A stretch of 64,000 nucleotides of DNA from the NCBI GenBank assembly GCA_018062765.1, contig JAGORR010000001.1, positions 217,249 to 281,248 of the forward strand. Reading direction: 5' to 3'. Positions within the stretch are counted from its first letter, which is position 1. The number at the start of each line of letters is the position of its first letter. This document shows, in pieces, positions 1 through 64,000 of the stretch. The notes below the pieces were generated by a model. That model was given only the letters and a program-made list of their open reading frames with translations, did not search any database and was not told the DNA's origin. A program made the translations under genes and the position numbers. Source of the stretch: Minisyncoccota bacterium. GTDB taxonomy: Bacteria > Patescibacteriota > Minisyncoccia > Phycocordibacterales > Phycocordibacteraceae.

Positions 1-269
1 AACATTGTGACCGATGATACGAGTGCAGAAAATTTCTCACGTACGTTTCCTGCGAGCTCTGCTGCTGATGATTCTGAAAGATAGGTCCCCGCAGCCATTG
101 AGAATGCCTCTACAAAAATAAGCACAGTGCCGGTAAGTAAGATGGTCTCAACTGGCACACCTGCGAGTGCGATGCCGGACAGAAGCCCAACCGTGGAGAC
201 GAGGCTATCCTCGACACCGAATATGAAGTTCCTGAAATGCGCGATGGTACGCGCTTCGTGCGTACGCAT
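1..269 (-). CDS. VIT1/CCC1-family Fe/Mn transporter, N-terminal part (gene runs off window start)
   Basis: Minus-strand translation from ATG (complement 267-269): MRTHEARTIAHFRNFIFGVEDSLVSTVGLLSGIALAG...ILLTGTVLIFVEAFSMAAGTYLSESSAAE. The DSLVST and AFSMA.G.Y motifs are typical of the VIT family. Not in the ORF track because it runs off the edge. Confidence 0.55.
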   Translation of the reverse strand, partial: MRTHEARTIAHFRNFIFGVEDSLVSTVGLLSGIALAGVPVETILLTGTVLIFVEAFSMAAGTYLSESSAAELAGNVREKFSALVSSVTM

Positions 270-271
270 AA

Positions 272-493
272 CTAAAGTTTCTCAATCTCCTTTAAGTCCT
301 TATCGGGCAGATAAAGGAGGAGAAGGCCAAGTATGATGCCGCCTATCGCAGTTACCGTATGGTCGCCCGCAAAGAGCCACAGGTCGATGCTGTCCGCCAC
401 ATACCAAATACCACGCCAAATAAGCACAAGGCCTATGGCGATCGGTACGCTTCGAGCCAGCTGCCGAAAAAAAGAATAGTGAGCCTGAGTCAT
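272..493 (-). CDS. small hydrophobic membrane protein, hypothetical
   Basis: 73-aa ORF with two predicted TM helices, directly upstream of and co-oriented with the VIT gene. Confidence 0.35.
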   Translation of the reverse strand: MTQAHYSFFRQLARSVPIAIGLVLIWRGIWYVADSIDLWLFAGDHTVTAIGGIILGLLLLYLPDKDLKEIEKL

Positions 494-495
494 GA

Positions 496-1185
496 TTAGA
501 AATCAGAAAGTTCTCGCAGGGAGCGGTTGCGGTGGATGAGCTCGTCGTTTCGAACGAGCTCGAAGAACTCGTACTCGCTTCTTACGTTCCTTCCGTAGAA
601 GTCGAGGAACTCCGACATAATCGGCCGGTCCTTAAGGGTTTCCTCATTTTGCTCAAGGAACCGAGAGTATTCCTCATACGCGTGGCGCTCGAAGGCATAA
701 TTAAGCTCGTGCGCAGTCTTCCGGGAGAAGAGGTAGATAAGGAAGGTCGCGACGAAGTAGAAGAAGGCAAACAGGAATGGAATCACGGTGTGCCGTACCA
801 CTCCGGCGCAGCGGTACTTACGCACGAGCTGGCTCAACACGACGACGTGCATCGTTTCGTTATCCTGCGCCATACGGCAGAAGGCCCGAGTTTTGGCGAG
901 CTCCATGGCGCGCTTCTCGTTCGTGTAGAAAAGCGTCAGCAGGGTATAGGTCGCGATTTCCCAGGACTGATACGGGACCCGGGCGATGACCTCTATCGCT
1001 TTGAACTTTTCATAGGATGGCCTTCTGCCGTAGAAAACGGTACCCGCAGCAATAAGTAGCCAGCCGAGGGCTCCTGCAACTATGTTTACGCGGTAGTCGT
1101 CATAGGGGCGCGCGTATTCCGTCCTGAGGGCGGGCTCAAGCAGGGTGCGCGCAAGCTCCTCGTGTTCAGCGTAGCTCTCGGTCAT
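496..1185 (-). CDS. alternative oxidase (AOX/PTOX)-like di-iron carboxylate protein
   Basis: Four-helix di-iron ligand pattern in the correct order: IEVIARVPY (E), DNETMHV (ExxH), FERHAYEEY (E/ExxH), RNDELIHRN (ExxH). These resemble AOX LET..VPG, NERMHL, LEEEA, RADEAHH. Confidence 0.55.
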   Translation of the reverse strand: MTESYAEHEELARTLLEPALRTEYARPYDDYRVNIVAGALGWLLIAAGTVFYGRRPSYEKFKAIEVIARVPYQSWEIATYTLLTLFYTNEKRAMELAKTRAFCRMAQDNETMHVVVLSQLVRKYRCAGVVRHTVIPFLFAFFYFVATFLIYLFSRKTAHELNYAFERHAYEEYSRFLEQNEETLKDRPIMSEFLDFYGRNVRSEYEFFELVRNDELIHRNRSLRELSDF

Positions 1186-1304
1186 TTTCTAAAAGCCTAA
1201 CACGGCCGCTCTATAGGCAGTGCCTGCCTATTGACCTTGGCGCCATGAGGAGTAGTTTCCTAAGCAGGGACGCCGTTCCTGGGAAAATCAACAGGGGATT
1301 ACAG

Positions 1305-2015
1305 ATGAAAATGCTCGTCGTAGAACCCGACCGCAGTACGTCGGATAGCATACAGATGTTTCTCTCGTCCGAGGGTTTCGTCGCCGACTTCACAGACCTC
1401 GGGGAAGATGGCATCGATATCGCGAAACGCTATGAATATGATGCCATTGTCCTCGAGCTTCTGCTCCGGGACATGTCAGGATTTGATGTCATCCGCTCGT
1501 TGCGGGCCGGCAAATGTGATACGCCGATCATTGTGCTCACCGGAACCTCGTCCGTGGAGAACAAGGTCAAGGCTCTCCGGCTTGGCGCGGATGACTATCT
1601 CACCAAGCCGTTCCACAAGGACGAGATGGTCGCTCGCATCCATGCCATCGTGCGCCGCGCGAATCGCATGACGCACTCATCGGTCGCTATCGGCAATATG
1701 GTCGTGGATCTCGCGAATCGGTATGTTACGGTCGACGGCGCATTCGTGCGGCTCGCAGGTCTGCAGTACAGCGTCCTCGAGCTCTTGGTGACGCGCATCA
1801 ACCGGCTCGTGAAGAAGGAGCTCGTGATGGATCACCTCTATGGCGGCCGAGCGGATGAGCCCGACGAAAAAATCGTGAGTGTTATCGTCTGCAAGCTGAA
1901 GCAGAAGCTCGAGGAAGCAGGCTTCGATACTCGCGCAATTGTGAACGTTTGGGGACACGGTTACCGACTCGAGCACTCGCTCGTAAACGGCAGCGCCCCC
2001 ATGTTGACGCACTAA
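1305..2015 (+). CDS. OmpR/PhoB-family response regulator, atypical receiver (phospho-acceptor Asp replaced by Glu)
   Basis: Receiver plus winged-helix domains (LTKPF, GHGYRLE). Aligned to PhoB, DLILLDWMLPG corresponds to DAIVLELLLRD here. Thr and Lys of the receiver are conserved. Internal ATG chosen after a GGGGA RBS. Confidence 0.75.
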   Translation: MKMLVVEPDRSTSDSIQMFLSSEGFVADFTDLGEDGIDIAKRYEYDAIVLELLLRDMSGFDVIRSLRAGKCDTPIIVLTGTSSVENKVKALRLGADDYLTKPFHKDEMVARIHAIVRRANRMTHSSVAIGNMVVDLANRYVTVDGAFVRLAGLQYSVLELLVTRINRLVKKELVMDHLYGGRADEPDEKIVSVIVCKLKQKLEEAGFDTRAIVNVWGHGYRLEHSLVNGSAPMLTH

Positions 2016-2080
2016 CGCTTCGACAAGTCCATGAACAAAAGGGTCACGGTTTAACCGTGGCCCGTTCTCTTTTCATGCAG

Positions 2081-3907
2081 CTACTCGACCGTCACAGACT
2101 TTGCGAGGTTCCTGGGCTGGTCTATCGGGAGGTCACGAGCGTGCGCCACATGGTAGGCAAAAAGCTGCACAGGTATCGCCGTCAGGATGGGAAGAAACGC
2201 CTCATGCGTCTTCGGTACTGCGATGATATCGTCAGCAAGTTCTCTGAGATCCTCCTCCTTGCCCTCCGTGGTAATCGCAAGCACCTTACCGCCGCGCGCC
2301 TTTATTTCTTGAATGTTTGATTTCGATTTTTCATACAAAGAATCATCGGGCGCAAGCACAACCGAGAGGAAGGACGGCTCGATAAGCGCAATCGGTCCGT
2401 GTTTCATCTCGCCTGAGGCATACCCCTCCGCATGTATGTAGGAAATTTCCTTGAGCTTTATCGCGCCTTCAAGTGCGATAGGGAATTGGTACTTGCGCCC
2501 TAGGTAGAATGCGTTTTCCGCGTCCTTATATTTTTGCGAAAGCTTCCTGATTTCCTCGCTCTTCTTAAGGATAGAACGCGCAAGGTCTGGAAGTTTTGCG
2601 AGTTCCTCGATACGTTCTTGTCCTTCTCCGACCGACATTCCGCGTCCGCGCGCAAATAGTATGGAAATCATCGCGAATACCGCCATCTGCGAAATCATCG
2701 CTTTTGTCGAAGCGACGCTAATCTCCGGCCCCGCGTGGTTGTAGACGCCCGCATCCGTCTCACGTGCGATAGAAGATCCGACGACGTTGACGACGCCGAG
2801 CGTGGTAACACCATTGCGTTTTGCTTCGCGGATTGCCTCTATGGTGTCGAGCGTTTCTCCTGACTGCGAAACCGCGATAAGTATCGTGTCTGCCGGGTTC
2901 ATTGTGTTCTTGCGGTATCGCAACTCCGACCCAAGCTCAACCTCGGTGGGGATTCCCGCGAACTCCTCGAGCATAAGTTCGCCCACGCGCCCGGCGTAGG
3001 ACGCGCTTCCGCAGCCGGTAATGATGACGCGAGACTTCTCCTGAAGTGTGGGCAGGATGTCGATGAGTCCACCGAGTCGTACCGAGCCCTCCGCCATGAG
3101 GAGTCGACCACGAAGCGTGTTCTCAAGGGCCTCAGGTATCTCCATCATTTCTTTCAGCATGAAATGCTCGTACCCCTTCTTTTGGGCCGCCTCGAGGTCC
3201 CACTCTAGGGTCTCGACCGTGGCACTTCGTGATTCACCCGCCAAGGTGCGGATGTCGTAGCCGTTTTCAGTTAGTACGGCGATATCTCCATCGTCGAGGT
3301 ATACAACGTCTCGCGTATGTCGCAAGACAGGCGTCGCGTCAGACGCAATGTAATACTCACCATCTCCTATCCCGAGCATTACAGGGCTTGAAAATCGCGC
3401 GGCAACGAGTTTCCCTGGCTCACGCACGCTTGCCGCTACGAGTCCGTATGTGCCGCGCACGCGACTAAGTGCTTTAGCGACTGCGTCCTCAAGCAACACT
3501 CCCTCGCCATACTCCGCGTAGATAAGATTCGCGAGTACTTCGGTATCGGTGTCCGAGTGAAAAGCGACGCCGGAGGACGCAAGCTCAGCCTTTAGGTCTG
3601 CGTAATTCTCGATAATGCCATTGTGAACGATCGAGACCGTTCCCGAGGCGTCCGTATGAGGATGCGCGTTCTTCTCGACTGGCGGGCCGTGTGTGGCCCA
3701 GCGTGTATGAGCGATTCCGAGAGTACCTGAGAATCCTTCCGGCACCGCCTCACGCAAGGTTGCCACTTTTCCGGCGCGTCGTACTACACCTTTACCTTCG
3801 ACATAAATACCGGCGGAATCATACCCACGGTATTCGAGCGCCGAGAGCCCATCAAGAAGGAAGGGAGTTGCGTTCCGCGAACCTACGTATCCGACGATGC
3901 CACACAT
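2081..3907 (-). CDS. glmS: glutamine--fructose-6-phosphate aminotransferase
   Basis: N-terminal MCGIVGY Ntn-amidotransferase domain and two SIS domains; 608 aa. Confidence 0.95.
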   Translation of the reverse strand: MCGIVGYVGSRNATPFLLDGLSALEYRGYDSAGIYVEGKGVVRRAGKVATLREAVPEGFSGTLGIAHTRWATHGPPVEKNAHPHTDASGTVSIVHNGIIENYADLKAELASSGVAFHSDTDTEVLANLIYAEYGEGVLLEDAVAKALSRVRGTYGLVAASVREPGKLVAARFSSPVMLGIGDGEYYIASDATPVLRHTRDVVYLDDGDIAVLTENGYDIRTLAGESRSATVETLEWDLEAAQKKGYEHFMLKEMMEIPEALENTLRGRLLMAEGSVRLGGLIDILPTLQEKSRVIITGCGSASYAGRVGELMLEEFAGIPTEVELGSELRYRKNTMNPADTILIAVSQSGETLDTIEAIREAKRNGVTTLGVVNVVGSSIARETDAGVYNHAGPEISVASTKAMISQMAVFAMISILFARGRGMSVGEGQERIEELAKLPDLARSILKKSEEIRKLSQKYKDAENAFYLGRKYQFPIALEGAIKLKEISYIHAEGYASGEMKHGPIALIEPSFLSVVLAPDDSLYEKSKSNIQEIKARGGKVLAITTEGKEEDLRELADDIIAVPKTHEAFLPILTAIPVQLFAYHVAHARDLPIDQPRNLAKSVTVE

Positions 3908-4064
3908 AGTGAGTATGATAACCGTTTGGGCGAGGAAAAGTTGCGTGGTATAAAGGCGTGACCGGACGAGTTGCCGCTGTCAGTTTCTCCTCGCAGACTC
4001 AGAAAACTGCCATCGTGCTCGTTCGGCGCTCGAACTCGTGCCAGCACGGTTCGATGCCTCTCTC

Positions 4065-4318
4065 GCCGATGTAGCTCAGCTGGTAGAGCACGTCCATGGT
4101 GGGTCGCAAAGCCCTGCCCACGTTTTCAGTAATGAGAGCGTGAATCCCGAATTACGGTTAATAGCCCCACAGGCCAAGACCGTGGCGCATAGCGCCCGAA
4201 CGACTGACAAGGGTATCCGTTCCGGATAAAGATACAGTCTAGCCCTCTTTCGCGTGGCAGTTAGGAAAAGAGGTGTAAGCGAAGGACGGGGTCGCCGGTT
4301 CAAGCCCGGCCATCGGCT
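4065..4318 (+). tRNA. tRNA gene interrupted in the anticodon loop by an approximately 180-nt insertion (candidate group I intron); anticodon not confidently assignable (possibly Arg)
   Basis: 5' half GCCGATG-TA-GCTCAGCTGGTAGAGC-A-CGTCC-AT at 4065-4097. 3' half CGAA-GGACG-GGGTC-GCCGG-TTCAAGC-CCGGC-CATCGGC-T ending at 4318. Acceptor (GCCGATG/CATCGGC), D, anticodon (CGTCC/GGACG) and T stems are all perfectly paired. About 181 nt are inserted after U33/N34. Confidence 0.6.
4098..4279 (+). ncRNA. group I-like intron within the tRNA anticodon loop
   Basis: Contains GCCAAGACCGTGG (4171-4183), GAACGACTGACAAGGGTATCC (R-like, 4197-4217) and AAAGATACAGTCTAGCC (S-like, 4228-4245), with a P7-like GACUG/CAGUC pairing. 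These resemble the conserved cores of Tetrahymena, Anabaena tRNA-Leu and Azoarcus tRNA-Ile introns. Exact splice sites are uncertain. Confidence 0.45.
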
Positions 4319-4324
4319 CAGATA

Positions 4325-4526
4325 CACGAGAAACGCGCCCCTGCGGGGCGCGTTTCTCGTGTATCTGAGACCCTATTAAACTCCGTTAGAACCCATTTTG
4401 CAAAGGAGCCCTGATTACTCGCGCCTCGCGGACTCGGCGCTCGCCCCGACCCCTGTCCGCACTAAAATCCTTTTCTTTTTTCGCGGGGGGGGGGGAATCC
4501 AAAAATCCGGGCTCGGAGCGGCAGGG
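4325..4526. repeat. left copy of a ~200-bp near-identical inverted repeat (IR-L)
   Basis: Reverse complement of 9030-9227. Contains a 37-nt perfect palindrome cacgagaaacgcgcccctgcggggcgcgtttctcgtg at its outer end and a G11 homopolymer (G8 in the partner). Confidence 0.85.
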
Positions 4527-4544
4527 AGAGGGTCATAATCCTTA

Positions 4545-4575
4545 TTGACGCAATATACCCCTTAGGGGTATATTG
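4545..4575 (+). promoter_or_regulatory. sigma70-like promoter overlapped by a CsoR-type operator palindrome; the transcript is probably leaderless
   Basis: TTGACG (4545-4550), 18-nt spacer, TATATT (4569-4574). Operator CAATATACCCC-tta-GGGGTATATTG (4551-4575) matches the ATACCC..GGGTAT CsoR consensus. csoR ATG at 4581. Confidence 0.55.
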
Positions 4576-4580
4576 CGTTT

Positions 4581-4847
4581 ATGCAACAAGCTCACAAGAA
4601 AAGTTTGCTCTCCCGGTTGCGCCGGATCGAAGGCCAAGTTCGGGGCCTTATCCGACTGGTTGAGAAGGATACCTACTGCATAGATGTTATTACCCAAACG
4701 TCGGCAATAAAAAGTGCTCTCTCAAGCGTCGAAGATCTCCTTCTAGAAAATCACTTGGAAACGTGCGCATCGAATCAGATCAAGTCGGGGAATATAAAAA
4801 AGGCGAAGCAGGAGATTCTTGCCGTGTATCGGCTTAAGCGCAAATAG
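4581..4847 (+). CDS. csoR: CsoR/RcnR-family copper-sensing transcriptional repressor
   Basis: 88 aa. RIEGQVRGL, the conserved Cys in YCIDV, and the H..E..C metal ligands (LENHLETC). Confidence 0.8.
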
Positions 4848-4848
4848 C

Positions 4849-7143
4849 ATGAACGATCGTCGAACGTATCGAGTAAAGGGCATGCATTGCGCTTCGTGCG
4901 CAAGCATTATTGAGCGCGCGGTCAAGAAAGTCGATGGAGTAGAGCACGTTGAAGTGAACTACGGCACCGAGACAGCAAAAATCGCCTTTGATGAGAGTAA
5001 AACCAACCCTCACCACCTTTCCGAGCAACTCAAGCCACTTGGCTATTCGTTTGTGGTTCCTACGGCAGAGTCGATGGGAATGTCAGCCGAAGAGCATGCC
5101 GCGCATACGGGACTAGGGCAGTCAAAAGCCGAGAAGCTTGCCGAAATAGAAGAGATGCGATGGAGAGTATTTTCGGTGCTTCCGTTAGCTGCGTTTAGTA
5201 TTTTTGTAATGGGCTGGGAGATGTTCGCTCAGTTGGGCACTCTAAGCCCAATACCGGAAATCTGGAATGAATTTTTCCATCACCTTCTGCCGATCTTTGC
5301 CACGTACACGTTCATTGTCGTAGGAAAGCCGTACGCGCTTGGTTTCTACCGCTTTGTCCGCTACGGCAAGGCGAATATGGATACGCTGATCGGGATAGGC
5401 ACTTCCGTAGCCTTCGTGTACAGCTTCATTCTTTCCGCTTTCGAAGAGCCGCTTCGCCCGTTTCTTAATGTTGATCAGACCTATTACGACGTAACTATTG
5501 TCGTGATCGCGTTTATCGCGCTTGGCAAATACCTCGAAGCTCGTTCGAAGCTCAAGACTGGAGATGCAATCGAGAAACTACTCGGTCTTCAAGCAAAAAC
5601 CGCCTTGGTAGTGAAAAACGGAAAAGAGGTGGAGATTCCAGTAGATCAGGTAGCCCATGGCGATCTCATCGTAGTAAAACCGGGCGGCAAGATACCTGTT
5701 GATGGCGTACTCACCGAAGGCAGTTCGTATGTAGACGAGTCGATGGTCACGGGTGAATCTATGGCAGTCGAAAAGAACGTCGGCGATACGGTCGTGGCAG
5801 GAACCATAAACACCAAGGGACATTTCGTATTTAAGGCTACGAAGGTGGGTTCCGAGACCTTGCTTGCACATATCATCAAGATGGTTGGGGAAGCGCAGGG
5901 AAGTAAGGCGCCCATTCAGGGGCTTGCGGACAAGATTTCAAGCGTGTTCGTCCCCATCGTTCTTGTCTTTTCGATTCTCGTATTTGCCGCATGGCTTCTG
6001 TTTGGCATACCGACACTCGGTCTTGCGCAGGCGCTCACGCTCGGCCTAACCTCGTTTGTGGGTATTTTAGTCATTGCGTGTCCGTGTGCTCTTGGTCTTG
6101 CAACGCCGATTGCCGTAATCGTCGGTGTCGGCAAAGGAGCGCAGGAGGGGATTCTCATCAAGGATGCCGCCACTCTCCAAAAGCTCCGAAGCGTCGATAC
6201 GGTAGTGATTGATAAGACCGGCACCATAACGAAAGGCACGCCGGAAGTGATAGAAGTCGTTGTGCAGGGAAATCGCGGCAAGGACGAATTGATTTCCATC
6301 TTGGCCTCGCTTGAAAAGAAGTCCGAACACCCGCTTGCAACTGCAATCCTTGCATACGCTGAACGTAGAAATATATCGCTCAAATCAGTAGAGCATTTCG
6401 AAATGCTTTCCGGAAGAGGTGTGCGAGGAACTATAGAGGGGGTGGAATACCTCGCGGGTAACACAACGCTCATGCAAGAATACTCCGTTGCATTTGATAA
6501 CTCTTCTCTTAAAGAACGAACCGAGAAAGGAAGGACGCCGGTATTTCTTGCTACGAAGAAAAGTGTTGTTGGGATAGTATTTGTGGCCGATGCGGTAAAA
6601 CCTGAAGCCGTCACTGCCATTCAAAAACTTCATAAGATGGGAATCAAAACCGTTATGCTTACCGGCGATAATCGCCAGACAGCGGAATCTATCGCGAAAG
6701 AAGTCGGTATAGACGACGTGGTGGCACAGATGTTGCCTGACGAGAAGCTCAACAAGATCAAAGAACTTCAAGCCGAGGGGCGTGTGGTCGCAATGGCGGG
6801 GGATGGCGTGAATGATGCTCCTGCACTTGCGCAGGCTGATGTGGGTATTGCCATGGGCACCGGAACCGATGTTGCCATAGAAACCGCAGGCATTACGCTT
6901 CTTGGCGGGGATATTGGGAAGGTCGTAAAAGCGATACGGCTTTCGCGCTTTACCATGACCGGCATTAAGCAAAATCTGTTCTGGGCATTCATCTACAATC
7001 TCGTTGGGATACCGATTGCAGCAGGAATTCTTTATCCGTTTACGGGATGGCTTTTGTCGCCCGTTGTCGCAGGTCTTGCAATGGCGTTTTCAAGCGTGTC
7101 GGTGGTACTCAATTCACTGCGACTAAAAGCCGTTAAACTATAA
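4849..7143 (+). CDS. copA: copper-translocating P1B-type ATPase with an N-terminal HMA domain
   Basis: GMHCASCA (CxxC HMA), TGES, CPC ([10 protein letters not shown]), [18 protein letters not shown] at 4849 directly after the csoR stop. Confidence 0.95.
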
Positions 7144-7150
7144 CTAACTC

Positions 7151-8170
7151 ATGAAATCCTACACTTTCCACGTACACGGGATGCACTGCAATTCTTGCGT
7201 GGTGCTTACCGAGGGTGAACTCAAAGACCATGCGTCTGTAGAGCATGCAGTTGCTGACCTAAAGACGTGCTGCGTCGAAGTTCGAGGTGATTTCGGAGAC
7301 AAAAGCCACACGGAAGTCGCGCAGGAACTCTCGCCGCTTCTTGAAAAGCACGGGTACAAACTCTCCACGGAGAAAGAGCAGAAGGGAGTGAAGTGGTCTG
7401 ATTTTGGTATCGCAGTCCCGGCGACGCTCGGGTTCATGGCATTTTTCGTCATATTGCAAAAGCTCGGGCTGGTGAATCTCGTTTCAAGCGGCGAAGTGAA
7501 TTACGGAACAGCATTCCTCATAGGACTTATTGCTTCCGTCTCGACCTGTATGGCGGTTGTGGGGTCGCTTGTCCTTTCGGTTTCGGCGAACTATGCGAAA
7601 GAAGGGGATAAGGTGCGTCCGCAAGTCCTGTTTCATATCGGACGCCTTGCCGCGTTCTTCCTGCTTGGCGGCATTATCGGCGCGGTCGGTTCAGCGTTTC
7701 AGTTGGGGACAGTCGGCATATTTGTGATGACCTTTGTCGTTGCGCTTGTGATGCTCATACTCGGCATCAACCTGCTTGATATCTTTCCGTGGGCGAAGAA
7801 ACTTCAACCGACGTTTCCGAAGTTCATTTCAAATCACCTACTTGAGATTAAAAAAGTAAACCACACGCTCACACCAGTGTTGCTCGGTATCGTCACATTC
7901 GTTCTCCCATGCGGATTCACGCAGTCAATGCAACTCTACTCACTTACGACGGGAAGCTTCTGGGGAGGGGCAACGACGATGTTCGTATTTGCGCTTGGTA
8001 CTTTGCCAGTACTCGCGCTTTTGAGTTTCGGTTCACTAGGAATTCGCGATAAAGCGACATCAAGCGTGTTCTTCAAGACGGCGGGACTGGTCGTGATCAT
8101 ATTCGCCCTCATGAATCTGGTAAATAGCTTCGTGATAATTGGGTTCATACCACCTATCTTTAATTTCTAG
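7151..8170 (+). CDS. HMA metal-binding domain fused to a DsbD_2/CcdA-like two-cysteine transmembrane domain
   Basis: N-terminal GMHCNSC HMA fold. Six or more TM helices, with conserved Cys in the TM segments (ASVSTCMAVVG and VLPCGFTQ). Confidence 0.55.
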   Translation: MKSYTFHVHGMHCNSCVVLTEGELKDHASVEHAVADLKTCCVEVRGDFGDKSHTEVAQELSPLLEKHGYKLSTEKEQKGVKWSDFGIAVPATLGFMAFFVILQKLGLVNLVSSGEVNYGTAFLIGLIASVSTCMAVVGSLVLSVSANYAKEGDKVRPQVLFHIGRLAAFFLLGGIIGAVGSAFQLGTVGIFVMTFVVALVMLILGINLLDIFPWAKKLQPTFPKFISNHLLEIKKVNHTLTPVLLGIVTFVLPCGFTQSMQLYSLTTGSFWGGATTMFVFALGTLPVLALLSFGSLGIRDKATSSVFFKTAGLVVIIFALMNLVNSFVIIGFIPPIFNF

Positions 8171-8174
8171 TACC

Positions 8175-8570
8175 ATGGATACGAGCATGAAAGCGACTAT
8201 TGCGGCAGTTATTTTCGGAGGGCTTTTGATCGGTGGAGCATTGCTTCTCTCGGGTAGTTCCGCTACTGACGCTGTCGAGGGAGTCAATGTGAGCGTAGTT
8301 GATGGGAAACAAATAATCGAAATTGGTGCCAAGGGAGGTTATTCTCCGAGAGAGACTATTGCAAAAGCAGACATCCCAACAGTCCTGCGCGTTGCAACGA
8401 AAGGAACGTTCGATTGTTCGTCGGCACTTACTATCCCGGCGATTGGATATCAAAATAGTCTGCCTCCCTCCGGTACTACCGACATAGAAATTCCTCCACA
8501 AAAACCCGGTACGACTCTCCAGGGACTCTGTGCGATGGGAATGTACAACTTTTCCATTAAATTTAACTAG
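8175..8570 (+). CDS. membrane-anchored cupredoxin-like protein (putative Cu-binding), hypothetical
   Basis: N-terminal TM anchor, beta-rich domain, Cys/Met cluster (FDCSS, GLCAMGMY). Position in the cop operon. Homology is tentative. Confidence 0.35.
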   Translation: MDTSMKATIAAVIFGGLLIGGALLLSGSSATDAVEGVNVSVVDGKQIIEIGAKGGYSPRETIAKADIPTVLRVATKGTFDCSSALTIPAIGYQNSLPPSGTTDIEIPPQKPGTTLQGLCAMGMYNFSIKFN

Positions 8571-8635
8571 GGAGCCCCGCCGCATCCTCGCGGCGGGATA
8601 TGCGCGCACGGGTGGGGGCAAGCATGTATGAATTT

Positions 8636-8936
8636 GCCTCGGGGCTGTTTCCGCTATGAGCGTCCATGGCTAAAGGACGAAGGCCGACGTTCGCCGGAGG
8701 CACTCTCTTCCGAAGCGGAAGCGACACAACGAACACCCGTATGCAATGGAGGATGGGGGTTGTGCGAGGCCGGACTCCGAAGGAACGAGGAGGAGGCCGA
8801 AGCTGGGGGAAGGATTCCTTCCTTCCCCCAAACAAGAGCCGCCCCGAAGCTCCCGCCCCGCAGGGCGGAGAGCAAGGAAAACGGCGGCACAGAGGAATCT
8901 AGGCCTTCGTAGCCATAGCGGAAACAGCCCCGAGGC
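8636..8936. repeat. 301-bp GC-rich element bounded by perfect 23-bp inverted repeats (MITE-like element or highly structured RNA)
   Basis: gcctcggggctgtttccgctatg (8636-8658) is the exact reverse complement of 8914-8936. The interior carries multiple local hairpins (cttccgaagcggaag, gggggaagg...ccttccccc). ORFs occur in all six frames, indicating no coding capacity. Confidence 0.5.
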
Positions 8937-9029
8937 GGATGCCGAGGGGTGAATCTCTTTAGTCAGGGGCGCTTCAAAGCGGATAAAAACAGACACGAGA
9001 CCACTGGGTATTTTGGGCTACCCCCGAGC

Positions 9030-9227
9030 CCTGCCGCTCCGAGCCCGGATTTTTGGATTCCCCCCCCGCGAAAAAAGAAAAGGATTTTAGTGCGGACAGG
9101 GGTCGGGGCGAGCGCCGAGTCCGCGAGGCGCGAGTAATCAGGGCTCCTTTGCAAAATGGGTTCTAACGGAGTTTAATAGGGTCTCAGATACACGAGAAAC
9201 GCGCCCCGCAGGGGCGCGTTTCTCGTG
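9030..9227. repeat. right copy of the ~200-bp inverted repeat (IR-R)
   Basis: Reverse complement of 4325-4526; differs essentially only in poly-G/C tract length. Confidence 0.85.
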
Positions 9228-9241
9228 GTAGATTCTAAGTA

Positions 9242-10240
9242 ATGATGCGTCACTTTCTTGTGCCGACACTGGTGTCGGCGCTCATACTTATAGCGCTTGG
9301 CGTATGGCTTGGGCCCGCGGCGTTCGTCACTGCCGTTCTCCTTGTCATTCTTGAGGTCACGCTTTCCTTTGATAATGCGGTCGTAAACGCCCGCATCCTT
9401 AAGGGTATGACGCCGGTGTGGCAGCGACGCTTCCTGACCTGGGGCATGCTCTTTGCTGTTTTTGGTACACGTCTCGTCCTTCCGATACTCATCGTCGCGG
9501 CTTCTGCATGGATGTCACCTTTGGCGGTTGCCTACATGGCCGGATTCGATCCTGAGGCGTATGCGCATCTTCTAGAGGGAACGAAGCACGCGATATACAG
9601 CTTCGGTGCCGCGTTCCTCCTTATGGTGTCCTTGAAGTATTTCTTCGACCAGGAGAAGGAGCTCCATTGGATAGGAATCATCGAGAAGCATTTGTCCCGC
9701 TGGGGTCGCATCGAGGCTTTGGAAATCGGATTTGGCCTTCTCATTCTCCTCGGGTTCTCATTCCTGGTCCCGTCTGCGGAGCAGGGAATCGTGCTCTCCT
9801 CAGGCATTATCGGCATCGCGCTCTTTATCCTCATGCAGGGTATCGCAAGCTCGTTCGCGGTAGAGACGGACACCATCGCGACGACGGCCGCGGGCGCCGG
9901 CCTCGCGCTCTTCATTTACCTCAACATTCTCGACTCCGCATTCTCCCTTGATAGCGTGGTGGGTGCCTTCGCACTCTCAACCGCCATACCCGTTATCGTC
10001 GCAGGCCTCGGTATTGGCGCCTGGTTCGTGCGTTCTCTCACCATCTACTTCGTGCAGAAGGGAACACTCGACACCCTGCTCTACCTTGAGCACGGCGCGC
10101 ACTGGGCCATCCTTGGTCTCGCCCTCTCGATGTACGCCGGGCTCTTGTTCCATGTACCGGAGACGATTACCGGCACCATAGGACTAGCATTTGTCGTCGC
10201 GGCCTATTATTCGTCGCTTCGCGTGAAGAAACATGCTTGA
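9242..10240 (+). CDS. TerC/DUF475-family integral membrane protein
   Basis: EVTLSFDNAVVNA motif; multi-pass membrane protein; 332 aa. Confidence 0.65.
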   Translation: MMRHFLVPTLVSALILIALGVWLGPAAFVTAVLLVILEVTLSFDNAVVNARILKGMTPVWQRRFLTWGMLFAVFGTRLVLPILIVAASAWMSPLAVAYMAGFDPEAYAHLLEGTKHAIYSFGAAFLLMVSLKYFFDQEKELHWIGIIEKHLSRWGRIEALEIGFGLLILLGFSFLVPSAEQGIVLSSGIIGIALFILMQGIASSFAVETDTIATTAAGAGLALFIYLNILDSAFSLDSVVGAFALSTAIPVIVAGLGIGAWFVRSLTIYFVQKGTLDTLLYLEHGAHWAILGLALSMYAGLLFHVPETITGTIGLAFVVAAYYSSLRVKKHA

Positions 10241-10907
10241 AAAGAACGATAATTTGCCGCCGCTTCCCACAACACGCGAGGTGGTGAAGAACCTATTCAT
10301 CCTTGCGATTGTCATCGTGCTCGCGTATGTCGTCACGGTGGTGATTGGTGTGGAGCGGTTGCGGGAACTTGCGATCACACTCGGTCCTTGGGGCGCGCTC
10401 CTCGTCATCGTAGTCAAAATGACCACCATCATTGTTGTGCCCTTGGGAGGCGGCATCGTCTATCCGATTGCAGGCGCGGTGTACGGATTCTGGTACGGGT
10501 GGGCGCTGACCTTAATTGGGGATTTTTTGGGGTTTGCCACCGCGTTCTACCTATCGCGCGCATTTGGTCGGCCTATCGCGCGCTTCTTTGTTCCGCAGAG
10601 CCAGTGGGGTACCTTCGAGCGCGTACTCGCAAAAAGCTCATCTTGGAAGACCCTCATCAAGGCCCGAATCGCGTTTTCACCCCTACCAGAGCTTTTCGCG
10701 TACGCAGCAGGTCTTACCAAAGTGTCGTTCATCGTGTTCATCACCATCATGATGGTGCTCCAGATTCCAGGCACGGCAATCTTCACCTTATTCGGAGACT
10801 TGCTCCTTGCGGGTGACTTCGTCGCGCTCGCGCTTGCTGGGGTTGTTGGTGCGGTGCTTATGTTCGGCGGTGGCTGGCTTCTCCATAAGGACCTCGCCAA
10901 GGACTGA
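10233..10907 (+). CDS. DedA/SNARE-associated (TVP38/TMEM64) family membrane protein
   Basis: GDFLGFATAFYLSRAFGRP motif region and hydrophobicity pattern typical of DedA. Confidence 0.7.
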   Translation: MLEKNDNLPPLPTTREVVKNLFILAIVIVLAYVVTVVIGVERLRELAITLGPWGALLVIVVKMTTIIVVPLGGGIVYPIAGAVYGFWYGWALTLIGDFLGFATAFYLSRAFGRPIARFFVPQSQWGTFERVLAKSSSWKTLIKARIAFSPLPELFAYAAGLTKVSFIVFITIMMVLQIPGTAIFTLFGDLLLAGDFVALALAGVVGAVLMFGGGWLLHKDLAKD

Positions 10908-11094
10908 CCTTGCGGTACGCGGGACCAAGAGTATAGTCCAGGGACCGGTGCTTCGTCGCTACGAATTTTCACCTCGAAGGCGAAGTAAAGGAGCCACCCG
11001 GGCGTTGCGGTAATGTGAGCCAGACCTTGCGGCCACCCTCCCCACCTCGCCCGGGTGGTTTTTCTTTTGCAGGCGATTCGCGCATACTCTTTTT

Positions 11095-11976
11095 ATGACT
11101 GATGATGCGAGGGAGAAGCGTTTAGAGGAACTCGAGCTTTTGATGGGCACGCCCGATTTCTGGGCCAACAAGGACGAGGCGCAGGCGCGCGTTGCCGAAT
11201 ACCAGGCGCTTAAAGAAGGAGGGTCAGGTGACCCGACGGATGCGGGCGGAGCGACCATCACGATACTTGCCGGCGCCGGAGGGGACGATGCAGAAGATTT
11301 TGCGGCGATGCTTCTCCGGATGTACGAAGGCTACGCGACCAAGAAAGGTTGGAGGTGGCGAGTGCTCGATGATAACGAGAACGATCACGGCGGATACCGC
11401 AACGTTGTTGCGGAAGTCGCGGGGGCGGGGGCGTATGGGCGCGTGAAGCACGAGGCAGGAGTCCATCGTCTGGTACGTATCTCGCCTTTTAACGCGCAGG
11501 ATAAACGGCAGACCTCATTCGCGATGGTCGAGGTCCATCCAGCTCTCGGAAAGCATATGAAGGTGGAACTCAAGCCGGACGACCTGGAGATTACGTTCGC
11601 GAAGGCGGGTGGAGCCGGCGGCCAGAACGTCAACAAGCGCGAGACGGCGGTGCGCATCATTCATAAACCCACTGGGCTTTCCGTGCACGTATCGTCGGAG
11701 CGGAGCCAGCAAGCGAACCGAGAGAAAGGCATGGAGCTTCTTTCTGCAAAGATTCACATGCGAGAAGCGGAGGTGAGGGAGGCTGAGCGCGCAGGGCGTT
11801 CGATATCTGCGACAACCGCCAACGAATGGGGAAGCCAGATACGCTCCTATGTGCTCCATCCCTACAAGATGGTGAAGGATCATCGCACCGAGCATGAGTC
11901 ATCTAACCCCGACAAGGTGCTTGCAGGCGATATCGACGATTTTATAGACGCAGCAGCCGCGAAAACCGTTGCATAA
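11095..11976 (+). CDS. prfB: peptide chain release factor 2 (no programmed frameshift; short N-terminus)
   Basis: SPF tripeptide (RISPFNA), GGQ motif ([11 protein letters not shown]), WGSQIRSYV. No in-frame TGA or CUU-UGA-C frameshift site upstream. Confidence 0.85.
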
Positions 11977-12060
11977 TCCGCTATCCACACGGAAGCGCCT
12001 CGCTCCTCGGCCGATTTCCTAGACGCGCTCTAAGCAGGTGGGGTAGAATAGGCGGGTTAC

Positions 12061-12741
12061 ATGATCTATTTCGACAAGGTCACGAAGCGCTACGGCGACA
12101 ACACTCCAGCCATAGAGGATGTGACCGTCTCCATCGCCCCGAAGGAATTCGTCTCCATCGTCGGGCACTCGGGCGCCGGGAAAACTACCCTCATTAAACT
12201 CCTTCTTGCAGAGGAGCGACCTTCAGACGGCTCAGTATTCTACGAGTCTGTCGACGTACATACGCTCCCCTCAAACGCGCTGTATCACTACCGTCGGAAA
12301 ATCGGCACCGTCTTTCAGGATTTCCGCCTCATCCCGAATAAGACCGCGTACGAGAACATTGCGTTTGCAATGGAGGCCGCAGGACGTCCTGACGATGAGA
12401 TTGCTTCTGACGTGCCGCACATCCTCGAGCTTGTTGACCTCGCGGATAAGGCGAATCACTTCCCTCGGCAGTTATCTGGTGGAGAGCAGCAGAGGGTTGC
12501 TATCGGCCGCGCCATCATCAACCAGCCGGACATCATCATCGCGGACGAGCCTACTGGGAATCTCGACCCTATAAATACGTACGAGGTCGTAGAAATCCTG
12601 AAGAAGATTAACGAGATAGGCACCACGGTCATCATCACGACTCATAACAAGGGTGTCGTTGATGCCATCGGCAAGCGCGTTATCACGATGGACAAGGGCC
12701 GATTGGTGCGCGACGATAGTTCTGGCCACTACCTCCTATGA
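12061..12741 (+). CDS. ftsE: cell-division ABC ATPase FtsE
   Basis: Walker A GHSGAGKTT, LSGGEQQRVAIGRAI, Walker B IIIADEPTGNLD; followed by ftsX with an ATGA overlap. Confidence 0.9.
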   Translation: MIYFDKVTKRYGDNTPAIEDVTVSIAPKEFVSIVGHSGAGKTTLIKLLLAEERPSDGSVFYESVDVHTLPSNALYHYRRKIGTVFQDFRLIPNKTAYENIAFAMEAAGRPDDEIASDVPHILELVDLADKANHFPRQLSGGEQQRVAIGRAIINQPDIIIADEPTGNLDPINTYEVVEILKKINEIGTTVIITTHNKGVVDAIGKRVITMDKGRLVRDDSSGHYLL

Positions 12742-13673
12742 CCAACAATCTCTGGCTTTCCGTACGAAGAGTGATGCAGGGTGGCGCGAAGAATTTCGTG
12801 CGCGGCGGGGCGGTGACGGTGGCGACGATGATTGTGATGACCGTCACTCTCTCCATCATCGGACTCCTCCTTTTCATGTCAGCGCTTCTGACCTTCACCC
12901 TTGAAGCCGTGCGCGAGAAGGTCGATATCAATATCAACTTCCTGACAACCGCCTCAGAAGGAGAGATACTCGCGTTCGCCGATGAGCTCCGGGGACTGCC
13001 TGAAGTGGCAGAAGTCGTATACACCACCCGCGAGCAGGTGCTCGCGGATTTCCGTGCGAGCCATCAGAACGACCAGCTCATTCTCCAGTCCCTCACCGAG
13101 ATTGGAGACAATCCGTTCGGTGCTTCCTTGGGCGTGCGCGCGAAGGATCCTGACCAGTACGAGGCCATCAAGCGCTTCCTCGACGACCAGACCGCGCTCT
13201 CCTCGGAAGGTTCCTCCATTATCTATGACGATAACTTCGATCGTAACCGCGAGACCATTGCCAGGCTTTCTGGCGCCATCACGGCGACTGAGCGTACGGG
13301 ACTTGCCATCGTCATCCTATTCTCTCTTGCGAGCGCCATCATCACCTTCGCGACAATACGGCTTGCTATCTACTCCTCGCGCGACGAAATAGGCGTCATG
13401 CGCCTGGTGGGTGCCTCAAACATGTACATCCGCGGGCCATTCATCATCGCTGGCGTTATCGCCGGAGTCCTCTCGGCGCTCATCACGCTCTTGGCGTTCT
13501 TCCCAATATTCTGGTACCTGGGCCGAATCTCTGAGGATTATCTCGGCGGGTTCAATCTGTTTACGTACTACGCGACGAATTTCCCGTGGATATTCCTTGT
13601 CATCGTCGGTTCAGGCATCTTGCTTGGCGCGGTCGCAAGTTACCTCGCGGTGCGCCGCTACCTCAGAGTCTAG
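12738..13673 (+). CDS. ftsX: cell-division permease FtsX
   Basis: N-terminal TM, periplasmic domain, three C-terminal TMs; position after ftsE. Confidence 0.85.
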   Translation: MTNNLWLSVRRVMQGGAKNFVRGGAVTVATMIVMTVTLSIIGLLLFMSALLTFTLEAVREKVDININFLTTASEGEILAFADELRGLPEVAEVVYTTREQVLADFRASHQNDQLILQSLTEIGDNPFGASLGVRAKDPDQYEAIKRFLDDQTALSSEGSSIIYDDNFDRNRETIARLSGAITATERTGLAIVILFSLASAIITFATIRLAIYSSRDEIGVMRLVGASNMYIRGPFIIAGVIAGVLSALITLLAFFPIFWYLGRISEDYLGGFNLFTYYATNFPWIFLVIVGSGILLGAVASYLAVRRYLRV

Positions 13674-13724
13674 GTATGTCTGAGTACCTAACAGCTAACA
13701 GCTCGCAGCTCGCAGCTTTTTGAT

Positions 13725-15374
13725 ATGGCTAAGGAGGGTCATAAGTACGTCTTCGTCCTCGGGGGCGTCATGAGCGGGGTGGGTAAGGGCGTCGCTTCTT
13801 CCTCAATGGCGCTCATTCTCAAGGAACGCGGCTTCGAAGTGAACCTTGTGAAGATTGATCCGTACCTAAACGTCGATGCAGGTACGATGAATCCGACTGA
13901 GCACGGCGAAGTGTTCGTCCTTGCCTCAGGCCTTGAGACCGATCAGGATATGGGCAACTACGAACGCTTTTTGGGCCGCGACTTGGGGCCTGAGGACTAC
14001 ATGACCTCCGGCATGGTCTATCGCTCCGTTATCGATAAGGAGCGAGCGCTCAAGTACGGAGGGAAGTGTGTCGAGGCCATCCCGCATGTCCGGGACGAGA
14101 TTATCGAGCGCATCGAGGCAGCGGCAAGCCATAATGGCAGCCAGGTATCGGTCATCGAGATAGGCGGTACCGTAGGGGATTTCCAGAACGCGCTTTTTAT
14201 CGAGGCGGCGCGCGTGATGAAGATGCGCCACCCGGACGATGTCATCTTCGTGATGGTCTCCTACATGCCTATTCCCTCCACACTGGGCGAGATGAAGACA
14301 AAGCCAACGCAGAACGCGGTTAGGCAGCTGAACTCGTACGGCGTGCAGCCGGACTTTTTGGTGGCGCGCGCAAAGTTTCCGCTTGACGACAAACGCAAGG
14401 AGAAGCTCGCAATAGCAGTATCGGTACGTGCTGACCGAATCATCTCGGCGCCCGACGTCGATTCCATATACGACGTGCCGCTCAATTTCGAGAAGGACGA
14501 GATCGGTGATGCGCTCCTTAAAGCCCTGTCCCTCGAGCCCAAGAAGGATTCAGAACTCCAGGAGTGGAAAGCGTTCGTGGACGCCGTGAAGGCGGGAGGT
14601 CCGGAAGTCAGGATTGGGATTGTCGGGAAGTATTTCGATACGGGCGATTTCGTCCTTTCTGACGCGTACCTCTCTGTTATCGAGGCTATTAAGTTCTCCG
14701 GAGCGACGGTTGGCGTGCGTCCCATTATCGAGTGGATAAACGCGAAAGATATCGAGCGCGCGGGGAACGCGGACGTGCTCTCGGGCTATCACGGCATCAT
14801 TGTGCCAGGAGGGTTTGGCGAGACCGGTATCGAAGGGAAGATTCTTGCAGCGCGCTACGCGCGAGAGAATAAGGTTCCGTACTTCGGCCTTTGCTACGGC
14901 ATGCACATGCAGGTGATTGAGTACGCGAGGAACGTACTCGGGCTTTCGGGCGCTCATACGGTAGAGATTGATAAAGATGCGCCGCACCCTGTCGTTGACG
15001 TGATGCCAGATCAGAAGGCTCTTATAAAGGAGGGGAAGTACGGCGGCACCATGCGCCTTGGTGTCTACGAGGCGAAGCTCGGCAAGGGGACGATTGCACG
15101 TGAAGCATATGGCGCGGACTCTGTGATGGAGCGCCACCGCCACCGTTACGAAATCAATCCGGAATATATAGAGCGGATAGAGAACGCAGGGCTCGTATTC
15201 TCTGGTCGCTCCCCGGATGGCGTCCTTATGGAAATCGCGGAGCTACCGCGCACCGAGCATCCGTTCTACCTTGGCTGCCAGTTCCATCCGGAACTGCAGG
15301 CGCGCCCATTGTCCCCGCACCCTTTGTTTACGCGGTTTATCGAGGCGGCGCGTGCTCGCGGAGAAACGAAATAG
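13725..15374 (+). CDS. pyrG: CTP synthase
   Basis: N-terminal synthetase domain (VFVLGGVMSGVGKG) and C-terminal glutamine amidotransferase domain (GLCYGMHM, H-E); AAGGAGGG RBS. Confidence 0.95.
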   Translation: MAKEGHKYVFVLGGVMSGVGKGVASSSMALILKERGFEVNLVKIDPYLNVDAGTMNPTEHGEVFVLASGLETDQDMGNYERFLGRDLGPEDYMTSGMVYRSVIDKERALKYGGKCVEAIPHVRDEIIERIEAAASHNGSQVSVIEIGGTVGDFQNALFIEAARVMKMRHPDDVIFVMVSYMPIPSTLGEMKTKPTQNAVRQLNSYGVQPDFLVARAKFPLDDKRKEKLAIAVSVRADRIISAPDVDSIYDVPLNFEKDEIGDALLKALSLEPKKDSELQEWKAFVDAVKAGGPEVRIGIVGKYFDTGDFVLSDAYLSVIEAIKFSGATVGVRPIIEWINAKDIERAGNADVLSGYHGIIVPGGFGETGIEGKILAARYARENKVPYFGLCYGMHMQVIEYARNVLGLSGAHTVEIDKDAPHPVVDVMPDQKALIKEGKYGGTMRLGVYEAKLGKGTIAREAYGADSVMERHRHRYEINPEYIERIENAGLVFSGRSPDGVLMEIAELPRTEHPFYLGCQFHPELQARPLSPHPLFTRFIEAARARGETK

Positions 15375-15452
15375 GCCTAGAGTTGGTTTGTATAAGTAGA
15401 AGCGGTGCCGTAGAGTTGCGGCAGTCAGTCATTTACAAAGAAAGGAGGGCCG

Positions 15453-15785
15453 ATGGCCACCCATGACCATGTCATCATCGACCCTCGGAGCGTCTCCGAG
15501 CTTGGTGAGAGGAATAAGTACGGGCACCACCGGTATGAGTGGAACGCGGACGGAAGGCTTCGTTGGCAAACGCGCAGTCTGTTTGACAACGAACTCTATC
15601 CGCTCACGCATGCGGGATATGAAGTCATCCTCCGCCGCTATGGCCTCGATGACGTCGACCGCGTGAAGCTCGACCGCGACACGCTTTCCATCACTGGGCC
15701 TGAAGCACTCCGGAACTGGAAACGTCGTCCTCTGTGGACACGCATACGCAAAGCGCTTCACCTTGATGAGCCCGAACACGCCTGA
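15453..15785 (+). CDS. hypothetical protein
   Basis: 110-aa ORF with an AAGGAGGG RBS 8 nt upstream and a terminator hairpin immediately downstream. Confidence 0.4.
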   Translation: MATHDHVIIDPRSVSELGERNKYGHHRYEWNADGRLRWQTRSLFDNELYPLTHAGYEVILRRYGLDDVDRVKLDRDTLSITGPEALRNWKRRPLWTRIRKALHLDEPEHA

Positions 15786-15806
15786 GCGCGACCCAAAAGG
15801 TCGCGC
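15786..15806 (+). terminator. rho-independent terminator
   Basis: GCGCGACC-caaaa-GGTCGCGC followed by TCATTGTCTTT. Confidence 0.5.
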
Positions 15807-16076
15807 TCATTGTCTTTAGCGAAGCTAATGCTAGGGTTGTCTCGGGTGTCCAAGCACTGTGGTGGGCTACTAGGGAGGGAACAGTAGGCCAGCCCGAATA
15901 CCCGCGACAGCCAGTGACTTTTGACCGGCTCGGAAGGTCGCTCTAGTCTGCGAAGCAGGCGAAAAGCGTACGCCGCGCACGTCGTCCGTAACGATAACGG
16001 ACCGGTCACTGGGGCTTGGGCGCCTGCTTGATGGCATTTTTTGAGCAACGCCAGGCGAACGTACGGAGGAAGTGAG

Positions 16077-16388
16077 ATGTGCAATCTGAAGGCCGGCGAT
16101 ATGGTCGAGTGCATCTTCGCCGGGAAGATCCATCAGTGGAGCAAGAAGGTAATGCCGGTAGAGGGTCAGCGATACACCGTGGAATCGGTACGACCGCTCG
16201 GAGACGGATACAGCGTGCGGTTGCTTGAGCTGACACCGCACTGCAATGACGACAAGCCGTGCAAGTGCGGCAACTGCGGATGGGATTCGACCCGGTTCCG
16301 CAAAATCAACCCGCCCAAGAAGGAGCTTCCGTCGGTCCTGACCGACCTCCTCCTGGTGCCGGACAGGAAGGTCCTGGAGCCTGTCTGA
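16077..16388 (+). CDS. hypothetical small protein (CxC..C cluster)
   Basis: Internal ATG after a GGAGGAAG RBS. Cys-rich C-terminal half (HCNDDKPCKCGNCGW). Confidence 0.4.
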   Translation: MCNLKAGDMVECIFAGKIHQWSKKVMPVEGQRYTVESVRPLGDGYSVRLLELTPHCNDDKPCKCGNCGWDSTRFRKINPPKKELPSVLTDLLLVPDRKVLEPV

Positions 16389-16478
16389 CTCGGACGCGGG
16401 TTACCTCAAAATTACCGCCCCAGCCTATGCTGGGGCGGCTTTCTTATGTTGCGCCTGCTACCTGAAGTAAGTAGATAC

Positions 16479-16775
16479 TTATCGAATGCGGAGCCTGAAT
16501 GCAACGGTGTCCTCGTCGAGGATGTCCTCGGATTTACGCACCTTTGCTTTTAAGGGAAGGAGATAGGTTCCGGATTTTTTATCAGGGAATATGGAAGTGT
16601 CCCAGGTGGTTTTGCCGACAGTTACCGCCACAGGAAGCGAACCCCAACCCTTAGCAGATTTTCCGTACTTCTCTTTAATCTCGGCTGCTTCTTTCTTGGG
16701 AAGGTAAAGGAAGCGCCACCCGCCCATGCCGAGATATACAACCACTTTTGATTTCAGAGTATAGGTCCTACGCAT
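16479..16775 (-). CDS. DUF1905-family protein
   Basis: GKTTWDTSIFPDKKSGTYLLPLKAKVRK matches the DUF1905 signature. Confidence 0.5.
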   Translation of the reverse strand: MRRTYTLKSKVVVYLGMGGWRFLYLPKKEAAEIKEKYGKSAKGWGSLPVAVTVGKTTWDTSIFPDKKSGTYLLPLKAKVRKSEDILDEDTVAFRLRIR

Positions 16776-16989
16776 CAGCAGGCTTTGCCTCGAACTCGCT
16801 CTGCATACGCGCCATCCACTGCTCTCTATTCTCGCCAGTCCTCTCCTCGAGGCTCATGACATGCGCGGTATGTTCCTGGTCGGTCATGATGTGCCCCATA
16901 CCTTGCTGTACGATTCCGTCGAAGGTGTCGGCCGAGAATGAGGTGTCGCAGATTCCGCCAAGTTCCCGGCAGGTGAAGGTTTTAGTCAT
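16768..16989 (-). CDS. DUF1059-family small protein
   Basis: [25 protein letters not shown]...H...H pattern of DUF1059. Confidence 0.45.
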
Positions 16990-17013
16990 AGGGGCAGTAT
17001 AATCTCCTCAACC

Positions 17014-17385
17014 ATGAAGAAACAAGCAGATGCCGCAAAAAAGCATCGTGTCTACACCATGAGCTTCGCGAGCGTCTACCCGCTTTATGTGAAGAAGGCT
17101 GAAAAGAAGGGGCGCACGAATGCAGAGGTAGACGAAGTTATCGGTTGGCTCACGGGCTACACCAAGAAGGGGCTTGCGGCAGAGCTCAAGAAGGGGACGG
17201 ATATCGAGACGTTCATAAAGAAGGCTCCAAAACTGAACCCTGCTCGAAAACTGATCACGGGTGTCGTTTGCGGCGTGCGCGTAGAGGAGGTCAAGGAAAA
17301 AACGATGCGGGAGATTCGGTACCTGGATAAGCTCGTGGACGAGCTTGCGAAGGGCCGGGCGATGGAAAAAGTTTTGCGGAAGTAA
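17014..17385 (+). CDS. DUF2200-family protein
   Basis: [20 protein letters not shown]...WLTGY signature. Confidence 0.45.
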
Positions 17386-19179
17386 CTACGCATTTTTAAA
17401 CAGGTACACATAGTTGCCGTACCCCTCTTCCTCCATCGACTCCTTAGGAACAAAGCGGAGCGAAGCTGAGTTAGTGCAGAACCGTCTCCCGCCTTCGTCT
17501 ACGGGGCCGTCTTCAAATACGTGTCCGACGTGTCCGGCGTCGCTCCGTATCTCGGTTCGTGTCGTCGAGAGCGAGTTGTCTTCATGCATCGTGACCGAAT
17601 CGTCATCAATGGTGCGCCAGAAGCTCGGCCATCCGGTTCCGGAGTCGTACTTGTGAGTACTTGAAAAGAGCGGCTTGCCCGTCACGATATCGACGTAGAT
17701 TCCTTCTGCCTTATTGTCCCAATACTTGTTATTGAATGGCGACTCGGTGCCGCTCTCTGCAACGACGTGGTAGGCGAGCGGGTCGAGGTGCTTGAGCTTC
17801 TCCACGATTTCCTCGTCGGTATATTCGTACGCGGCGCGCGATTCCGTTGCGGCGGCTTCTTGCTTGGACTCGAGAAACTGTATGGCAGCGTCCTTGGCCC
17901 ATGTCTCCTCAACGAATCCGGCTCTTCCTGATGCCTTCTTGTAGCGTTCGTAGTGGTCAGCTGCTTTCTGATAGTAATCCTGATGGTACGTTTCTGCCTC
18001 AAAGAATGTGGTGAGTGGGATAATTTCGGTGGCGATTGGCGCAGTAAAAAGTCCGCTCTTCTCCAAACGACTTTTTGAATCGAGCGCTGCTTCCTTCTGC
18101 TCGTCGTTTTGATAGAAAATCGCGGTCGTGTACTGGAAGCCCGTGTCAGCAAACTGCCCATCGGTGTCGGTCGGGTCGATGTGTGACCAGTAGATGTCGA
18201 GTATCTCTTCAGTCGTGATGATTTCCGGGTCATAGGTTATCTGCACCGACTCTCGATGCTTGGTCGCTCCCGTCGCAACCGTGATATACGAGGCAGTCAC
18301 TGCATCGCCTCCGGCGTACCCAGAGATCGCACTAACAACACCCGGCTGCTCCTGAAAGTAAGCTTCAGTGCACCAGAAGCATCCTCCGGCAAGGGTAATC
18401 ACTTCATGCACTCCATCTGCGCGCTTCTCATCCTCATTCATGCTGGTGGGAGCGAATCGCTCGATAAGGTTGTTCTCGAGCTGTATCGTCGCGCCGTACC
18501 CAGAATCGAGGATGAATGTCTCTATCTTCTTGTCGAATCCAGTTAGTATCGCGACTCCGACGAGGATAATTAGAACACCGAAGACCTGCTTTATTTTTCC
18601 GGCAGCGTGCATGCGGGAATCAAGTGCGGTAACGATGCGCTGCCCGAAGTACGCGATAGCAAGGAGCGCGAGCGCGAGTCCGAACGTGAAGCCAAGAAGG
18701 TACAGGAGGCCGGTGAGGAAGGTCGCAGGGAGCGCAGTCGCGATGATGAAGAGGTACGTGGGCGAGCAAGTGGTAAACACAGGACCAAGCGCGAGTCCTA
18801 TGAGAGCGTCACCCGCATAACTCTTCTTGCCGTACCCGGCACCTACCGCCTTGTTACTCGCGCGGCTCAACGCGTTCACGAGCGGCACGCGCGCCCAGAG
18901 CGCAGGGAACACAATTGCGATACCTACCAGAATCACGATGCTGCCTGAGAACCAGCTCCAGAATGCGGTTGGGATATCGATAAGAAGCGTCGATGCCTTA
19001 AGTAGCAAGGTGAAGACGATAACCGATACCGAGAGTGAGCCGATGACCACGACGGCGCGCTTCGAGATGTACCGCCCATCGTTCTCCGAGGCACCTATGA
19101 CGACCGGCAAGAAGGGGAGTATGCACGGCGCGAGCACCGTGAATACGCCCGCCAAGATTGATATGCCGAGGAAGATCAT
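17386..19179 (-). CDS. msrAB: CcdA-like thiol-disulfide transmembrane domain fused to MsrA and MsrB
   Basis: N-terminal six-TM CcdA/DsbD domain (APCILPFLP, TTCSPTYL). MsrA domain with GCFWC; MsrB/SelR domain with the GTGWPSF, HxGHVF and RFC motifs. Start chosen at MIFLGISIL, immediately after the upstream gene's stop. Confidence 0.9.
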   Translation of the reverse strand: MIFLGISILAGVFTVLAPCILPFLPVVIGASENDGRYISKRAVVVIGSLSVSVIVFTLLLKASTLLIDIPTAFWSWFSGSIVILVGIAIVFPALWARVPLVNALSRASNKAVGAGYGKKSYAGDALIGLALGPVFTTCSPTYLFIIATALPATFLTGLLYLLGFTFGLALALLAIAYFGQRIVTALDSRMHAAGKIKQVFGVLIILVGVAILTGFDKKIETFILDSGYGATIQLENNLIERFAPTSMNEDEKRADGVHEVITLAGGCFWCTEAYFQEQPGVVSAISGYAGGDAVTASYITVATGATKHRESVQITYDPEIITTEEILDIYWSHIDPTDTDGQFADTGFQYTTAIFYQNDEQKEAALDSKSRLEKSGLFTAPIATEIIPLTTFFEAETYHQDYYQKAADHYERYKKASGRAGFVEETWAKDAAIQFLESKQEAAATESRAAYEYTDEEIVEKLKHLDPLAYHVVAESGTESPFNNKYWDNKAEGIYVDIVTGKPLFSSTHKYDSGTGWPSFWRTIDDDSVTMHEDNSLSTTRTEIRSDAGHVGHVFEDGPVDEGGRRFCTNSASLRFVPKESMEEEGYGNYVYLFKNA

Positions 19180-19180
19180 C

Positions 19181-19678
19181 CTAGATAATTTGGGCGAGTG
19201 CGCCTGCGAGCGTTGGACTGCCGCTCCACTTCTTAATGAGTGTGCCGTCGGCGGCAACCTGCACGAGGGTGTGCTGGTACGTCACGCCATATTTCTTCTT
19301 GAGCTCTGACTCCGTATCGTAGTCAACCTTCAGTATGCTGACCTCTTCCGGTATGGAGTCTCGATTGGCCTCGATATCGGCATTAAGCCCGCGACATGAC
19401 GGGCACCAAGAGGCGTGGAAAAACAGAACGACATCACCGCTCTCCGCGCGAGCAAGTTTTTCAGCCGAGTACGATTCATAGGAGCCTTTCATCATCGACT
19501 CCTTTTCGTCCATCATGCCAGTGTCTTCCTTCATCATCTTGTCTTCTTCCATGCTCGAAGATTCCTGCATCTTCTTATCCATCATTCCGTCCTCAGGCTT
19601 CTGTATGGACGCGTAGGCGACTCCTCCAATCAATACAATGAGTACAAGTCCGATGGCGACTACGATGGTTTTGTTCAT
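19181..19678 (-). CDS. membrane-anchored thioredoxin-like protein with a Met-rich linker
   Basis: TM anchor, a 45-aa segment with 13 Met (MMDKKMQESSSMEEDKMMKEDTGMMDEKESMMK), then a Trx fold with WCPSC. Confidence 0.75.
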   Translation of the reverse strand: MNKTIVVAIGLVLIVLIGGVAYASIQKPEDGMMDKKMQESSSMEEDKMMKEDTGMMDEKESMMKGSYESYSAEKLARAESGDVVLFFHASWCPSCRGLNADIEANRDSIPEEVSILKVDYDTESELKKKYGVTYQHTLVQVAADGTLIKKWSGSPTLAGALAQII

Positions 19679-19783
19679 GGTGAATCAATAAGTACTAATG
19701 CCTTGTATGAAGATAAGTGTAGTAAAGAAAAACGCGCATGTAAAGCATACTTTACATGCGCGTTGTGGATAGAAAGCGCTTCT

Positions 19784-20146
19784 CTACAGGTTTTTATCGG
19801 TCCAGATACGCGTCAGAATCTTTACGATAATCATCGTAATCAGTGTCACTACGAGCCAGGGGTCAACAGAATGCGTGTACCCTTGCACGACTATCGCTAA
19901 CGTTAGTATTCCGGAACCCGCGAGGTATGCATTCCTGCCAGCGAGCGTACGGTGAAGCGCGTCACGCTCATCCGTCATTCGCTCGCGCAGTACGAAACTT
20001 GCGAAAATCCCGAAGAGAGCGAGTGTACAAGCGAGCATCGCGAGCACCATCATGTCCGGCATCCAGAAGTGGAAGGGATTAAGGAGGAGTACGGCGAGCG
20101 CAACCAAGCACAGCGTCACGATAGCTTCTAGAAGATTATTTTTCAT
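19784..20146 (-). CDS. small multi-pass membrane protein, partner of the upstream XRE regulator
   Basis: 120 aa, four predicted TM helices. Overlaps the XRE gene by 11 nt, a typical HTH plus membrane-protein pair. Confidence 0.5.
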   Translation of the reverse strand: MKNNLLEAIVTLCLVALAVLLLNPFHFWMPDMMVLAMLACTLALFGIFASFVLRERMTDERDALHRTLAGRNAYLAGSGILTLAIVVQGYTHSVDPWLVVTLITMIIVKILTRIWTDKNL

Positions 20147-20348
20147 AGGTTACTTTAAACAGCTTTTCGACGGGCAGTTTGAAAAAGCCCGCTATCTTAA
20201 GCGCGAGTAGGATGGATGGCGTGTAGTTGCCCTTCTCAAGAGCGATGATGGTCTGCCGACTCACTCCCGCCTTGGATGCGAGTTCTTCCTGGGTCACGCC
20301 CATCTGATTCCTGTGCTTGCTAACGGTGTTCTCTATCCGCTCCTGCAT
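20136..20348 (-). CDS. XRE-family helix-turn-helix transcriptional regulator
   Basis: LASKAGVSRQTIIALEKG HTH motif; 70 aa. Confidence 0.7.
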   Translation of the reverse strand: MQERIENTVSKHRNQMGVTQEELASKAGVSRQTIIALEKGNYTPSILLALKIAGFFKLPVEKLFKVTYEK

Positions 20349-20620
20349 GGCACCAAGTATAGATGCTCAGTAGGAAGTAGTAAAGTTAACTTTACGTGTA
20401 CGCTAGCGAGACTAGGAGTTTCTCTCACAAAATACTTTCGCCGTCGCAAAGACTAGGATTCTGTCACGGTTTGCGGCTAGATTCGTCCAAGCATTCCGAA
20501 TCTAGCTCGCAACCCCGACCCGGACTCGTCGCTTAACCCTGCCCCGCAGGCGCGACTCCGTCTTTCGAATCCTAGTCTCCCAGACAAGCGAAAGACCGCC
20601 TTTCGGCGGCTTTCGTCTTG

Positions 20621-20691
20621 CTGCGAGACTAGGATTCGAACCTAGATAAACGGATTCAGAGTCCGTTGTCCTACCATTAGACGATCTCGCA
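20621..20691 (-). tRNA. tRNA-Gln (anticodon CUG)
   Basis: Minus-strand sequence TGCGAGA-TC-GTCT-AATGGTA-GGAC-A-ACGGA-CTCTGAA-TCCGT-TTAT-CTAGG-TTCGAAT-CCTAG-TCTCGCA-G. U1-A72 pair is typical of bacterial tRNA-Gln. No encoded CCA. A terminator hairpin lies downstream (20590-20618). Confidence 0.85.
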
Positions 20692-20801
20692 ATGCCTTTG
20701 ATTCTACCAAAGTAGACGACGGCAGAGCCGTCGTGCCCCGAAACGATACGACAAAAGAGGGGAGCGGACAACCCTTGGATACCGGGTGCCTAGGGCAGGA
20801 C

Positions 20802-20830
20802 TTGATTTCTTAATACCTGTGTGCTATAAT
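20802..20830 (+). promoter_or_regulatory. strong sigma70-type promoter with an extended -10
   Basis: TTGATT (20802-20807), 17-nt spacer, TGcTATAAT (20822-20830), 22 nt before the ATG at 20853. Confidence 0.5.
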
Positions 20831-20852
20831 TAATACACGTAATAAATCACCA

Positions 20853-21365
20853 ATGGCTTACTTCAAGAATGACCGTAATGACCGCTTCAAGAAGCCCTCG
20901 TTCAATCGGGGTAATGACCGTCGCGACATGCGCGACGATGGCGCTCCTAAGCAGCTTTTCCAGGCTGAGTGCAGCAACTGCCACGCGGGCTGCGAAGTCC
21001 CGTTCCGCCCAGACGGCGTAAAGCCAGTCTTCTGCCGCAACTGCTTCTCTAAGGGCATGGGCCGCGAGCCGGGCGCGCGCGACACTCGTCCTCCACGCCG
21101 CGAATTCTCACCGCGTCCTTCATATGGCGCACCAGCTCGCGAGTCCTTTGCGCCACGTGCGCAGAGCGCCGCCCCTGCCGCGCCCGACCGCCGCATCGAC
21201 GGACTCGCACGTTCCATCTCAGCGATCGAGCAGAAACTCGACCGCCTCACGGCGCTCGTCGAGAGCACGCGCACTGCCGCTCCTAAGGCAGCAAAGATAA
21301 CGTCTGCAGCAAAGCCCGCTAAGGCACCTGCAAAAAAGGCTGTTACGAAGACAAAGAAGAAGTAA
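20853..21365 (+). CDS. CxxC...CxxC zinc-ribbon protein with a basic N-terminus and an Ala/Lys-rich histone-H1-like tail
   Basis: CSNCHAGCEVPFRPDGVKPVFCRNCF. C-terminus AAKPAKAPAKKAVTKTKKK. A terminator hairpin follows (21379-21408). Confidence 0.5.
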   Translation: MAYFKNDRNDRFKKPSFNRGNDRRDMRDDGAPKQLFQAECSNCHAGCEVPFRPDGVKPVFCRNCFSKGMGREPGARDTRPPRREFSPRPSYGAPARESFAPRAQSAAPAAPDRRIDGLARSISAIEQKLDRLTALVESTRTAAPKAAKITSAAKPAKAPAKKAVTKTKKK

Positions 21366-21460
21366 GACCACATACATAAGAGGAAAAGGCGCGGCTGCGG
21401 CTGCGCCTTTTCGTTTGCCTCGATTGGCCGCCGCTCGCTACAGATGGTAGCGTAGAAGAA

Positions 21461-22948
21461 ATGGCGGACAGGAAGAACCATACGAGCGCGCAACCAGCGC
21501 GCGAGACCCTCATGCGTTTCGATGAGGTGTCTTTCGATTATGGCCCGAAGCACCCGATACTCGACGCTGTGTCTTTCTCCGTTCGTCGGGGGATGAAGGT
21601 GACGCTGATGGGGCAGAATGGCGCCGGGAAGTCGACCCTGTTCAAATTGATATCGGGCGAGCTCACTCCAGAGAGCGGAAAGCTCATCGTAATGCCAGGG
21701 ACTTCTATAGCGATGGCGCGCCAGGTGGTGCCACTCGAGCTTCGTGATAAGACGGTGCGTGCCTTTTTTGAAGCGAGCTTTACCGAGAAAATCTATGACA
21801 TCGACCCGCGCATCGACGAGGTGTTGGAAGTAGTCAATCTCGTCGCTCCCAAGGACCGCATCATTTCTTCTTTCTCAGGCGGTCAGCAGGCGCGCCTCTT
21901 GCTTGCGAGCGCCCTCATTCAGGACCCAGACCTGCTTCTCCTTGACGAGCCCACGAATAATCTCGATAAGGCGGGCATCGAGCACCTGACGGATTTCCTC
22001 AAGGACTATGATAAGAGCTGCCTCGTTATCTCCCACGACGCGGAGTTCTTGAATTCATTTACGGACGGCGTCCTATATCTTGATATCCATACCCGGAAAG
22101 TCGAGCAGTATATTGGTACGTACTTTGACCTGCTGAAGGAAATCACGGCACGTATCGAGCGCGAGAACCGGAAGAACGCGCAGCTTGCCAAAAAGATTCA
22201 GGAGAACAAGGACAAGGTGAACTTCTTTGCGGCCAAGGGAGGGAAGATGCGCCTGGTCGCGAAGCGCATGCGCGACGAGATAGAGGAGATGGAGGAGGAG
22301 AAGGTGGATGTGCGCCGTGAAGACAAAACGATACGGCCGTTTACGATTCCCATTCCTGAAAGTCTGCTCGGAGTGCTTTTGTCCATGGAGTCATACACGA
22401 CGATGGACCCCAAGAAGCACGTGCCGAAGGTGCATAAGAAGAAGCTCGAGATACGTAAGAACACACACCTTCTGTTACGAGGGCCTAACGGTATCGGAAA
22501 GACGACACTTCTCGAATCCTTGGCCAAGGGTACGAGTGAGGGTGCGAAGATTCTCCCGGGGGTCAAGGTTGGGTATTACCGCCAGGATTTCTCCACGTTG
22601 AATTTTGAGCACACCGTGTACGAGTCCTTGATGTCCGCAATGCAAAAGCAGGACGAGGAGGCGATGCGCGCGACCGCAGCAGGGTTCCTGATAACCGGAG
22701 ACGTTATCGGCAAAAAAATCGGTGTGCTTTCAGAAGGGCAGAAGGGGTTGGTCGCGTTCGCGCGCCTCGTCTTGGAACGTCCCGGCATCCTGTTTCTAGA
22801 TGAGCCCACGAATCACATAAACTTCCGCCATCTGCCGATAATCGCAAAAGCCCTGAGCGACTACCAAGGTGCGATGGTGCTCGTCTCCCACGTGCCGGAA
22901 TTCGTAGAGCAGATCCGTATCGACGAGATACTCGACCTCGGGAAATAG
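21461..22948 (+). CDS. ABC-F family ATPase (tandem ABC domains, no TMD)
   Basis: Two NBDs: GQNGAGKST/LSGGQQ/LLLDEPTNNLD and GPNGIGKTT/LSEGQKG/LFLDEPTNHIN, with an inter-domain linker. Start may be the internal ATG at 21512. Confidence 0.9.
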   Translation: MADRKNHTSAQPARETLMRFDEVSFDYGPKHPILDAVSFSVRRGMKVTLMGQNGAGKSTLFKLISGELTPESGKLIVMPGTSIAMARQVVPLELRDKTVRAFFEASFTEKIYDIDPRIDEVLEVVNLVAPKDRIISSFSGGQQARLLLASALIQDPDLLLLDEPTNNLDKAGIEHLTDFLKDYDKSCLVISHDAEFLNSFTDGVLYLDIHTRKVEQYIGTYFDLLKEITARIERENRKNAQLAKKIQENKDKVNFFAAKGGKMRLVAKRMRDEIEEMEEEKVDVRREDKTIRPFTIPIPESLLGVLLSMESYTTMDPKKHVPKVHKKKLEIRKNTHLLLRGPNGIGKTTLLESLAKGTSEGAKILPGVKVGYYRQDFSTLNFEHTVYESLMSAMQKQDEEAMRATAAGFLITGDVIGKKIGVLSEGQKGLVAFARLVLERPGILFLDEPTNHINFRHLPIIAKALSDYQGAMVLVSHVPEFVEQIRIDEILDLGK

Positions 22949-22974
22949 ACGTTTGTTCGCTAAGGCATGAGAAA

Positions 22975-22999
22975 AGGCGGCCCGATAATCGGGCCGCCT
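22975..22999. terminator. bidirectional rho-independent terminator
   Basis: GGCGGCCC-gataatc-GGGCCGCC between convergent genes. Confidence 0.5.
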
Positions 23000-23009
23000 C
23001 GTTGTGTGG

Positions 23010-23441
23010 CTATCCTTCCTTCGCCATCGTGCGGATGAGGTCGAGGACAGCCTGGCGCGATTTCTTCGACATCTTCGCGAACGCGCGGTTGAGGGCGAGG
23101 CCCTCGGGGCTCTGTACGAACTCCATGATGCTGATGCTGGTGTCACCGGCCCGGATTTCGTCCCATGCCGCCTTATTGAGTGCGTCGATGCCCTCAAAGA
23201 AGTACGAGATCGGAACGTCGAGCGCCTTGCCGATTTCCCAGAGCTTCGAGGCCGAGACGCGGTTTGCGCCCCGCTCGTACTTCTGGATTTGCTGGAAGGT
23301 GACGCCGAGCGCTTCCCCGAGCTTCTCCTGGCTCACGCCAAGAAGCATGCGGCGCAGCCGCACCCGCGAGCCGACATGTCCGTCTATAGGCCTTGCGGCG
23401 CGGACAGATATCTTTTTGGGCATCAAGTACTCCTCTGTCAT
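23010..23441 (-). CDS. XRE-family HTH transcriptional regulator
   Basis: [30 protein letters not shown]; 143 aa. Confidence 0.65.
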
Positions 23442-23580
23442 CCCCGGAATAGGGAATCTCTGGTGATTATAACACTATAAATGCATTAAGCAAGGTCTGT
23501 ATCGTTATCCACGTAGCGTTCATAGCGGTAGTTGAAACCTGTCACAATAAAGGGGAACCATTACCCGTTCACCTCTACTC

Positions 23581-23964
23581 ATGGTATCCACCGTATTTCT
23601 CGCATCCCTCTGGGGCCCCGCGATTCTTGCTATCGGCCTTGGCATGATGCTTAACAAGGCGTACTACGTGAAGATTTATCGCGGCATACAAAACGAGATG
23701 CTTGCGGTGCTTATCCTGGGGCTCGGCGGTATTGCTGCTGCTCTTGCGCAGATACAGGCGCACAACGTATGGGGAACGCTTCCGGAGATACTTGTGAGCT
23801 TCCTCGGATGGGGGCTCCTCGTAAAGGGTATCGCCATGGCGGTCTTCCCGAAGTTCGCGGATAAGGGTGGGGACTTTGCGGCAAACACAAAGATTGTGCC
23901 GTCCGTCGCCATCATCCTCATCCTCCTCGGCGTCTATCTCTCCTGGTTCGCCTACCTCGGCTAA
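23581..23964 (+). CDS. hypothetical four-TM membrane protein
   Basis: 127 aa, hydrophobic; no recognisable motif. Confidence 0.4.
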   Translation: MVSTVFLASLWGPAILAIGLGMMLNKAYYVKIYRGIQNEMLAVLILGLGGIAAALAQIQAHNVWGTLPEILVSFLGWGLLVKGIAMAVFPKFADKGGDFAANTKIVPSVAIILILLGVYLSWFAYLG

Positions 23965-24045
23965 GTACCGCGTAGCGGGCCGCAAAACCGGGTGAAAGCC
24001 CGGTTTTGCTATACTTATGTCACGTTGTCCCTAACGCGCATCCCT

Positions 24046-24534
24046 ATGCAAAAGATCATCCCAAATCTCTGGTTCGACGGGAAGGTGGAAGAAGCCGTGG
24101 ATTTCTACATCTCCGTATTCAAGGAGGGAAAGGTCCTCTCAACGCTGCGCTACGGCGCGTCGAGCGCCGAGGTCTCAGGCCAGCCTGAAGGCTCGATACT
24201 CACGATCGAATTCGAGCTCAAGGGGCAGAAGTTCGTCGCGATAAACGGCGGTCCTCTCTTCAAGTTCAGCGAGGCGGTCTCGTTCCAGATTGATTGCGCC
24301 GATCAGGCGGAAGTCGATTACTTCTGGGAGAAATTGACTGCGGACGGCGGAGAAGAGAGCCAGTGCGGCTGGCTCAAGGATAAGTACGGGCTGTCGTGGC
24401 AGGTCGTACCGGTCGGATTTACCGAAATGGTGAACCGGGGCGAGCCCGAGAAGCTCGAGCGGGCGATGAAGGCGATGCTCGAGATGAAGAAGCTCGATCT
24501 CGCCGCGCTTGAAGCTGCGTATAACGGCGCGTAA
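24046..24534 (+). CDS. VOC-superfamily PhnB-like protein (3-demethylubiquinone-9 3-methyltransferase-like domain)
   Basis: IIPNLWFDGKVEEAVDFYISVF...GWLKDKYGLSWQVVP signature. Internal ATG chosen. Confidence 0.65.
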   Translation: MQKIIPNLWFDGKVEEAVDFYISVFKEGKVLSTLRYGASSAEVSGQPEGSILTIEFELKGQKFVAINGGPLFKFSEAVSFQIDCADQAEVDYFWEKLTADGGEESQCGWLKDKYGLSWQVVPVGFTEMVNRGEPEKLERAMKAMLEMKKLDLAALEAAYNGA

Positions 24535-24543
24535 CATACGAGT

Positions 24544-25185
24544 ATGACAATCAAACGAATCCTCATCATTGCCGGCGCGGCCGTCATCATATTCGCCCTC
24601 GCCTGGGTCTTCTTCCTCGCAAAGGTGGTATTCCCGCCAGCCGCATACGACGGCCGCATGGTCTCGTTTATGTATCCGGGAGATCAGGTAGTAAAGGAAT
24701 ACGGTCTTCGCTCTGTCCTTGTAGGTAACGAGAGCCAAGAGACCGGCTTCATGCCGTTTGTGGAGATTGTGGAGTACCGACAGGACCCGAACGCGCCAAC
24801 ACCTACTGACTACGACTATTTCCTCGCTGCACAGATGTTCGCGCTCTGCGGCACGGACTCTCCGGGTGTTACGGTCGTCTGTAACGACACAGAAGTAGAG
24901 CCGTACGAGACGGAGAGCGGAGCAGTGGGTGAGCGCTACTATCTCTCCCTAATCCGAACGAATACGGAAAGCGGCGCGAAGGAGGAGATGCGCTACGGCC
25001 CCATCTACGCGTTCAATCACACGCGTGCGGCAACCGAGCATAACCCTCTTGAATACAAGGCGCTCCTCGTCTATCCGTCTCTCTCCTCGTATCTTGCGGG
25101 AGAGGATGCGGCTGATGTCGTGGAGTACATCATGGATACTCTGGTCGTGAAGGAGGAACAGAGCGAGGTTGTTGAGGAACTCTAG
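24544..25185 (+). CDS. hypothetical membrane-anchored protein
   Basis: N-terminal TM then a soluble domain; 213 aa; followed by a bidirectional terminator. Confidence 0.4.
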   Translation: MTIKRILIIAGAAVIIFALAWVFFLAKVVFPPAAYDGRMVSFMYPGDQVVKEYGLRSVLVGNESQETGFMPFVEIVEYRQDPNAPTPTDYDYFLAAQMFALCGTDSPGVTVVCNDTEVEPYETESGAVGERYYLSLIRTNTESGAKEEMRYGPIYAFNHTRAATEHNPLEYKALLVYPSLSSYLAGEDAADVVEYIMDTLVVKEEQSEVVEEL

Positions 25186-25220
25186 CCAGCGCGAGGTGCA
25201 AACCGGCACCTGACGTGTAA

Positions 25221-25246
25221 AGCCCCGGCCAGTATTGGCCGGGGCT
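25221..25246. terminator. bidirectional rho-independent terminator
   Basis: GCCCCGGCC-agtatt-GGCCGGGGC followed by TTTTGG. Confidence 0.55.
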
Positions 25247-25257
25247 TTTGGTGTGTG

Positions 25258-25641
25258 TCAGAGCGCGAGCTCGCGTTCACCGCGCACTTCGATAACGGGC
25301 TCTGGGGCCGTTTCCGACGCCACAATGTCCGGGAAGACGCCCTTCATCGCGTTTGGAAAATAGCGGAGCGCAGCCGCACGTGGCACCGAGAATTGGAACC
25401 CGCCGCGCCGCAAGTTCTTCGCGAGGTAGAGCTTCGTGTCTCGGACAAAGCATGTACCGCCGAAGAAATTTATACCCTCGCCGTTTACAGCGCGGTACAC
25501 GTTCCGATCTGCCCGGAGTACGTTTGAGACGCGTGGGTAACAGATGGTTCCAATCATCTCGCCGTCGGTTGTGATGGCGATGTGAATCAAAGAGCCGGCC
25601 TGTATCTTCCGGCCGGTTTCGCGGCACATGAGCAAGGCCAT
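25258..25641 (-). CDS. hypothetical protein
   Basis: 127-aa ORF; no confident family assignment. Confidence 0.35.
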   Translation of the reverse strand: MALLMCRETGRKIQAGSLIHIAITTDGEMIGTICYPRVSNVLRADRNVYRAVNGEGINFFGGTCFVRDTKLYLAKNLRRGGFQFSVPRAAALRYFPNAMKGVFPDIVASETAPEPVIEVRGERELAL

Positions 25642-25772
25642 GGCAGTCCTCCATTCGGGTTCAATCTGTTTCTGACTATCTCACTGCCTGAGTCTCGTGC
25701 AAGCGAGACTCGCTTTCTGCATTAAATATGGCATAATGCAGAAAGACACTGAAACAATCTGGGGGATTTGAA

Positions 25773-26270
25773 ATGGGTGATGAAAATGTAATCCGTCCCG
25801 CCTTCGGGAAGGGCGGGTTCAAGCCGAAGGTGGTCGCGAAGGACCCTGAGCCGGTGCGTACGCTCCGGCCGGAATCGAAGTCTGCCGCGAAGACGCCTGA
25901 ACGGGTAATCGATGAGGCGGAGGAATACGAGGAGCCGACCGAAGAGGAGCTGGCTTCTCCCGAATTCCTGCGCGACTTCAAGTTCTGCTTCATGAACATG
26001 GAGATCATGCGTTCGTTCAATGAGCGGGGTACCGAACTGACCGATTTCGTCATCGACGTCCTCGAGTATCCGGGTTTCCGGCAGGAATCGCTCGCGCTCC
26101 GGCGAGGAGTGTTCCGAGAGCACTCTCTGGAGCAGATTTGCGAACTCCTCCTTTGCTCTGGGAAGCCGGAATGGCAAGCGAAGCCTGCCTGGTACGGCGC
26201 CATCTACATCGAGGGGCATATGAGGCAGCGCAAGCTCATCGGCAGCCTGCCGAAGGAGACCTCGGATTAA
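25773..26270 (+). CDS. hypothetical protein (acidic, charged N-terminus)
   Basis: 165 aa; GGGGA RBS; terminator hairpin at about 26296-26325. Confidence 0.4.
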   Translation: MGDENVIRPAFGKGGFKPKVVAKDPEPVRTLRPESKSAAKTPERVIDEAEEYEEPTEEELASPEFLRDFKFCFMNMEIMRSFNERGTELTDFVIDVLEYPGFRQESLALRRGVFREHSLEQICELLLCSGKPEWQAKPAWYGAIYIEGHMRQRKLIGSLPKETSD

Positions 26271-26404
26271 GAGGGGTAGTGTGTGGAAGATAAAGGACCC
26301 TGGGGTTTTGCCCCGGGGTTTTTCGTATGTAGCTGGTCCAGGACGCACCCCTCGACATGGCTACTTAGAGAGGTAGGGGTCGATTTCTAAAAAGAAGTTT
26401 TTGT

Positions 26405-27091
26405 GTGATTATTCAATCAATGGCCCTGGGTAATATAACGAGTCAAGTAATCTCAAAACAACGTGTTTCCGACCATGGTGAGGTACTAACGGCTGAGCGA
26501 GAGGTAAACGCCATGCTCGACATGGTGCGCCATGAGACCGAACGCATTGACTCCCGTTTCCTCGAGCCAGCTTGCGGCACAGGCAATTTCCTAGCTCCAG
26601 TGTACGAAAAAAAGCTTGCCGTCATTAAAAAGCGCTACGGTAAAAGCCAGCTAGAGTTTGAACGCTACGCCGTTACAGGCACAGGCTCCATCTATGGAGT
26701 GGACATTCTTGAGGACAACATAAAACTCTGCCGCAAGCGCCTGTTCGACATCTTTAACGAGCTCTACACGGCGCTCTACAAGAAAAGAAGCAAGGATGCT
26801 GTCCGCAGTGCAGTCCGCTTTGTTCTCAACAGAAACATTTTGTGGGGTGATGCACTTTCTCTTAAAACGGTGTCAAAACAGCCGATGCCCATCGTGTTCT
26901 CCGAGTGGTCTATGGTACGCGGTAGCATGATGAAAAGGCGCGACTTCTCGTTTGAGGAGCTTATGCCCGACAGCGCGGCAAAAGTGAGCCTGTTCAAGCA
27001 AGCAGAAATATCCGATCTTGGGACACCAGCGTTCATACCGACCCCTGTAAAAGAGTACCCACTTACTCATTTCCTTTCACTACACGTATGA
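26405..27091 (+). CDS. Eco57I/gamma-class N6-adenine DNA methyltransferase homolog lacking catalytic motif IV (SAM-binding pseudo-methyltransferase?)
   Basis: Motif X-like HGEVLTAEREV and a canonical motif I FLEPACGTGNFL. The expected (D/N)PP(Y/F) position reads NRNILWGD. 228 aa; may start at the internal ATG at 26420. Confidence 0.55.
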   Translation: MIIQSMALGNITSQVISKQRVSDHGEVLTAEREVNAMLDMVRHETERIDSRFLEPACGTGNFLAPVYEKKLAVIKKRYGKSQLEFERYAVTGTGSIYGVDILEDNIKLCRKRLFDIFNELYTALYKKRSKDAVRSAVRFVLNRNILWGDALSLKTVSKQPMPIVFSEWSMVRGSMMKRRDFSFEELMPDSAAKVSLFKQAEISDLGTPAFIPTPVKEYPLTHFLSLHV

Positions 27092-28578
27092 AAGTTCCGA
27101 CGAGCTACAACCCCGATGTTCTTACGTGTCTTGCCAACCTTAGCAACGACGAGGTGTTCACACCGCCAGCGTTGGTGAACCAAATACTCGACACCTTGCC
27201 GTCCGAAATTTGGCGAGACAAAACTGCCACTTTTCTTGATCCAGTCTCTAAGACAGGTGTTTTTCTGCGCGAAATAGTCCGCCGCCTCAATGATGGTCTG
27301 GTCAAAGAAATCCCCGACGCACAAGCACGGCTCGATCATATTTACACCAAGCAGGTGTTCGGCATCGCCATCACCGAGCTCACGGCACTGCTCTCGCGAC
27401 GCTCGCTTTACTGCTCGAAAGACGCAAGCGGCAAGTATTCAGTAAGTGAGGCGTTCAAAAGTGCTGACGGCAATGTACGCTTCGAGCGCACCGAGCATAG
27501 CTGGAAAGACGGTAAATGTGCCTTCTGTGGTGCAGGCCAGGCCGAGTATGATCGCGCCGAGGCGCTTGAGACCCATGCTTACCAGTTTATTCACACCGAC
27601 AACCCTAGTACACTGTTTAATAATATGAAGTTTGATGTAATTGTCGGCAATCCACCATATCAGTTGAGCGATGCTGGCGATAGCACGGGCGCATCGCCGA
27701 TATATCAACTCTTTGTTGAGCAAGCAAAGAAACTTCAACCACGCTTTTTGACAATGATTATTCCGTCGCGTTGGTTTGCAGGAGGGAAAGGGCTTGAGGG
27801 TTTTCGTGAAGATATGTTGAACGACGGACGAATCTCACATTTGGTGGACCATCCAATCGCGTCAGATGTTTTCCCCGGTATCAAATTGAATGGTGGTGCT
27901 TGCTATTTCCTATGGAATCGCGAATATCAGGGAGAATGCGAAGTAACCATAAAGATGAGCGGCATGGAGGATACAACAAAACGGCGACTCAATCAGTTCG
28001 ATACATTTGTTCGTTTCAACAAGGCAATCTCAATTTTGGATAAGGTGCAGTCGAAAAAGTATTCATCGTTGAGTGAGCTGGTATCACGACAAAAGCCGTT
28101 TGGACTCCGTACTTTTGAGCGTCCAACAGGAAAGGGTACTGTAAAGCTATACGCGAACAAAACCATTGGAAAGATTGAAAAGTCTGCAATAACCGTCGGG
28201 TTCGATATGTTGGATTCGTGGAAAGTATTTATTTCGATGGGCTATGGTGAAGGTGGCGAGGCGCGCGAATATCCGCGCATGATTTTGGGTAAACCCATCG
28301 TTGCTGCCCCGGGAATTGCATGTACAGAGACATATATTGTTGTTGGGAAATATAAGACAGAAAAAGAGGCAGAAAATCTTGCTAAATATTTACAAACGAA
28401 GTTCTTGCGATTCTTGGTCGCTCTTCGTAAAAACACGCAACACGTTACTAGAGATCGGTTTTTATTTGTGCCCGATTTGCCAATGAAAGAAGAATGGACA
28501 GACGAAAAGCTTAACAAGCTTTTCCGTCTGACAAAAGAGGAGATCGAATTCATTGACATGATCGTTCGTCCCATATAG
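27088..28578 (+). CDS. N6-adenine DNA methyltransferase, gamma class (Eco57I family)
   Basis: Motif X DEVFTPPALV, motif I region LDPVSKTGVFL (non-canonical), motif IV VIVGNPPYQ; 496 aa; start overlaps the upstream stop (ATGA). Confidence 0.8.
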   Translation: MKVPTSYNPDVLTCLANLSNDEVFTPPALVNQILDTLPSEIWRDKTATFLDPVSKTGVFLREIVRRLNDGLVKEIPDAQARLDHIYTKQVFGIAITELTALLSRRSLYCSKDASGKYSVSEAFKSADGNVRFERTEHSWKDGKCAFCGAGQAEYDRAEALETHAYQFIHTDNPSTLFNNMKFDVIVGNPPYQLSDAGDSTGASPIYQLFVEQAKKLQPRFLTMIIPSRWFAGGKGLEGFREDMLNDGRISHLVDHPIASDVFPGIKLNGGACYFLWNREYQGECEVTIKMSGMEDTTKRRLNQFDTFVRFNKAISILDKVQSKKYSSLSELVSRQKPFGLRTFERPTGKGTVKLYANKTIGKIEKSAITVGFDMLDSWKVFISMGYGEGGEAREYPRMILGKPIVAAPGIACTETYIVVGKYKTEKEAENLAKYLQTKFLRFLVALRKNTQHVTRDRFLFVPDLPMKEEWTDEKLNKLFRLTKEEIEFIDMIVRPI

Positions 28579-28580
28579 CT

Positions 28581-31094
28581 ATGGCCGATTTTTTTCCGCC
28601 ACGGCCGGAGGCAAAGCCTACTATCTACGCCTACAAGCTCAAAGGTGTGGAAACGCATGCTCATCTCCTCAAGGTGGGCTACACGACGCGCGATGCGCAA
28701 AGCCGCATTGCCGAACAGCTCACCACCGCGCGTTTGCAATACGAAATTGTTTTTGAAGAACCGGCTATGCGTGCCGATGGTTCGACATTTACAGATACCG
28801 ACGTGCATCGCCACTTGCGCGGAAAGCGCATCACGAATCCGGAAGGAGAGTGGTTTGAGTGTGGAGTGAAAGACGTGCGAGCAGCGTACGTTGCCATACG
28901 AGAGGGTGTGTTCAACGAAGAAAACCGCACACAAACATTCGGAATGCGCCCAGAGCAAGCCGATGCTGTGGTAAAAACCGCCGCGTATTTTACCGAGGCG
29001 CATGCTGACGGCAAGCAAACACCGCATTTTTTATGGAATGCCAAAATGCGCTTCGGGAAAACATTCACCACGTACCAGCTCGCCAAAAAGATGGGATGGA
29101 GGAGGGTGTTAGTGCTCACCTTTAAGCCCGCCGTGCACAATTCCTGGCACGAGGATTTGATGAACCATGTAGATTTTGAGGGATGGCAGTTTGTCTCGCG
29201 ACGGGGGAATACGCTCAATCATGCTGACATTGATGAAAAGAAACCATTTGTCGTATTTGGTTCGTTCCAGGATTTTCTCGGAAAAAACAGCGCAGGCGGG
29301 ATAAAAGCAAAGAATGAGTGGGTACACGAGACAACATGGGATGCTGTCGTCTTTGATGAATACCACTATGGTGCGTGGCGCGAGAGCGCGAAGGATTTGT
29401 TTGTCGGTGAGGAAAAAGACGTACGCAAGGACGAAGAGGGTGAGGCGTTGGAGTACTTTGACGAGCGCGCAGTGCCGATAAAGACCGGCGCGTATCTCTA
29501 CCTTTCGGGTACCCCATTTCGGGCTATTGCGAGCGGAGAATTTATCGAAGAGCAGATTTTCAACTGGACGTACAGTGACGAACAGCGGGCAAAAGAAGAG
29601 TGGGACAGTGCGAAGGGACCCAACCCATATGCGTCGTTGCCACGGATGGTGATGCTCACCTATCAGTTACCTGATGCTATACGTGAAGTGGCGATGGGTG
29701 GGGAGTTCAATCAGTTTGATTTGAGCCAGTTTTTTGCTGCAGAAGGAAAGGGCAAGAGCGCGAAATTTTTGTATAAAGACGAAGTGCAAAAGTGGCTGGA
29801 TTTGATTCGCGGTGCGTTTGCTGAAACTACCGTAGACAATTTGAAGCTGGGAGCGAAGAAGCCTGCGTTGCCGTTTTCTGACACGCGGCTTTTGAATGTG
29901 CTATCGCACACGTTTTGGTTTTTGCCGAGTGTAGCGGCCTGTCATGCTATGGCGAATTTGCTCAAGCAACGACAGAACAAGTTTTTTAACGAGTACGAGG
30001 TGATTGTGGCAGCGGGTACGGCGGCGGGAATTGGCGTGGCGGCGCTTGAGCCTGTGCTGAGGAAGATGGGCGAGCCCTTGAAGACGCGCACAATTACGCT
30101 TTCGTGCGGCAAACTGACGACGGGTGTATCCGTGAAGCCATGGACAGGTATTTTTATGCTGCGCAATGTAGCGAGCCCCGAGACATATTTTCAGGCGGCT
30201 TTTCGCGTGCAGACACCGTGGACTGTGCCGAATCCGGAGGGCAACGCGCCAAATCGTGAAGAAATCATCAAGCAGGAATGCTATGTTTTCGATTTTGCTC
30301 CGGATCGCGCTTTGCGACAGATTGCCGAGTATAGTTCTAGACTCAATTTGGATGATTCGGTCAGTCCCGAGAAAAAGGTGGAGGAGTTTATTCACTTCTT
30401 GCCGGTCTTGGCCTATGACGGAAGCGCGATGAATCAGATAGACGCGGCGGGAATTTTGGATATGGCGATGAGCGGGACCACTGCCACGTTGCTTGCGCGG
30501 CGTTGGGAGAGTGCGCTTTTGGTGAATGTCGACAACTATACTCTGGCGCGCTTGATGAACAGTGATGAAGCGATGCAGGCATTGATGAGTATTGAAGGCT
30601 TTCGTGCTCTGAATCAAGATATTGAGACTATCATCAACAAGTCCGGTGTGGTGGAGAAACTGAAAAAAGAAGCGAACGATCGGACGTTGACGAAGAAAGA
30701 AACAGAGTCATTGAGCGACGCCGAAAAAGAATTGAAGGGCAAGCGTAAGCAGGTGCAGGAAAAGCTCATCAAATTTGCAACTCGCATTCCGGTGTTTATG
30801 TATCTCACCGACTACCGCGAGCATACTTTGAAGGACGTAATCAATGAGCTTGAGCCGGACTTGTTTAAACGCGTTACCGGTCTTACTAAAAAGGACTTCG
30901 AGCTCTTGGTGAGCTTAGGTGTATTCAACGATTCGTTGATGAACGACGCGGTTTACAAATTCCGTCGATATGAGGATGCGAGTTTGGCGTACACCGGCAT
31001 AAACAGGCACGAAGGGGAGAATGTTGGTCTTTTTAGCACAGTCCTTTCTGTAAAAGAATACGACCAAACATTCATAAATACTCCAGAAGAGTAG
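28581..31094 (+). CDS. GIY-YIG (T5orf172-like) nuclease domain fused to an SF2 (SNF2/ResIII-like) helicase
   Basis: N-terminus TIYAYKLKGVETHAHLLKVGYTTRD...EGEWFE. Helicase motifs: Q-like TFGMRPEQADAV, I NAKMRFGKTFT, II VVFDEYHYG, III LSGTPF, V LTTGVSV, VI QAAFRVQTP. 837 aa. Confidence 0.6.
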   Translation: MADFFPPRPEAKPTIYAYKLKGVETHAHLLKVGYTTRDAQSRIAEQLTTARLQYEIVFEEPAMRADGSTFTDTDVHRHLRGKRITNPEGEWFECGVKDVRAAYVAIREGVFNEENRTQTFGMRPEQADAVVKTAAYFTEAHADGKQTPHFLWNAKMRFGKTFTTYQLAKKMGWRRVLVLTFKPAVHNSWHEDLMNHVDFEGWQFVSRRGNTLNHADIDEKKPFVVFGSFQDFLGKNSAGGIKAKNEWVHETTWDAVVFDEYHYGAWRESAKDLFVGEEKDVRKDEEGEALEYFDERAVPIKTGAYLYLSGTPFRAIASGEFIEEQIFNWTYSDEQRAKEEWDSAKGPNPYASLPRMVMLTYQLPDAIREVAMGGEFNQFDLSQFFAAEGKGKSAKFLYKDEVQKWLDLIRGAFAETTVDNLKLGAKKPALPFSDTRLLNVLSHTFWFLPSVAACHAMANLLKQRQNKFFNEYEVIVAAGTAAGIGVAALEPVLRKMGEPLKTRTITLSCGKLTTGVSVKPWTGIFMLRNVASPETYFQAAFRVQTPWTVPNPEGNAPNREEIIKQECYVFDFAPDRALRQIAEYSSRLNLDDSVSPEKKVEEFIHFLPVLAYDGSAMNQIDAAGILDMAMSGTTATLLARRWESALLVNVDNYTLARLMNSDEAMQALMSIEGFRALNQDIETIINKSGVVEKLKKEANDRTLTKKETESLSDAEKELKGKRKQVQEKLIKFATRIPVFMYLTDYREHTLKDVINELEPDLFKRVTGLTKKDFELLVSLGVFNDSLMNDAVYKFRRYEDASLAYTGINRHEGENVGLFSTVLSVKEYDQTFINTPEE

Positions 31095-31103
31095 TAAAAA
31101 TCT

Positions 31104-31991
31104 ATGGCACTTTTTCAATCAAAAAACGATAAGGTTACACAGGTCGGTATAGACCTGTCGCAATTTAGAAACGAGGCTGCCCTACGAGATTTTTTTGCTG
31201 GAAATCTTGAGGAACTTTTAGGACTTCGATTTCTTGCGAATGAATACAGAACCACAGATGGGCGTATAGACACCTTGGCAATTGATGAGGTGGGTACTCC
31301 GGTAATAATTGAGTACAAATGGGATGAGAACGATGCTATTCTCCCGCAAGGCTTGTCCTACATGGCTTGGCTAAAAGACAATAAACGTTTATACGATTTG
31401 CTCGTATCAGATAGACTAGGGAAAGATATCAAAGTGTTTTGGGACATTCCGCGTCTCATTCTTGTAGCACAGCGCTTTGATCGTCGCACGCTCGCTGCCG
31501 CCGGAGAAGCGAAAAATAGTGTTGAACTCATTAAATATACACCTTACGACTCGGGCATATTACATCTTGAAACAGTTTACGGTTCTGAAAAAGTAAGAAC
31601 AGTTTCAGAAACAGTAGCTAAATTGTCATCAAAAGGTGTCAAATATTCTCTCGACCATCATTTAAATAGGGTAAACGAGGATGTTAAGCAGATGTTCTAC
31701 GCTCTTCAAGCAGAAATTCTTAAATGGACAAACGTAGACGAGAGGATCGATCAAAAAGTAGGGATAACGTATCGTACGACCAAGAGTTTCGTCCGTTTCG
31801 AGTTCGGTAAGAGCTATGTGAATGTTTTGGTACGAGACCCACGCTACGATCACAAAATTGACCCGAAAGGTCTATTGAAGGATGTGTCCTCGTTCGGCTG
31901 GGGTTATAAGGGGGTTGCTAAATTGAAATCGAAAGAGGATGTACAGGATGTTCTTGAGTTAGTGCGGGCATCGTACGAATCTACCCTATAA
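31104..31991 (+). CDS. PD-(D/E)xK (NucS/DUF91-like) nuclease domain plus a DUF5655-like C-terminal domain protein
   Basis: GRIDTLAIDEVGTPVIIEYKWDE fits a D...(E/D)xK core. C-terminal region resembles DUF5655. 295 aa. Confidence 0.45.
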   Translation: MALFQSKNDKVTQVGIDLSQFRNEAALRDFFAGNLEELLGLRFLANEYRTTDGRIDTLAIDEVGTPVIIEYKWDENDAILPQGLSYMAWLKDNKRLYDLLVSDRLGKDIKVFWDIPRLILVAQRFDRRTLAAAGEAKNSVELIKYTPYDSGILHLETVYGSEKVRTVSETVAKLSSKGVKYSLDHHLNRVNEDVKQMFYALQAEILKWTNVDERIDQKVGITYRTTKSFVRFEFGKSYVNVLVRDPRYDHKIDPKGLLKDVSSFGWGYKGVAKLKSKEDVQDVLELVRASYESTL

Positions 31992-32147
31992 CGAGAGGCA
32001 ATTTATATTGCATGTTGCTAAACCTAGTTCTAAGCAGGTGCTAGTTTCAATCAATAGATAAGCGATATTTTTGGCTATTTACATGACAAATGGCTGTGAG
32101 ACAATTATTGGGAATCGGCGTAAGAAACCGCTCCTCACATCGTCTTC

Positions 32148-33518
32148 ATGCAAGTGTCTGTCATTTTCCGCGCTCTTGGTGCTTTCATAGCGCTTTTGGG
32201 ACTTCTCCTTACCCCGTACTCCGCATTCGCCTCACTTAACGGCGATGCGGGCGTATACGCGGACGCTTCTGATCGCCGCGGGCTTTCTGTCTCAGCGTCT
32301 ACCGCCATCGATGGTCTTGGTACTAGCCCCGCATCTGTCGTACCCATGCCGATTCTTTTCGGCGTTTCGGTAGCGAATGTAAAGTCGGATTTCGGGGACC
32401 CGCGCGGCGGGGGAACGCGCACGCACGAGGGCCAGGACTTTATGGCACCTTCCGGGACGCCTATCGTCTCTCCAACTGATGCCGTAGTGCTTAAAACCGG
32501 CTCTGGTCCGACCTCAGGCAAGTACGTCTACACCGCAAACCCGGGCGGGGAGACCTTCGTTTACATGCACCTCTCCGAGATTGCGACTATCGCGGCCGGA
32601 CAGAAGCTTGAGGCGGGGGACGTCATCGGGTACGTAGGGGACACGGGGAACGCAAAGGGTGCTGGCGCGCACCTTCACTTTGAGATTCGTAAGAACCGCG
32701 TGCCGCAGGACCCGTACCCGCGCCTTGCCGACGAGTTTTCTATAGAAGAGAAAATGGAATTTCTCGCAGGTGTGTTTAAGGATTCGGACAACGACACGAG
32801 GCTCGCGGAGCTTCTGGTTGAGACGAGCCGAGGCGAGTTCCTACTAGCGAAGAAAGAGGGTATCGATATTCCAAGCTCGATAGAAGTCGCGCTTGGAGGT
32901 ACGCCAACCAAGAAAGTTGCGGAGGCTGACGATGAAGAGCTTTCGAATGCATCTTCCGTCACTACATCCGTTGGAACTTCTGACCTCGAGCTTGAGGACG
33001 AGGGCCCTGAAGTGGTTGCGATGCAGAAGCTTCTTATTGCGGCAGGAACGGGCCCTGCAGCTAAAGCGCTCGCGGAGGCGGGCGCGACCGGATTCTTTGG
33101 CCCGGCAACCGAGAAGGCACTCATCGAATACCAAAAGACTACAGGGATAAGTCCTGCAGCCGGGTACTTTGGAGCAAAGACGCGCGCAGCGCTTGCGCAT
33201 GGCGCGCCAGCAAAAGCCGCAACTGTCGCCGCTGCAACTCCATCTCCCAAGCCCGCAGCAGACGCATCTGTCGCGAGGGTACTTCCAAATGTTGACCTAG
33301 AAGCGGGTGCTTCCGGTTCCGAGGTGAAGGCTCTTCAGAACGTCATAATTTCGCTGGCAGCAGGAGAGAAAGCAGCGGCACTTAAGGAGGCGGGAGCGAC
33401 CGGATACTTCGGCCCTGCAACGCGCGAGGCACTTGTTGAGCTTCAGAAAGCGAGGGGTATCGCGCCAGCCACAGGGTACTTCGGCAGCCTGACCCGTAAT
33501 ACGCTCGCGGCAAAATAG
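32148..33518 (+). CDS. secreted M23/LytM-family metallopeptidase with two C-terminal peptidoglycan-binding (PG_binding_1) domains
   Basis: Signal peptide. HEGQDF...GDTGNAKGAGAHLHFEI (HxxxD / HxH). Two repeats of G.EV.A.Q..L...G.....G..GFFGPAT..AL..YQ. Confidence 0.85.
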   Translation: MQVSVIFRALGAFIALLGLLLTPYSAFASLNGDAGVYADASDRRGLSVSASTAIDGLGTSPASVVPMPILFGVSVANVKSDFGDPRGGGTRTHEGQDFMAPSGTPIVSPTDAVVLKTGSGPTSGKYVYTANPGGETFVYMHLSEIATIAAGQKLEAGDVIGYVGDTGNAKGAGAHLHFEIRKNRVPQDPYPRLADEFSIEEKMEFLAGVFKDSDNDTRLAELLVETSRGEFLLAKKEGIDIPSSIEVALGGTPTKKVAEADDEELSNASSVTTSVGTSDLELEDEGPEVVAMQKLLIAAGTGPAAKALAEAGATGFFGPATEKALIEYQKTTGISPAAGYFGAKTRAALAHGAPAKAATVAAATPSPKPAADASVARVLPNVDLEAGASGSEVKALQNVIISLAAGEKAAALKEAGATGYFGPATREALVELQKARGIAPATGYFGSLTRNTLAAK

Positions 33519-33540
33519 ATTTTCATATACATAGTTGAAA

Positions 33541-33568
33541 AGGCCCTTCGTAAGAAGGGCCTTTTGTG
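33541..33568. terminator. bidirectional terminator
   Basis: AAAAGGCCCTTC-gtaa-GAAGGGCCTTTT. Confidence 0.5.
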
Positions 33569-33892
33569 TCAGGAGGTTGGTAGCTCGAATTTCTCGCGGA
33601 GCAGGTGGGCGATTCCCGCGATCATCAGGCGCCGCGTCAGTGGCGATGGTATGGGACCATTCGCAAGCCAGTTATCGATGGTTACAGGCGCCGTGCCAAG
33701 CTCTCTGTTGAGTTCCTCGTACGTGACGCCGTACGCGAGCGCGAGTCGGATGGTGGTGAGCCAGGCTTCGCTCTGCGCCTCGGACTCGGTCCACCAGCCG
33801 TCCGCTTGCTCCTCAAGCATCTTCACGAACGCCGGAATTGACGCGCGCACGAAGCTCGTAACCGCCTCGGGCAAATCAGGTACTTTGGACAT
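33569..33892 (-). CDS. hypothetical HTH-containing protein
   Basis: GVTYEELNRELGTAPVTIDNWLANG HTH-like segment; 107 aa. Confidence 0.4.
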   Translation of the reverse strand: MSKVPDLPEAVTSFVRASIPAFVKMLEEQADGWWTESEAQSEAWLTTIRLALAYGVTYEELNRELGTAPVTIDNWLANGPIPSPLTRRLMIAGIAHLLREKFELPTS

Positions 33893-34333
33893 CTAGATTC
33901 TCCGCTTTATGTCTGTCGGCACGCTACCACAGCGCGGCTTGCCGCGCGAGGCAGTGAAGCGTACGCTCGGGGCAGGCAGTACAGGAGGGAATTATGTATG
34001 ACGCGATACTCGTTGCCTCGGTAAACGAGGCACTGCGCGCGGGAATCTTATTTCCCGCGATTGCTATCCCGTTTGGGGCTGGCGACGGAGAACTCTGTTA
34101 CTGCTTTCGGGAATCGGGCGAGATGACGGATGAGGCGGTCGAGGACCTGCTTTCGCGCTCGGTGGTCCATAAGGGCCGGGGTGAGCGAGTCTTTCATCTG
34201 CAGCACATGGCGTCGTCCTCGAATAATCCGCTCCCGTTTGGTCTCACGTTCCTCTACTTCGCGACCTGACGCGGCAGCCCATGGCTGCCGCGTTTTCATT
34301 GCGCGCCACTCCTGACGCGCATAGTATAAGACC

Positions 34334-34699
34334 ATGCATACACACCTATATATCGTTGCTGGACTTGCGCTGGTTATTGGATTTGCAGGAGGGCATTATT
34401 TCGGGAACAAGGGCTCGTATATGGAGGAGAGAAAGGAGCACAGAAGCGGAGAGTACAGCATGCACGGGCAGATGGATGATATGACTGCCTCCTTGTCAGG
34501 AAAAACGGGTGACGAATTCGACAAAGCCTTTCTCGAAGAGATGATTGTGCACCACGAGGGTGCGGTCGACATGGCGAATATGGCGCTTGCGAGCGCCGGA
34601 CACGAAGAAATCAAGGCCATGTCGCGCGATATTATCGACGCGCAGACCAAGGAGATTGCAACAATGAAGGAATGGCTGAATACCTGGTACGCTGAGTGA
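34334..34699 (+). CDS. DUF305-family (CopM-like) metal-binding protein
   Basis: DxxFLEEMIVHHEGAVDMA....HEE...SRDIIDAQTKEIATMKEWL pattern of DUF305. N-terminal TM. His/Met-rich segment. Confidence 0.7.
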   Translation: MHTHLYIVAGLALVIGFAGGHYFGNKGSYMEERKEHRSGEYSMHGQMDDMTASLSGKTGDEFDKAFLEEMIVHHEGAVDMANMALASAGHEEIKAMSRDIIDAQTKEIATMKEWLNTWYAE

Positions 34700-34700
34700 T

Positions 34701-35087
34701 ATGAAAATTGATGCTATCGGAGTGACGAGCCGGAACCTAGTGAAATCGGTCGCGTTCTATACGGTTCTCGGGTTCAAGTTCCGGAAGCCCAAAGTTGATG
34801 ACCTCCATATTGAAGCGAAGCGGCGCGCAGGTGAGCCGCGCTTCATGATAGACAGTGCAAAACTTATGACCGAGATTATCGGAGCGCCCTCGCGCCCTGC
34901 AAACCACGCAGCGTTCGCACTCCTCTGTAAGAATGCGAAGGAAGTAGACGCGGTAGCGGCAAAGGTAAAGAAGGCGGGTTTCAAAATCGAGAAAAAGCCG
35001 TGGGACGCGGTATGGGGCCAGCGCTACGCTGTCGTCCGTGACCCGGACGGCTATTTGGTCGACCTCTTCGCGCCCCTCAAGAAATAG
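34701..35087 (+). CDS. VOC/glyoxalase-bleomycin-resistance family protein
   Basis: 128 aa; beta-alpha-beta-beta-beta module pattern (ALLCKNAKEVDAVAAKV...RDPDGYLVDL). Confidence 0.65.
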   Translation: MKIDAIGVTSRNLVKSVAFYTVLGFKFRKPKVDDLHIEAKRRAGEPRFMIDSAKLMTEIIGAPSRPANHAAFALLCKNAKEVDAVAAKVKKAGFKIEKKPWDAVWGQRYAVVRDPDGYLVDLFAPLKK

Positions 35088-35092
35088 CCGCA

Positions 35093-35584
35093 ATGGACGT
35101 TGTCGAGGGCAAGTCGAAAATCAAAGGCGGCGGGCTGTTCGCCGCACGCGCCTTTCGGCGCGGTGGGCGCATCATCAGGATGAGCGGGAAGCGCATGAGC
35201 GAGCGACAGATCGACAAACTCATCGAACGTGGGAAGTTGCGACTCGATGATCCGTTTGAGATTAGTAACGGCCGGTACATTGTGCTGGACCCGTTACCGC
35301 TTCTCGCCAATCACTCCTGTAACCCGAACGCCGGCGTACGCGGCATTGACGAACTTGTCGCGCTCCGCGCTATCAAGAAGGGCGAAGAGATTACCTACGA
35401 CTACTCCACGATGGTGGGGGACACGGCGCCCCACGAAACTCCTTGGACGATGCGTTGCCGCTGCGGAGGAAAAACATGCCGCACGAAGGTGGGCAATTGG
35501 CGCACTATCCCACCCGCGCGCCTCGCGCACTATAAGCGCCAAGATGCGCTTCCGACTTTCGTACAGAAGCTCGCCAATGGGTAA
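35093..35584 (+). CDS. SET-domain protein (putative protein lysine methyltransferase)
   Basis: GGGLFAARAF, NHSCNPN, ELVALRAIKKGEEITYDY and a post-SET Cys cluster CRCGGKTC. Confidence 0.8.
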   Translation: MDVVEGKSKIKGGGLFAARAFRRGGRIIRMSGKRMSERQIDKLIERGKLRLDDPFEISNGRYIVLDPLPLLANHSCNPNAGVRGIDELVALRAIKKGEEITYDYSTMVGDTAPHETPWTMRCRCGGKTCRTKVGNWRTIPPARLAHYKRQDALPTFVQKLANG

Positions 35585-35599
35585 GTTAGCAAGAACACC

Positions 35600-36133
35600 T
35601 CACGCAACTCGTAGGAACGTTCTCTTTGCGATAAGAAACGCGACGTAGCCAGTTGCGACACCAATTATGATTCCGCCCAAGATATCGGTCGGGTAGTGGA
35701 CGCTTGCAGCAATACGCGAAATGACGATGAGCGCGGAGCCCGCGAACATGAGCGCCCCGAGCCGCTTGTCGTATAAGTAGATAACGGTCGAGAACGCGAA
35801 CATGAATGTGGAGTGTCCGGACGGAAACGATGGCGCGTCGACGAAGAGGAGCTGATTCACATCATGCGAGAGGAACGGGCGAGGCCGCTCATAGAGCCGC
35901 CATATGACGCCCGTAATCGCGAAGCGTGCGAAGGTGGCCGTCGCTATCGCGAATAGGAGGACGTATATACGCTGCCGCAAGGGCTTCTGGTGACGAATTA
36001 AGAGGAGGTGCCCGAGGATAAGTATCAAGAGATAGGGCAGGGTTTCCGCAAAGAAGACGATGAACCAGTCGAGGGCGGGCCCCCGCCCGGCAAGGCCGTT
36101 CACGAGCATGAATAGGGCAAGGTCAAACGACAT
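35600..36133 (-). CDS. PAP2-family phosphatase (undecaprenyl-diphosphatase-like)
   Basis: KX6RP-like, PSGHS, SRIAASVHYPTDILGG motifs. Internal ATG (MSFDLALF) chosen. Confidence 0.75.
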   Translation of the reverse strand: MSFDLALFMLVNGLAGRGPALDWFIVFFAETLPYLLILILGHLLLIRHQKPLRQRIYVLLFAIATATFARFAITGVIWRLYERPRPFLSHDVNQLLFVDAPSFPSGHSTFMFAFSTVIYLYDKRLGALMFAGSALIVISRIAASVHYPTDILGGIIIGVATGYVAFLIAKRTFLRVA

Positions 36134-36156
36134 CACGCTATTATACTGAAAACCCC

Positions 36157-36399
36157 ATGGCGTATTACGTGTACATGCTCGAATGCCGCGACGGCTCCTT
36201 ATATACCGGCATCGCCACCGATGTATCACGGCGGGTCAAGGAGCATAACGAGTCTCCACGGGCGGCGAAATATACGAGGAGCCGCAGGCCCGTGAAGCTC
36301 CTGCGCAAGGAGCGCTTCATGTCGCGCGGGAAGGCGCTTTCGCGGGAAGCGGCCATAAAGCGTCTCCCCAGGTCGGCGAAGCTGGCTCTGATAGGATAA
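36157..36399 (+). CDS. stand-alone GIY-YIG nuclease-domain protein (YhbQ-like)
   Basis: YYVYMLECRDGSLYTGIATDVSRRVKEHN; 80 aa. Confidence 0.8.
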   Translation: MAYYVYMLECRDGSLYTGIATDVSRRVKEHNESPRAAKYTRSRRPVKLLRKERFMSRGKALSREAAIKRLPRSAKLALIG

Positions 36400-36692
36400 T
36401 GCGTATGCAAGGAAACGAAGAAGAGCCGGTCATCGTTGCGACTGTGGACGAAGGGAAGGAGGAGCTTGAGAAGCTTACCGAGATCTCCAACGAGCTCGAG
36501 GAGATTAAGCACAAGGTAGCGCCCACGCGCTGGCGGGTTCTTCGTAACGGCCTCTATCAGGGCGCGGGCGTCGTCCTCGGAGGCGCAATCGCGGTCGTCC
36601 TTATCGGATGGCTCCTCGCGTTCCTGGGAGTCATCCCTGGCTTTCATGACACTGCAGAGTACTTGCGGGGCATCGTAGAGACACGCCGCTAG
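36399..36692 (+). CDS. hypothetical membrane-anchored protein
   Basis: Acidic N-terminus, one TM; 97 aa. Confidence 0.4.
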   Translation: MRMQGNEEEPVIVATVDEGKEELEKLTEISNELEEIKHKVAPTRWRVLRNGLYQGAGVVLGGAIAVVLIGWLLAFLGVIPGFHDTAEYLRGIVETRR

Positions 36693-36693
36693 T

Positions 36694-37116
36694 ATGTGGA
36701 TGATCTATGCTGGCGGGTCTGCGGTCGCAGCGGCCTTGGTCGCGATATTCGGGAAGATAGGACTCAAGGACGTCGACCCCACGCAAGCGACCGTGGTGCG
36801 CGGCGTCATCATGGCGGCCATACTCGTGCTGTCCGCGCTCGCGTTCCGGAAGTTCGATGGGTTCTCGCTCGAGACATTCGGCTCGAAGGCATGGCTCTTC
36901 ATCGTGCTTTCCGCGGCTGCTGGTGCATTATCGTGGCTGTTGTACTTTATCGCGCTTCGCGAAGGGCCCGCAGGGGCGGTCGCGGTCCTCGATAAGATGA
37001 GCGTGGTATTCGTCATCCTCTTGGCGGCCCTGTTCTTGGGGGAGGCACTGACCTGGAAGAGCGTGCTCGGACTCGTTCTGACCGTGGCCGGCACCCTCCT
37101 CATCCTCTTCAAGTAG
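36694..37116 (+). CDS. EamA/DMT-family small transporter (single EamA domain)
   Basis: Four TM helices, 140 aa, EamA-like pattern. Confidence 0.6.
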   Translation: MWMIYAGGSAVAAALVAIFGKIGLKDVDPTQATVVRGVIMAAILVLSALAFRKFDGFSLETFGSKAWLFIVLSAAAGALSWLLYFIALREGPAGAVAVLDKMSVVFVILLAALFLGEALTWKSVLGLVLTVAGTLLILFK

Positions 37117-37148
37117 TTCTACAAGCTAATCGCTAAAAGCTCTCATAT

Positions 37149-37544
37149 ATGGCCGGATACACCACCAACATCGAACGTGACACCCTGGAGAACGAGGCAT
37201 TCCGTAAAGTCCTCTATACCGGCTCATACTTGCAGCTCGTCCTTATGAGTGTCGCTGCCGGGGATGAGATAGGCGAGGAGGTTCACGGGCAGGATCAATT
37301 CATTCGTGTCGAGGAGGGGGAAGGCAAGGCAGTGCTCGACGGCGAGGAGCACGCTCTCTCTGACGGATTCGTGGTTGTGATTCCTGCCGGGACGAAGCAC
37401 AACATCATAAACACCTCCGCATCAGATGCATTGAAGCTCTACACCATATACGCGCCACCTCACCACGCAGACGGCACGGTGCACCAGACGAAGGCGGAGG
37501 CGGATAAGGCTGAGGAGGAATTCCACGGCGACACCTCGGAATAG
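37149..37544 (+). CDS. cupin-domain protein
   Basis: G(x)5HxH...E..G.G....P.G..H motif arrangement (EEVHGQDQF ... IPAGTKHNI). Confidence 0.6.
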   Translation: MAGYTTNIERDTLENEAFRKVLYTGSYLQLVLMSVAAGDEIGEEVHGQDQFIRVEEGEGKAVLDGEEHALSDGFVVVIPAGTKHNIINTSASDALKLYTIYAPPHHADGTVHQTKAEADKAEEEFHGDTSE

Positions 37545-37803
37545 TTACGGAGTTTCCGACTGCAGGTAGTAGTAGGAAGGCTCTGGCTCATCTTCTAGAT
37601 AGGAGATAACGACAGGGATCGCGATAGCTGCCAGGATAACTACGACGAGCAGTAAGTAATTGCGGTTGAAAAGTCCGCGAACGAACGTCTCGATGTCGTT
37701 GTATGTCATGGCCAAAGTATGCCACGGGCTTGCGTAGCTACTGCTGGACAGCCGGGCCTCGGGTGGTAGGTTGGAGCCAGCCTGAACATTAAAGGAGGGT
37801 CTG

Positions 37804-38178
37804 ATGACGCCTGCCACGATAGAGTTCTCGTTTCTTACTTCCGCAAAAGGCGAGCCGCGCACATTCGAAAACTGGTGGTTTCCGGATTTCGAGGGCCAGC
37901 TCATTGCTGTTCGGTACGAAGCGCTCCAGAGAAAAAGCATCACCTGGGCATTCTTCGGGCTTTACCTCACCCTCCTCGAATACGACCTCAAGGAGTTGTG
38001 CCTTACGAGGCTCCGCGTCCTGATGAAGGAGGGCGGACTGATAGGGAGGCCGCGTCTCGGAGGGTCCCCGATTCCCATTCCGCCAAAGGAGCTTGCAGAG
38101 GGGTATGAGCGCGCGAAGCGCACGCATCCGCACGACATCCGCATCCGCCTGCTGCGGCCGCTCTTCCCGAACGGCTAG
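37804..38178 (+). CDS. hypothetical protein
   Basis: Strong AAAGGAGGG RBS 6 nt upstream. A terminator hairpin follows (38179-38212). Confidence 0.45.
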   Translation: MTPATIEFSFLTSAKGEPRTFENWWFPDFEGQLIAVRYEALQRKSITWAFFGLYLTLLEYDLKELCLTRLRVLMKEGGLIGRPRLGGSPIPIPPKELAEGYERAKRTHPHDIRIRLLRPLFPNG

Positions 38179-38292
38179 ACCTTCAAATCCCCGGCACTCA
38201 CGTGCCGGGGATTTCGCTATAGGGATTGCTAACTGACAAATTAATGGCATTATAATCCACAGAACGAACCTTAGAGACGGGGGAGCAACAAC

Positions 38293-38745
38293 ATGGAGCG
38301 TACCGGACTGCCGTGCCAAATCGACGTGAAGTGCGTGCTGCCGGTCGGCAGCGTTGAAATTCATCCGGCGATTCGATTCACCGACTTTCCCGACCGCAGA
38401 ATCGAGAGTGCTGTCGATTTCTACGCATCACATCCTATGCGCATGATTCCGACTGGCGACGCGCTCATGCAAGCTGAGGACGAGCGCCGCAGGTTGTACC
38501 AATTCGCGGTGACGTGGCTTCGGAAGGCCATCCAGGAATGCGTTCACGCATCCTTGCTCGGTCCTCATCCTGAGGCGGTGTACTGGGAGATGCGTGACGG
38601 ATCGTTTCGGGTGGTGCAATCAGGGGAGTATCGACCGCTCGCAAGGTACCTCGACCGCGTCACGAAGTTCAGGCTCGAGCTCACTCGCTACGTCTACAAC
38701 GGTCGCGAAGCGACCCCCTGCCTGTTCTACTCATGCGAATTCTGA
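38293..38745 (+). CDS. hypothetical protein
   Basis: 150 aa; a terminator hairpin follows (38750-38785). Confidence 0.4.
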   Translation: MERTGLPCQIDVKCVLPVGSVEIHPAIRFTDFPDRRIESAVDFYASHPMRMIPTGDALMQAEDERRRLYQFAVTWLRKAIQECVHASLLGPHPEAVYWEMRDGSFRVVQSGEYRPLARYLDRVTKFRLELTRYVYNGREATPCLFYSCEF

Positions 38746-38949
38746 CTCAAAGGACCCCGGCCAAACGGCTCGGGGTCCTTCTGTATTCATAATTCATAAG
38801 CTTTTCATCTTGAATACGTCACTCTTTCATTAGAAATCAATAGGGGACAAGGAGTTCTTGACGCTCAATGGACAGAGTTCATAGTACAAGTGTAGTCCAA
38901 GGGGGCTCAGGGGACGCTTACTACGTTTGATCCGTTTATCTTAATACGT

Positions 38950-41900
38950 ATGACTCATATTACTTTCGCTTCGCGATCGGCTATCGCCCGATTCGCAAGC
39001 GCGCTCACGGTGTTCGCGCTCGTCGCGACACCGTTCATGACTCTTATTCCTGCATCGGCGCATGCGACCGCGCCGACACCAGCAAGCATTTCGATTGATA
39101 CTGTCGAAGATGATAATGGCTCATATACTTCGCCTTTTGATTTCTCATGCCCTGTAGATGGTAATGAAGGAGAAATAACCATCTACGGTAGCGGAGCGAG
39201 CGCAAGCAACTCCCCGGGGCAGATTGAAGACTATGCCGTTGCAATAGATTGGGGAGATGGGAGCGCAACAACCACAGATCTTGGCACGTTCACTCCTCCT
39301 TCAGGGACGTCTACGTTCACGTACGAATTCACAGCTTCCCATTCGTATTCCTCCTACGGACCAAAAACTGTCACTGCATACCTTTACCATGGAAGCCTAA
39401 ATGGAAACGATGGTGATGCTGTGGCGACAATCACTTTATCTCCTTGCAGCACCGATCCGGGTGTGACCACCGACGCTGCAGACAACATCAGCCACACGGA
39501 CGCTACTATGCACGGTACCAACGGGCCTGTAGCAGCGACAAACTCCTCGTACTGGGTCTCCCTTGCGCCGATTGATACCGGCTCGTCCTCCATTCCGCCA
39601 GGCGTCTACTCAACCCCGACTCAGGGAGCGGTAGCTGCTAATGGCGCCCTTGCCGGGACGCCCCTTTCTTCTGTCGCGACTTCCGGCATCCCAGGAAACA
39701 TCCCAGGCGGTATACAACCAGATACCACGTACTACTTCGTTGCGTGGATCGAAGTCGGCGGAGACTGGTATCCGGGCGAAGTCCTCTCTGTCACGACCCT
39801 CCCTGATCCTGAAGTACCGCCGGCCTGCGGAATCATGGATAACACCACGTTCGACGGATTCTCTCTCGGCAGCGTAAACGGCCAGGGCGGATGGGGTATA
39901 ACCGGTCCCTACGACCACGCTATCGTCGATAACACCTACGGCTTCCCAACTTTCGGTTGTAAGACGCTTCGTATCTCGAACGCCGTAACCGCTGGTTCGT
40001 TCGGTGACCAAATCTTCTCCTACTCAGTCGCCAACGAGGCAGGTGAGACTGTTGCTGAGAATAACGGCATGTCAGGGGGTACTCGCCAGGAGCGCTTCGA
40101 GGCAGAGTTCGATATCGCCTCCGCTGATGCAGACGTTTACCAGCCGGGCCTCGCTGTCACTGTCTCTCCCGACCGGGGTGATGGCGCTCGCATGAGCTAT
40201 CTTCGCTTCGAGGATTCCCCGGACGGTATCGATGTCTATTTCTACGACGTGCAGAGCTCGACTGATCCTGCGAACTTCGTCCAGACCCAGATCGCAAATG
40301 ATCTTCCGCGCACCTCGCCGCACACGGTGAAGCTCGTCATGGATTTCGTTGACGGCCCGGTAAGTCCGGCAGCGCTCCCTGCGAACGATGTCGTCGAAGT
40401 CTTCATCGACGGCGTCTCCGAGCATATCGGGACAAGCTGGGAAAACTATTACCGCTACGATAATGAGTCGAACCCTGGCCTTATCGACACGAGCCGCACC
40501 GTCGACTCGCTCCTCTTCCGTGTCGCTGGCACGGCTGCTCCGGAAACGGATGAGGAGGGCTTCCTCTTCGACAATGTCTCCATAGAGACCGGCCCTACAC
40601 CAGGCCCTGTCGTAGAGACCTCGACCGTGACCCTCTGTAAGTACGCAGACACGTACCCCGAGGAGACTCCACTCCCAGGATGGACGCTCACTCTTACCGG
40701 CGACACCGTACAGGAAAGTTTCGCCGTCCCTGTTGCAGACCCTGTAGGTGTTAACTCAAATCCTCTCGTAGCCGGAGTTTCCTACGTGGCAACGGCGATG
40801 GGTACTTGGCTCAATGACCGGCCAGATGATGCGCCTGAAGGAAACGATGTCGACGCTGAGTACTCGACGATCGACGAGTGGGTAACCCAGATGGACGGCT
40901 ACGACGGATTCGGTACCAATATCCTTGAGCTCGAGATCAATGAGACCGATGGCGAGTGGGGTACATACAACAGCAGCCATACGTACGCACAGGCCTTCAC
41001 CGTTGCTGCTGACGGCCCTGCGAACTTCCGGATCTTCGATGGCGACGGTGCGCATGTTCAGCAGCCAAGCTGGTTTGCCGACAACAAAGACAGCACGCTC
41101 GAAGTAGAGATCTCCGAAGGATATGCCGGCGTAACTGGAGAGAACGGCTGCGTAACGTTCGAAGATGTGCCATTCGGTAGCTACGAAGTAGGCGAGGTCA
41201 TGCAGGACGGCTGGGAGAACGAATCCGGACTTGGCGAGGTAACGGTGGATGAGGAGGAAATGGTCTTCGATGTCGTCAATCATAACGACGACTTCGGCAA
41301 TGATTCCTGCATGCTCGTAAGCGACACAACGACCCTCGAGGGTGGTACTGCTTCCGACCTCGTGCCGGAGCCGCATCATGAATCATGGACCGCCGTAGTA
41401 GACATGCTCGCGATGTGGATCTGGGGAGATGAGGAAGTCACTGATCCGACTGGTGAGGAGACTCAGGTCTTCACGAAGACGTTCTGGCTTGAGTCCGTAC
41501 CAGCGTCTGACGCGACCCTGGTCATCGGAGCCGATAACTCGTACGAAGTCGAACTCAATGGCACTCCAGTGGGTAACGATGCCAACGAGGACAACTACAC
41601 TAACGCTGAAAAGGACACGATTACGATTCCTATGGCGGACTTCGAGCTCGGTGCGAACACGCTCGTCTTCACGGTGAAGAACATCGCGTTTGGCGGCGGC
41701 ACGCAGGAGACGAATCCGGCCGGACTCATCTACAAGCTCACTATCCCAGGAACGGAGTGTCAGCAGACGCCTCCTGACCAGGCGGAGCTACAGGTCCACA
41801 TCTACAAGTACATCCAGGATGAGAACGATGCTATAGCGCTCGCAACCGAGGGAAGCTTCCCAATGAGCGCGACCTGGGACGCTGCCAACATCGGCGCGGG

Positions 41901-43257
41901 CTCCGGCAACTACGCGCTTAACGCGGGGAACAGCTATCACGCTGCAACGAGCCCGATGTCACAGCAGGCCGACTACAGCACCTACGAAGTCACGGATGGA
42001 AATCCTGTCATGCCTGCGGACAGTAATAGCTGTCCGGCGGATAAGTACCGACTCGTAGGCTACAAGACCGGAGATACGCTCATCGAAGCTGAGAACGACG
42101 CAATAGACGACGACTTCCCGGTCTTCGATAGTCTCGACGCTGATAAGTATGTAATCGTAGTCAACGAAGATTGTGATGACCTTGATATCCCACCTACCGA
42201 GCAGGTGAAGGTTCACATCTACAAGTACCTCGAGGATGAAAACGATGTAGCGACGCAGATTCCTGACAATGCGGAGATAGCGCCGTTTGCGATGACGGCG
42301 ACATGGACCGCAGATAACCTAAATAGCGGGACCGAGTCTTCCGGTGAGTATGTCCTCGGTAACAATCACGGCGGAACATCGCTTACGTACGCTGCGGATA
42401 CATCACCGATGGATGTCGGCGCTGATTACACGACTTCGGAGATTACCGGCGAGAACGGTGTCCTTCCGGTTGGTGGTGAGTGCGTTGAGGGTGCGTATCG
42501 CCTCGTGGGCTACAAGTCGGGCACGACCCTTGAAGAGGCAGAAGGCGGCGTCGTAACAGCAGCCGCACCAATCTTCACCGACCTCCAAACTGACCAGCAC
42601 GTTATCGTCGTCAACGAGGACTGCGATGACGTATTCGACGACAGTACTCCATCCGAAGAGCAGTTCACTATCACCTCGACGGTTGAAGGAGATGGAACGG
42701 TGACCCCGTTAGGCGCAATCGTCGTTAATGAGGGTGACAATCAGATGTTCACTTTTACTGACGGTGGCCAGTCGCTCGTCGAAGTTCTGATAGACGGCGT
42801 CGATATCGGAAGTCCTGCTGATTACACCTTCTCCAGTGTTAACGCGAACCATACGGTGCACGCACGATTCGCAACGAATGGAGGTGGCGGTGGTGGAGGA
42901 GGCGGAAACAATAACGGTGGTCAGGTTCTCGGTGCATCCACCGACGACATGTGCATCCCGCTCCTCCATACGTATATGCGCATGGGTATAGTGAACGACG
43001 CACAAGAGGTTATGGACCTTAAGGGCTTCCTTAACGAGGAAATGGGACTGACGCTTCCGATTGACTCGAACTTCGACGCAGCGACGGATGCTGCGGTGCG
43101 TGCATTCCAGACGAAGTACAAGACCGAAGTGCTTGATCCGTGGACACCGTTTGGCTTCAATGATCAGCCGACCGGCTACGTGTTCAAGCTGACCCAGTGG
43201 AAGGTAAACTCAATCCACTGTGCTCCAACGATTTATCCGTTCCCAGCGCTCCCATAA
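38950..43257 (+). CDS. giant (1435 aa) secreted cell-surface protein with tandem ~130-aa domain repeats, poly-Gly linker and C-terminal peptidoglycan-binding domain
   Basis: Signal peptide. Internal duplicated module (VHIYKY[IL][QE]DENDA...YRLVGYK[TS]G.TL.EAE...HVIVVNEDCDD, twice). GGGGGGGGGNNNGG linker. C-terminal PG_binding_1-like domain (AVRAFQTKY). Confidence 0.8.
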   Translation: MTHITFASRSAIARFASALTVFALVATPFMTLIPASAHATAPTPASISIDTVEDDNGSYTSPFDFSCPVDGNEGEITIYGSGASASNSPGQIEDYAVAIDWGDGSATTTDLGTFTPPSGTSTFTYEFTASHSYSSYGPKTVTAYLYHGSLNGNDGDAVATITLSPCSTDPGVTTDAADNISHTDATMHGTNGPVAATNSSYWVSLAPIDTGSSSIPPGVYSTPTQGAVAANGALAGTPLSSVATSGIPGNIPGGIQPDTTYYFVAWIEVGGDWYPGEVLSVTTLPDPEVPPACGIMDNTTFDGFSLGSVNGQGGWGITGPYDHAIVDNTYGFPTFGCKTLRISNAVTAGSFGDQIFSYSVANEAGETVAENNGMSGGTRQERFEAEFDIASADADVYQPGLAVTVSPDRGDGARMSYLRFEDSPDGIDVYFYDVQSSTDPANFVQTQIANDLPRTSPHTVKLVMDFVDGPVSPAALPANDVVEVFIDGVSEHIGTSWENYYRYDNESNPGLIDTSRTVDSLLFRVAGTAAPETDEEGFLFDNVSIETGPTPGPVVETSTVTLCKYADTYPEETPLPGWTLTLTGDTVQESFAVPVADPVGVNSNPLVAGVSYVATAMGTWLNDRPDDAPEGNDVDAEYSTIDEWVTQMDGYDGFGTNILELEINETDGEWGTYNSSHTYAQAFTVAADGPANFRIFDGDGAHVQQPSWFADNKDSTLEVEISEGYAGVTGENGCVTFEDVPFGSYEVGEVMQDGWENESGLGEVTVDEEEMVFDVVNHNDDFGNDSCMLVSDTTTLEGGTASDLVPEPHHESWTAVVDMLAMWIWGDEEVTDPTGEETQVFTKTFWLESVPASDATLVIGADNSYEVELNGTPVGNDANEDNYTNAEKDTITIPMADFELGANTLVFTVKNIAFGGGTQETNPAGLIYKLTIPGTECQQTPPDQAELQVHIYKYIQDENDAIALATEGSFPMSATWDAANIGAGSGNYALNAGNSYHAATSPMSQQADYSTYEVTDGNPVMPADSNSCPADKYRLVGYKTGDTLIEAENDAIDDDFPVFDSLDADKYVIVVNEDCDDLDIPPTEQVKVHIYKYLEDENDVATQIPDNAEIAPFAMTATWTADNLNSGTESSGEYVLGNNHGGTSLTYAADTSPMDVGADYTTSEITGENGVLPVGGECVEGAYRLVGYKSGTTLEEAEGGVVTAAAPIFTDLQTDQHVIVVNEDCDDVFDDSTPSEEQFTITSTVEGDGTVTPLGAIVVNEGDNQMFTFTDGGQSLVEVLIDGVDIGSPADYTFSSVNANHTVHARFATNGGGGGGGGGNNNGGQVLGASTDDMCIPLLHTYMRMGIVNDAQEVMDLKGFLNEEMGLTLPIDSNFDAATDAAVRAFQTKYKTEVLDPWTPFGFNDQPTGYVFKLTQWKVNSIHCAPTIYPFPALP

Positions 43258-43275
43258 AGACCTAGCGTCTTAGCA

Positions 43276-43303
43276 AAAAGCCCGCCCACAAGGCGGGCTT
43301 TTT
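43276..43303 (+). terminator. rho-independent terminator
   Basis: AAAAGCCCGCC-cacaa-GGCGGGCTTTTT. Confidence 0.55.
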
Positions 43304-43332
43304 GCTATCTGGTGGCTGCTATCATGGAGTGA

Positions 43333-44382
43333 ATGGCGAAGAAGGTCTTAAAACGAGTAGCGCCGCCGCGTGTCAGGAAGCGGCGGAAGCACGGTGTGAC
43401 GCTGTGGCTTTATGACCACTTCGTCCCGCACGCTGGGAACGGACATGAGCCCCACTACTTCCGCACGGGTTCCCTTATCGCGCTCGCACTCGGGGTCCTT
43501 ATGCTCCAGGGCCTTTATCTGGGAGCGACTAAGTTCGTATTCCTCCAGACGAATTTCCTCGCATCCGTCCTTCCTGGCGTCCTCGTCTCCTTAGCAAATG
43601 AGGACCGTGCCGAGAATGGGGTAGGAGCGCTTGAGGAGGACCCTGAGCTTTCTGCAGCAGCGCAGGTGAAGGCGAATGATATGGCAGCACGCGGGTACTT
43701 CTCCCACGCAACCCCTGAGGGGCAGCCGCCCTGGTACTGGTTCCGGCTTGCCGGATACGAGTATGCGCACGCGGGAGAGAACCTTGCGGTGAATTTCACC
43801 GATTCGATAGATGTGCAGGAAGCGTGGATGGAGTCCCCGACCCATCGTGCGAACATAGTGAAGCCTGTGTATACGAAGGTCGGGATAGGTGTCGCCGAAG
43901 GCACTTTTGAGGGGAAGCGGGCGACGTTTGTCGTGCAATTTTTTGCGACGCCACCGGCGGCGCCTATACCCGCGCCAGCCGAAAGTCGGCTTGCGGTCAC
44001 GGTCGCGGAGCCTGTTCCTGAAACGGAGCCTGTTGTCGCATCCGCGCCACCTGCTGCGACTGAAGTCCTGGGAACGGAGGCAGCTACGCCTGCGCCGACT
44101 ACGCGTCAGACGACTAGCTTCTGGCAGAAGTTTATGACCGAGATTACGAGCCCGACTGCGCTCCTTGTCTCAGCACTTACCGGATTCCTCTCGCTCACCA
44201 TCGTCGCCTTGCTTGCCATTATGCTCGTGCACTTCCGTATCCCACACCCGCGCGTCGTTCTGGGGAGTGCGGCGCTCACCGTCCTCTTCCTCGTAGCGCT
44301 CTACATGAACGCCTCGGCTATCATCCCGGTCACGCTGCCTGAGGACGCAGGGGTTGCTAACGCGATATCCGCGACTAGATAG
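43333..44382 (+). CDS. membrane-anchored CAP/SCP/PR-1-like domain protein
   Basis: GYFSH..P.G, GENLA, WMESPTHRANI, KVGIGV CAP signatures. N-terminal and C-terminal TM helices. Confidence 0.75.
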   Translation: MAKKVLKRVAPPRVRKRRKHGVTLWLYDHFVPHAGNGHEPHYFRTGSLIALALGVLMLQGLYLGATKFVFLQTNFLASVLPGVLVSLANEDRAENGVGALEEDPELSAAAQVKANDMAARGYFSHATPEGQPPWYWFRLAGYEYAHAGENLAVNFTDSIDVQEAWMESPTHRANIVKPVYTKVGIGVAEGTFEGKRATFVVQFFATPPAAPIPAPAESRLAVTVAEPVPETEPVVASAPPAATEVLGTEAATPAPTTRQTTSFWQKFMTEITSPTALLVSALTGFLSLTIVALLAIMLVHFRIPHPRVVLGSAALTVLFLVALYMNASAIIPVTLPEDAGVANAISATR

Positions 44383-44439
44383 ACGAGATGCAAAAACCGC
44401 CACAGCCCGTAGGGGCTGCGGCGGTTTTGCTTGTGAACG

Positions 44440-44787
44440 CTAGTATCCGAGCTCGCGGTCTAATTCCGCCATATCAGCGTCGAACGATTCGAGGTCAGCC
44501 TCGTTGAGGTCGGACTCGATATCCGCTTCGGCGGTCGAAGTGCTATCAGCAGACAGAGTGTTGAGACGCTCTTCGGTAGTGGCAGTCGACTCCATAACTG
44601 CAGCATCGCGTTCCTCTTCGCTTACGGCGCTAAAGAATCCCTGATCCCACGCGAACCAGCCGACAGCGGGAAGAATCGCAATGAGGAGGATAACAACGAG
44701 CGCAGGCAACATACCCTGTTTTTTGGGTGGCATCACCGGCGCAGGGGCAACTGGTGCCTGGGGAACCTGATTCTGGTCTTCATTCAT
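44440..44787 (-). CDS. hypothetical membrane-anchored acidic protein
   Basis: Pro-rich N-terminus, one TM, acidic tail; 115 aa. Confidence 0.4.
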   Translation of the reverse strand: MNEDQNQVPQAPVAPAPVMPPKKQGMLPALVVILLIAILPAVGWFAWDQGFFSAVSEEERDAAVMESTATTEERLNTLSADSTSTAEADIESDLNEADLESFDADMAELDRELGY

Positions 44788-44797
44788 AGTCGTGAGA

Positions 44798-45616
44798 TTA
44801 GATTACTGGCTCTACGGCAGGCTCCGTCTCTGGCTCCGTTTCCTCCTCATCCGGCTCTACTTCGGGACGAGAAGCCTTAAGTGCAGTAATCGCACTTCGG
44901 AGTGCTTCGCCCGCTGCCTTTACAGATTCATGGGCTGTCTTTGCAGCTGCGCGGAACGAATCGCGCTCACTGGCTGGGTCCTCGCTTTCCTTGAGCGCTG
45001 CTGCAGCTGCCTTCGCGCTTCCAATCGCACCTACGGCGTCTGCAATCTTTCCTTCAGCGTCAGCAAGCGCCGCAGAAGCTTCCGACATATCCGCACCCCT
45101 GCCTTCAAGCTCGTCGATGCGGGAGGCGACGCGGTCTGCGATTCCTTCGAGGAAGGTGACGCGTGCTGCAAGCAGGCGTAGGATGTTATCGGTAAAGACA
45201 CCCACGCGCTCCTTCACCGCTTCAGTGAAATTCACCTTGCGCACCTGGCGAGACTCACCTAGTGCTGCTTTCTGTTCCTCTATCTTTGCTTTTATCTCCT
45301 CAGGGGTTGCTCCAGACTCACGGAGTGCCTGCACTTCTGCTTTTGCAGCTTCGCGTGCCTCCATGGCGCCCTTGCGCGCCTCCATCATATCGGCGCGGAA
45401 TTCGCCGCGCGTCGTCGATGCATTCTCGCGTATGTCTTTGCGAGCTTCTATCAGATTTTCGCGAACCTCCTTTCGGGCTTCTGCGCGCGGCGCTACTGGG
45501 CGCTCCCGAGGGAACTCGGGCTTAGTGGGAGTAGTCGTATTCTCCTCGGCAGAAACGCTTGCGGAGCCTAGCAAAAGAAGGGTCGCAAGGCCGATAGTGA
45601 TGAGACGGATATGCAT
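44798..45616 (-). CDS. secreted alpha-helical (coiled-coil-like) protein, hypothetical
   Basis: Internal start at MHIRLITIGLATLLLLGSASVSA (signal peptide). Repetitive EARK/EAR heptad-like segments. Confidence 0.45.
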   Translation of the reverse strand: MHIRLITIGLATLLLLGSASVSAEENTTTPTKPEFPRERPVAPRAEARKEVRENLIEARKDIRENASTTRGEFRADMMEARKGAMEAREAAKAEVQALRESGATPEEIKAKIEEQKAALGESRQVRKVNFTEAVKERVGVFTDNILRLLAARVTFLEGIADRVASRIDELEGRGADMSEASAALADAEGKIADAVGAIGSAKAAAAALKESEDPASERDSFRAAAKTAHESVKAAGEALRSAITALKASRPEVEPDEEETEPETEPAVEPVI

Positions 45617-45731
45617 AGCGAGATAAAGTATGAGTGATAGACGAACGAGCGTTCGTACTTCTCTAGGATAGCTTGAGATTACCCAGTGTGGCTCCTCGAG
45701 TAGGGGATTACGTCGCGTCTTGCGTGTCGAT

Positions 45732-45759
45732 TTGTTAAATTTAAGAGCCATGGTATAAT
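45732..45759 (+). promoter_or_regulatory. sigma70-like promoter with an extended -10
   Basis: TTGTTA, 16-nt spacer, TGgTATAAT, about 35 nt before the ATG at 45794. Confidence 0.4.
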
Positions 45760-45793
45760 ATTCATCAGACAAGGTTTTTTGGAGGGCTAAGGA

Positions 45794-46339
45794 ATGACTG
45801 CGTTATCACACTCTGCGGTGCGGCCATCGAATCCGCTTACATCGCTTGAGACGCCACTCACCTACGTTGCGGCGTCAGACGATATGGTCGTTGTCGACGA
45901 CCTCATCGGGAAGCGGCGGCGCTTTGGGAATGCCACAGTGCACGCGGGAGTCGGATTCGTTCGCGCGTTCGCGGGATTCATCGCACGGAACCCCACAAGC
46001 GGCGTCATCGACTTCTTCAAGGTCGGAAGCGACGACTTCCGACCGAAGCGGCACGACGCGAAGGACCTTCTGCCGCATCTTGTGGCGTTCGACTCGATGC
46101 CGCTTGCGGGACTCGAGGCTGCGGTCGCGTGGCACCTTTCACCCGGAACCCTCAACAGGTACCACGGCTTCACGGCGTTCATCATGAACCACCGGAGGGA
46201 GCTCTGGGCGGTGAGGGCATCGTGTCACTTCATGAAATTCGCGGCCGTGCAGGAATGCACACTCGACGCGATGCCAGCAACCGACGGCTTCTACAGCGGC
46301 CCCGATTGCTTGCTCCGATTCAGACCGGTGCGCTCCTGA
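45794..46339 (+). CDS. hypothetical protein
   Basis: 181 aa; a terminator-like hairpin follows (46344-46370). Confidence 0.35.
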   Translation: MTALSHSAVRPSNPLTSLETPLTYVAASDDMVVVDDLIGKRRRFGNATVHAGVGFVRAFAGFIARNPTSGVIDFFKVGSDDFRPKRHDAKDLLPHLVAFDSMPLAGLEAAVAWHLSPGTLNRYHGFTAFIMNHRRELWAVRASCHFMKFAAVQECTLDAMPATDGFYSGPDCLLRFRPVRS

Positions 46340-46410
46340 ACATGCGACCCGGCGCTACGCGCCGGGTTTTCTGTTTTCCATACTTCATCCACCCCGTTAT
46401 ACTGGAGCAA

Positions 46411-47793
46411 ATGATTGAGAACCGTTCGCCTTGGCTCCATCAATTGAATCGTAAGCGCCCCGTCGTCGCTATCGATTCGCATCACGCGGCGGACCTTGCG
46501 ATTGTTGGTGGCGGCATCGCGGGGGTGGCGACCGCGTATTTTGCGCTCCGGGACACTAAAGAGACTGTGGTGATGCTTGAGGCGGACAAAGTCGCCCATG
46601 GGGCCACCGGCCACAACGCGGGTCAGATTGCGAGCTACTTCGAGCGCCCGTTGTCGTCCTTAGCAAAGGAATTTGGCGAGGAGAAAGCTGCGGCAGCGCA
46701 GAAATCGGTCGAAAGCGCATGGCTTTTGATAGACGAGATACTTGCTGAGACGAGGCTTACCACTCCAGTGTATCGATTCACTGGCTACGCGGGTGTCTCT
46801 TGCCTCAATCACGTCATCACGCGCCTTAACGATAACCGCATCCGCACCAAGGGAGGACTCGCACCAGAAAGTCTTATGGTTTCCGAGGAGTGGGCGGACC
46901 GGGCGAAGATTCCTCACGAATATGCGGAGGAATACTCGGTAGTGCCGCATAAGGACATCATGGCGCTTCTCGACGCTTCTAACCCCGACTACATCGCGGC
47001 GAGTTCCTACCAGAAGGGGTGCACCAATAGCGCACTGCTTTGTGAAGAGATTATCGCGTACCTGCTTGCGACGTATCCGGAGCGATTCACGCTCCGGGAG
47101 GGGAGTCCGGTTACCCGTGTGAAGCTTTCTGCTGCGGACGTCACCCTCATCGTAAAAGAGCACGAAGTGAAGGTGAGTCGCGTGGTACTCGCGACAAATG
47201 GATTCGAGAATTTTCATATCTTTCATGAGTCCGGGCCCCAAATCGATACGACTTTCCATCACGACGTCACCGGACGCATCGGCTACATGGCCGCATATGT
47301 TGAACCCTTATCGAATCCACCTACCGCGATAAGTTATTTCCCAAAGGGTGCCGACATGACCGGAGACCCAACCGGCGAGAGCTACTTCTACCTCACTCGT
47401 CGCCCACACGAAGCTGAAGGAATGCCTACGACTAACCTGGTATGTGTGGGTGGCCCCGACATGCCGCTTCCAAACCAGGCGCTCTATGTCCGCGATGAGG
47501 TATCGCAGGACCATATACCTGGGGTTATAGACCAGTTCATGCGCGAGAATTACCGACTCTACCCGGTAGACAAGCCAGAGTACCCGTATCACTGGAACGG
47601 GCTCATGGGCTACACGCCGGGCGGCGTGCGGCGCGTAGGGCCCGAGCCCGTGAATCCGCGTCTTTTATATAATCTCGGCTGCAACGGCGTCGGTATTCTG
47701 CCGTCCATATGGGGCGGGAAGCGTATCTCGGAGTTTCTCCTTGGAGGCGCTGTAGAACCCTCTCTTTTTGACCCTCGCGATCAGCGTTCATAA
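46411..47793 (+). CDS. FAD-dependent oxidoreductase (DAO/glycine-oxidase-like)
   Basis: DLAIVGGGIAGVATAY Rossmann dinucleotide motif. Internal ATG after a GGAG RBS. Confidence 0.7.
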   Translation: MIENRSPWLHQLNRKRPVVAIDSHHAADLAIVGGGIAGVATAYFALRDTKETVVMLEADKVAHGATGHNAGQIASYFERPLSSLAKEFGEEKAAAAQKSVESAWLLIDEILAETRLTTPVYRFTGYAGVSCLNHVITRLNDNRIRTKGGLAPESLMVSEEWADRAKIPHEYAEEYSVVPHKDIMALLDASNPDYIAASSYQKGCTNSALLCEEIIAYLLATYPERFTLREGSPVTRVKLSAADVTLIVKEHEVKVSRVVLATNGFENFHIFHESGPQIDTTFHHDVTGRIGYMAAYVEPLSNPPTAISYFPKGADMTGDPTGESYFYLTRRPHEAEGMPTTNLVCVGGPDMPLPNQALYVRDEVSQDHIPGVIDQFMRENYRLYPVDKPEYPYHWNGLMGYTPGGVRRVGPEPVNPRLLYNLGCNGVGILPSIWGGKRISEFLLGGAVEPSLFDPRDQRS

Positions 47794-47831
47794 CCCCATC
47801 CACACCAGGGGAACACTACTTGCGTGCTACG

Positions 47832-49391
47832 ATGATATTCATGAAGATTTCATCGAAAATCTTCGGCGTTCTTGCTACCCGGGTGTTCGCAGGAATATTC
47901 ATCGCAGGCATTGCCGGCGTGCTTTTCTTCGGTAATTTCTTTACCACACGAGGTCCGGTCGAGGCATCCGCCGACACGTACTACCCAACGTTCTGTCTTG
48001 GCGGCTGGGAGAATCCGAAGCTCGCAAGTGAGAAGCCAGCGATAAATCCTAAGGATCTCGGTGCCTTTACGCCAGAGAACTCCGCATTCCTTGCGGATGA
48101 TATTTCCGCACAGATATTTTGCGGATACTTTCCCGTCGTTGGGCGCGACAAACTCCCCATGTCTGCGCGCGTGTCGTTCAACTGGCTGCTTGTTGGCGAG
48201 CCGATTGCGCCTGTTGTTGAGGAAGCTCCGGCAGAGGAGGCTCCGATAGAGAGCGGTGAAGGAGAGGTGCTTGGCGAGGAAACTCAAACTGGTGATACTC
48301 CCGCTGACGTACCGGAGCCCGCACCAGACACCACACCCGCGCCGTCTGATACCACTCCGACTGAGTCGGAGTCACCTGCGCCAGCGTCCGACGCGCCCTC
48401 TGGTGACACAGGCGAAAGTTCTGGTGGAGAATCGTCGAGTGAGTCTGGCGGAGATAGTGGCGGAGGTGATTCTGGTGCCGGAGACTCGGGCGGAGGAGAT
48501 GGAGGAGGCGATTCCGGTGGCGGCGATAGTGGCGGTGATGCTGGCGGCGGGGACTCGGGGGGAGGGGACTCGTCTGCGTCCAGTGTTTTCGATGAGCTTG
48601 CGTCGCTCGTACGCTCGCGCGCGAGCGCCGCGTTTGCGGAAGACGCCCCATCGATTGGTAACGATCTGCTCGATGTGAGCTACAGCTTCGATGGCGTGCG
48701 GTGGCAGTCTGCGGGGCGGGTCGGCAGGGATAACTGGCGCGATTTCAGCATACTCATTCCTGCGACCTCGTGGCAGGAACTTCAGAACCTACAGGTCATG
48801 GTTTCCGCGCTTCCGACCCTCGATACGCGCCCGGCGATTTACCTCGAGTCGATGATGCTGCGTGTCTCGGTGGATCGTACTTTTGCGGAGCTTGCTACCG
48901 ACAGTTTTGCGGCAGTGGGAGATGTCGTCGAAGGACTTTTCACTCTGCCTGCGCCCGTAGCTGCTGTAGTCGAGGCACCCGTCTATCAAGCGCCACCAGC
49001 TAAAGAGAAAAAGCTTTCATTCCGAGTTGCCGGAAGTCCGCTCGATACGCTCGGGAAGAACTTGCCCGCACCAAATGTTTCTGCGAGCGGCGACGGACTT
49101 AGCCTTACCGTTTCCGGGAAGTGCAGTATGCCGTACTTTGTGGTGCTGACCTACCGTAGTCGAGAAGATTTCGAGAAGCGTCCGCGCCAGTTCGCCTCTA
49201 ATTATGCGGGCCCTTGTAAGGGTGGGTCGTTTACGTACGACATGGAGCACCTTCCGACTGATACCCCGGAGGACGTGTACTACCTTGTTGTGGGCGAGCA
49301 GAGCGACACAGAGCCATGGCGGGCAACCACCGAGCTCGTGCCGGTCGAGGTGCGTACGGTAGAGATAACGCCAGGGTCCCTCGACGAGTAG
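47832..49391 (+). CDS. membrane-anchored surface protein with a (G/D/S)-rich low-complexity tract
   Basis: TM anchor. GGDSGGGDSGAGDSGGGDGGGDSGGGDSGGDAGGGDSGGGDS repeat tract. No known domain. Confidence 0.45.
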   Translation: MIFMKISSKIFGVLATRVFAGIFIAGIAGVLFFGNFFTTRGPVEASADTYYPTFCLGGWENPKLASEKPAINPKDLGAFTPENSAFLADDISAQIFCGYFPVVGRDKLPMSARVSFNWLLVGEPIAPVVEEAPAEEAPIESGEGEVLGEETQTGDTPADVPEPAPDTTPAPSDTTPTESESPAPASDAPSGDTGESSGGESSSESGGDSGGGDSGAGDSGGGDGGGDSGGGDSGGDAGGGDSGGGDSSASSVFDELASLVRSRASAAFAEDAPSIGNDLLDVSYSFDGVRWQSAGRVGRDNWRDFSILIPATSWQELQNLQVMVSALPTLDTRPAIYLESMMLRVSVDRTFAELATDSFAAVGDVVEGLFTLPAPVAAVVEAPVYQAPPAKEKKLSFRVAGSPLDTLGKNLPAPNVSASGDGLSLTVSGKCSMPYFVVLTYRSREDFEKRPRQFASNYAGPCKGGSFTYDMEHLPTDTPEDVYYLVVGEQSDTEPWRATTELVPVEVRTVEITPGSLDE

Positions 49392-49392
49392 T

Positions 49393-50016
49393 ATGGCAAT
49401 AGTTGCGCGCATACTCGAGAACACGACTGCCGTCGCCGTAGCGGCGCAGCCGCCCTTAAAGACACCGGAGCCGACGGCCGTATTCGCGCTATTTGCTCCT
49501 GAGGAGCAGTCAGGTGCGCGTTTTTTTGACGACACTGCGCTTGGGGTACGCTCCTTCACTCTTCCTGCGTTGGACCTCCGACTTATCTTCGAGCCTACGC
49601 GCGTCAGGCTCGAGGCAACCGCGCCTAAGCCGGTCGATGTGCTTCCGTTGGGTACACGCCTAGCAAATGTCGTCGCGGCCATATATCCCAATGTTCCGTT
49701 TCTTCGCTATGGATTCAACTACGACCGCACGTTCCAATACGACGCCGTCATCCCACAGCGCCACATCATGGAGGCGTTCATGGACGCGGAGGCCGTGAAT
49801 GCGATGACGCATTTTGGCTGGCAGTGCACCTTGCAGAAAGAGAAGGGTAAGCGGAAGGAAACCTACTTCTTCAAGGTCGTCTCGCCGCTTGAGATACGAA
49901 TCCTCGCGAATATCGAGTTCGATCGGGTACTTCCAGAAGCAGGCAAGTGCCAGACAGAGTTCGCGCAGTGCGCGGATGACGCGATGCATATCGTCGAACG
50001 TCTCCGTTTTTCCTAA
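49393..50016 (+). CDS. hypothetical protein
   Basis: 207 aa, translationally coupled to its neighbours. Confidence 0.4.
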   Translation: MAIVARILENTTAVAVAAQPPLKTPEPTAVFALFAPEEQSGARFFDDTALGVRSFTLPALDLRLIFEPTRVRLEATAPKPVDVLPLGTRLANVVAAIYPNVPFLRYGFNYDRTFQYDAVIPQRHIMEAFMDAEAVNAMTHFGWQCTLQKEKGKRKETYFFKVVSPLEIRILANIEFDRVLPEAGKCQTEFAQCADDAMHIVERLRFS

Positions 50017-50017
50017 C

Positions 50018-51484
50018 ATGACCGTAACCCGCAACGGCGTACGACTTACGAGGCGGAGCAAGCGCTGGTGGCGGCTTGCGTTCATACTTGCTGCCGAGGG
50101 TGTGCTTTCCGCGTTCGTCTACATGTCCTTGGCGGCGCATATCCTCTGGCCAGAAGACTCTAAAGCTGCCACCGGCGTCTCCGCGATGCTCTCCTATGAG
50201 GGAAGGCTTATGGACGCGTCGGGGAACCCGCTTGGCGGCACCGGCACCCCATACTGCTTCCGCTACTCCATATACGACGCAGCCTCGGGTGGCACGAAGC
50301 TCTGGCCCGCAGGCACCCCTAATACATCGCTCGCCACTTCTACCGACGGCGTGTTCTCGTCCCTCATTGGCCAGGCGGATGCGCTTACCTATAACTTTTT
50401 TGATAGCGATACTGTCTACCTCAACGTCGATGTGTACACGGTGGCAGCGTCTGGAGGCACCTGCTCGGGCGGTTCGTGGGAGAGTCTCACGCCCCGTCAG
50501 CAGATTGCCTCAACCGGCTACGCGCAGACCGCAAAAAACACCTACGGCGGCTCGATACAGGTGGGTGACGGCGCCGGCGTAACGCTCAATTATCTTGCGC
50601 TCGACGTGAAGAATACGGACGACTACATCGGTCAGTCCTGCACCACAAGCGGCACCGTGTGGTACAACTCCGCGATATCAAAGACACTCGTCTGCGAGAA
50701 CTCGGTCATACAGGCGATTTCGAATGCGTCTGCGACGACGACGATTGCGGGCATCACAACGAACACTGCCGCTGCAGCATCTACCGGTACCATCGTTTTC
50801 AGTAACGCAAACGGCGTTACCTTCGGCATCAACGGACAGACCATCACTGCTTCTGTTGCCGCCGCTGGCGGCGGCATCACCTACAGCGGATATGCACCTG
50901 ATCATTTGGGTAAGGAGCTCGTCGCGGGTCAACAGGGACAAGGGACCTTCTTTGTTCAGCCGATGTGGAACGCTCCCTCGTTCCAGTTCGATAGACTCGT
51001 TTTGCCCATCAACTTCTCCAACACCTCAAACCTTTCGGGAAGCGGCACCGTCTCGTTCTGGATTGGCATTTACAGCAGAAACGTATCGTCGCTTTCGCTC
51101 GTGATGAGCACTTCCATATCAACGAACGTCACGATGTCTGGGACGGTCGGTAGCTATTCGCTCTACGCTGGACCGAGAAACCTTGCTATTCCATGGACGA
51201 GCACCGTATCCGGAAGCGACTACTGGATTGGCATCGGCTCTCGTACGACCACGGGCGGCGCCGCGATGTCGATCTCACAATTCCTGGCTTCACAACCGAA
51301 CTCAAACTATTCGGGAAATTTCGGTTCAGCGAACAATGCCACCAAAGGAATGATTATGGGACAAGGTTTCTATAGTGCTACGACATCAGCAGTCCCGGCT
51401 TCGATCGCCTTCACGCAAATCAATGGAACGGGTTCGCTCAATAGGCGCCCCCCAGTGTATTACTTCATGAGCGGTACGATATGA
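50018..51484 (+). CDS. membrane-anchored Ser/Thr/Gly-rich surface protein, hypothetical
   Basis: Internal ATG one nt after the upstream stop. N-terminal TM. Long S/T/G/N-rich beta-rich region. Confidence 0.45.
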   Translation: MTVTRNGVRLTRRSKRWWRLAFILAAEGVLSAFVYMSLAAHILWPEDSKAATGVSAMLSYEGRLMDASGNPLGGTGTPYCFRYSIYDAASGGTKLWPAGTPNTSLATSTDGVFSSLIGQADALTYNFFDSDTVYLNVDVYTVAASGGTCSGGSWESLTPRQQIASTGYAQTAKNTYGGSIQVGDGAGVTLNYLALDVKNTDDYIGQSCTTSGTVWYNSAISKTLVCENSVIQAISNASATTTIAGITTNTAAAASTGTIVFSNANGVTFGINGQTITASVAAAGGGITYSGYAPDHLGKELVAGQQGQGTFFVQPMWNAPSFQFDRLVLPINFSNTSNLSGSGTVSFWIGIYSRNVSSLSLVMSTSISTNVTMSGTVGSYSLYAGPRNLAIPWTSTVSGSDYWIGIGSRTTTGGAAMSISQFLASQPNSNYSGNFGSANNATKGMIMGQGFYSATTSAVPASIAFTQINGTGSLNRRPPVYYFMSGTI

Positions 51485-52209
51485 AATCGGGCGTTATTTT
51501 TGAGAACCTCAATCTGGGTCTGCATAACGCAGACTTGGAGGCGACGGTCGCGCGTCTTGAGCAGGGGAAGTCGTACCGCGACCTTTCCACCATTATCATC
51601 TGTCCGACTCGCGGCATGATACCGGACCGTGTGGTCCAGAGTTGGATGGGGCTTATACGCCCCATGAATCAGAAGGTCATCGGCCCCATCTTCTTTCGCG
51701 GGTATGAAGTTGGGGAAGCGTACACGATGGCAATCGATTTCGTTCTTTCGAATCCAGAGCTTTCCACTTGGAAATACATACTGACGATAGAGGAGGATAA
51801 CCTCCCGCCGCCTGATGGGCTTCTGAAGCTCTATGAGAGCATGGACACGTATGATGTCGTCGGTGGCCTCTACTGGACCAAGGGCGAGGGAGGGCAGCCC
51901 ATGATCTACGGCGACCCAAAGGTTGCGCCCTTAAACTTCATTCCCCAGAAGCCAGTTGCCGATACCGTGCAACCTGCAAACGGACTTGGCATGGGCTTCA
52001 ATCTGTTCAAAATCGAGATGTTCAAGGATGAGCGTCTGCGCAAGCCCTGGTTCAAGACCCTACAGGGCGTAGTGCCTGGCGAAGGACCCAAGCTCTATAC
52101 GCAGGATTTGTATTTTTTCGAGGATGCAGGCAAACTCGGGTACAAGTTCGCCTGCGACACGCGCGTCAAGGTCGGGCACCTAGACCCATCAACCGACGTA
52201 ATCTGGTAG
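51481..52209 (+). CDS. putative GT-A-fold glycosyltransferase
   Basis: ICPTRG...YILTIEEDN (DxD-like)...QDLYFFEDA pattern resembling the GT2 family; tentative. Confidence 0.35.
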   Translation: MKSGVIFENLNLGLHNADLEATVARLEQGKSYRDLSTIIICPTRGMIPDRVVQSWMGLIRPMNQKVIGPIFFRGYEVGEAYTMAIDFVLSNPELSTWKYILTIEEDNLPPPDGLLKLYESMDTYDVVGGLYWTKGEGGQPMIYGDPKVAPLNFIPQKPVADTVQPANGLGMGFNLFKIEMFKDERLRKPWFKTLQGVVPGEGPKLYTQDLYFFEDAGKLGYKFACDTRVKVGHLDPSTDVIW

Positions 52210-52218
52210 CTGGCACCC

Positions 52219-53184
52219 ATGAAATACTTCATTTTCGTCCTTAGTTTGCTCCTCATCGGCGGAGCCGGCTGGTATTTCGGGAGCGTTTCGAACGTTGCCG
52301 AGGGTATCCGAGCTTCAGTAGTGCAGGATGATTCAAGTCTTACGTCTGGCAACTACCCACTCATCAATGAGACGGTTACCTCCGGCCTCGGGAAGCACTA
52401 CATCATCAATATGCAGCCGCTCAGGGAAAGGTTGGTTGCGATAGCGGAGGAGTATAGCTACAAGAAGCATGTCTATTTCGCCTACCTGAATAACGACTCC
52501 TGGATTGGTATCAACGAGCGCGAGTACTTCACTGCCGCATCGACCATCAAGGTGCCGCTTGCGATGAGTATTATGCACGCGGTCGAGGAGCGAAAAATAT
52601 CTCTTGATGATACGTACACCGTACAGAGCGAGGATTTGGATGATAACTTCGGTGAGCTCTACAAGACTGCTGAGGGTAAGACATTCACGATACGGGAGCT
52701 GATGAAGATTACGCTCGAGGAGTCCGATAACACAGCCTCGTCCGCTCTCTTCCATGCACTTCAGGAAATTGGCATCCAAGATCCATTTTCAAATGTGTAC
52801 ACATTCATGGGATGGGACAACTATCCCGGTGTTGGAGAGTCGCCAGAATACTTCGATGTCAATCTTAAGATTCTCTCGAACATGTTTCTCGCGCTCTACA
52901 ACGCAAAGTATGTCGATGTCGATTCATCACAGGAGATTCTCGACTATCTCGATAACGAGAATTTCAATGAGCAGATAGTGGCCGGCGTCCCGGACGGGAT
53001 CCCTGTCGCGCACAAAAGCGGCGTACAGACAGAATCAGACTCGTATTCAGATTGCGGAATCGTATATGCTCCGAACCGTCACTACCTGCTCTGCATAGGC
53101 TCCGAGGGCGCACCAAAACCAGTGGCAGATGCATTCATGAAGGAAATTTCTAAAACGGTGTACGATTACATCATCAATAACTAG
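52219..53184 (+). CDS. class A beta-lactamase-family serine hydrolase, membrane-anchored
   Basis: S-x-x-K (ASTIKV), SDN (ESDNTAS), KSG (HKSGV) motifs; N-terminal TM. Confidence 0.75.
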   Translation: MKYFIFVLSLLLIGGAGWYFGSVSNVAEGIRASVVQDDSSLTSGNYPLINETVTSGLGKHYIINMQPLRERLVAIAEEYSYKKHVYFAYLNNDSWIGINEREYFTAASTIKVPLAMSIMHAVEERKISLDDTYTVQSEDLDDNFGELYKTAEGKTFTIRELMKITLEESDNTASSALFHALQEIGIQDPFSNVYTFMGWDNYPGVGESPEYFDVNLKILSNMFLALYNAKYVDVDSSQEILDYLDNENFNEQIVAGVPDGIPVAHKSGVQTESDSYSDCGIVYAPNRHYLLCIGSEGAPKPVADAFMKEISKTVYDYIINN

Positions 53185-53276
53185 GCGGGGCGTATGAAAC
53201 TAGATATCGTGTGGGGTCCCCGGTACCATAAGCCTCTTACACGGCTTAGCTACGGGGCTGGCGACATAAGAGAAAT

Positions 53277-53783
53277 ATGAAATTAGACATAGCATGCGGA
53301 CAGAACAAACGTCCTGGCTTCGTTGGGATTGATATTGCGCCTGGTGAAGGTGTCGATATCGTGCATGACCTTGAGGTATACCCGTGGCCCATCAAAGACC
53401 ACTCGGTTTCAGAAATGCATGTGTCGCATTACGTCGAGCATGTAAAGGACCTCATGAATTTCATGAACGAGTGCCATCGAATAGGGGAGAATGGCGCGAA
53501 ACTCACCATCATCGGTCCCTATTACACCTCCATACGCGCGTGGCAGGATCCGACTCATGTGCGTGCCTTGTCGGAGGCGACGTGGATGTACTTCAATAAG
53601 GCGTGGCGCGAAACGAACAAACTCGCTCATTATCCCATCACGTGCGATTTCGATATCACGAACATGGTCGTGTTCTTCAATGAGCCGTGGAATCAGAAGT
53701 CAGAGGAGGCACGACAGTTTGCGCAGAAACACTATTTTAATGTTGTATCGGACATCATGGCGGAGCTTACGGTACGCAAATGA
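53277..53783 (+). CDS. small class I SAM-dependent methyltransferase
   Basis: LDIACGQN motif I-like G-loop; 168 aa. Confidence 0.55.
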   Translation: MKLDIACGQNKRPGFVGIDIAPGEGVDIVHDLEVYPWPIKDHSVSEMHVSHYVEHVKDLMNFMNECHRIGENGAKLTIIGPYYTSIRAWQDPTHVRALSEATWMYFNKAWRETNKLAHYPITCDFDITNMVVFFNEPWNQKSEEARQFAQKHYFNVVSDIMAELTVRK

Positions 53784-54265
53784 TGACGAGGCCGGAGCAA
53801 AAGCACATCGTTCGCGTTGCTGCGTTTGCCACCATTCTCCTTACTTCTCTCGGAGCATTCTTTTTCCTGCGCACATCCGATACGAGTGACACGCCGGTAG
53901 AGGAGTGGCAAGTTGTGGAGAGCACAGCCCCCGGATCAGTTACCTCCGAGCCGGGAGTGCGCGCACCGCACCTGCGAGAGTACCCAGAGCCTGACTCATT
54001 TGCGCACTTTTCCTTTTCAGGTGATGAATCTCGGACCGTTACTGGGGAGTGCAAGGATGCGTATTTCACCGTGCTCATATATCCGGTCGACGTAGATTAT
54101 CGAGAGAATCCACGCGCCGCGTTCCATAATAAAGCAGAGCCTTGCGTGAGGGGAGAATTCTCGGTATCGGTGCCGACACCGTCGCCTCCCTACGTCATCG
54201 GGAGCGAATACTATGTGATTCGCGCGCATCAAGCACTCGACCGTGAGTGGTATGATGCCTATTAG
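53780..54265 (+). CDS. hypothetical membrane-anchored protein
   Basis: 161 aa, N-terminal TM. Confidence 0.4.
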   Translation: MMTRPEQKHIVRVAAFATILLTSLGAFFFLRTSDTSDTPVEEWQVVESTAPGSVTSEPGVRAPHLREYPEPDSFAHFSFSGDESRTVTGECKDAYFTVLIYPVDVDYRENPRAAFHNKAEPCVRGEFSVSVPTPSPPYVIGSEYYVIRAHQALDREWYDAY

Positions 54266-54268
54266 CCT

Positions 54269-54697
54269 ATGCCCATCATCGATATTCCGGCCATGCAGCA
54301 ACGCCGCCAAGGCTATCGCGTCACGTGGCGCACGTTCGTAATCCCCCTAATTGCGTTCGCTGTTGTCCTCGCGCTCTGGGGCTCGTCGCTTGCGTCGTTC
54401 TTCACGCTCCACATCGCGCAGTACACCGACGACCGCTACGCGTTCTACCTTGATACGGGGAATGTGTTCTATGGAAAGGTGATGGCGGCGGGCCCCGGAA
54501 GCGTGACTTTGACCGACGCGTACACGTTCCAGGCAGTCTCTGTAGGGGAGACCTCGACGAATAATCTCCAGGCGCAAACGGGGAATCCGCTGACGCTTCC
54601 GGAGAACTGGGTCACCCTCAACTGGGAGCACGTGATCTTCTATGAGCGCATCGGGGAGGAGGCCTCGGTGCAGAAGCTCATCCGGCAGGGACGATAA
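54269..54697 (+). CDS. hypothetical membrane-anchored protein
   Basis: 142 aa, N-terminal TM. Confidence 0.4.
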   Translation: MPIIDIPAMQQRRQGYRVTWRTFVIPLIAFAVVLALWGSSLASFFTLHIAQYTDDRYAFYLDTGNVFYGKVMAAGPGSVTLTDAYTFQAVSVGETSTNNLQAQTGNPLTLPENWVTLNWEHVIFYERIGEEASVQKLIRQGR

Positions 54698-54702
54698 TCG
54701 GT

Positions 54703-56070
54703 ATGAAGCGGCTCCTTCCGCTCATCCTCCTCGGGCTTATCCCAACCGCGGCTTTTGCATGGAATGCTACTTCGACGTCCTTTTACGTACGTCAGAATAT
54801 CCAATCGATTTCAGGGGGTAACGCGACCTCCTCCTACAGCACCTCGACATCGTTCATGCTGCTTTCTGCGGGCGGACAGACGGCCGTCGGCACCTCGTCA
54901 CCTGGAGCGACCTATAGCCTTGGGAGCGGGATACTGCAGAACTTGAATGAGAGCGTGCGTCCGGAGTACACGCTTGCTCACTACCATTGGCGGCAAGATG
55001 ATGGTAACGAAGCAGCCGCGACTTCCGCGACCGGAAGCGAGGATACGCCTAACTCGACCATTACCAAGCTCGCGACCGCGCGTCTGCGCATCGCGGTCTC
55101 TAACGAGGGCGGGACCGAGGCAGCGTACGCTGCGCAGACACTCCGTCTTGAATACGGAGTCAAGGCGACGACCTGTGCGGATATCGTGAGCTGGACGGAC
55201 GTAGGGGAGAATGGCGGCCACTGGGATATGTCGGACTCTGCGAATCTCACGAACGGCGCGAACACCACGAATATCGCAACCGCAACTGGCGGTGTCTCAG
55301 ACCCAAATCACACATTCATCTCTTCTAACGCAGGCGTGCGCGATACCGGAAGCTCCTTGGGTGCGCTCTCTATATCAAGCGATTCATTTGTTGAAGCGGA
55401 ATTTTCAATCGAGGCGACGTCGTCTGCGACGGATGATGGTGATTATTGCTTCCGGGTCACGAACGCAGGGTCGACCACCGACTTCGTGTATGAAGAATAT
55501 CCGGAAGCGACGATATCAGTCGCAATGTCTTTCTCCACTACGCATACGAATTTCCCTTCAATCACTCCTGGGATACCCACTTTTGCCACAACCACGCTTT
55601 CGGTCTCAACCAGCAACTCCTCGGGCTGGAACGTTATCCTTTCAGGTGACGATCAGGGGCCGTCGGACACGGTAATGGACCTTACGACTGACGCCGCGGT
55701 GGGTATCGCGGACCAACTCGAGTGGATACCGGGCGCGGCGACCACCTCCGCCGGAAACGCGGTCCGCATAAACTCCTTCGATAACTCGGGCGACGTCCTT
55801 GCGTTTCGCGTTATGACAGCGTCAGGAACGACTGCATTTCGCGCTTCTTCCTGGTGGGGAAGCACGGACTCGTATGTGGATTCCGCGACAACACTTTGGG
55901 CTGGCATCGCTTCCTCGACCGCAACCAACAAGAAAATCGGTAACACTAACGTTTCGTCAGGCGGCAGTCCCGTCCTCTCCTCTGTGGTGTATTACCTTGA
56001 TGTCCCGGCAAACCAGCAGCAGGGCAGCTACTCGGGAGACATAACCTACACCGCAAGTGCGAACCCATAA
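54703..56070 (+). CDS. secreted WxL-like domain surface protein (paralog A)
   Basis: Signal peptide. C-terminal ~190 aa paralogous to the next gene. SGWNVILSGDDQG and terminal YSGDITYTASANP resemble WxL motifs (G.W.L.... / GdYtstltWtLtdaP). Confidence 0.5.
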   Translation: MKRLLPLILLGLIPTAAFAWNATSTSFYVRQNIQSISGGNATSSYSTSTSFMLLSAGGQTAVGTSSPGATYSLGSGILQNLNESVRPEYTLAHYHWRQDDGNEAAATSATGSEDTPNSTITKLATARLRIAVSNEGGTEAAYAAQTLRLEYGVKATTCADIVSWTDVGENGGHWDMSDSANLTNGANTTNIATATGGVSDPNHTFISSNAGVRDTGSSLGALSISSDSFVEAEFSIEATSSATDDGDYCFRVTNAGSTTDFVYEEYPEATISVAMSFSTTHTNFPSITPGIPTFATTTLSVSTSNSSGWNVILSGDDQGPSDTVMDLTTDAAVGIADQLEWIPGAATTSAGNAVRINSFDNSGDVLAFRVMTASGTTAFRASSWWGSTDSYVDSATTLWAGIASSTATNKKIGNTNVSSGGSPVLSSVVYYLDVPANQQQGSYSGDITYTASANP

Positions 56071-56123
56071 TGGGGATAACCAGTGTCTAGACATGGCGAG
56101 GGTAAGGTAATATGGATTTCATG

Positions 56124-56801
56124 AAGATTTCATCTGACTCCTTGGAGACTATTAAGACCGGGTCTGCAGCGCTTCTTATTGCTACCTTCGTCTTCTCCTC
56201 TTTCTACGCGTACCGAGCGCACGGCGAGGCCGTTTCGCTTTCGGTCTCCGTCGCTTCCGCACTCACCTTTACTACGACTACAGACCAGTTCGGTACCCTT
56301 ACCCCAGGAACCTATAAAATCGCAACCACGACGCTTTCGGTAACCACGAACAATACCGCAGGGTGGAATATCACTCTGTACGGAGATGATCAGGGATCTT
56401 CAGACACGGTCCTCGACCTCACAACTGACGCTGCGGTTGGTATCACGGACCAGACTGAGTGGGTACCTGGAGGCGCGACAACTTCCGGAGGTAATGCTGT
56501 CGTTCGTGGTTCACTCGATAGTTCCGGTGACGTGCTTGCGTTCCGTGTGATGAGTGCATCCTCCTCAAACGGTACACCATTCCTTTCAACCGGGTGGTGG
56601 GGAACTTCAGACGCCGACGGCACGGCTAAGTTCGCCGGCATCGCTTCCTCCACTGTCGGTCGCCAGATTGGTAACGCGGGTACAGGCTCCTATAGCGCCA
56701 CGGCGCACCTTAACACCGTCCAGTACTACCTGGACGTCCCAGCCTCCCAGCAGACCGGTTCTTACGACGGCGGGCTTACCTACACAGCAACGGCCAACTA
56801 G
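56124..56801 (+). CDS. secreted WxL-like domain surface protein (paralog B)
   Basis: AGWNITLYGDDQG ... YDGGLTYTATAN. Shares 60-70% identity over about 190 aa with the C-terminus of the upstream gene. Confidence 0.5.
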   Translation, partial: KISSDSLETIKTGSAALLIATFVFSSFYAYRAHGEAVSLSVSVASALTFTTTTDQFGTLTPGTYKIATTTLSVTTNNTAGWNITLYGDDQGSSDTVLDLTTDAAVGITDQTEWVPGGATTSGGNAVVRGSLDSSGDVLAFRVMSASSSNGTPFLSTGWWGTSDADGTAKFAGIASSTVGRQIGNAGTGSYSATAHLNTVQYYLDVPASQQTGSYDGGLTYTATAN

Positions 56802-56818
56802 GGTAGGATAGGCGCACC

Positions 56819-57730
56819 ATGAATACAGCGAGGATCCTTGGCACTCTCGCTCTCTCGATACTATTCGCCGCTAGCCCCGTCGGAGCGTATGCCGCCTCGA
56901 CCGGACTCACCATACAGCCGATAAAGGCGTCTTACACGCTTGCTCCTGGGGCAAGCGTGTCGGGCGCTATATCGCTTACTAACGCGTCGACAAACGCGGC
57001 CGTACAAGTCGAGCTTAAGGTAGAAGACTTCATTCCGCTTGCCGGGAGCGACCAGTTGCAATTCGTCTCGCGCGCACCAGGCGTCACGACCGTGCGCGAT
57101 TGGGTAACCCTTAATGGGGGCGAGCATGTTATTCGGCTTGAGAAGGGGGAGAGTATCGCGGTTCCGTTTACCATCACGGCGCCCGCGGACGCGGAGCCGG
57201 GAAGCCACTTTGGTGCTGCCTTCTTTAAGGCGATAGATATTGCTGATGTTGATAAGCAGCTCAAGGTCGGCACACAGGTCGGCATGCTCATGTTCGTCAC
57301 GGTTCCTGGAAATTACGCGCAGAAGGGAGAAATTACGTCGTTTACTGCGCCTCGGTTCGTGCAGCGTACCCCGTTCGATTTCAAGATTGGCTTTACGAAC
57401 ACCGGTACCGTGCACTTTGAGCCCAAGGGATCAGTCACGGTACGTAACATTTTTGGTTCGGTAGTCGCTGAGGTGCCGGTCGAAGGACAGGTGGTACTCC
57501 CGACTGGCTCTAAGGAACTCACTGCGCGCTTTGCAACCGACAGCTTCCTTTTAGGTAGGTACGCTGCCATCGTGCATCTTGCTGACGGTGAAGGGAACCC
57601 GCTGACGTCTGAGGAGCGCACCTTCTACGTATTTCCGGTGTGGTACACGCTCGGCTTCATCCTTTTCGCACTCTTCCTATTCTTCGGGCTTCGCTTCCTC
57701 AAGCGGCGCGTGCGCATCAGCCTAAAATAA
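56819..57730 (+). CDS. DUF916/DUF3324-like cell-surface protein with a C-terminal TM anchor (WxL-locus partner)
   Basis: Signal peptide, two Ig-like beta domains, C-terminal TM plus RRVR stop-transfer. Architecture matches the membrane partner of WxL operons. Confidence 0.45.
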   Translation: MNTARILGTLALSILFAASPVGAYAASTGLTIQPIKASYTLAPGASVSGAISLTNASTNAAVQVELKVEDFIPLAGSDQLQFVSRAPGVTTVRDWVTLNGGEHVIRLEKGESIAVPFTITAPADAEPGSHFGAAFFKAIDIADVDKQLKVGTQVGMLMFVTVPGNYAQKGEITSFTAPRFVQRTPFDFKIGFTNTGTVHFEPKGSVTVRNIFGSVVAEVPVEGQVVLPTGSKELTARFATDSFLLGRYAAIVHLADGEGNPLTSEERTFYVFPVWYTLGFILFALFLFFGLRFLKRRVRISLK

Positions 57731-57733
57731 TGA

Positions 57734-58744
57734 ATGACGCGCTACCTTGCCACCCTTCTCGGGTTTCTTGCGCTCCTTACGCCATTCTCAGCGTACGCTG
57801 ACCTTGTCGGCTCTTCCGAAGTGAACTTGTCAGTGACCGTTGCTGCGCTCGCCGCATGTCAGGACGGTATCGACAACGATAGCGACCTCTTGATCGACTA
57901 CCCCGACGATACGGGGTGTTCAAGCGCAACTGATACGACCGAGACAGTCGAATCTTCCGGAGGTGGTGGAGGCGGCGGAGGCGGGGGTGGAGGCGGCGGG
58001 GGAGGTGGATCGGGGAGTACACAAGCGGTGTTTCGTGGCCGCGCGTACCCGGGCAGCAAGGTGACCGTGCTTAAGGACGCCCGCATCATCGTCTCCACCG
58101 TCGCCTCTCCTGACGGTACCTTCGATGTCACCGCTAAGAAAATCACGCCAGGAACGTATACCTTCAGCGTCTACGGTACTGACAAGCGCGGTGTGCAGTC
58201 TGCAACGCATGCATTTACGGTTGCGATGACGGCGAATGTGACCAATATCGTGAGCGGTATCTTTTTGCCGCCCACCATGACCATCGACAAAAAGGAGGTG
58301 CGCTGGGGAGAGGTGCTCGTTACTATCGGGCAGACGAACCCGTCGTCTGAGGTGACTATCTTCGTCAATTCCGAACGCGAAGTGGTGAAGAAGGTGTTCG
58401 CTTCTGCTGACGGCTCATGGCTTCTAAATTTCGATACGACCGAGATTGAACGCGGCAACCACAGCACACAGTCGCGTGCCGCAAAGCAGGGGGAGATAAG
58501 CCCCTTATCAAAGCCGCTTTCATTTAAGGTGGGCGACCGCACGGTGTATGCGGAAAGCGAGAGCGAGTCACAGGCGACAAGTAAGGGAGACGTAAACGGG
58601 GACAGTCGCGTGAACCTTGTCGACTTCTCGGTTGTAGCGTATTGGTTTAAGCGCGCGAACCCCCCGGCAACCGCTGACCTTAACGGGGACGGGCAGGTGA
58701 CGCTGGTGGACTTTTCGATACTTGCCTATAACTGGAACGGTTGA
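57734..58744 (+). CDS. secreted protein with poly-Gly linker, Ig-like domains and a C-terminal type-I dockerin
   Basis: GDVNGDSRVNLVDFSVVAYWF ... ADLNGDGQVTLVDFSILAYNW are the two Ca-binding dockerin repeats. G17 linker. Confidence 0.75.
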   Translation: MTRYLATLLGFLALLTPFSAYADLVGSSEVNLSVTVAALAACQDGIDNDSDLLIDYPDDTGCSSATDTTETVESSGGGGGGGGGGGGGGGGGSGSTQAVFRGRAYPGSKVTVLKDARIIVSTVASPDGTFDVTAKKITPGTYTFSVYGTDKRGVQSATHAFTVAMTANVTNIVSGIFLPPTMTIDKKEVRWGEVLVTIGQTNPSSEVTIFVNSEREVVKKVFASADGSWLLNFDTTEIERGNHSTQSRAAKQGEISPLSKPLSFKVGDRTVYAESESESQATSKGDVNGDSRVNLVDFSVVAYWFKRANPPATADLNGDGQVTLVDFSILAYNWNG

Positions 58745-58745
58745 T

Positions 58746-59729
58746 ATGGACGATTCACGTGAAAATCGCGAGCTGCAGCGTTACGGGTCCCTCCGCTCCG
58801 CTCCGCCGTATAGCCTATACGTCTACGCGAAGCTTAGTCCCGCGCCTGGCATCTCATCGATTTTCACGCGAATCGTAGTGGCTGCGATGTGCGCGCTACC
58901 CCTTCTGTCGATACCAGCATTGGTGGAAGCTGCGGAGATACATTTCAATCCTCAGGACAGCTCGATTGGTACCGAGGGGGAATTCCTGGTCGGAGTTAAT
59001 CTCACGTCCGAAGAGCGGGTTAACGCCATTTCACTCGTGCTTCCTATTCCGACAGGGCTCCGGCTCATGGGCGTGTCTGACGGCAACTCCATTGTCACTC
59101 TTTTCGTAGAGTCGCCTGCGTTTGATGAGGACGAGCGAAGCCTCTCGTTCTCAGGAGTCATTCCTAATGGATTTTCTGGAGAGGAGGGGCGGCTCGTGAC
59201 ACTCACGTTTGCGCCTGAGAAGCGCGTAGGGTCCGCCACGTTCGTCCTCGACCCGGGAAGCGAGGCGTACGCCAAGGAGGGTGAGCCAGTCGCTTTGTAC
59301 GGACGTGCGCTCACCCTTCCGTTTGCCGCAGGGAAGCGCAACCTGCAGGACTTTCCGCCAGACCGCGATCCTCCGGAGGAGTTCGATCCCGTTCTCATAC
59401 CTGATCCGTCGCCGCAAGGAAGCGGTCTCCTTATCGCATTCTCTACAGTAGACAAAGCCTCCGGCATCGAACGCTACGAGGTGAAGGAAAGTGTTTGGGG
59501 AAATTGGTTCCCGTCATACGGATGGCAAGAGACAACGAGTCCACATCGCTTAACGGATGCAACGCGCACGAGTTGGGTGTATGTGCGCGCGACTGATGAG
59601 GCGGGTAACAGTTATGTTGCGATGATTCCGCCGGAGCGCTCACCGTTTGTTGTATACATCCCAATCTTGCTTGGAATCATCGTGCTACTCTTTATCGTAT
59701 ATGCACGTTACGCGCGTAGGTCGCGCTAG
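58746..59729 (+). CDS. membrane-anchored cohesin-like domain protein
   Basis: GEFLVGVNLTSEERVNAISLVLPIP.GLRLMGV ... GRLVTLTFAPEKRVGSATFVLD cohesin-like beta-sandwich pattern. C-terminal TM. Confidence 0.5.
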   Translation: MDDSRENRELQRYGSLRSAPPYSLYVYAKLSPAPGISSIFTRIVVAAMCALPLLSIPALVEAAEIHFNPQDSSIGTEGEFLVGVNLTSEERVNAISLVLPIPTGLRLMGVSDGNSIVTLFVESPAFDEDERSLSFSGVIPNGFSGEEGRLVTLTFAPEKRVGSATFVLDPGSEAYAKEGEPVALYGRALTLPFAAGKRNLQDFPPDRDPPEEFDPVLIPDPSPQGSGLLIAFSTVDKASGIERYEVKESVWGNWFPSYGWQETTSPHRLTDATRTSWVYVRATDEAGNSYVAMIPPERSPFVVYIPILLGIIVLLFIVYARYARRSR

Positions 59730-61521
59730 CGCCGTTCTCATTCTTTTTTTCGCACTCACTGGGAGTGCTTCGGCAGCAACGCTGTCCGTGGGTTCTGTCT
59801 CTGGCACAGTAGGGCAGACGGTGTCGGTACCGGTCACTGTCTCTGCTGGGTCTGGTGAATCTCTGAACGCCGTTTCAGTAAACATATCGTTCCCGACCGA
59901 TAAGCTCTCTCTCACCTCGATATCAAAAGCTTCATCGATAATCAGTTTGTGGGCGCAAGAGCCTGTCTATTCAAACGTTAACGGCACTGCGGCGCTTGAG
60001 GGCATTATCCCGAACCCTGGGTACTCAGGCTCCTCAGGGCGAGTCGCGCTTCTGACTTTTACGATAAAGGCAGCGGGAAGCGCGACCGTTTCTTTTTCAA
60101 GCGCTTCGGTGCTTGCAAATGACGGCCAAGGCACCAACATCCTACGCTCGAGCAATCCAGGAACGATAACCGGCTCTGCAGGAGCCGCGCCAGCTCCCAC
60201 GCCTGCACCGGCTGCGCCTTCCTCTACGGAGCCGGCTGAAGAATCCGAGGACGAGTCAGTCGAATCAGATGAGGGGCTACCAAAATCCGCGTTTACTATC
60301 ACAAGCAAGACTCATCCTGAACAGCTTTCGTGGTATCGCGCAGACACCGGTACCTTCTCGTGGCCAGTGCCGCCAGGCGCCTCTGCTACGCGCCTCTTGT
60401 TGAGTCAGTCTGCGTCAGCAATTCCATCGGTGGCGTACCCAAACGCGATAGGGGAAAAGACGATTGACGAGCTTCCTGAGGGCACGAGCTACCTTGCGGT
60501 GCAGCATCAGGTGGGTGGCGTCTGGGGTGAGGTGGGGCGCTATCGCGTGAATGTGGACACGACGCCACCTCGCTCATTCCGTATAACGTTCCCGCACGGC
60601 TCGGAAGGATTCAACCCGCAACCGATTATCCTTTTCAATACGCTCGATGGGGAGTCGGGCATCGATCACTACGACGTGCGCGTTGGCGCGGGCGACCTCC
60701 TGCGGAAGACGGCGGCGGCTGACTCAAACCCATACATGTTGCCGATGCTTGAGCCTGGCACCCATACCGTGCGTGTTACCGCGTACGACCGCGCTGGTAA
60801 TGAGACTTCGGATGAGGCGTCAGTAGAGGTCGAAGGAATCGAAGCACCTCGCTTCACCCACTACGAGGAGGTGGTCACGACTGCTGATAATCTCAAGCTC
60901 CGCGGCATCACCTATGAGAATGCGGATGTAAATGTTCATATCTACGACGAGGATGGCGTCCTGGTGACCGAGGAATTCACCCGCTCCAACACACTCGGAG
61001 ACTTCGCCGTTCTTATCTCGAAGCACCTATCTGCGGGCGAATACACCGTAACTGCTCGCGTGACCGATGATCGTGGCGCACGCAGTCTCGAATCCAGTCC
61101 GCTACCGTTTACCATAGAGGGCCGGTTCTTTACGATACTTCAGGAACTCCTCTACGATTACTTGGCGCCTCTCATCGTCTTCGTCACCGCGGTTGGCGGA
61201 GCGCTTTACGTACTCTTCATTGCCGCTGAGCGCCTATTGCGCAGTATGAAGGGCCTCAACGCTCTTGGACTTACTGTGCGTCGCGAGCCGAGCCCGGAGG
61301 ACACAACTCACAAAGCGTTCATGCTCCTCAAGCAGGACCTCGCATCCTACCGTCGCATTCTTGCCGCCGCTAAAAAGCATCGAGAGCTTACCGGCGAGGA
61401 GGAAGCATTCCTCGAGCGATTCAAGGAAGACCTTACGGACGCGGAGTCCGTGATAACCGAGACCATCAAGAAGCGACGTGCGCCGCGACGTGTGAAGAAA
61501 CTCGAGGTTACTGAGGAGTAG
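59701..61521 (+). CDS. membrane-anchored cohesin-domain protein with additional Ig-like domains
   Basis: ATLSVGSVSGTVGQTVSVPVTVSAGSGESLNAVSVNISFPTDKLSLTSI...GRVALLTFTIKAAGSATVSFSSASVLANDGQG is a close match to the cohesin consensus. C-terminal TM plus charged tail. Confidence 0.7.
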   Translation: MHVTRVGRASAVLILFFALTGSASAATLSVGSVSGTVGQTVSVPVTVSAGSGESLNAVSVNISFPTDKLSLTSISKASSIISLWAQEPVYSNVNGTAALEGIIPNPGYSGSSGRVALLTFTIKAAGSATVSFSSASVLANDGQGTNILRSSNPGTITGSAGAAPAPTPAPAAPSSTEPAEESEDESVESDEGLPKSAFTITSKTHPEQLSWYRADTGTFSWPVPPGASATRLLLSQSASAIPSVAYPNAIGEKTIDELPEGTSYLAVQHQVGGVWGEVGRYRVNVDTTPPRSFRITFPHGSEGFNPQPIILFNTLDGESGIDHYDVRVGAGDLLRKTAAADSNPYMLPMLEPGTHTVRVTAYDRAGNETSDEASVEVEGIEAPRFTHYEEVVTTADNLKLRGITYENADVNVHIYDEDGVLVTEEFTRSNTLGDFAVLISKHLSAGEYTVTARVTDDRGARSLESSPLPFTIEGRFFTILQELLYDYLAPLIVFVTAVGGALYVLFIAAERLLRSMKGLNALGLTVRREPSPEDTTHKAFMLLKQDLASYRRILAAAKKHRELTGEEEAFLERFKEDLTDAESVITETIKKRRAPRRVKKLEVTEE

Positions 61522-61620
61522 GTACGGAGCGAATATAAAAGTTATGCACCCAACTTCTGCCACAGGAGCAGGGAGGTGCTACGCTCTAGGTATTAGCCAC
61601 TGGTTCTTAAACGCAATCCA

Positions 61621-62007
61621 ATGACCACGCTTTTTCTCGCACAGCTGTTCGGACTCTACTTCATTCTTATAGGTCTTGTCGTTCTCTTGCGCCGAGGTTC
61701 TATCCTTCCGACCATCCGGGAGATTATTTCCAACCGCGCGCTTCTCTTCGTGGTTGCGGTTATCGAGCTTGCTGCGGGTCTCGCGCTCACCCTGTCGTAC
61801 CCGTCAATCATGCTTTCAGTCGAGGGTGTCCTTTCCTTGATCGGTTGGATGCTCATCGTCGAAGGAGTCCTCTACATGCTTCTTCCGGTGAAGGATGTGA
61901 AGAAGATGGTGAACTCCTTTAATAAGCCTTCTTGGTATCTTTCGGGAGCGGTATTGTCCGTCCTCATAGGTTGTTACCTTGCAGCCACGGGGTTTGCGCT
62001 GATATAG
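61621..62007 (+). CDS. hypothetical four-TM membrane protein
   Basis: 128 aa, hydrophobic. Confidence 0.4.
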   Translation: MTTLFLAQLFGLYFILIGLVVLLRRGSILPTIREIISNRALLFVVAVIELAAGLALTLSYPSIMLSVEGVLSLIGWMLIVEGVLYMLLPVKDVKKMVNSFNKPSWYLSGAVLSVLIGCYLAATGFALI

Positions 62008-62189
62008 CCGGTTAAAAGGCCCGTCTGCATCGTTGCGGAGTCCACCCGATAGCCTTCACCGTATACCCATACGGCTTAGGCTATCTTAGCTCCTCGCCTT
62101 GCATACGGGCCTTTTCTCGCGGCTCTATCGCTGGTTAAATGGAGCAGGAAGGTCAGGGCACATCGGGTTACTCACTTATTTTTGGAACT

Positions 62190-62750
62190 ATGCATTCACA
62201 GAAAGGATTCGCAGTAGCAGCGTGGATTGCGATTGCGGCGGTCGTGCTTATTGGCGGTGGGGCATACATCTACACGAACCCGGAGGTATTCTCCGGAATG
62301 AAGGCAGATACCGAGACGGGCGACGAGAGCGAAACGGGCGCTTCTCTCGACGCGAACTTCGAGGGCTCCCTCACTGCAGAGGAGCTGCTTTCGCGTGGCC
62401 AGAACGTTACCTGCACCTATGCATTCTCTGGAGGTGACTCGGAGACCACTGGTACTGTCTTTGTTGCAGACGGCAAGTTGCGCAGCGATTCGCGCACGAT
62501 CGCTGGCGGCGATACGTACCTATCGCACGTCATCATCCGTGACGGTAAGGCCAATATGTGGACAGATGGCATGACGATGGGCTTCACTTCGTCTATCTCT
62601 GGGGCCGTATCAAGCGGATCCTCTGACCAAGCACCAGACCTCAACTCCAAGCTCGACTACACGTGTGTGCCTTGGACTGCGGACGACTCGAAGTTCGAGC
62701 TTCCTGCAAGCGTGAATTTCCAGGCAATCGTCGTGCCTTCAGCGTCGTAA
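62190..62750 (+). CDS. hypothetical membrane-anchored protein
   Basis: Internal start (MHSQKGF...) chosen. N-terminal TM. A terminator follows (62776-62806). Confidence 0.35.
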   Translation: MHSQKGFAVAAWIAIAAVVLIGGGAYIYTNPEVFSGMKADTETGDESETGASLDANFEGSLTAEELLSRGQNVTCTYAFSGGDSETTGTVFVADGKLRSDSRTIAGGDTYLSHVIIRDGKANMWTDGMTMGFTSSISGAVSSGSSDQAPDLNSKLDYTCVPWTADDSKFELPASVNFQAIVVPSAS

Positions 62751-62869
62751 CTCTTCGCGAAGCGAAAGAAAACCGCGCGGCCAGTGGCCGCGCGGTTTTG
62801 CTTTGGAACGAGGGTGATTGGGTATCGACTGTAAGACCCGGGCCAACCGGCTCGGAGGGTAGGAGATTC

Positions 62870-64000
62870 CTAATCACCCGAGTGATGATCCCAACCTTTC
62901 CCGGGCCAGCGGTGGTAGAGAACTGGGATGAGAATAAGGGTCAGCACCATGGACCACGCGAGGCCGAACATGATGGAGAAGGCGAGAGGTCCCCAGAGAC
63001 TCGAAGCGAACGAGAGCGGAATCATGCCGACCACGGTCACAACGGTGGTGAGGATGATTGGGCGGAAGCGCACCGAGGCTGCCTCGACGACGACGTCGGT
63101 CGTGGAGAGCTCCGGACGGTTTCGATGGATATGCGCGATTGAGTCCATGAGGATAATCGCATGGTTGATTATGACGCCGGCGAGTGCGATGACACCGAGC
63201 ATTGATGGGAAGGAAAGCGGCGCGCCCGTTATCATGAGCCCCACCAGGACGCCGATAAGGGAGAGCGGAATGATGGAAAGTAGGTAGAAGGAGTAGCGGA
63301 AGGAATTGAACTCAAGGACGAGGATGGCAAGCATGAGGGCTGCGCCCGCAAGCAAGGCGATTCCCATTTCCGCAAATGACTGATTCACATCCTCGCTCTC
63401 GCCACCGGTAGAAAGGAATACGCCTTCCGGAAGCGCCTGTGCCTCCATGTGAGAGAGGAATTCATTCGTCGCCTCGATAGCGGTCGTCTCCGGAGACACA
63501 TCTGCGGAGATGGTCGCGATGCGCTTGCCGTCTTCATGGCGTATGACGCTTTCGGCAGACTCATAGGTAACGGATGCGATAGAGGAGAGCGGAACAGGGC
63601 CCTTGCTGCCGGTAACCGTAAGCTCCTGCACTGCCTCGATAGTGGCGCGGGTCACTTCCGAAGGGTCGCGATACTCAGGGTTGAGATCAAGCAGTGTGCG
63701 CACCTCTATTTCATCCTCGCCCGTGCGAATGTCGAGAGCTTTGGCGCCAAAGAGCGCGGTGCGCAGTGTGTCCGCCGCGATAAGTGGAGAGACGCCGCGA
63801 TCAACCGCCTTCGCGGCGTCAATGCGGATGACAAACTCGGTGCCGTCATCCTTCGTTGAGGTCTGTACGTTTACTACGCCTGGCATCGAAGCGAGCACCA
63901 ATGCTCCCTGATTTACTGCCTCTGAAAGCTTACCGAGGTCTTCGCCCGTAAAGGTCGCAGCGATGGCGGTACCCGTAGGAGGGCCCCCCGAGGGCTCCGT
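62870..64000 (-). CDS. RND-superfamily (AcrB/HAE-like) transporter, C-terminal part (gene continues beyond window end)
   Basis: C-terminal TM bundle (GVIINHAIILMDSI...RFRPIILTTVVTVVGMIPL). The reading frame remains open to position 64000 upstream of the first TTG reported by the ORF track. Confidence 0.8.
   Translation of the reverse strand, partial: TEPSGGPPTGTAIAATFTGEDLGKLSEAVNQGALVLASMPGVVNVQTSTKDDGTEFVIRIDAAKAVDRGVSPLIAADTLRTALFGAKALDIRTGEDEIEVRTLLDLNPEYRDPSEVTRATIEAVQELTVTGSKGPVPLSSIASVTYESAESVIRHEDGKRIATISADVSPETTAIEATNEFLSHMEAQALPEGVFLSTGGESEDVNQSFAEMGIALLAGAALMLAILVLEFNSFRYSFYLLSIIPLSLIGVLVGLMITGAPLSFPSMLGVIALAGVIINHAIILMDSIAHIHRNRPELSTTDVVVEAASVRFRPIILTTVVTVVGMIPLSFASSLWGPLAFSIMFGLAWSMVLTLILIPVLYHRWPGKGWDHHSGD

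Follow-up and report, generated by a model that had tools for sequence, protein, structure and literature searches.

The AOX/PTOX proteins (PF01786), represented by the alternative oxidase (AOX) of Trypanosoma brucei (PDB 3VV9), have a four-helix di-iron core whose ligands come as E, ExxH, E and ExxH, in this order. For trypanosomal AOX, the ligands are reportedly E123, E162/H165, E213 and E266/H269 in the numbering of Shiba et al. 2013, and Y220, located seven residues past the third ligand Glu, is the conserved catalytic tyrosine, which is essential. To our knowledge, Patescibacteria usually lack quinone biosynthesis. A large survey described them as ancestrally devoid of oxygen reductases, with only heme-copper and bd oxidases being screened (PMC7507113). 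A literature search on AOX in Patescibacteria gave essentially nothing apart from one paper, in which a single AOX homolog of the candidate phyla radiation (CPR) was noted as a likely proteobacterial transfer (PMC9540462).

Among the OmpR-family response regulators, ChxR from Chlamydia and HP1043 (HsrA) from Helicobacter have lost the acceptor Asp and other residues of the receiver active site, and both are found in reduced genomes with no kinase nearby (PMC3960148, PMC12632262). Dimers of OmpR-family proteins which are independent of phosphorylation thus have a precedent (PMC3960148), and pseudo-receivers, also called aspartate-less receiver (ALR) domains, with Glu in place of Asp, like that of ChxR, are a known class. 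Where pseudo-receivers have replaced the acceptor Asp, they most often carry Glu; phosphomimicry by this residue has been disproved in some of them, and Glu fails to explain activity in some tested cases (PMC12632262). For CtrA, D51E is the classical phosphomimetic allele (PMC10589892). Bona fide CtrA orthologs have an average identity of 74%, and the most divergent complementing one named, from Rickettsia, has 58% (PMC9437464).

Members of both families are encoded side by side in one Patescibacteria (Ca. Pacebacteria) genome of 638 kb. The DNA examined comprises 74 kb of this genome, consisting of the window, which is the whole 64-kb stretch analysed, and 9.5 kb to the left of it. Both genes are real, the same gene arrangement is present in two independent assemblies, and each gene is a further member of an already known kind (Table 1). 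The best explanation, with a probability of about 0.6 for the reading as a whole, is that an AOX-family oxidase and a CtrA-branch pseudo-receiver regulator are two separate things which have become neighbours by chance.

Table 1. Features at the left end of the window (positions of the window, strand and basis of assignment)
Feature	Position	Strand	Basis
VIT1/CCC1-family Fe/Mn transporter gene, 5' part	1..269	-	Pfam VIT1, source contig
Gene for a hydrophobic protein of 73 aa	272..493	-	ORF list, two independent assemblies
AOX-family membrane di-iron carboxylate protein, 229 aa	496..1185	-	Pfam AOX, invariant motifs, fold search
Divergent intergenic region, 119 bp; both promoters expected inside	1186..1304	.	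Sequence
Perfect 8+3+8 palindrome, putative operator	1213..1231	.	Inverted-repeat search, shuffle test
CtrA-like OmpR-family regulator, pseudo-receiver, 236 aa	1305..2015	+	Profiles, receiver alignments
GC-rich hairpin, terminator-like	2041..2063	.	Consensus-pattern match

The AOX-family protein and its subfamily

The AOX-like protein is matched by the Pfam AOX profile PF01786 with 36.6 bits (E 4.7e-9; gathering cutoff 22.7 bits) over profile positions 55-209 of 216. Across 26 family members, no variation is seen at the di-iron ligands (E65, E110-x-x-H113, E166 and E215-x-x-H218), at N109 and D214, which match the Asn and Asp that come before ligands 2 and 4 in AOX/PTOX proteins, or at Y173, a tyrosine of the catalytic type at E166+7. 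By motif and spacing rather than by residue-level superposition, we take these ligands to correspond to the ones of trypanosomal AOX given above. The helices are hydrophobic and fit for membrane association. An AlphaFold model was obtained with a pLDDT of 82.3 and a pTM of 0.84, and the top 12 Foldseek matches of this model in the PDB were all trypanosomal AOX (probability 1.00, TM 0.49-0.57), while the remaining matches had probabilities of at most 0.10, save weak bacterioferritin-type bundles reaching up to 0.30. Sequence-only searches against solved structures, conducted with the single AOX sequence and with a profile of 26 sequences, gave nothing relevant, so that the link to AOX is owed to the Pfam profile and the fold search. 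The original prediction of an AOX/PTOX-like protein with its E and ExxH helices in the AOX order was thereby confirmed, and by its profile match, motifs and predicted fold, which resembles the AOX family only, the protein truly belongs to the AOX/PTOX membrane di-iron family, if as a distant member. It differs from trypanosomal AOX in being short and in lacking the long N-terminal arm, in belonging to a host lineage generally thought to have neither quinone synthesis nor a respiratory chain, and in the frequent operonic association of its subfamily with a gene for a protein resembling FAD-linked D-2-hydroxyacid dehydrogenases.

The enzyme would most likely reduce O2 to water with electrons from membrane quinol and without proton pumping, and its likely role would be in oxygen scavenging or in the reoxidation of a flavoprotein rather than in energy conservation. 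It is unlikely, but worth weighing, that the protein is instead a membrane di-iron enzyme of a different chemistry, for example a COQ7-type hydroxylase, an oxidase with a substrate other than quinol, or a direct oxidase of a neighbouring flavoprotein. The COQ7 Pfam profile gives a weak secondary match of 19.6 bits, which is just below its cutoff of 23.5 bits, and the identity to trypanosomal AOX is just 14-19% at a TM of about 0.55; moreover, the 74 kb examined gave neither a quinone biosynthesis gene nor a recognised quinone reductase. However, the AOX profile exceeds its own cutoff and beats COQ7 by a wide margin, the high-probability matches of the fold search are all AOX without any COQ7, and the Tyr at position +7 from the third ligand Glu is invariant. 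Two candidates for a quinone-related gene were rejected. For the DAO flavoprotein at 46129-47793, considered as a GlpD-like quinone reductase, no more was found than weak matches of its N-terminal part to many FAD enzymes. The match at 23992-24534 to PF06983, named "3-dmu-9_3-mt" (3-demethylubiquinone methyltransferase), has no NCBIfam support; we take PF06983 to be a glyoxalase-fold domain with a misleading name, which gives no evidence of quinone synthesis.

The subfamily comprises more than 1300 protein clusters, with relatives mostly from Patescibacteria, and GTDB has it in 280 species representatives, of which the best 80 are essentially all Patescibacteria. It is thus widespread in Paceibacteria-type Patescibacteria, and the original view of AOX as an enzyme sporadic in bacteria does not apply to this group. 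Among the best 80 of the 280 loci, a gene resembling FAD-linked D-2-hydroxyacid dehydrogenases lies upstream of AOX on the same strand in 32, and in 19 of the 80 it is within 150 bp. Its product matches the FAD-binding, N-terminal half of E. coli YdiJ with 253 bits and GlcD with 184-191 bits; it is far under the equivalog cutoffs of these enzymes, and the Fe-S half of YdiJ is absent. In many relatives, this protein would be the likely electron donor to AOX, and the gene order hints that the FAD dehydrogenase and AOX together may carry electrons from a D-2-hydroxyacid to O2. If confirmed, the AOX subfamily, which is present in hundreds of Patescibacteria species, would be a candidate for the way in which some of these ultra-small, supposedly non-respiring symbionts consume or detoxify O2, and it would pose the question of where their quinone comes from. 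In the 74 kb of the present genome, the partner gene was not found; here, AOX is instead part of an operon with the gene for a putative membrane protein of 73 aa and that of a VIT1 iron transporter.

A broader reading, which we consider improbable, would be that Patescibacteria widely carry an overlooked minimal O2-consuming chain, leading from the FAD-linked D-2-hydroxyacid dehydrogenase over a quinone, possibly derived from the host, to the AOX-type di-iron oxidase, and that in one lineage AOX has come under a domesticated, permanently unphosphorylatable CtrA-like regulator. The nearest relatives of this regulator with the same altered receiver residues are on phage-like contigs, which in this broader reading would suggest mobile "always-on CtrA mimics".

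A CtrA-branch regulator with an altered receiver

The regulator starts with the ATG at 1305, which is preceded 8 nt upstream by the Shine-Dalgarno sequence AGGGGA, and the resulting protein is identical to P0121; the start at 1245 assumed before is not retained. It aligns over its full length to DrrD (1KGS) and consists of an N-terminal receiver (PF00072, 80.7 bits) and a C-terminal winged-helix domain (Trans_reg_C, PF00486, 52.8 bits), in agreement with the membership in the OmpR family assigned to it originally. Its receiver had originally been aligned to PhoB. The nearest family is not PhoB but CtrA; the CtrA model NF045991 is the best by 100 bits, with 251.5 bits versus 149 bits for the next family, a score which nevertheless is under the ortholog (equivalog) cutoff of 350 bits. 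The identity to alphaproteobacterial CtrA is about 52% over the full length, with a gapless alignment of the receiver; over residues 87-118, the identity to Brucella CtrA reaches about 78% by a manual count on the alignment, and the motifs HLYGG..DEP and CKL-x-x-KL of the DNA-binding domain are kept. By its sequence, the regulator is an offshoot of CtrA within the OmpR family of response regulators. In contrast to CtrA, it lacks D51 and D8, falls below the ortholog cutoff, is present in a Patescibacteria genome and does not end with the C-terminal Ala-Ala that serves Caulobacter CtrA as its ClpXP degron.

In gapless alignments to three solved receivers, Brucella CtrA REC (4QPJ), DrrD (1KGS) and 3Q9S, Glu51 is opposite the acceptor Asp, as had been proposed from the sequence, and the conserved Thr and Lys are kept as T79 and K101. 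The same column contains Asp in 118 of 123 aligned rows from a word-indexed search, nearly all of them CtrA-like. A second loss in the active site concerns D8, a metal-binding residue at the position of CheY D13, which is replaced by Pro, and P55 is replaced by Arg, resulting in the signature E7-P8-D9, E51, R55, T79, K101. Of the five catalytic residues of a receiver, two are therefore gone, namely the acceptor Asp (Glu) and the metal-binding Asp (Pro). With Pro at DD2, Glu at D, and DD1 (E7), T79 and K101 retained, the domain is a pseudo-receiver as defined in PMC12632262, and because of D51E and D8P it is unable to take part in phosphotransfer.

No histidine kinase domain is present in the about 40 ORFs of the window or in the 9.5 kb to the left of it, and, with regard to CckA-ChpT phosphorelay partners as in CtrA, the 74 kb examined also gave no Hpt domain; the check for kinases covered about 50 larger genes within these 74 kb. 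The claim that no histidine kinase is nearby was thus correct for this region, and with two of the five catalytic residues lost and no kinase in 74 kb, the kinase-independence of the regulator is well supported. Phosphotransfer is lost, but the two switch residues (T and K) are still there, the alpha4-beta5-alpha5 dimer face is strongly conserved and the winged helix resembles that of CtrA, so that the regulator probably acts as a phosphorylation-independent DNA-binding dimer, as expected for ChxR or HP1043, with which it shares the lost active-site residues, the reduced genome and the lack of a nearby kinase; it differs from these two regulators in its independent origin from the CtrA branch. 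Here, this mode of action is predicted from the protein sequence, in which the conserved dimer face is the only hint of it, and by analogy. A constitutive activity by phosphomimicry of Glu would be plausible, the natural E51 being equivalent to the laboratory allele D51E of CtrA.

The closest relative among 1.84 billion representatives is about 54% identical, and no orthologous regulator loci were found for comparison. The signature of E-P-D and E51 recurs in several independent protein clusters, and the closest relative in a rough tree is on a phage-like contig. In a tblastn search of the regulator against 50,697 phage records, the best 30 matches were all at or below about 34% identity, many of them from contaminated records. 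P0122 and P0123 were rejected as close relatives, since they are chimeric assemblies with internal duplications, made up of ordinary alphaproteobacterial CtrA that has Asp51. The composition does not speak for a recent horizontal transfer, since GC3 and codon usage equal those of the core genes; the codon usage is host-like, and GC3 is 0.726, equal to that of AOX. A co-transfer with glmS, considered from the gene adjacency in the P0248 locus, was also dismissed, because the glmS of the window shares 62% identity with a Patescibacteria glmS but just 44% with the one of the P0248 locus. The CtrA box TTAA-N7-TTAA has 0 sites in 64 kb, where just 0.45 are expected by chance, and it was not found in any related locus retrieved. 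The CtrA lineage has been seen as a hallmark of the Alphaproteobacteria; if confirmed, the regulator shows that Asp-less offshoots occur outside this class, including in phage-like DNA and in a genome of the candidate phyla radiation.

The shared spacer and the question of control

The regulator had originally been proposed to control the oxidase. That it is devoted to the divergent AOX operon as an always-on activator or repressor, acting through the shared spacer, is possible but doubtful. The two genes are divergent with only 119 bp between them, and the spacer contains the palindrome ATAGGCAG-TGC-CTGCCTAT, which lies upstream of both ATG start codons, at a distance of 28-46 nt from that of AOX and of 74-92 nt from that of the regulator. 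It is unique within 64 kb, its half-sites are 11 bp apart, the same spacing as in the CtrA box, and the same arm length was obtained in just 1.3-2.1% of shuffles; in addition, D51E in CtrA is phosphomimetic (PMC10589892). However, when the window itself is cut into 119-nt tiles, 32 of 537 (6%) contain an equally long inverted repeat, and no CtrA box was found in the spacer. The spacer also gave no sigma-70 consensus site, and its palindrome has nothing in common with the inverted repeats upstream of related Asp-less regulators. The adjacency was found in the present genome only: the regulator was absent from all five AOX neighbourhoods inspected by hand, and among the best 80 of the 280 GTDB loci a single one has an OmpR-type regulator within 5 kb of AOX, which is unrelated (32% identity) and 4 kb away. 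In the closest relative, the slot between glmS and AOX is filled by a gene of 290 aa, which was rejected as a counterpart since it is unrelated to the regulator and has no family match. AOX was, in turn, not found in the gene contexts of related Asp-less regulators. Comparison therefore does not support the proposed control, for which only the adjacency and a modestly unusual palindrome speak, and the notion of a phosphomimic regulator reserved for the oxidase, which is without comparative backing, should not be propagated as an annotation.

In another reading, the regulator would not be constitutive. It might be switched otherwise than by Asp phosphorylation, for instance by binding a small ligand or a protein (a partner or an anti-activator), by phosphorylation on Ser/Thr or simply through its expression level, and have its targets elsewhere in the genome, which we regard as a tentative alternative. 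Activation mechanisms of pseudo-receivers are largely unknown according to a review, with Glu not being explanatory in some tested cases (PMC12632262), and the conservation of T79, K101 and the alpha4-beta5-alpha5 face looks as if conformational switching still matters. The gene also appears to be monocistronic, as suggested by the terminator-like hairpin with T-runs on both strands which it has in common with the convergent glmS gene, a consensus-pattern match of a kind found in this region as often as in shuffled sequence. On the other hand, no partner gene is evident nearby, and tiny genomes favour simple constitutive regulators, as with ChxR and HP1043. It is far less probable that the regulator is a decaying, functionless remnant of a horizontally acquired CtrA gene. 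The distance to the closest relative, the position of the nearest relative in the tree on a phage-like contig and the lost active-site residues would fit such a remnant; however, the ORF is intact and of full length with its Shine-Dalgarno sequence and terminator-like hairpin, its codon usage is fully host-like, the dimer face and both DNA-binding motifs are conserved, and the recurrence of the E-P-D and E51 signature in independent clusters argues for selection rather than decay.

The AOX operon and its surroundings

AOX heads an operon in which it is followed by the gene for the 73-aa protein and then by that of the VIT1 transporter, with gaps of 2 nt, as identified on the source contig L006, which maps onto the window and extends leftward past its edge. 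The 73-aa gene starts 2 nt past the AOX stop codon; its product is hydrophobic and putatively membrane-spanning, as judged by eye from the sequence, and gave no match above cutoff in the Pfam and NCBIfam profile searches. This gene was not found beside AOX in 80 other loci (the best 80 of 280). The VIT1/CCC1-family gene crosses the left edge of the window, codes for 165 aa in its full length and matches Pfam VIT1 with 100.1 bits (cutoff 28.1). The operon of these three genes is private to the present genome. The region around it is rich in metal- and oxidative-stress genes, and CsoR-CopA-HMA/DsbD and MsrAB-DsbD genes are located nearby in the window.

The oxidase and its subfamily

The protein divergently encoded from the regulator matches the Pfam family AOX (PF01786) with 36.6 bits at a cutoff of 22.7; COQ7 was obtained as a second, weaker match below threshold. 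Across 26 aligned family members (59-79% identity), E65, N109-E110-x-x-H113, E166, Y173 and D214-E215-x-x-H218 are invariant. By motif and spacing, they correspond to the residues that bind iron in trypanosomal AOX (structure 3VV9), six in all, and to its essential tyrosine. Plain sequence and profile searches of solved structures returned no match, which argues for a distant member of the family. The AlphaFold model is confident (pLDDT 82.3, pTM 0.84), and Foldseek against the PDB placed trypanosomal AOX in the top 12 positions (probability 1.00, TM 0.49-0.57), followed by a steep fall to unrelated helical bundles. The family score, the invariant ligand motifs and the fold uphold the original assignment to AOX. 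The predicted oxidase belongs to an AOX subfamily which is already annotated, yet uncharacterised. Some of its proteins are automatically annotated as 'ubiquinol oxidase' or 'alternative oxidase', and a literature search on them found almost nothing.

The enzyme had been described as sporadic in bacteria, which does not hold for this subfamily, since matches to it come from more than 1300 protein clusters and it is present in 280 GTDB species representatives. Patescibacteria account for essentially all of the best 80 of these 280 (Paceibacterota/Parcubacteria, Kaiserbacteria, Nomurabacteria, Moranbacteria). In a large survey, Patescibacteria were reported to be ancestrally without oxygen reductases, the screen covering heme-copper and bd oxidases only (PMC7507113).

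Gene order was analysed at the best 80 GTDB loci. In 32 of them, an FAD_binding_4/FAD-oxidase_C protein (about 550 aa) is encoded upstream of AOX on the same strand, and 19 of these 32 have a gap below 150 bp. The protein is similar to the FAD half of the D-2-hydroxyglutarate dehydrogenase YdiJ and GlcD. By gene order alone, the flavoprotein and AOX are suggested to form a candidate two-enzyme D-2-hydroxyacid-to-O2 path, within a phylum described as devoid of oxygen reductases. The pairing, conserved across Patescibacteria, is one of the more interesting by-products of this analysis. No copy of the FAD dehydrogenase was identified within 74 kb of the present genome (the window and about 9.5 kb to its left).

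The regulator and its receiver domain

The regulator consists of a receiver and a Trans_reg_C domain. An earlier start at 1245 was corrected to the ATG at 1305, since residue 1 onward aligns with all relatives, AGGGGA is located 8 nt upstream, and the protein started there is identical to its database copy, P0121. The best NCBIfam model is CtrA, with 251.5 bits compared to 149 for the next family, but this is below the equivalog cutoff of 350. The identity to alphaproteobacterial CtrA is about 52%, while true CtrA orthologs average 74% and the most divergent complementing ortholog named, from Rickettsia, has 58% (PMC9437464). By these values, the protein is CtrA-like without being an ortholog of CtrA.

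In gapless alignments to the receivers of Brucella CtrA (4QPJ), DrrD (1KGS) and 3Q9S, Glu51 is located opposite the acceptor Asp, which bears out the predicted Asp-to-Glu replacement. Pro8 is opposite the second acidic-pocket Asp (the Mg ligand at the CheY D13 position) and Arg55 opposite the conserved Pro, whereas E7, T79 and K101 are retained. Over residues 87-118, which form the alpha4-beta5-alpha5 dimerisation face, the identity to Brucella CtrA is about 78%, as counted on the 4QPJ alignment. With two of five catalytic residues lost, the domain is a pseudo-receiver for which phosphotransfer is, judged from these residues, very unlikely. As first noted, no histidine kinase is nearby: neither a kinase nor an Hpt domain was identified in about 40 window ORFs or among the genes of the 9.5-kb left flank. 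Both results support the proposed kinase independence, while activation through phosphomimicry by Glu51 is unproven.

Several percent of all receivers lack active-site residues, Glu being the most frequent replacement at the acceptor position (PMC12632262), and D51E is the standard phosphomimetic allele of CtrA (PMC10589892). ChxR and HP1043, from reduced genomes, are OmpR-family proteins without the acceptor Asp which form phosphorylation-independent dimers (PMC3960148). The regulator described here resembles them in family and in the missing Asp, but differs in being CtrA-derived, and appears from its sequence to be a new addition to this class.

When 1.84 billion representatives were scanned in full with HMMER, no relatives above about 54% identity were obtained. 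P0122 and P0123, the top matches of a first search, were rejected as closest relatives, since each is a chimera assembled from ordinary alphaproteobacterial CtrA, with internal duplication, on a contig of about 2 kb; they are a warning on similarity rankings. Glu51 combined with E-P-D, or with S, G or A at position 8, was found in several independent CtrA-like clusters. In a rough neighbour-joining tree, in which long-branch effects are possible, the regulator pairs with P0261. P0261 and P0260 are encoded on contigs with PHROG (phage family) matches among the neighbours, P0248 beside beta-oxidation genes. The regulator itself matches phrog_731, a phage family of full-length OmpR-type regulators, with 175 bits. 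Its codon usage is indistinguishable from that of host core genes (GC3 0.726, equal to AOX), which argues against a recent arrival. The Asp-less CtrA-like proteins may be mobile, unphosphorylatable CtrA mimics, and their recurrence on phage-like DNA is the other more interesting by-product.

Does the regulator control the oxidase?

Both proteins have database matches of 100% identity on one and the same contig of 637,994 bp, and the gene order is repeated in two further assemblies (NCBI GCA_017991435.1 and the Logan assembly of SRR11088469). All support for a link between regulator and oxidase is positional. The 119-bp spacer between the divergent genes contains a palindrome with a half-site spacing of 11 bp, the same as in the CtrA box, and binding of inverted repeats by an atypical OmpR-family regulator has a precedent in HP1043 (PMC3960148). 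The arm length is matched by 1.3-2.1% of shuffles, but 6% of the real 119-nt tiles cut from the window match it as well. TTAA-N7-TTAA is absent from the window and from every fetched locus. The proposed dedicated control of the oxidase is not supported by the comparison of loci. The regulator is present in none of five AOX neighbourhoods inspected by hand, and an OmpR-type gene was identified within 5 kb of AOX at one of the 80 GTDB loci, where it is 32% identical, 4 kb off and on the opposite strand. The closest relative has glmS, an unrelated 290-aa gene and AOX in this order, so that the slot between glmS and AOX is variable. Control of the AOX operon by the regulator is thus regarded as doubtful, with a probability of roughly 0.3. 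Taken together, the original observation stands after correction, and its interpretation is supported in part.

Coordinates of the features discussed (window positions, unless a locus is named)
Feature	Position	Strand	Remark
AOX ORF	496..1185	-	229 aa, real ORF
Palindrome	1213-1231		perfect 8+3+8, in spacer, unique in window
Regulator ORF	1305..2015	+	236 aa, real ORF, ATG start
Terminator-like hairpin	2041-2063		between regulator and convergent glmS
CsoR-type repressor	4581-4847		copper-handling cluster 4581-8571
CopA P-type ATPase	4819-7143		same cluster
HMA-DsbD_2 membrane protein	7151-8170		same cluster
Cupredoxin-like gene	~8176-8571	+	same cluster; weak match
P0261	L010:2712-3404		CtrA-like, E-P-D (or E-G-D) + Glu51, phage-like contig
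P0260	L009:365-1243		CtrA-like, E-P-D (or E-G-D) + Glu51, phage-like contig
P0248	L008:8001-9377		CtrA-like, E-P-D (or E-G-D) + Glu51, bacterial chromosome fragment
FAD gene + AOX in relatives	L003:3325-5696; L004:2586-5696; L005:3318-5696		AOX directly downstream

Surroundings of the oxidase and other features

In this genome, the next gene after AOX, at a distance of 2 nt, codes for a 73-aa hydrophobic protein, and the one after that for a VIT1-family iron transporter, neither of which adjoins AOX at the 80 GTDB loci. Genes for metal handling and oxidative stress are abundant around it (CsoR, CopA, HMA-DsbD, the weak cupredoxin match, an MsrA-MsrB-DsbD fusion and a thioredoxin-like protein), which fits an oxygen-scavenging role. 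The fusion, at 17386-19678 (-), combines a DsbD-like transmembrane part with MsrA and MsrB in 623 aa and is preceded by the thioredoxin-like protein. This region has the appearance of a module for methionine-sulfoxide repair in the envelope, in line with the oxidative-stress theme around AOX. On the source contig, 3.6-9 kb left of the window (L006:14782-20220), a large serine recombinase (Resolvase/Recombinase/Zn_ribbon_recom, 544 aa) is located beside DUF5659, an NYN-domain protein and several small unannotated genes. Together they may represent a mobile element integrated near the AOX operon.

A low-GC island at 26405-31991 (GC 0.42-0.50, compared to about 0.56 elsewhere) codes for an MmeI/Eco57I-type methylase pair, a T5orf172-ResIII helicase (837 aa) and a DUF5655 protein, and probably represents a restriction or defence island gained by horizontal transfer. 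The gene at 23992-24534 strongly matches PF06983, named '3-demethylubiquinone-9 3-methyltransferase'. It was not accepted as a quinone-biosynthesis gene, since the name is misleading and NCBIfam support is absent; the domain has a glyoxalase/PhnB-like fold. At 46129-47793, a 554-aa ORF codes for a DAO-family FAD oxidoreductase of no specific family, which might act either as an oxidase or as a quinone-linked dehydrogenase; the DAO domain begins near residue 122, so that the true start is probably later. The regions 38950-43257 and 57734-61521 contain a 1435-aa protein without family match and, nearby, proteins in which bacterial Ig, dockerin and cohesin domains occur; the latter probably serve this episymbiont-type bacterium at the cell surface or in attachment.

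What the first reader, a model, noticed from the sequence alone, without database searches (positions are those of the whole stretch)
4065..4318. tRNA gene split by an approximately 180-nt group-I-like intron in the anticodon loop
A canonical cloverleaf is recoverable only if about 181 nt between the 5' half (ending ..CGTCC-AU) and the 3' half (CGAA-GGACG..) are removed. Acceptor (GCCGATG/CATCGGC), D, anticodon and T stems are all perfect. The insertion carries group-I core-like elements: GCCAAGACCGU, GAACGACUGACAAGGGUAUCC and AAAGAUACAGUCUAGCC, with a P7-like GACUG/CAGUC pairing. These resemble the cyanobacterial tRNA-Leu and Azoarcus tRNA-Ile introns. tRNA group I introns are phylogenetically sporadic, so one here is notable. 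The upstream exon would end in G or U33, so the splice junction and anticodon identity (Arg-like?) are unresolved.
Basis: partly seen in the sequence, partly recalled or inferred. Interest (0 to 1): 0.62.

Follow-up and report, generated by a model that had tools for sequence, protein, structure and literature searches.

The report
Self-splicing intron inside a threonine tRNA gene
A threonine tRNA gene in an uncultured ultra-small (Patescibacteria-type) bacterium is interrupted by a compact 181-base group I intron of a divergent kind that standard tools miss; the kind is already published, so this is a real but ordinary new example.

Summary
A tRNA gene at 4065-4318 (+) is split by exactly 181 nt (4101-4281).

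Rfam Intron_gpI (RF00028) gives no hit even at E<=10. About 108-111 of them are the same tRNA-Thr(GGU) 36/37 arrangement.

A 48-sequence alignment supports a complete group I fold: P1 with a U.G at the splice site, P2-P9, the P3/P7 pseudoknot, and P9.0 before the terminal G. 90% of cells pair, against 33-41% when the partners are slid, and 39 of 56 pairs show compensatory changes.

A covariance model of this family also matches Rfam-certified group I introns, with coinciding boundaries.

The class is already in the literature: Thr.5Ug (Williams 2020) and the "divergent group I introns" of Patescibacteria tRNA-Thr (mSystems 2026), including the RF00028 miss and ARAGORN's Arg(GCG) miscall. Splicing itself is inferred, not shown. 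Verdict: a new member of a known kind, of low to moderate interest.

The parts
4065..4100 (+). tRNA-Thr(GGU) 5' exon: acceptor, D arm, 5' anticodon stem, A32 U33 G34 G35 U36. U36 (4100) is the -1 nucleotide.
   Evidence: Sequence; ARAGORN on the spliced sequence; TGGT invariant in 48/48 homologues.
4101..4281 (+). 181-nt group I intron (divergent tRNA-Thr 36/37 class), from G+1 to omegaG at 4281.
   Evidence: The family model R1 scores 191 bits on 4091-4291, the only hit in the window.
4282..4318 (+). tRNA-Thr 3' exon: A37 A38, 3' anticodon stem, variable loop, T arm, acceptor, discriminator U. No CCA is encoded.
   Evidence: A37 A38 present in 108/108 family members.
4098..4118 (+). P1: exon G34 G35 U36 plus intron GGG (4098-4103) pairs with the internal guide CCCUGCC (4113-4118). 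U4100.G4116 is the splice-site wobble.
   Evidence: U.G in 47/48. The +1 pair covaries (AU 22, GU 20, GC 3, UA 2). Also predicted by RNAalifold.
4119..4142 (+). P2 hairpin (10 bp) capped by a GNAA tetraloop (GUAA, 4129-4132).
   Evidence: 9 of 10 pairs show compensatory changes. Loop positions G, A, A are at least 90% conserved. Loop position N covaries with a P8 base pair.
4146..4148 (+). P3 5' strand (CCC); it pairs with 4211-4213 (GGG) to form the pseudoknot with P7.
   Evidence: 100% paired; pair 4146-4213 is CG in 45 and UA in 3.
4154..4183 (+). P4 (4154-4159 / 4178-4183) enclosing J4/5, P5 (4164-4166 / 4172-4174) and J5/4.
   Evidence: P4 is invariant, so it is uninformative. All 3 P5 pairs covary. 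A G.U to A.C exchange occurs at the base of P5.
4184..4196 (+). P6 hairpin (GGCGC AUA GCGCC).
   Evidence: 4 of 5 pairs show compensatory changes, e.g. GG..CC to CC..GG or AG..CU.
4197..4206 (+). J6/7 (CGA) and the P7 5' strand A(C)GACUG with bulged C4201. This is the 'R'-like element and the inferred guanosine-binding helix.
   Evidence: Invariant in 48/48. It pairs with 4235-4240. Part of it was fixed by the search pattern.
4211..4213 (+). P3 3' strand (GGG).
4214..4228 (+). P8 hairpin (UAUCCG UUC CGGAUA).
   Evidence: Holds the highest mutual-information pairs in the alignment (4214-4228, 4215-4227, 4216-4226, 4217-4225; 95-98% paired).
4229..4240 (+). J8/7 (AAGAUA) and the P7 3' strand (CAGUCU); the 'S'-like element.
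   Evidence: Invariant. It matches the generic group I core motif, which is also found in Rfam-certified introns.
4242..4280 (+). P9.0 (4242-4243 GC with 4279-4280 GC) enclosing the P9 hairpin (4244-4250 / 4267-4273).
   Evidence: P9.0 pair types: GC 28 / AU 16 and CG 24 / UA 18. The 2-bp helix forms in 102/108. All 7 P9 pairs covary.
4281..4281 (+). omegaG, the last intron nucleotide.
   Evidence: Invariant G. The U(-1)/omegaG rule gives anticodon GGT in 111 of 115 candidate loci.
4317..4369 (+). Perfect long hairpin abutting the tRNA 3' end; a probable transcript end or processing signal. It is not part of the intron.
   Evidence: It produces spurious mir-9457 matches on both strands.

Best explanation
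The locus is the gene for tRNA-Thr(GGU), interrupted between anticodon nucleotide U36 and A37 by a compact 181-nt group I intron without an ORF.

Inferred mechanism (the standard group I pathway):
- The precursor folds so that exon G34-G35-U36 pairs with the intron's internal guide GCC (4116-4118). This forms P1, with a U.G wobble marking the 5' splice site.
- An exogenous guanosine bound in P7 (G4202-C4239 region, next to bulged C4201) attacks after U4100.
- The 2-bp P9.0 then helps place the terminal G4281 in the same site.
- The freed 3'-OH of U36 attacks after G4281. The exons are ligated into a 73-nt tRNA and the intron is released.

Shown here: the split gene, the conserved group I fold with covariation, family membership, and homology to certified group I introns.
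Inferred: catalysis and self-splicing, the L2-P8 tertiary contact, and that this is the cell's only tRNA-Thr(GGU) gene.
For: - Split tRNA, with Thr(GGU) after removal of 4101-4281.
- At least 120 genomes carry the core motif. 114 of the 120 loci are split tRNAs, and the U(-1)/omegaG rule gives GGT in 111 of 115.
- The closest relatives are 82% identical over the whole intron (L158, Paceibacterota; L205).
- Structure test on 48 sequences: 90.1% of cells paired, against 33-41% when slid; 39/56 pairs with double changes; 0/500 shuffles reach the observed values.
- Unsupervised RNAalifold and mutual-information analyses recover the same helices.
- U.G at the splice site in 47/48, and P9.0 covaries.
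- Family model R1 hits full-length viral introns at the same coordinates as RF00028 hits above gathering. Examples: L058 3410-3634 vs 3410-3609; L063 3361-3573 vs 3362-3551; L038 2897-3131 vs 2916-3128.
- One family member (L241) reaches RF00028 at 24.4 bits, E=0.043.
- The literature describes exactly this class and its behaviour with the tools.
Against: - There is no RF00028 hit in the window even at E<=10 on 501 nt, and only 1 of 19 relatives gives a weak hit.
- P4 and P7 never vary, so they carry no covariation evidence. Part of R, S and P3' was fixed by my search pattern.
- P3 is only 3 bp.
- The viral loci used as the bridge to RF00028 were pre-selected by a short R..S motif.
- No splicing experiment exists for the Thr class. 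PMC13011429 tested only Asn and Asp introns.
Confidence: 0.9

Rival explanations
1. It is a group I-derived intron that no longer self-splices efficiently and depends on a protein cofactor or special conditions in vivo.
For: The core is minimal (3-bp P3, no peripheral domains beyond P2 and P9). The sequence is too divergent for RF00028. No published splicing assay exists for this class.
Against: All catalytic-core elements are invariant across 48 or more species-level genomes, and the helices keep pairing through compensatory changes. The signatures of tertiary contacts are retained: the GNAA L2 loop covarying with P8, and P9.0.
Confidence: 0.07
2. It is a disrupted tRNA pseudogene carrying an unrelated insertion (a mobile-element remnant), with no splicing.
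For: Default tRNA finders see no gene here.
Against: Both exons are perfect. The same insertion at the same phosphodiester bond is conserved in more than 100 genomes, with structure-preserving covariation in both the intron and the anticodon stem. In complete Patescibacteria genomes that carry this intron, intron-blind tools count one Thr tRNA fewer.
Confidence: 0.02
3. It is a protein-spliced (bulge-helix-bulge, archaeal/eukaryal type) tRNA intron or another ribozyme class.
For: The intron lies in the anticodon loop, and ARAGORN's generic intron mode finds it.
Against: The position is 36/37, not the canonical 37/38. The flanking genes and closest relatives are bacterial. The fold is group I, with the U.G / omegaG / P7 / J8-7 signatures.
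Confidence: 0.01

Closest known systems
[quoted passage not shown] 2018)
   Same: Same host tRNA and anticodon, and the same insertion bond. RF00028 fails in the same way, and ARAGORN makes the same Arg(GCG) 34/35 miscall (against Table 1). There is direct sequence homology to Patescibacteria members, including L167 (CP011209.1, a complete Wolfebacteria genome). Length is similar and there is no homing endonuclease gene.
   Different: Nothing essential. This copy (181 nt) is at the short end of the family range of 158-266 nt. This particular MAG (GCA_017991435.1) is not among the published cases I could read.
Azoarcus tRNA-Ile(CAU) and Agrobacterium-type tRNA-Arg(CCU) IC3 introns (Reinhold-Hurek & Shub 1992, as cited in PMC13011429)
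   Same: A bacterial tRNA anticodon-loop group I intron inserted at 36/37. It is small (about 200 nt), has a short P1 with 3 exon base pairs, a GNRA-capped P2, P9.0 and P9, and no ORF.
   Different: The core sequences differ. Examples: GAACGACUGA against GUAGAGACUA in P7, and AAAGAUACAGUC against AAGGNAUAGUCC in J8/7-P7', judged against the Williams seed alignment. P3 is 3 bp here, not about 6. RF00028 detects the IC3 introns but not this one. PMC13011429 places the Thr introns with subgroup IA, not IC3.
Cyanobacterial / plastid tRNA-Leu(UAA) intron
   Same: A self-splicing group I intron in a tRNA anticodon loop.
   Different: It is inserted at 34/35, belongs to subgroup IC3, is detected by RF00028, and has different hosts.
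Patescibacteria tRNA-Asn / tRNA-Asp 35/36 group I introns (PMC13011429)
   Same: Same phylum, IA-affiliated, missed or misassigned by annotation tools. Splicing has been shown in vitro for that class.
   Different: Different tRNA and a different insertion bond. Those introns are detected by RF00028, and some carry homing endonuclease genes.

Membership tests
Group I intron | 5' splice site follows a U that forms a U.G wobble in P1 with an internal guide sequence | tested here: met
   U4100.G4116. U.G in 47/48 homologues. The neighbouring +1 pair covaries (AU 22, GU 20, GC 3, UA 2).
Group I intron | The intron ends in G (omegaG), positioned by P9.0 | tested here: met
   G4281 is invariant. The two P9.0 pairs covary, GC 28 / AU 16 and CG 24 / UA 18. 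P9.0 forms in 102/108.
Group I intron | Core topology P3-P4-P5-P6-P7-P3'-P8-P7' with a P3/P7 pseudoknot | tested here: met
   All helices are found in the right order. P2, P5, P6, P8 and P9 are supported by compensatory changes, and P3 by one covarying pair. P4 and P7 are invariant, so they are uninformative.
Group I intron | P7 guanosine-binding helix with a bulged nucleotide, and a conserved J8/7 (R and S elements) | tested here: met
   A(C)GACUG / CAGUCU with bulged C4201, and J8/7 AAGAUA. The same motif occurs in Rfam-certified group I introns. Actual G binding was not testable.
Group I intron | Scores at or above the Rfam RF00028 gathering threshold (50 bits) | tested here: not met
   No hit at gathering or at E<=10. 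Among 19 relatives only L241 reaches 24.4 bits. This is a known blind spot of RF00028 for this class.
Group I intron | Detectable homology to certified group I introns | tested here: met
   Family model R1 matches viral introns full-length (up to 38.6 bits, E about 1e-11) at coordinates that coincide with RF00028 hits of 52-56 bits. Caveat: those loci were pre-selected by a 19-nt R..S motif.
Group I intron | Guanosine-dependent self-splicing with exon ligation | not testable with these tools
   Needs an in vitro transcription and splicing assay, or tRNA-seq.
Patescibacteria tRNA-Thr(GGU) 36/37 divergent group I introns (Thr.5Ug) | The host gene is tRNA-Thr(GGU) and the intron lies between nucleotides 36 and 37 | tested here: met
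   The window tRNA has G1-C72, C2-G71, U33, GGU and A37. The spliced tRNA is 89-93% identical to those of family members.
Patescibacteria tRNA-Thr(GGU) 36/37 divergent group I introns (Thr.5Ug) | Sequence homology to introns of this class in Patescibacteria genomes | tested here: met
   82% identity over 181 nt to L158 (Paceibacterota). BLAST E-values from 1e-46 to 1e-13 against dozens of Patescibacteria loci. R1 scores 191 bits.
Patescibacteria tRNA-Thr(GGU) 36/37 divergent group I introns (Thr.5Ug) | The host organism belongs to Patescibacteria | tested here: inconclusive
   The window is GCA_017991435.1, and no taxonomy label was available. Synteny and 70% GlmS identity to a 'Patescibacteria group bacterium' locus (L205), plus 78% release-factor identity to a Paceibacterota locus (L222), make it very likely.
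Subgroup IC3 tRNA introns (Azoarcus / cyanobacterial type) | IC3 core sequence signature and detection by standard group I models | tested here: inconclusive
   The core differs from the IC3 seeds in the Williams alignment and RF00028 fails. Subgroup-specific models were not available. PMC13011429 places the Thr introns in the IA clade.
Archaeal/eukaryal BHB (protein-spliced) tRNA intron | Canonical 37/38 position with a bulge-helix-bulge motif at the junctions | tested here: not met
   The junction that satisfies conservation is 36/37. The fold is group I and the context is bacterial.

The most novel reading that the evidence does not exclude
This intron family may be a distinct, minimal branch of group I ribozymes. 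Its members are 158-181 nt at the short end, shorter than the roughly 205-nt Azoarcus intron, which (from my own knowledge) is usually cited as the smallest. P3 is only 3 bp and the core is nearly invariant. It also occurs outside Patescibacteria, in a Niastella populi isolate and in MAGs labelled Gammaproteobacteria, Bdellovibrionales and Pedobacter. That distribution could reflect transfer between episymbiotic Patescibacteria and their hosts.
Probability: 0.25. Interest if true: 0.5.

Novelty: new member of a known kind. Interest (0 to 1): 0.25.

Why it matters
The main value is practical. Standard annotation (default ARAGORN, the Rfam tRNA model, RF00028) neither finds this tRNA gene nor recognises the intron. 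As a result the genome appears to lack tRNA-Thr(GGU), or the gene is miscalled as tRNA-Arg(GCG). The case confirms that the published 'divergent' tRNA-Thr intron class is common and highly conserved in Patescibacteria. The analysis also yields a covariation-supported secondary structure and a family covariance model that could be reused for annotation. The short members could be of interest as minimal group I ribozymes. None of this changes the current understanding of tRNA introns.

Tried and rejected
- Rfam at gathering and at E<=10 on the locus gave no group I hit, only spurious miRNA-like matches to the downstream hairpin.
- BLAST of the locus against phage records matched only the 36-nt 5' exon, to Listeria phage tRNAs.
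- ARAGORN's own junction (34/35, Arg GCG) was rejected. It violates the U(-1) rule, and 111 of 115 homologues give GGT under the U(-1)/omegaG rule.
- An initial P1 model with a bulged U was rejected in favour of a continuous helix, because the +1 nucleotide covaries with that U.
- A longer P3 (extra pairs at 4145/4214) was rejected. There is no covariation, and 4214 pairs with 4228 in P8 instead.
- I tried to read Castelle et al. 2018, but it is not held. Table S5 of PMC13011429 is truncated in the stored copy, so I could not compare with the published Thr intron sequences directly.
- I checked whether the viral group I hits are also tRNA introns. They are not.
- I checked the release-factor gene at 11095-11976 for an RF2-type frameshift site (CTTTGAC) and found none there.

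Full report
**Observation.** Reading 3900-4500 shows a tRNA 5' half at 4065-4100 and a 3' half at 4282-4318. Acceptor (GCCGATG/CATCGGC), D (GCTC/GAGC), anticodon (CGTCC/GGACG) and T (GCCGG/CCGGC) stems are all perfect, and 181 nt lie between the halves. ARAGORN in default mode and the Rfam tRNA model both miss this gene; they find only tRNA-Gln at 20620-20691. With introns allowed, ARAGORN finds the split gene.

**Splice junction and tRNA identity.** Because GGT at the 5' border and GCG at the 3' border overlap, four 181-nt excisions are possible. ARAGORN chooses 34/35, which gives Arg(GCG). Only one choice satisfies the group I rule of a 5' exon ending in U and an intron ending in G. That choice is 4100|4101 and 4281|4282, which gives A32 U33 G34 G35 U36 A37 A38, that is tRNA-Thr(GGU). 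ARAGORN calls the hand-spliced sequence tRNA-Thr(GGU). The tRNA has G1-C72 and C2-G71, which I know as E. coli Thr identity elements. It has U20 where tRNA-Arg has the A20 identity element (both from my own knowledge). Among homologous loci the same rule gives GGT in 111 of 115 cases.

**Rfam.** RF00028 (Intron_gpI) gives nothing at the gathering threshold over the whole window. It also gives nothing at E<=10 on 3950-4450. Everything that follows shows this is a sensitivity gap of the model, not absence of a group I intron.

**Literature.**
- Williams (bioRxiv 10.1101/2020.01.27.920355) expanded bacterial tRNA group I intron settings from 4 to 21. A Thr.5Ug class (Thr, after anticodon position 3, U-1/omegaG) is among them. 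The paper notes that none of the RF00028 seeds were bacterial.
- The mSystems 2026 paper (PMC13011429) lists three Patescibacteria tRNA-Thr(GGU) genes with introns at 36/37. [quoted passage not shown]
- That paper calls them 'divergent group I introns' (citing Castelle et al. 2018) and places them with subgroup IA.
- This is exactly the behaviour I see for the window.
- In those genomes, intron-blind tools count two Thr tRNAs. This suggests the interrupted gene is the only GGU copy.

- Almost all hits are Patescibacteria MAGs (Paceibacteria, Saccharibacteria, and others). Exceptions are a Niastella populi isolate and a few MAGs labelled Gammaproteobacteria, Bdellovibrionales or Pedobacter.
- ARAGORN finds a split tRNA at 114 of the 120 loci.
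- 108 yield clean tRNA-Thr(GGT) 36/37 introns of 158-266 nt, median 192.
- The window intron is 82% identical over its full length to L158 (Paceibacterota) and to L205. It matches dozens of others at E from 1e-46 to 1e-13, including L167 from the complete Wolfebacteria genome CP011209.1.

**Host.** The window is contig JAGOQO010000002.1 of GCA_017991435.1. Its flanks encode GlmS, a CsoR-like repressor, a copper P-type ATPase and similar genes. L205 ('Patescibacteria group bacterium') shares the arrangement of glmS next to the split tRNA, with 70% GlmS identity and 62% identity for the AOX-like neighbour. The release-factor gene at 11095-11976 is 78% identical to one next to the intron in a Paceibacterota MAG. 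The host is therefore very probably a Patescibacteria (Paceibacteria-like) bacterium. I could not obtain a formal classification.

**Structure.** I aligned 48 diverse members (median identity of the larger 97-sequence set is 66%) as alignment A1. I then tested a hand-drawn group I fold on it.
- 90.1% of cells form standard pairs, against 33-41% when the 3' partners are slid by 1-3 columns.
- 39 of 56 pairs have changes on both sides, and 0 of 500 shuffles reach any observed measure.
- P1: G34-C, G35-C, U36.G (47/48), then the +1 pair covarying (AU 22, GU 20, GC 3, UA 2).
- P2: 9 of 10 pairs compensatory, capped by a GNAA loop.
- P3: CCC/GGG, 100% paired, one pair CG 45 / UA 3.
- P4 and P7 are invariant.
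- P5, P6, P9: nearly every pair is compensatory.
- P9.0: two pairs immediately before omegaG, GC 28 / AU 16 and CG 24 / UA 18.
- P8 was blurred by MAFFT gaps in that count. It holds the strongest mutual-information pairs in the 97-sequence alignment (95-98% paired).
- RNAalifold, run without my structure, independently predicts the anticodon stem, P1 with the U.G, P2, a 6-bp P4, P5, P6, P7, P8 and P9.
- The single-sequence MFE fold shows the same hairpins (z = -2.7).
- The mutual-information analysis also shows that the variable second position of the L2 GNAA loop covaries with P8 pair 4216-4226 (A with G-C, U with U-A, C with C-G). This is what a tetraloop-helix contact would produce. Shared ancestry could also contribute.

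**Link to certified group I introns.**
- The core strings A(C)GACUG ... AAGAUACAGUCU are the classical R/S (P7, J8/7) elements. A looser version of the motif hits at least 120 viral contigs.
- A covariance model of the family (R1) finds a single copy in the window (4091-4291, 191 bits).
- R1 also matches viral sequences full-length. The boundaries coincide with RF00028 hits above the gathering score: L053 38.6 bits vs RF00028 54.9; L038 28.2 vs 56.1; L058 28.2 vs 51.9; L063 26.7 vs 51.8.
- These loci were pre-selected by the short motif. The full-length alignments and matching 5' ends go beyond that motif.
- One family member, L241, reaches 24.4 bits (E=0.043) with RF00028 itself.

**Mechanism.** Taken together, the intron most likely self-splices by the standard two-step guanosine-initiated pathway.
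- P1 (4098-4103 / 4113-4118) presents U4100.
- P7 (4200-4206 / 4235-4240) binds first the exogenous G and then G4281, with P9.0 (4242-4243 / 4279-4280) helping to place the latter.
- Exon ligation restores the anticodon loop AUGGUAA.
- The fold and family membership are shown. Catalysis is inferred from the conserved group I core and from demonstrated splicing of other Patescibacteria tRNA introns (Asn and Asp, PMC13011429).
- The 181 nt leave no room for a homing endonuclease, so the element is probably inherited vertically rather than actively mobile.

**Rivals.** A decayed pseudogene is excluded by conservation of both exons and the intron across more than 100 genomes. A protein-spliced BHB intron is excluded by the 36/37 position, the bacterial context and the fold. 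A group I-derived intron that needs a protein cofactor cannot be excluded without an assay; I give it about 7%.

**Novelty and score.** This is a new member of an already described class, in the phylum where the class is known. The points that go somewhat beyond the papers I could read are:
- the size of the family (at least 120 species-level genomes, capped);
- the covariation-backed structure, including P9.0 and a candidate L2-P8 contact;
- very short members (158 nt in L154, which lacks P9);
- occurrences outside Patescibacteria.

Interest 0.25.

Noticed in passing
window 4317-4369: A perfect long inverted repeat (CTCAGATACACGAGAAACGCGCCCC TGC GGGGCGCGTTTCTCGTGTATCTGAG) starts inside the last acceptor base and discriminator of the tRNA. 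It has no T-run after it. It produces spurious mir-9457 Rfam matches on both strands (43 and 40 bits). It is probably a terminator or processing hairpin.
   Followed up: partly
window 4485-4495: A homopolymer run of 11 G in the intergenic region upstream of the CsoR-like repressor gene (4581-4847) and the copper ATPase gene. It could be a slippage-prone tract or an assembly artefact.
   Followed up: no
window 27088-31094: A low-GC segment (0.46-0.48, against about 0.56 elsewhere, with strong GC skew) encodes an Eco57I-type restriction-modification methylase and an 837-aa T5orf172/ResIII helicase-like protein. It is probably a horizontally acquired defence island.
   Followed up: partly
L154:5925-6082 (MAG labelled Gammaproteobacteria, CAZCNP010000001.1): The shortest family member, a 158-nt intron that lacks the P9 hairpin entirely (CUAGCC AAA AGCG) but keeps P9.0 and omegaG. 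It is a candidate minimal natural group I ribozyme.
   Followed up: partly
L169 (Niastella populi NZ_LWBP01000002.1, 5234-5414 minus strand); also L129, L154, L159, L161, L173, L184, L206: The same tRNA-Thr(GGU) 36/37 intron occurs in a cultured Bacteroidota isolate and in MAGs labelled Gammaproteobacteria, Bdellovibrionales and Pedobacter. The family is therefore not confined to Patescibacteria, unless the labels or binning are wrong. Horizontal transfer is possible.
   Followed up: no
alignment of 97 family members; window 4130 with 4216-4226: The variable second base of the L2 GNAA tetraloop covaries with a P8 base pair (A with G-C, U with U-A, C with C-G). This suggests an L2-P8 tertiary contact. 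At the base of P5 there is a G.U to A.C exchange (window 4163/4175 is A/C).
   Followed up: partly
L034 (IMGVR_UViG_3300035190_001568), L016, L054, L051, L053: Some viral contigs carry several Rfam-certified group I introns packed within a few kb, for example five RF00028 hits in 3.6 kb of L034. None of the 13 R1 hits in viral loci that I tested with ARAGORN (including ones in L053) lies in a tRNA gene; L034, L016, L054 and L051 were not among those tested.
   Followed up: partly
window 11095-11976: The release-factor ORF (PCRF + RF-1 domains) is only 293 aa from its first ATG and lacks about 90 N-terminal profile positions. No RF2-type CTTTGAC frameshift site lies upstream.
   Followed up: partly
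window 38950-43257 and 59647-61521: A very large ORF (1435 aa) with only a weak peptidoglycan-binding match, and a 624-aa protein with cohesin and Ig-like domains. These are probably cell-surface proteins, as is common in episymbiotic Patescibacteria.
   Followed up: no

Follow-up and report, generated by a model that had tools for sequence, protein, structure and literature searches.

The DNA bracketed by the two long inverted repeats of the window (that is, the whole 64-kb stretch of DNA analysed) is an insertion, a 4.9-kb copper-resistance cassette at a tRNA-Thr/TerC site, because a syntenic sister genome, L219, has the same gene order without that DNA. We consider it probable that the segment from ~4319 to ~9227 (Table 1) is an integrated, non-autonomous mobile cassette, situated at the 3' end of tRNA-Thr(GGU) and upstream of TerC, and that it is a member of a family of such cassettes in Patescibacteria. 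Synteny with L219 includes glmS (83% amino-acid identity), TerC (89%), FtsE (99%) and PyrG (92%); in that genome an intron-less tRNA-Thr(GGU) is followed ~225 nt on by TerC, without cop genes, inverted-repeat arms or RNA, and L220 resembles L219 at this site. The first-pass annotation had proposed that the tRNA 3' end is a genomic-island insertion point and that related genomes be inspected for TerC directly after the tRNA; the uninterrupted sites in L219 and L220 support the proposal and answer the question positively. The GC content of the unique part of the insert is 0.47-0.53, as compared to 0.55-0.59 in the flanks. In L038, a distant relative, the same cop genes lie immediately upstream of TerC and lack repeats, an arrangement that counts against the integrated-cassette reading.

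Table 1. Features of the cassette and of its host flanks (positions within the window).
Feature	Position	Strand	Evidence and remarks
tRNA-Thr(GGU), insertion target	4065..4318	+	exons 4065-4100 and 4282-4318; 181-nt intron 4101-4281
Left direct-repeat copy, proposed attL core	4317..4361	+	CTCAGATA + hairpin P; starts with last 2 nt of tRNA
Left hairpin	4317..4369		25-bp perfect stem, 3-nt loop; strand not assigned; inverted-repeat search, RNA fold
Left inverted-repeat arm	4325..4526	+	202 nt; repeat search, BLAST, profile HMM
csoR promoter-like site	4545..4579	+	TTGACG-18-TATATT; inside unique segment; sequence scan
csoR, copper-sensing repressor, cargo	4581..4847	+	Pfam PF02583, E = 3e-26
copA, P1B-type copper ATPase, cargo	4849..7143	+	Pfam HMA, E1-E2_ATPase, Hydrolase; start as in NCBI gene call
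HMA-DsbD_2 membrane protein, cargo	7151..8170	+	Pfam PF13386, PF00403
Cupredoxin-like protein, cargo	8175..8570	+	Pfam PF13473 and gene call
Structured non-coding RNA candidate ('ELEMENT')	8577..9028	+	covariation; reads towards right arm
Right inverted-repeat arm	9029..9227	-	199 nt; C8 tract 9060-9067; repeat search, BLAST, profile HMM
Right direct-repeat copy, proposed attR core	9183..9227	+	CTCAGATA + hairpin P (9191-9227); then native TerC leader
TerC/DUF475 gene, host flank outside insert	9242..10240	+	Pfam; syntenic in L219-L222

The gene content previously reported between the repeats (CsoR, CopA, an HMA-DsbD_2 protein and a cupredoxin-like protein) is borne out by Pfam. The related cop loci that were inspected, L038 and L090-L098, have their cop genes in the same order, and many homologues are listed for the HMA-DsbD_2 protein. 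The promoter-like site upstream of csoR is the sole strong plus-strand promoter-like site in the cassette, is conserved in the related locus L097, and overlaps a palindrome (4548-4578) that we take to be a CsoR-type operator. L097 (86% amino-acid identity, ~90% nucleotide identity) carries the same cassette, with exact 30-nt inverted ends.

The tRNA gene that precedes the left repeat is missed by default ARAGORN and by Rfam, and is detected as a split tRNA by ARAGORN once introns are allowed (4065-4318/9). The spliced form folds as tRNA-Thr(GGU), and intron-less orthologues with exons 94% identical are present in L219 and L220. The presence of a tRNA before the left repeat, reported in the first-pass annotation, is thereby upheld, whereas the 3-nt spacing given there is not: the discriminator base is at 4318, and the repeat therefore starts 6 nt past it. 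An ARAGORN ambiguity between Arg(GCG) at 34/35 and Thr(GGU) at 36/37 has been described for 'divergent group I introns' of Patescibacteria (PMC13011429). To judge from its 36/37 position, its miscall as Arg(GCG) and its lack of an Rfam match, the intron in the window is probably one of these 'divergent' tRNA-Thr group I introns. The tRNA intron had not been recorded previously, nor had the direct repeat and the strong conservation of the '23-bp-IR element' described below.

The insert is framed, in a manner resembling attL and attR, by a 45-nt direct repeat (4317-4361 and 9183-9227) of which the tRNA contributes 2 nt only, and whose copies are 93% identical, with a 3-nt loop as the sole difference. 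The left hairpin is the right-hand hairpin lengthened by CTCAGATA/TATCTGAG: CTCAGATA, 8 nt at 4317-4324 lying outside the inverted repeat, extends the stem to 25 bp on the left side only. The right hairpin aligns with the hairpin upstream of TerC at the empty site of L219. The same direct-repeat pattern is found in L141, at a tRNA-Thr(UGU); the loop is inverted between the two copies in the window and identical in the two copies in L141. A flanking direct repeat is absent at most other arm pairs, and short target-site duplications were found neither in the window flanks nor at 13 other loci.

The ~200-bp inverted repeats are real. The arms at 4325-4526 and 9029-9227 are exact reverse complements of one another apart from a homopolymer, with the left arm at precisely the position previously assigned to it and the right arm starting at 9029 instead of 9030. 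The '37-nt perfect palindrome' said to end each copy is indeed a hairpin (hairpin P) and falls short of perfection: its 17-bp stem carries a loop of 3 nt, reading TGC in the left copy and GCA in the right one, that lacks self-complementarity. In the left arm, hairpin P is accompanied by a terminal conserved block, GAGACCCTATTAAACTCCGTTAGAACCCATTTTGC (~4367-4401), by a hairpin with loop GAGTCCGCGAG, and by a long stem-loop that holds the G11 tract in its loop. The blocks, together with covarying hairpins and stems, are conserved in other loci; the terminal block, ~35 nt, is conserved across the arm sequence family, and a G/C homopolymer is conserved in a hairpin loop of every arm. The length of the homopolymer is another matter. 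The window has G11 at 4485-4495 in the left arm vs. C8 at 9060-9067 in the right arm, the NCBI record has G12 on the csoR side, where a Logan contig from this population has G8, and the right arm has C8 in both assemblies that cover it; the difference of G11 vs. G8, taken earlier as a marker, changes from assembly to assembly and is not a robust one.

No third arm copy was found in the 64-kb window (BLAST; profile HMM), and neither a solo arm nor a solo RNA copy was found in about 1.4-1.45 Mb of related Patescibacteria DNA (profile HMM/nhmmer). The arms are 98-100% alike within a locus and divergent between loci: in L210 and L162 the two arms are 98% alike within the locus, as compared to 68.5% (L210) and 60% (L162) against the window arm, and the RNA is 91% conserved. 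The earlier statement that long identical repeats imply recent duplication is not supported by these values or by the exact inverted ends of L097. Because arms that are 98-100% alike within a locus are only 60-69% alike between related loci, the comparison points to long-term homogenisation, or concerted evolution, of the arms, rather than to recent duplication.

The most conserved part of the whole cassette is the segment noted in the first-pass annotation as a '23-bp-IR element', which belongs to a candidate structured RNA with a core at 8632-8959, a long-range stem (8636-8658/8914-8936) and an invariant hairpin (8805-8830). Identity to the window copy is 90% in L097 and 81% in L092. RNAalifold analysis of 42 copies yields 51 pairs, of which 16 show changes on both sides, as compared to 7.2 +/- 1.6 in shuffles (0/500) and to 4-7 with partners slid. 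The G-U pairs of the candidate fall on the plus strand. Rfam 15 gives no relevant match, with an E-value ceiling of 10 in the search of the window copy and of 1 in the searches of ten further copies. We conclude that the RNA exhibits covariation.

Matches to the invariant motif of the RNA are present in at least 120 metagenome contigs. In 17 of the 25 contigs of sufficient length, the RNA lies immediately within one of two long, near-identical inverted-repeat arms; such a pair of arms is present in ~40 of 120 fetched loci, with the distal arm beginning 210-275 nt past the motif. The family has a common framework (two long inverted terminal arms, and an RNA of ~350-450 nt that lies inside one arm and reads towards that arm) and a variable cargo, comprising restriction-modification genes, ribonucleotide reductase and metal genes, that differs even among close relatives. 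Many of the loci are at tRNA 3' ends. These repeat-bracketed cargo cassettes constitute a widespread and apparently undescribed family in Patescibacteria.

A large serine recombinase (~500-545 aa; Pfam Resolvase, Recombinase and Zn_ribbon_recom) is encoded in 22 of the 120 loci. In 7/7 tRNA-adjacent loci the recombinase gene and the tRNA are convergent, and the repeat belonging to the recombinase gene begins inside the final tRNA nucleotides; in related loci the recombinase occupies a repeat-bracketed module of its own, between the tRNA and the cargo cassette. The gene lies within 3 kb downstream of the RNA in only 5/35 loci, and the proposed link between enzyme and cassette is one of association. 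In the window, no recombinase gene is found in the cassette (Pfam) or elsewhere in the 64 kb. The first-pass suggestion of a mobilisable, transposase-less unit fits these observations, inasmuch as the same framework of repeats and RNA carries unrelated cargo in dozens of contigs, some beside a large serine recombinase, and the window has none.

According to the mechanism that we propose, integration would occur by site-specific recombination between an attachment region at the centre of the long palindrome that both arms would form in a circular excised copy, and a chromosomal site that would comprise the last tRNA nucleotides and the tRNA's terminator hairpin. This geometry would produce exactly the present junctions (tRNA, CTCAGATA, hairpin, TATCTGAG, arm on the left; arm, CTCAGATA, hairpin, TerC leader on the right), and hence the 45-nt direct repeat. 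The enzyme would be a large serine recombinase supplied in trans; related loci carry one between the tRNA and the cargo cassette. Arm identity would be kept by recombination or gene conversion between the arms, and arm-to-arm recombination would also let the 4.5-kb segment invert. Large serine recombinase attachment sites share a short core only; a 45-nt identity is untypical of them and counts against the model. Arms of 100-770 nt are longer than a recombination site alone accounts for, an observation that likewise counts against it. Neither an excised circle nor a second insertion site of this cop cassette was obtained, a further point against the model.

We advance more tentatively the proposal that the cassettes are a distinct, undescribed class of Patescibacteria mobile element, defined by the ~350-450-nt RNA and the structured arms, in which the RNA may serve the element's own recombination, excision control or maintenance rather than being a passive 3' UTR. 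It could, for instance, be a cofactor of the large serine recombinase or regulate that enzyme.

An alternative that we regard as possible, at a clearly minor probability, is that the repeats serve mainly as a flip-flop switch, the 4.5-kb segment being inverted by RecA or a site-specific recombinase at work on the arms and the insertion being history only. Inversion would change which sequence lies ahead of the outward-reading RNA and of the cop operon: TerC, or tRNA/glmS antisense. The arms, which are 200 nt, identical and homogenised over evolutionary time, speak for such a switch, as do the conserved G/C homopolymer in the arm hairpin loop, with its assembly-dependent length, and the constant direction of the RNA, which always points into an arm, so that its transcript would survive inversion intact. 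The cassette is, moreover, seen in both orientations relative to the tRNA/recombinase side (across the family, 7 distal and 2 proximal relative to the tRNA), an occurrence with which inversion and either-way insertion are equally compatible. However, the cop promoter and putative operator are inside the unique segment, and inversion would therefore not switch the cop operon on or off; no two contigs were found that share their flanks and are opposite in orientation, and contigs from de Bruijn graphs (k=31) cannot tell the orientations apart. The orientation of the recombinase module relative to the tRNA is fixed in 7/7 loci, which fits directional integration better than inversion. Din-family segments (Mu G/Gin; P1 C/Cin, with 0.6-kb inverted repeats) likewise have a multi-kilobase unique segment between long inverted repeats, and some relatives of the window cassette likewise have an adjacent serine recombinase gene. 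Din systems use small invertases of ~190 aa with an enhancer and switch alternative tail-fibre or flagellin genes. In contrast, the recombinase in relatives of the window cassette is ~520 aa and is not encoded in the window, nothing points to an alternative gene fusion, and no small invertase gene was found in the 64-kb window.

It is improbable, in our estimation, that two independent 200-bp MITE-like repeats landed around resident cop genes and can co-move them as a composite element. The arms do form a conserved family of sequences that share a conserved terminal block, and the cassette lacks a transposase; yet profile HMM searches detect no solo arm either in the 64-kb window or across ~1.4 Mb of DNA from related Patescibacteria, arms are always paired and have the RNA beside one of them, the empty site lacks both cop genes and arms, and the usual short target-site duplications are not seen at the arms. 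Non-autonomous and composite transposons in general resemble the cassettes in their inverted ends, lack of an internal transposase and variable cargo, and differ from them in that the cassettes exhibit no short target-site duplication, have no dispersed copies in the DNA searched by profile HMM and are site-specific at tRNA ends.

We assign a lower probability still, and view as very unlikely, a local rearrangement without mobility, in which an ancestral cop operon came to be flanked by an inverted duplication of the tRNA-TerC intergenic region, through hairpin-promoted template switching for instance. The hairpin P upstream of TerC is native, aligning with the L219 hairpin, and the cop genes of L038 adjoin TerC, as that account would have it. 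But the same arm family and RNA surround unrelated cargo at other tRNAs in many organisms, the whole unit is missing from sister genomes, and nothing in the native intergenic region of L219 corresponds to the arm sequence.

Independent Logan assemblies (k=31) break exactly at the outer repeat boundaries (contig L089 stops at 4354, L002 and L003 both begin at 9198, and L006 begins at 4325), which indicates that both outer junctions exist in reads. L006 runs through the inner boundary at 4526/4527, which would be unexpected if the right inner junction were equally covered; the only explanation offered is graph simplification. Least probable of all is an artefact of assembly, the palindrome having given rise to a chimeric or collapsed contig. 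In its favour are the origin in a metagenome-assembled genome, the homopolymer length that differs among assemblies, and L006, which is unbroken at that inner boundary. Against it, two NCBI-side assemblies agree; Logan contigs of two runs, entering from either outer flank, stop exactly k-1 into the arms; L097 has the same bounded cassette in an unrelated run; and in more than 10 contigs of other projects both arms are internal and have unique flanks.

As an integrated mobile cassette, the insertion invites comparison with three known systems. Like tRNA-targeting islands (Islander/TIGER-type, usually with a tyrosine integrase), it is inserted at a tRNA 3' end, has a direct repeat starting inside the tRNA, carries accessory cargo (here metal resistance) and is missing from an empty site in a sister genome; unlike them, it has no integrase, its repeat consists of 2 nt of tRNA and a terminator hairpin, it possesses inverted terminal arms of 200 nt as well as a structured RNA that is conserved, and the recombinase of its relatives is a large serine enzyme rather than a tyrosine enzyme. 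SCC elements with Ccr large serine recombinases also place variable cargo at the 3' end of one conserved gene, and also have recombinase-less cassettes in tandem beside recombinase-bearing ones; the family recombinases match NCBIfam CcrB/XisF distantly (90-108 bits, vs. cut-offs of 900 and 375). The target here is a tRNA, whereas in SCC it is rlmH, and SCC ends are short imperfect repeats, not arms of 100-770 nt; SCC is not known to have a conserved RNA. Prochlorococcus tycheposons are reportedly small, cargo-carrying integrative elements at tRNA genes of streamlined genomes, with cargo-only forms and tandem arrays; we know of no long inverted arms or element-borne structured RNA in them.

Patescibacteria genomes are tiny, and the gain and loss of accessory genes in them are little understood. 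The locus reveals a recurrent, readily recognisable vehicle in which long inverted arms are combined with a single conserved RNA, with insertion at tRNA ends and, optionally, with a large serine recombinase. In many metagenomes from groundwater and sediment it carries copper resistance, restriction-modification, ribonucleotide reductase and further cargo. The invariant 32-mer and the covariation-supported RNA model provide a sequence handle for mapping gene flow in the phylum. The findings also offer a candidate new class of structured RNA tied to a mobile element and a collection of natural sites for large serine recombinases at the ends of tRNAs, and they account for one frequent source of broken contigs in Patescibacteria assemblies.

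Comparison with related genomes indicates that the 4.9-kb copper cassette between the tRNA-Thr and TerC genes is an insertion. A relative syntenic with the window (L219; GCA_964565655.1), with amino-acid identities of 83% for glmS, 89% for TerC, 82% for VTT, 89% for PrfB, 99% for FtsE, 90% for FtsX, and 92% for PyrG, has in its glmS-TerC interval nothing but tRNA-Thr(GGU) followed by two hairpins ~190 nt apart, the first terminator-like and the second aligning with the right hairpin of the window; cop genes, arms (the two inverted repeats of the cassette), and the conserved RNA are absent from that interval. In a second relative, L220, the order is tRNA-Thr(GGU), tRNA-Thr(CGU), hairpin, and then TerC. 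GC content is lower in the unique portion of the insert than in the flanks. The first-pass annotation had proposed checking the tRNA-TerC interval of relatives, and in L219 tRNA-Thr(GGU) is indeed followed by TerC with no cassette; its readings of the locus as a genomic island at a tRNA and as a mobilisable unit were right. An all-versus-all locus comparison yielded no same-flank pair with opposite orientation or different cargo. The window matches NCBI record JAGOQO010000002.1, a Paceibacterota-type metagenome-assembled genome, and the Logan contigs (k=31) of two runs terminate precisely 30 nt into the arms on approach from either outer flank, as expected of a genuine repeat whose outer flanks differ. 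The contigs L006 and L007 share an end point, 8826, that lies within a 32-nt stretch invariant across all family members and that therefore reflects a repeat common to several genomes in the graph. Unexpectedly, L006 runs through 4526/4527 without a break.

At the left end of the cassette, default ARAGORN and Rfam searches detect no tRNA. When introns are allowed, ARAGORN places a gene at 4065-4319 that is interrupted at position 36/37 by an intron of 181 nt (4101-4281); splicing after U36 and after the terminal G gives a tRNA-Thr(GGU) whose exons are 94% identical to the tRNA-Thr(GGU) genes of two relatives, both intron-less. The discriminator is 4318 and the left arm begins 6 nt later, not 3 nt as first proposed. 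A 'divergent group I intron' has been described in Patescibacteria, with ARAGORN giving Arg(GCG) 34/35, tFind giving Thr(GGU) 36/37, and Infernal missing the gene (PMC13011429); the window intron matches the tRNA-Thr cases of that report.

The arms in the window are exact reverse complements with homopolymer length as the sole difference, bearing out the inverted repeats of ~200 bp claimed initially, and BLAST and profile-HMM searches find no third copy in the window. The G tract is G11 in the window, G12 in the NCBI version of this contig, and G8 beside csoR in a Logan contig from the same population, and for the right-arm tract the two assemblies that include it both read C8; the homopolymer difference, proposed earlier as marking a slippage-prone tract, is not a robust marker, since the left tract varies across assemblies. 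Both arms terminate distally in a hairpin (17-bp stem, 3-nt loop). The left stem alone is lengthened to 25 bp, by pairing between CTCAGATA (4317-4324), the 8 nt flanking the arm, and TATCTGAG (4362-4369); because the probability of 8 bases matching by chance is ~1.5e-5, this extension is not accidental. The right hairpin is preceded by the same 8 nt, so that the unit also lies between direct repeats of 45 nt, at 4317-4361 and 9183-9227. An outward sigma-70 promoter in the arm (TTGCAA-17-TTTAAT) is unsupported: a promoter scan gives no call, and the conserved block is the 'spacer' of this candidate, not its hexamers. As a guide to which strand of the arms is read, folding-energy asymmetry is weak and confounded by G content.

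The non-coding stretch at 8571-9028 (458 nt), which corresponds to the 23-bp-IR element of the first-pass annotation, shares 90% identity with L097 and 81% with L092, and holds a structured RNA candidate. The invariant hairpin motif of this RNA matched at least 120 metagenome contigs, and metagenome contigs frequently terminate at its invariant 32-mer, GCTGGGGGAAGGATTCCTTCCTTCCCCCAAAC. In an alignment of 42 non-redundant copies, the consensus fold comprises 51 pairs with 98.5% of cells paired; both-sided changes occur at 16 pairs, vs. 7.2 ± 1.6 in shuffles (0/500) and 4-7 when partners are slid. G-U pairs occur on the + strand of the window (for example, GU 27 and GC 15 at one pair; UG 11 at another), and, therefore, the RNA would be read along the cop operon, towards the right arm. 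Rfam searches at gathering and permissive thresholds, with the window and ten other copies, returned no family, giving only spurious miRNA-like hairpin matches for arms and RNA; phage and plasmid collections (BLAST) and IMG/VR (motif scan) gave no matches to the RNA. Guide-like complementarity between RNA and junctions was rejected, as eight other loci had none and the window had a single GC-rich match of 12 nt. In at least 17 loci, the gene immediately upstream of the RNA, on its strand, encodes a small HTH_24 protein whose N-terminus is of low complexity; the window lacks this protein.

Features of the cassette, of its assemblies, and of related loci (positions are those of the window unless a locus or contig is named)
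Feature	Position	Strand	Detail
Left arm	4325-4526		202 nt; G11 at 4485-4495
Right arm	9029-9227		199 nt; C8 at 9060-9067
Homopolymer, other assemblies	L001 5236; L006 154		
Structured RNA candidate	8577-9028	+	core 8632-8959; strong covariation
Promoter-like site overlapping CsoR-type palindrome	4545-4579		inside unique segment; promoter scan
Logan contig ends	4354; 9198; 4325		L089 ends; L002 and L003 start; cassette contig L006 starts
Intron-less orthologous tRNA genes	L219 1977-2052; L220 5694-5768		
Loci with typical recombinase order	L134, L200, L206, L115, L106		
Recombinase modules in own bracket	L134 731-2900; L206 6302-7963; L142 518-2243		
HTH_24 protein examples	L183 5390-5686; L189 3202-3738; L091-L093		
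LexA-methyltransferase fusion example	L180 9817-11394		

Among the matches listed, ~40 of 120 loci have an inverted pair with the RNA 60-120 nt inside one arm, as do 17 of the 25 having at least 6 kb upstream. The paired arms range from 50 to 2131 nt (100-365 nt in most pairs), are mostly 97-100% identical within a locus, and bracket 3-11 kb of cargo that is unrelated between loci, including DNA methyltransferases, restriction enzymes, LexA-methylase fusions, and NUDIX, kinase, and methyltransferase genes; in L210, whose RNA is 91% identical to that of the window, the cargo is a class II ribonucleotide reductase, a cobalamin adenosyltransferase, and a multicopper oxidase. The fusion of a LexA-like repressor (DNA-binding and S24 peptidase domains) to a C-5 cytosine DNA methyltransferase occurs in at least 23 copies at at least 19 loci. 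The arms form a distinct sequence family, with four common features: a conserved outer block (approximate consensus GTGnCTnTATTA..N10..TCGAAC..ATTTT), a hairpin whose loop reads GAGTCYGCGAG, a long stem-loop with stem covariation between subfamilies, and, in the loop of the latter, a C-run (C4 to C10) followed by an A-run in all subfamilies. An HMM search of 1.45 Mb of related DNA found no solo arm and no solo RNA. Within loci, the arms are 98-100% alike. The long identical repeats of the window had been read as a recent duplication, yet the window arm is only 68.5% alike to the L210 arm and 60% alike to the L162 arm, with the RNA 91% conserved. In L097, from another study and with cop genes 86% related (amino acids), the contig starts and ends in exact 30-nt reverse complements that have the inner 13 nt only in common with the window arms. 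Within-locus identity together with between-locus divergence thus indicates that the arms are old and kept identical rather than recently duplicated. The pattern argues that the arms undergo concerted evolution, and inversion through the arms would be a plausible explanation of their homogenisation.

A large serine recombinase (500-545 aa), related only distantly to CcrB/XisF, is present in 22 of the 120 loci listed. The typical order is tRNA 3' end, repeat 1, recombinase, repeat 1', arm, cargo, RNA, arm', flank. The recombinase converges on the tRNA in 7/7 cases, and its own repeat starts within the last tRNA nucleotides. With respect to the tRNA, the cassette has its RNA end distal in seven loci and proximal in two; with respect to the recombinase, the two arrangements are about equally frequent. 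Recombinase genes have their own inverted-repeat bracket, the inner copy of which overlaps the 3' end of the recombinase ORF. Very long terminal inverted repeats are present in L119 (1-2131 and 11494-13624, with a whole recombinase gene at both ends) and L214 (1-771 and 5991-6761), and reflect either genuine repeats of greater length or an assembler that passed out through one flank twice. A window-like locus, L141, has the order tRNA-Thr(UGU), hairpin, arm, three genes, RNA, arm, shorter hairpin, has a 45-nt direct repeat that begins at CCA, and has no recombinase.

From these junctions we infer palindromic-attP recombination as the best model and a candidate mechanism. According to this model, the two arms would abut in a circular copy, forming a long palindrome (arm', CTCAGATA, hairpin, TATCTGAG, arm), the chromosomal site would be tRNA end, CAGATA, hairpin, TerC leader, and recombination of the palindrome centre with the chromosomal site would yield exactly both observed junctions. 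The model would account for the longer left hairpin, the shorter right hairpin, and the 45-nt direct repeat; the L141 junctions would obey the same recombination rule; and repeated integrations at one tRNA end would give tandem recombinase-plus-cargo arrays. A 45-bp target duplication by a transposase leaves the extra left-end TATCT(GAG) unexplained, and we prefer palindromic-attP recombination because it explains this extra sequence. A left hairpin that is a collapsed recombinase module leaves the right-hand hairpin copy unexplained. No recombinase for the cassette is present in the window. A 45-nt identity is unusual for serine recombinase sites. An additional function would be needed to account for how long and how structured the arms are.

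The cassette genes encode CsoR, CopA, an HMA-DsbD_2 membrane protein, and a cupredoxin-like protein, the same set as in the related Patescibacteria cop loci examined, where it is often part of larger Dsb/metal clusters. Elsewhere in the window, beside a response regulator, 496-1185 (- strand) encodes a 229-aa protein with weak alternative-oxidase/COQ7-like (di-iron) Pfam matches that is conserved in L009, L011, L031, and L220. Across 80 species representatives, synteny upstream of TerC is mostly not conserved, and cop genes are present there in L038 only. In this locus of a distant Paceibacterota genome (5262-10993), csoR-copA-(200-aa ORF)-HMA/DsbD_2-cupredoxin has TerC directly downstream on the same strand, and inverted repeats and the conserved RNA are absent; therefore, cop-TerC adjacency recurs independently of the vehicle. 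We found no earlier description of the vehicle in the literature searched, the coverage of which was incomplete. We conclude that the locus is an ordinary copper-resistance operon in an unusual vehicle.
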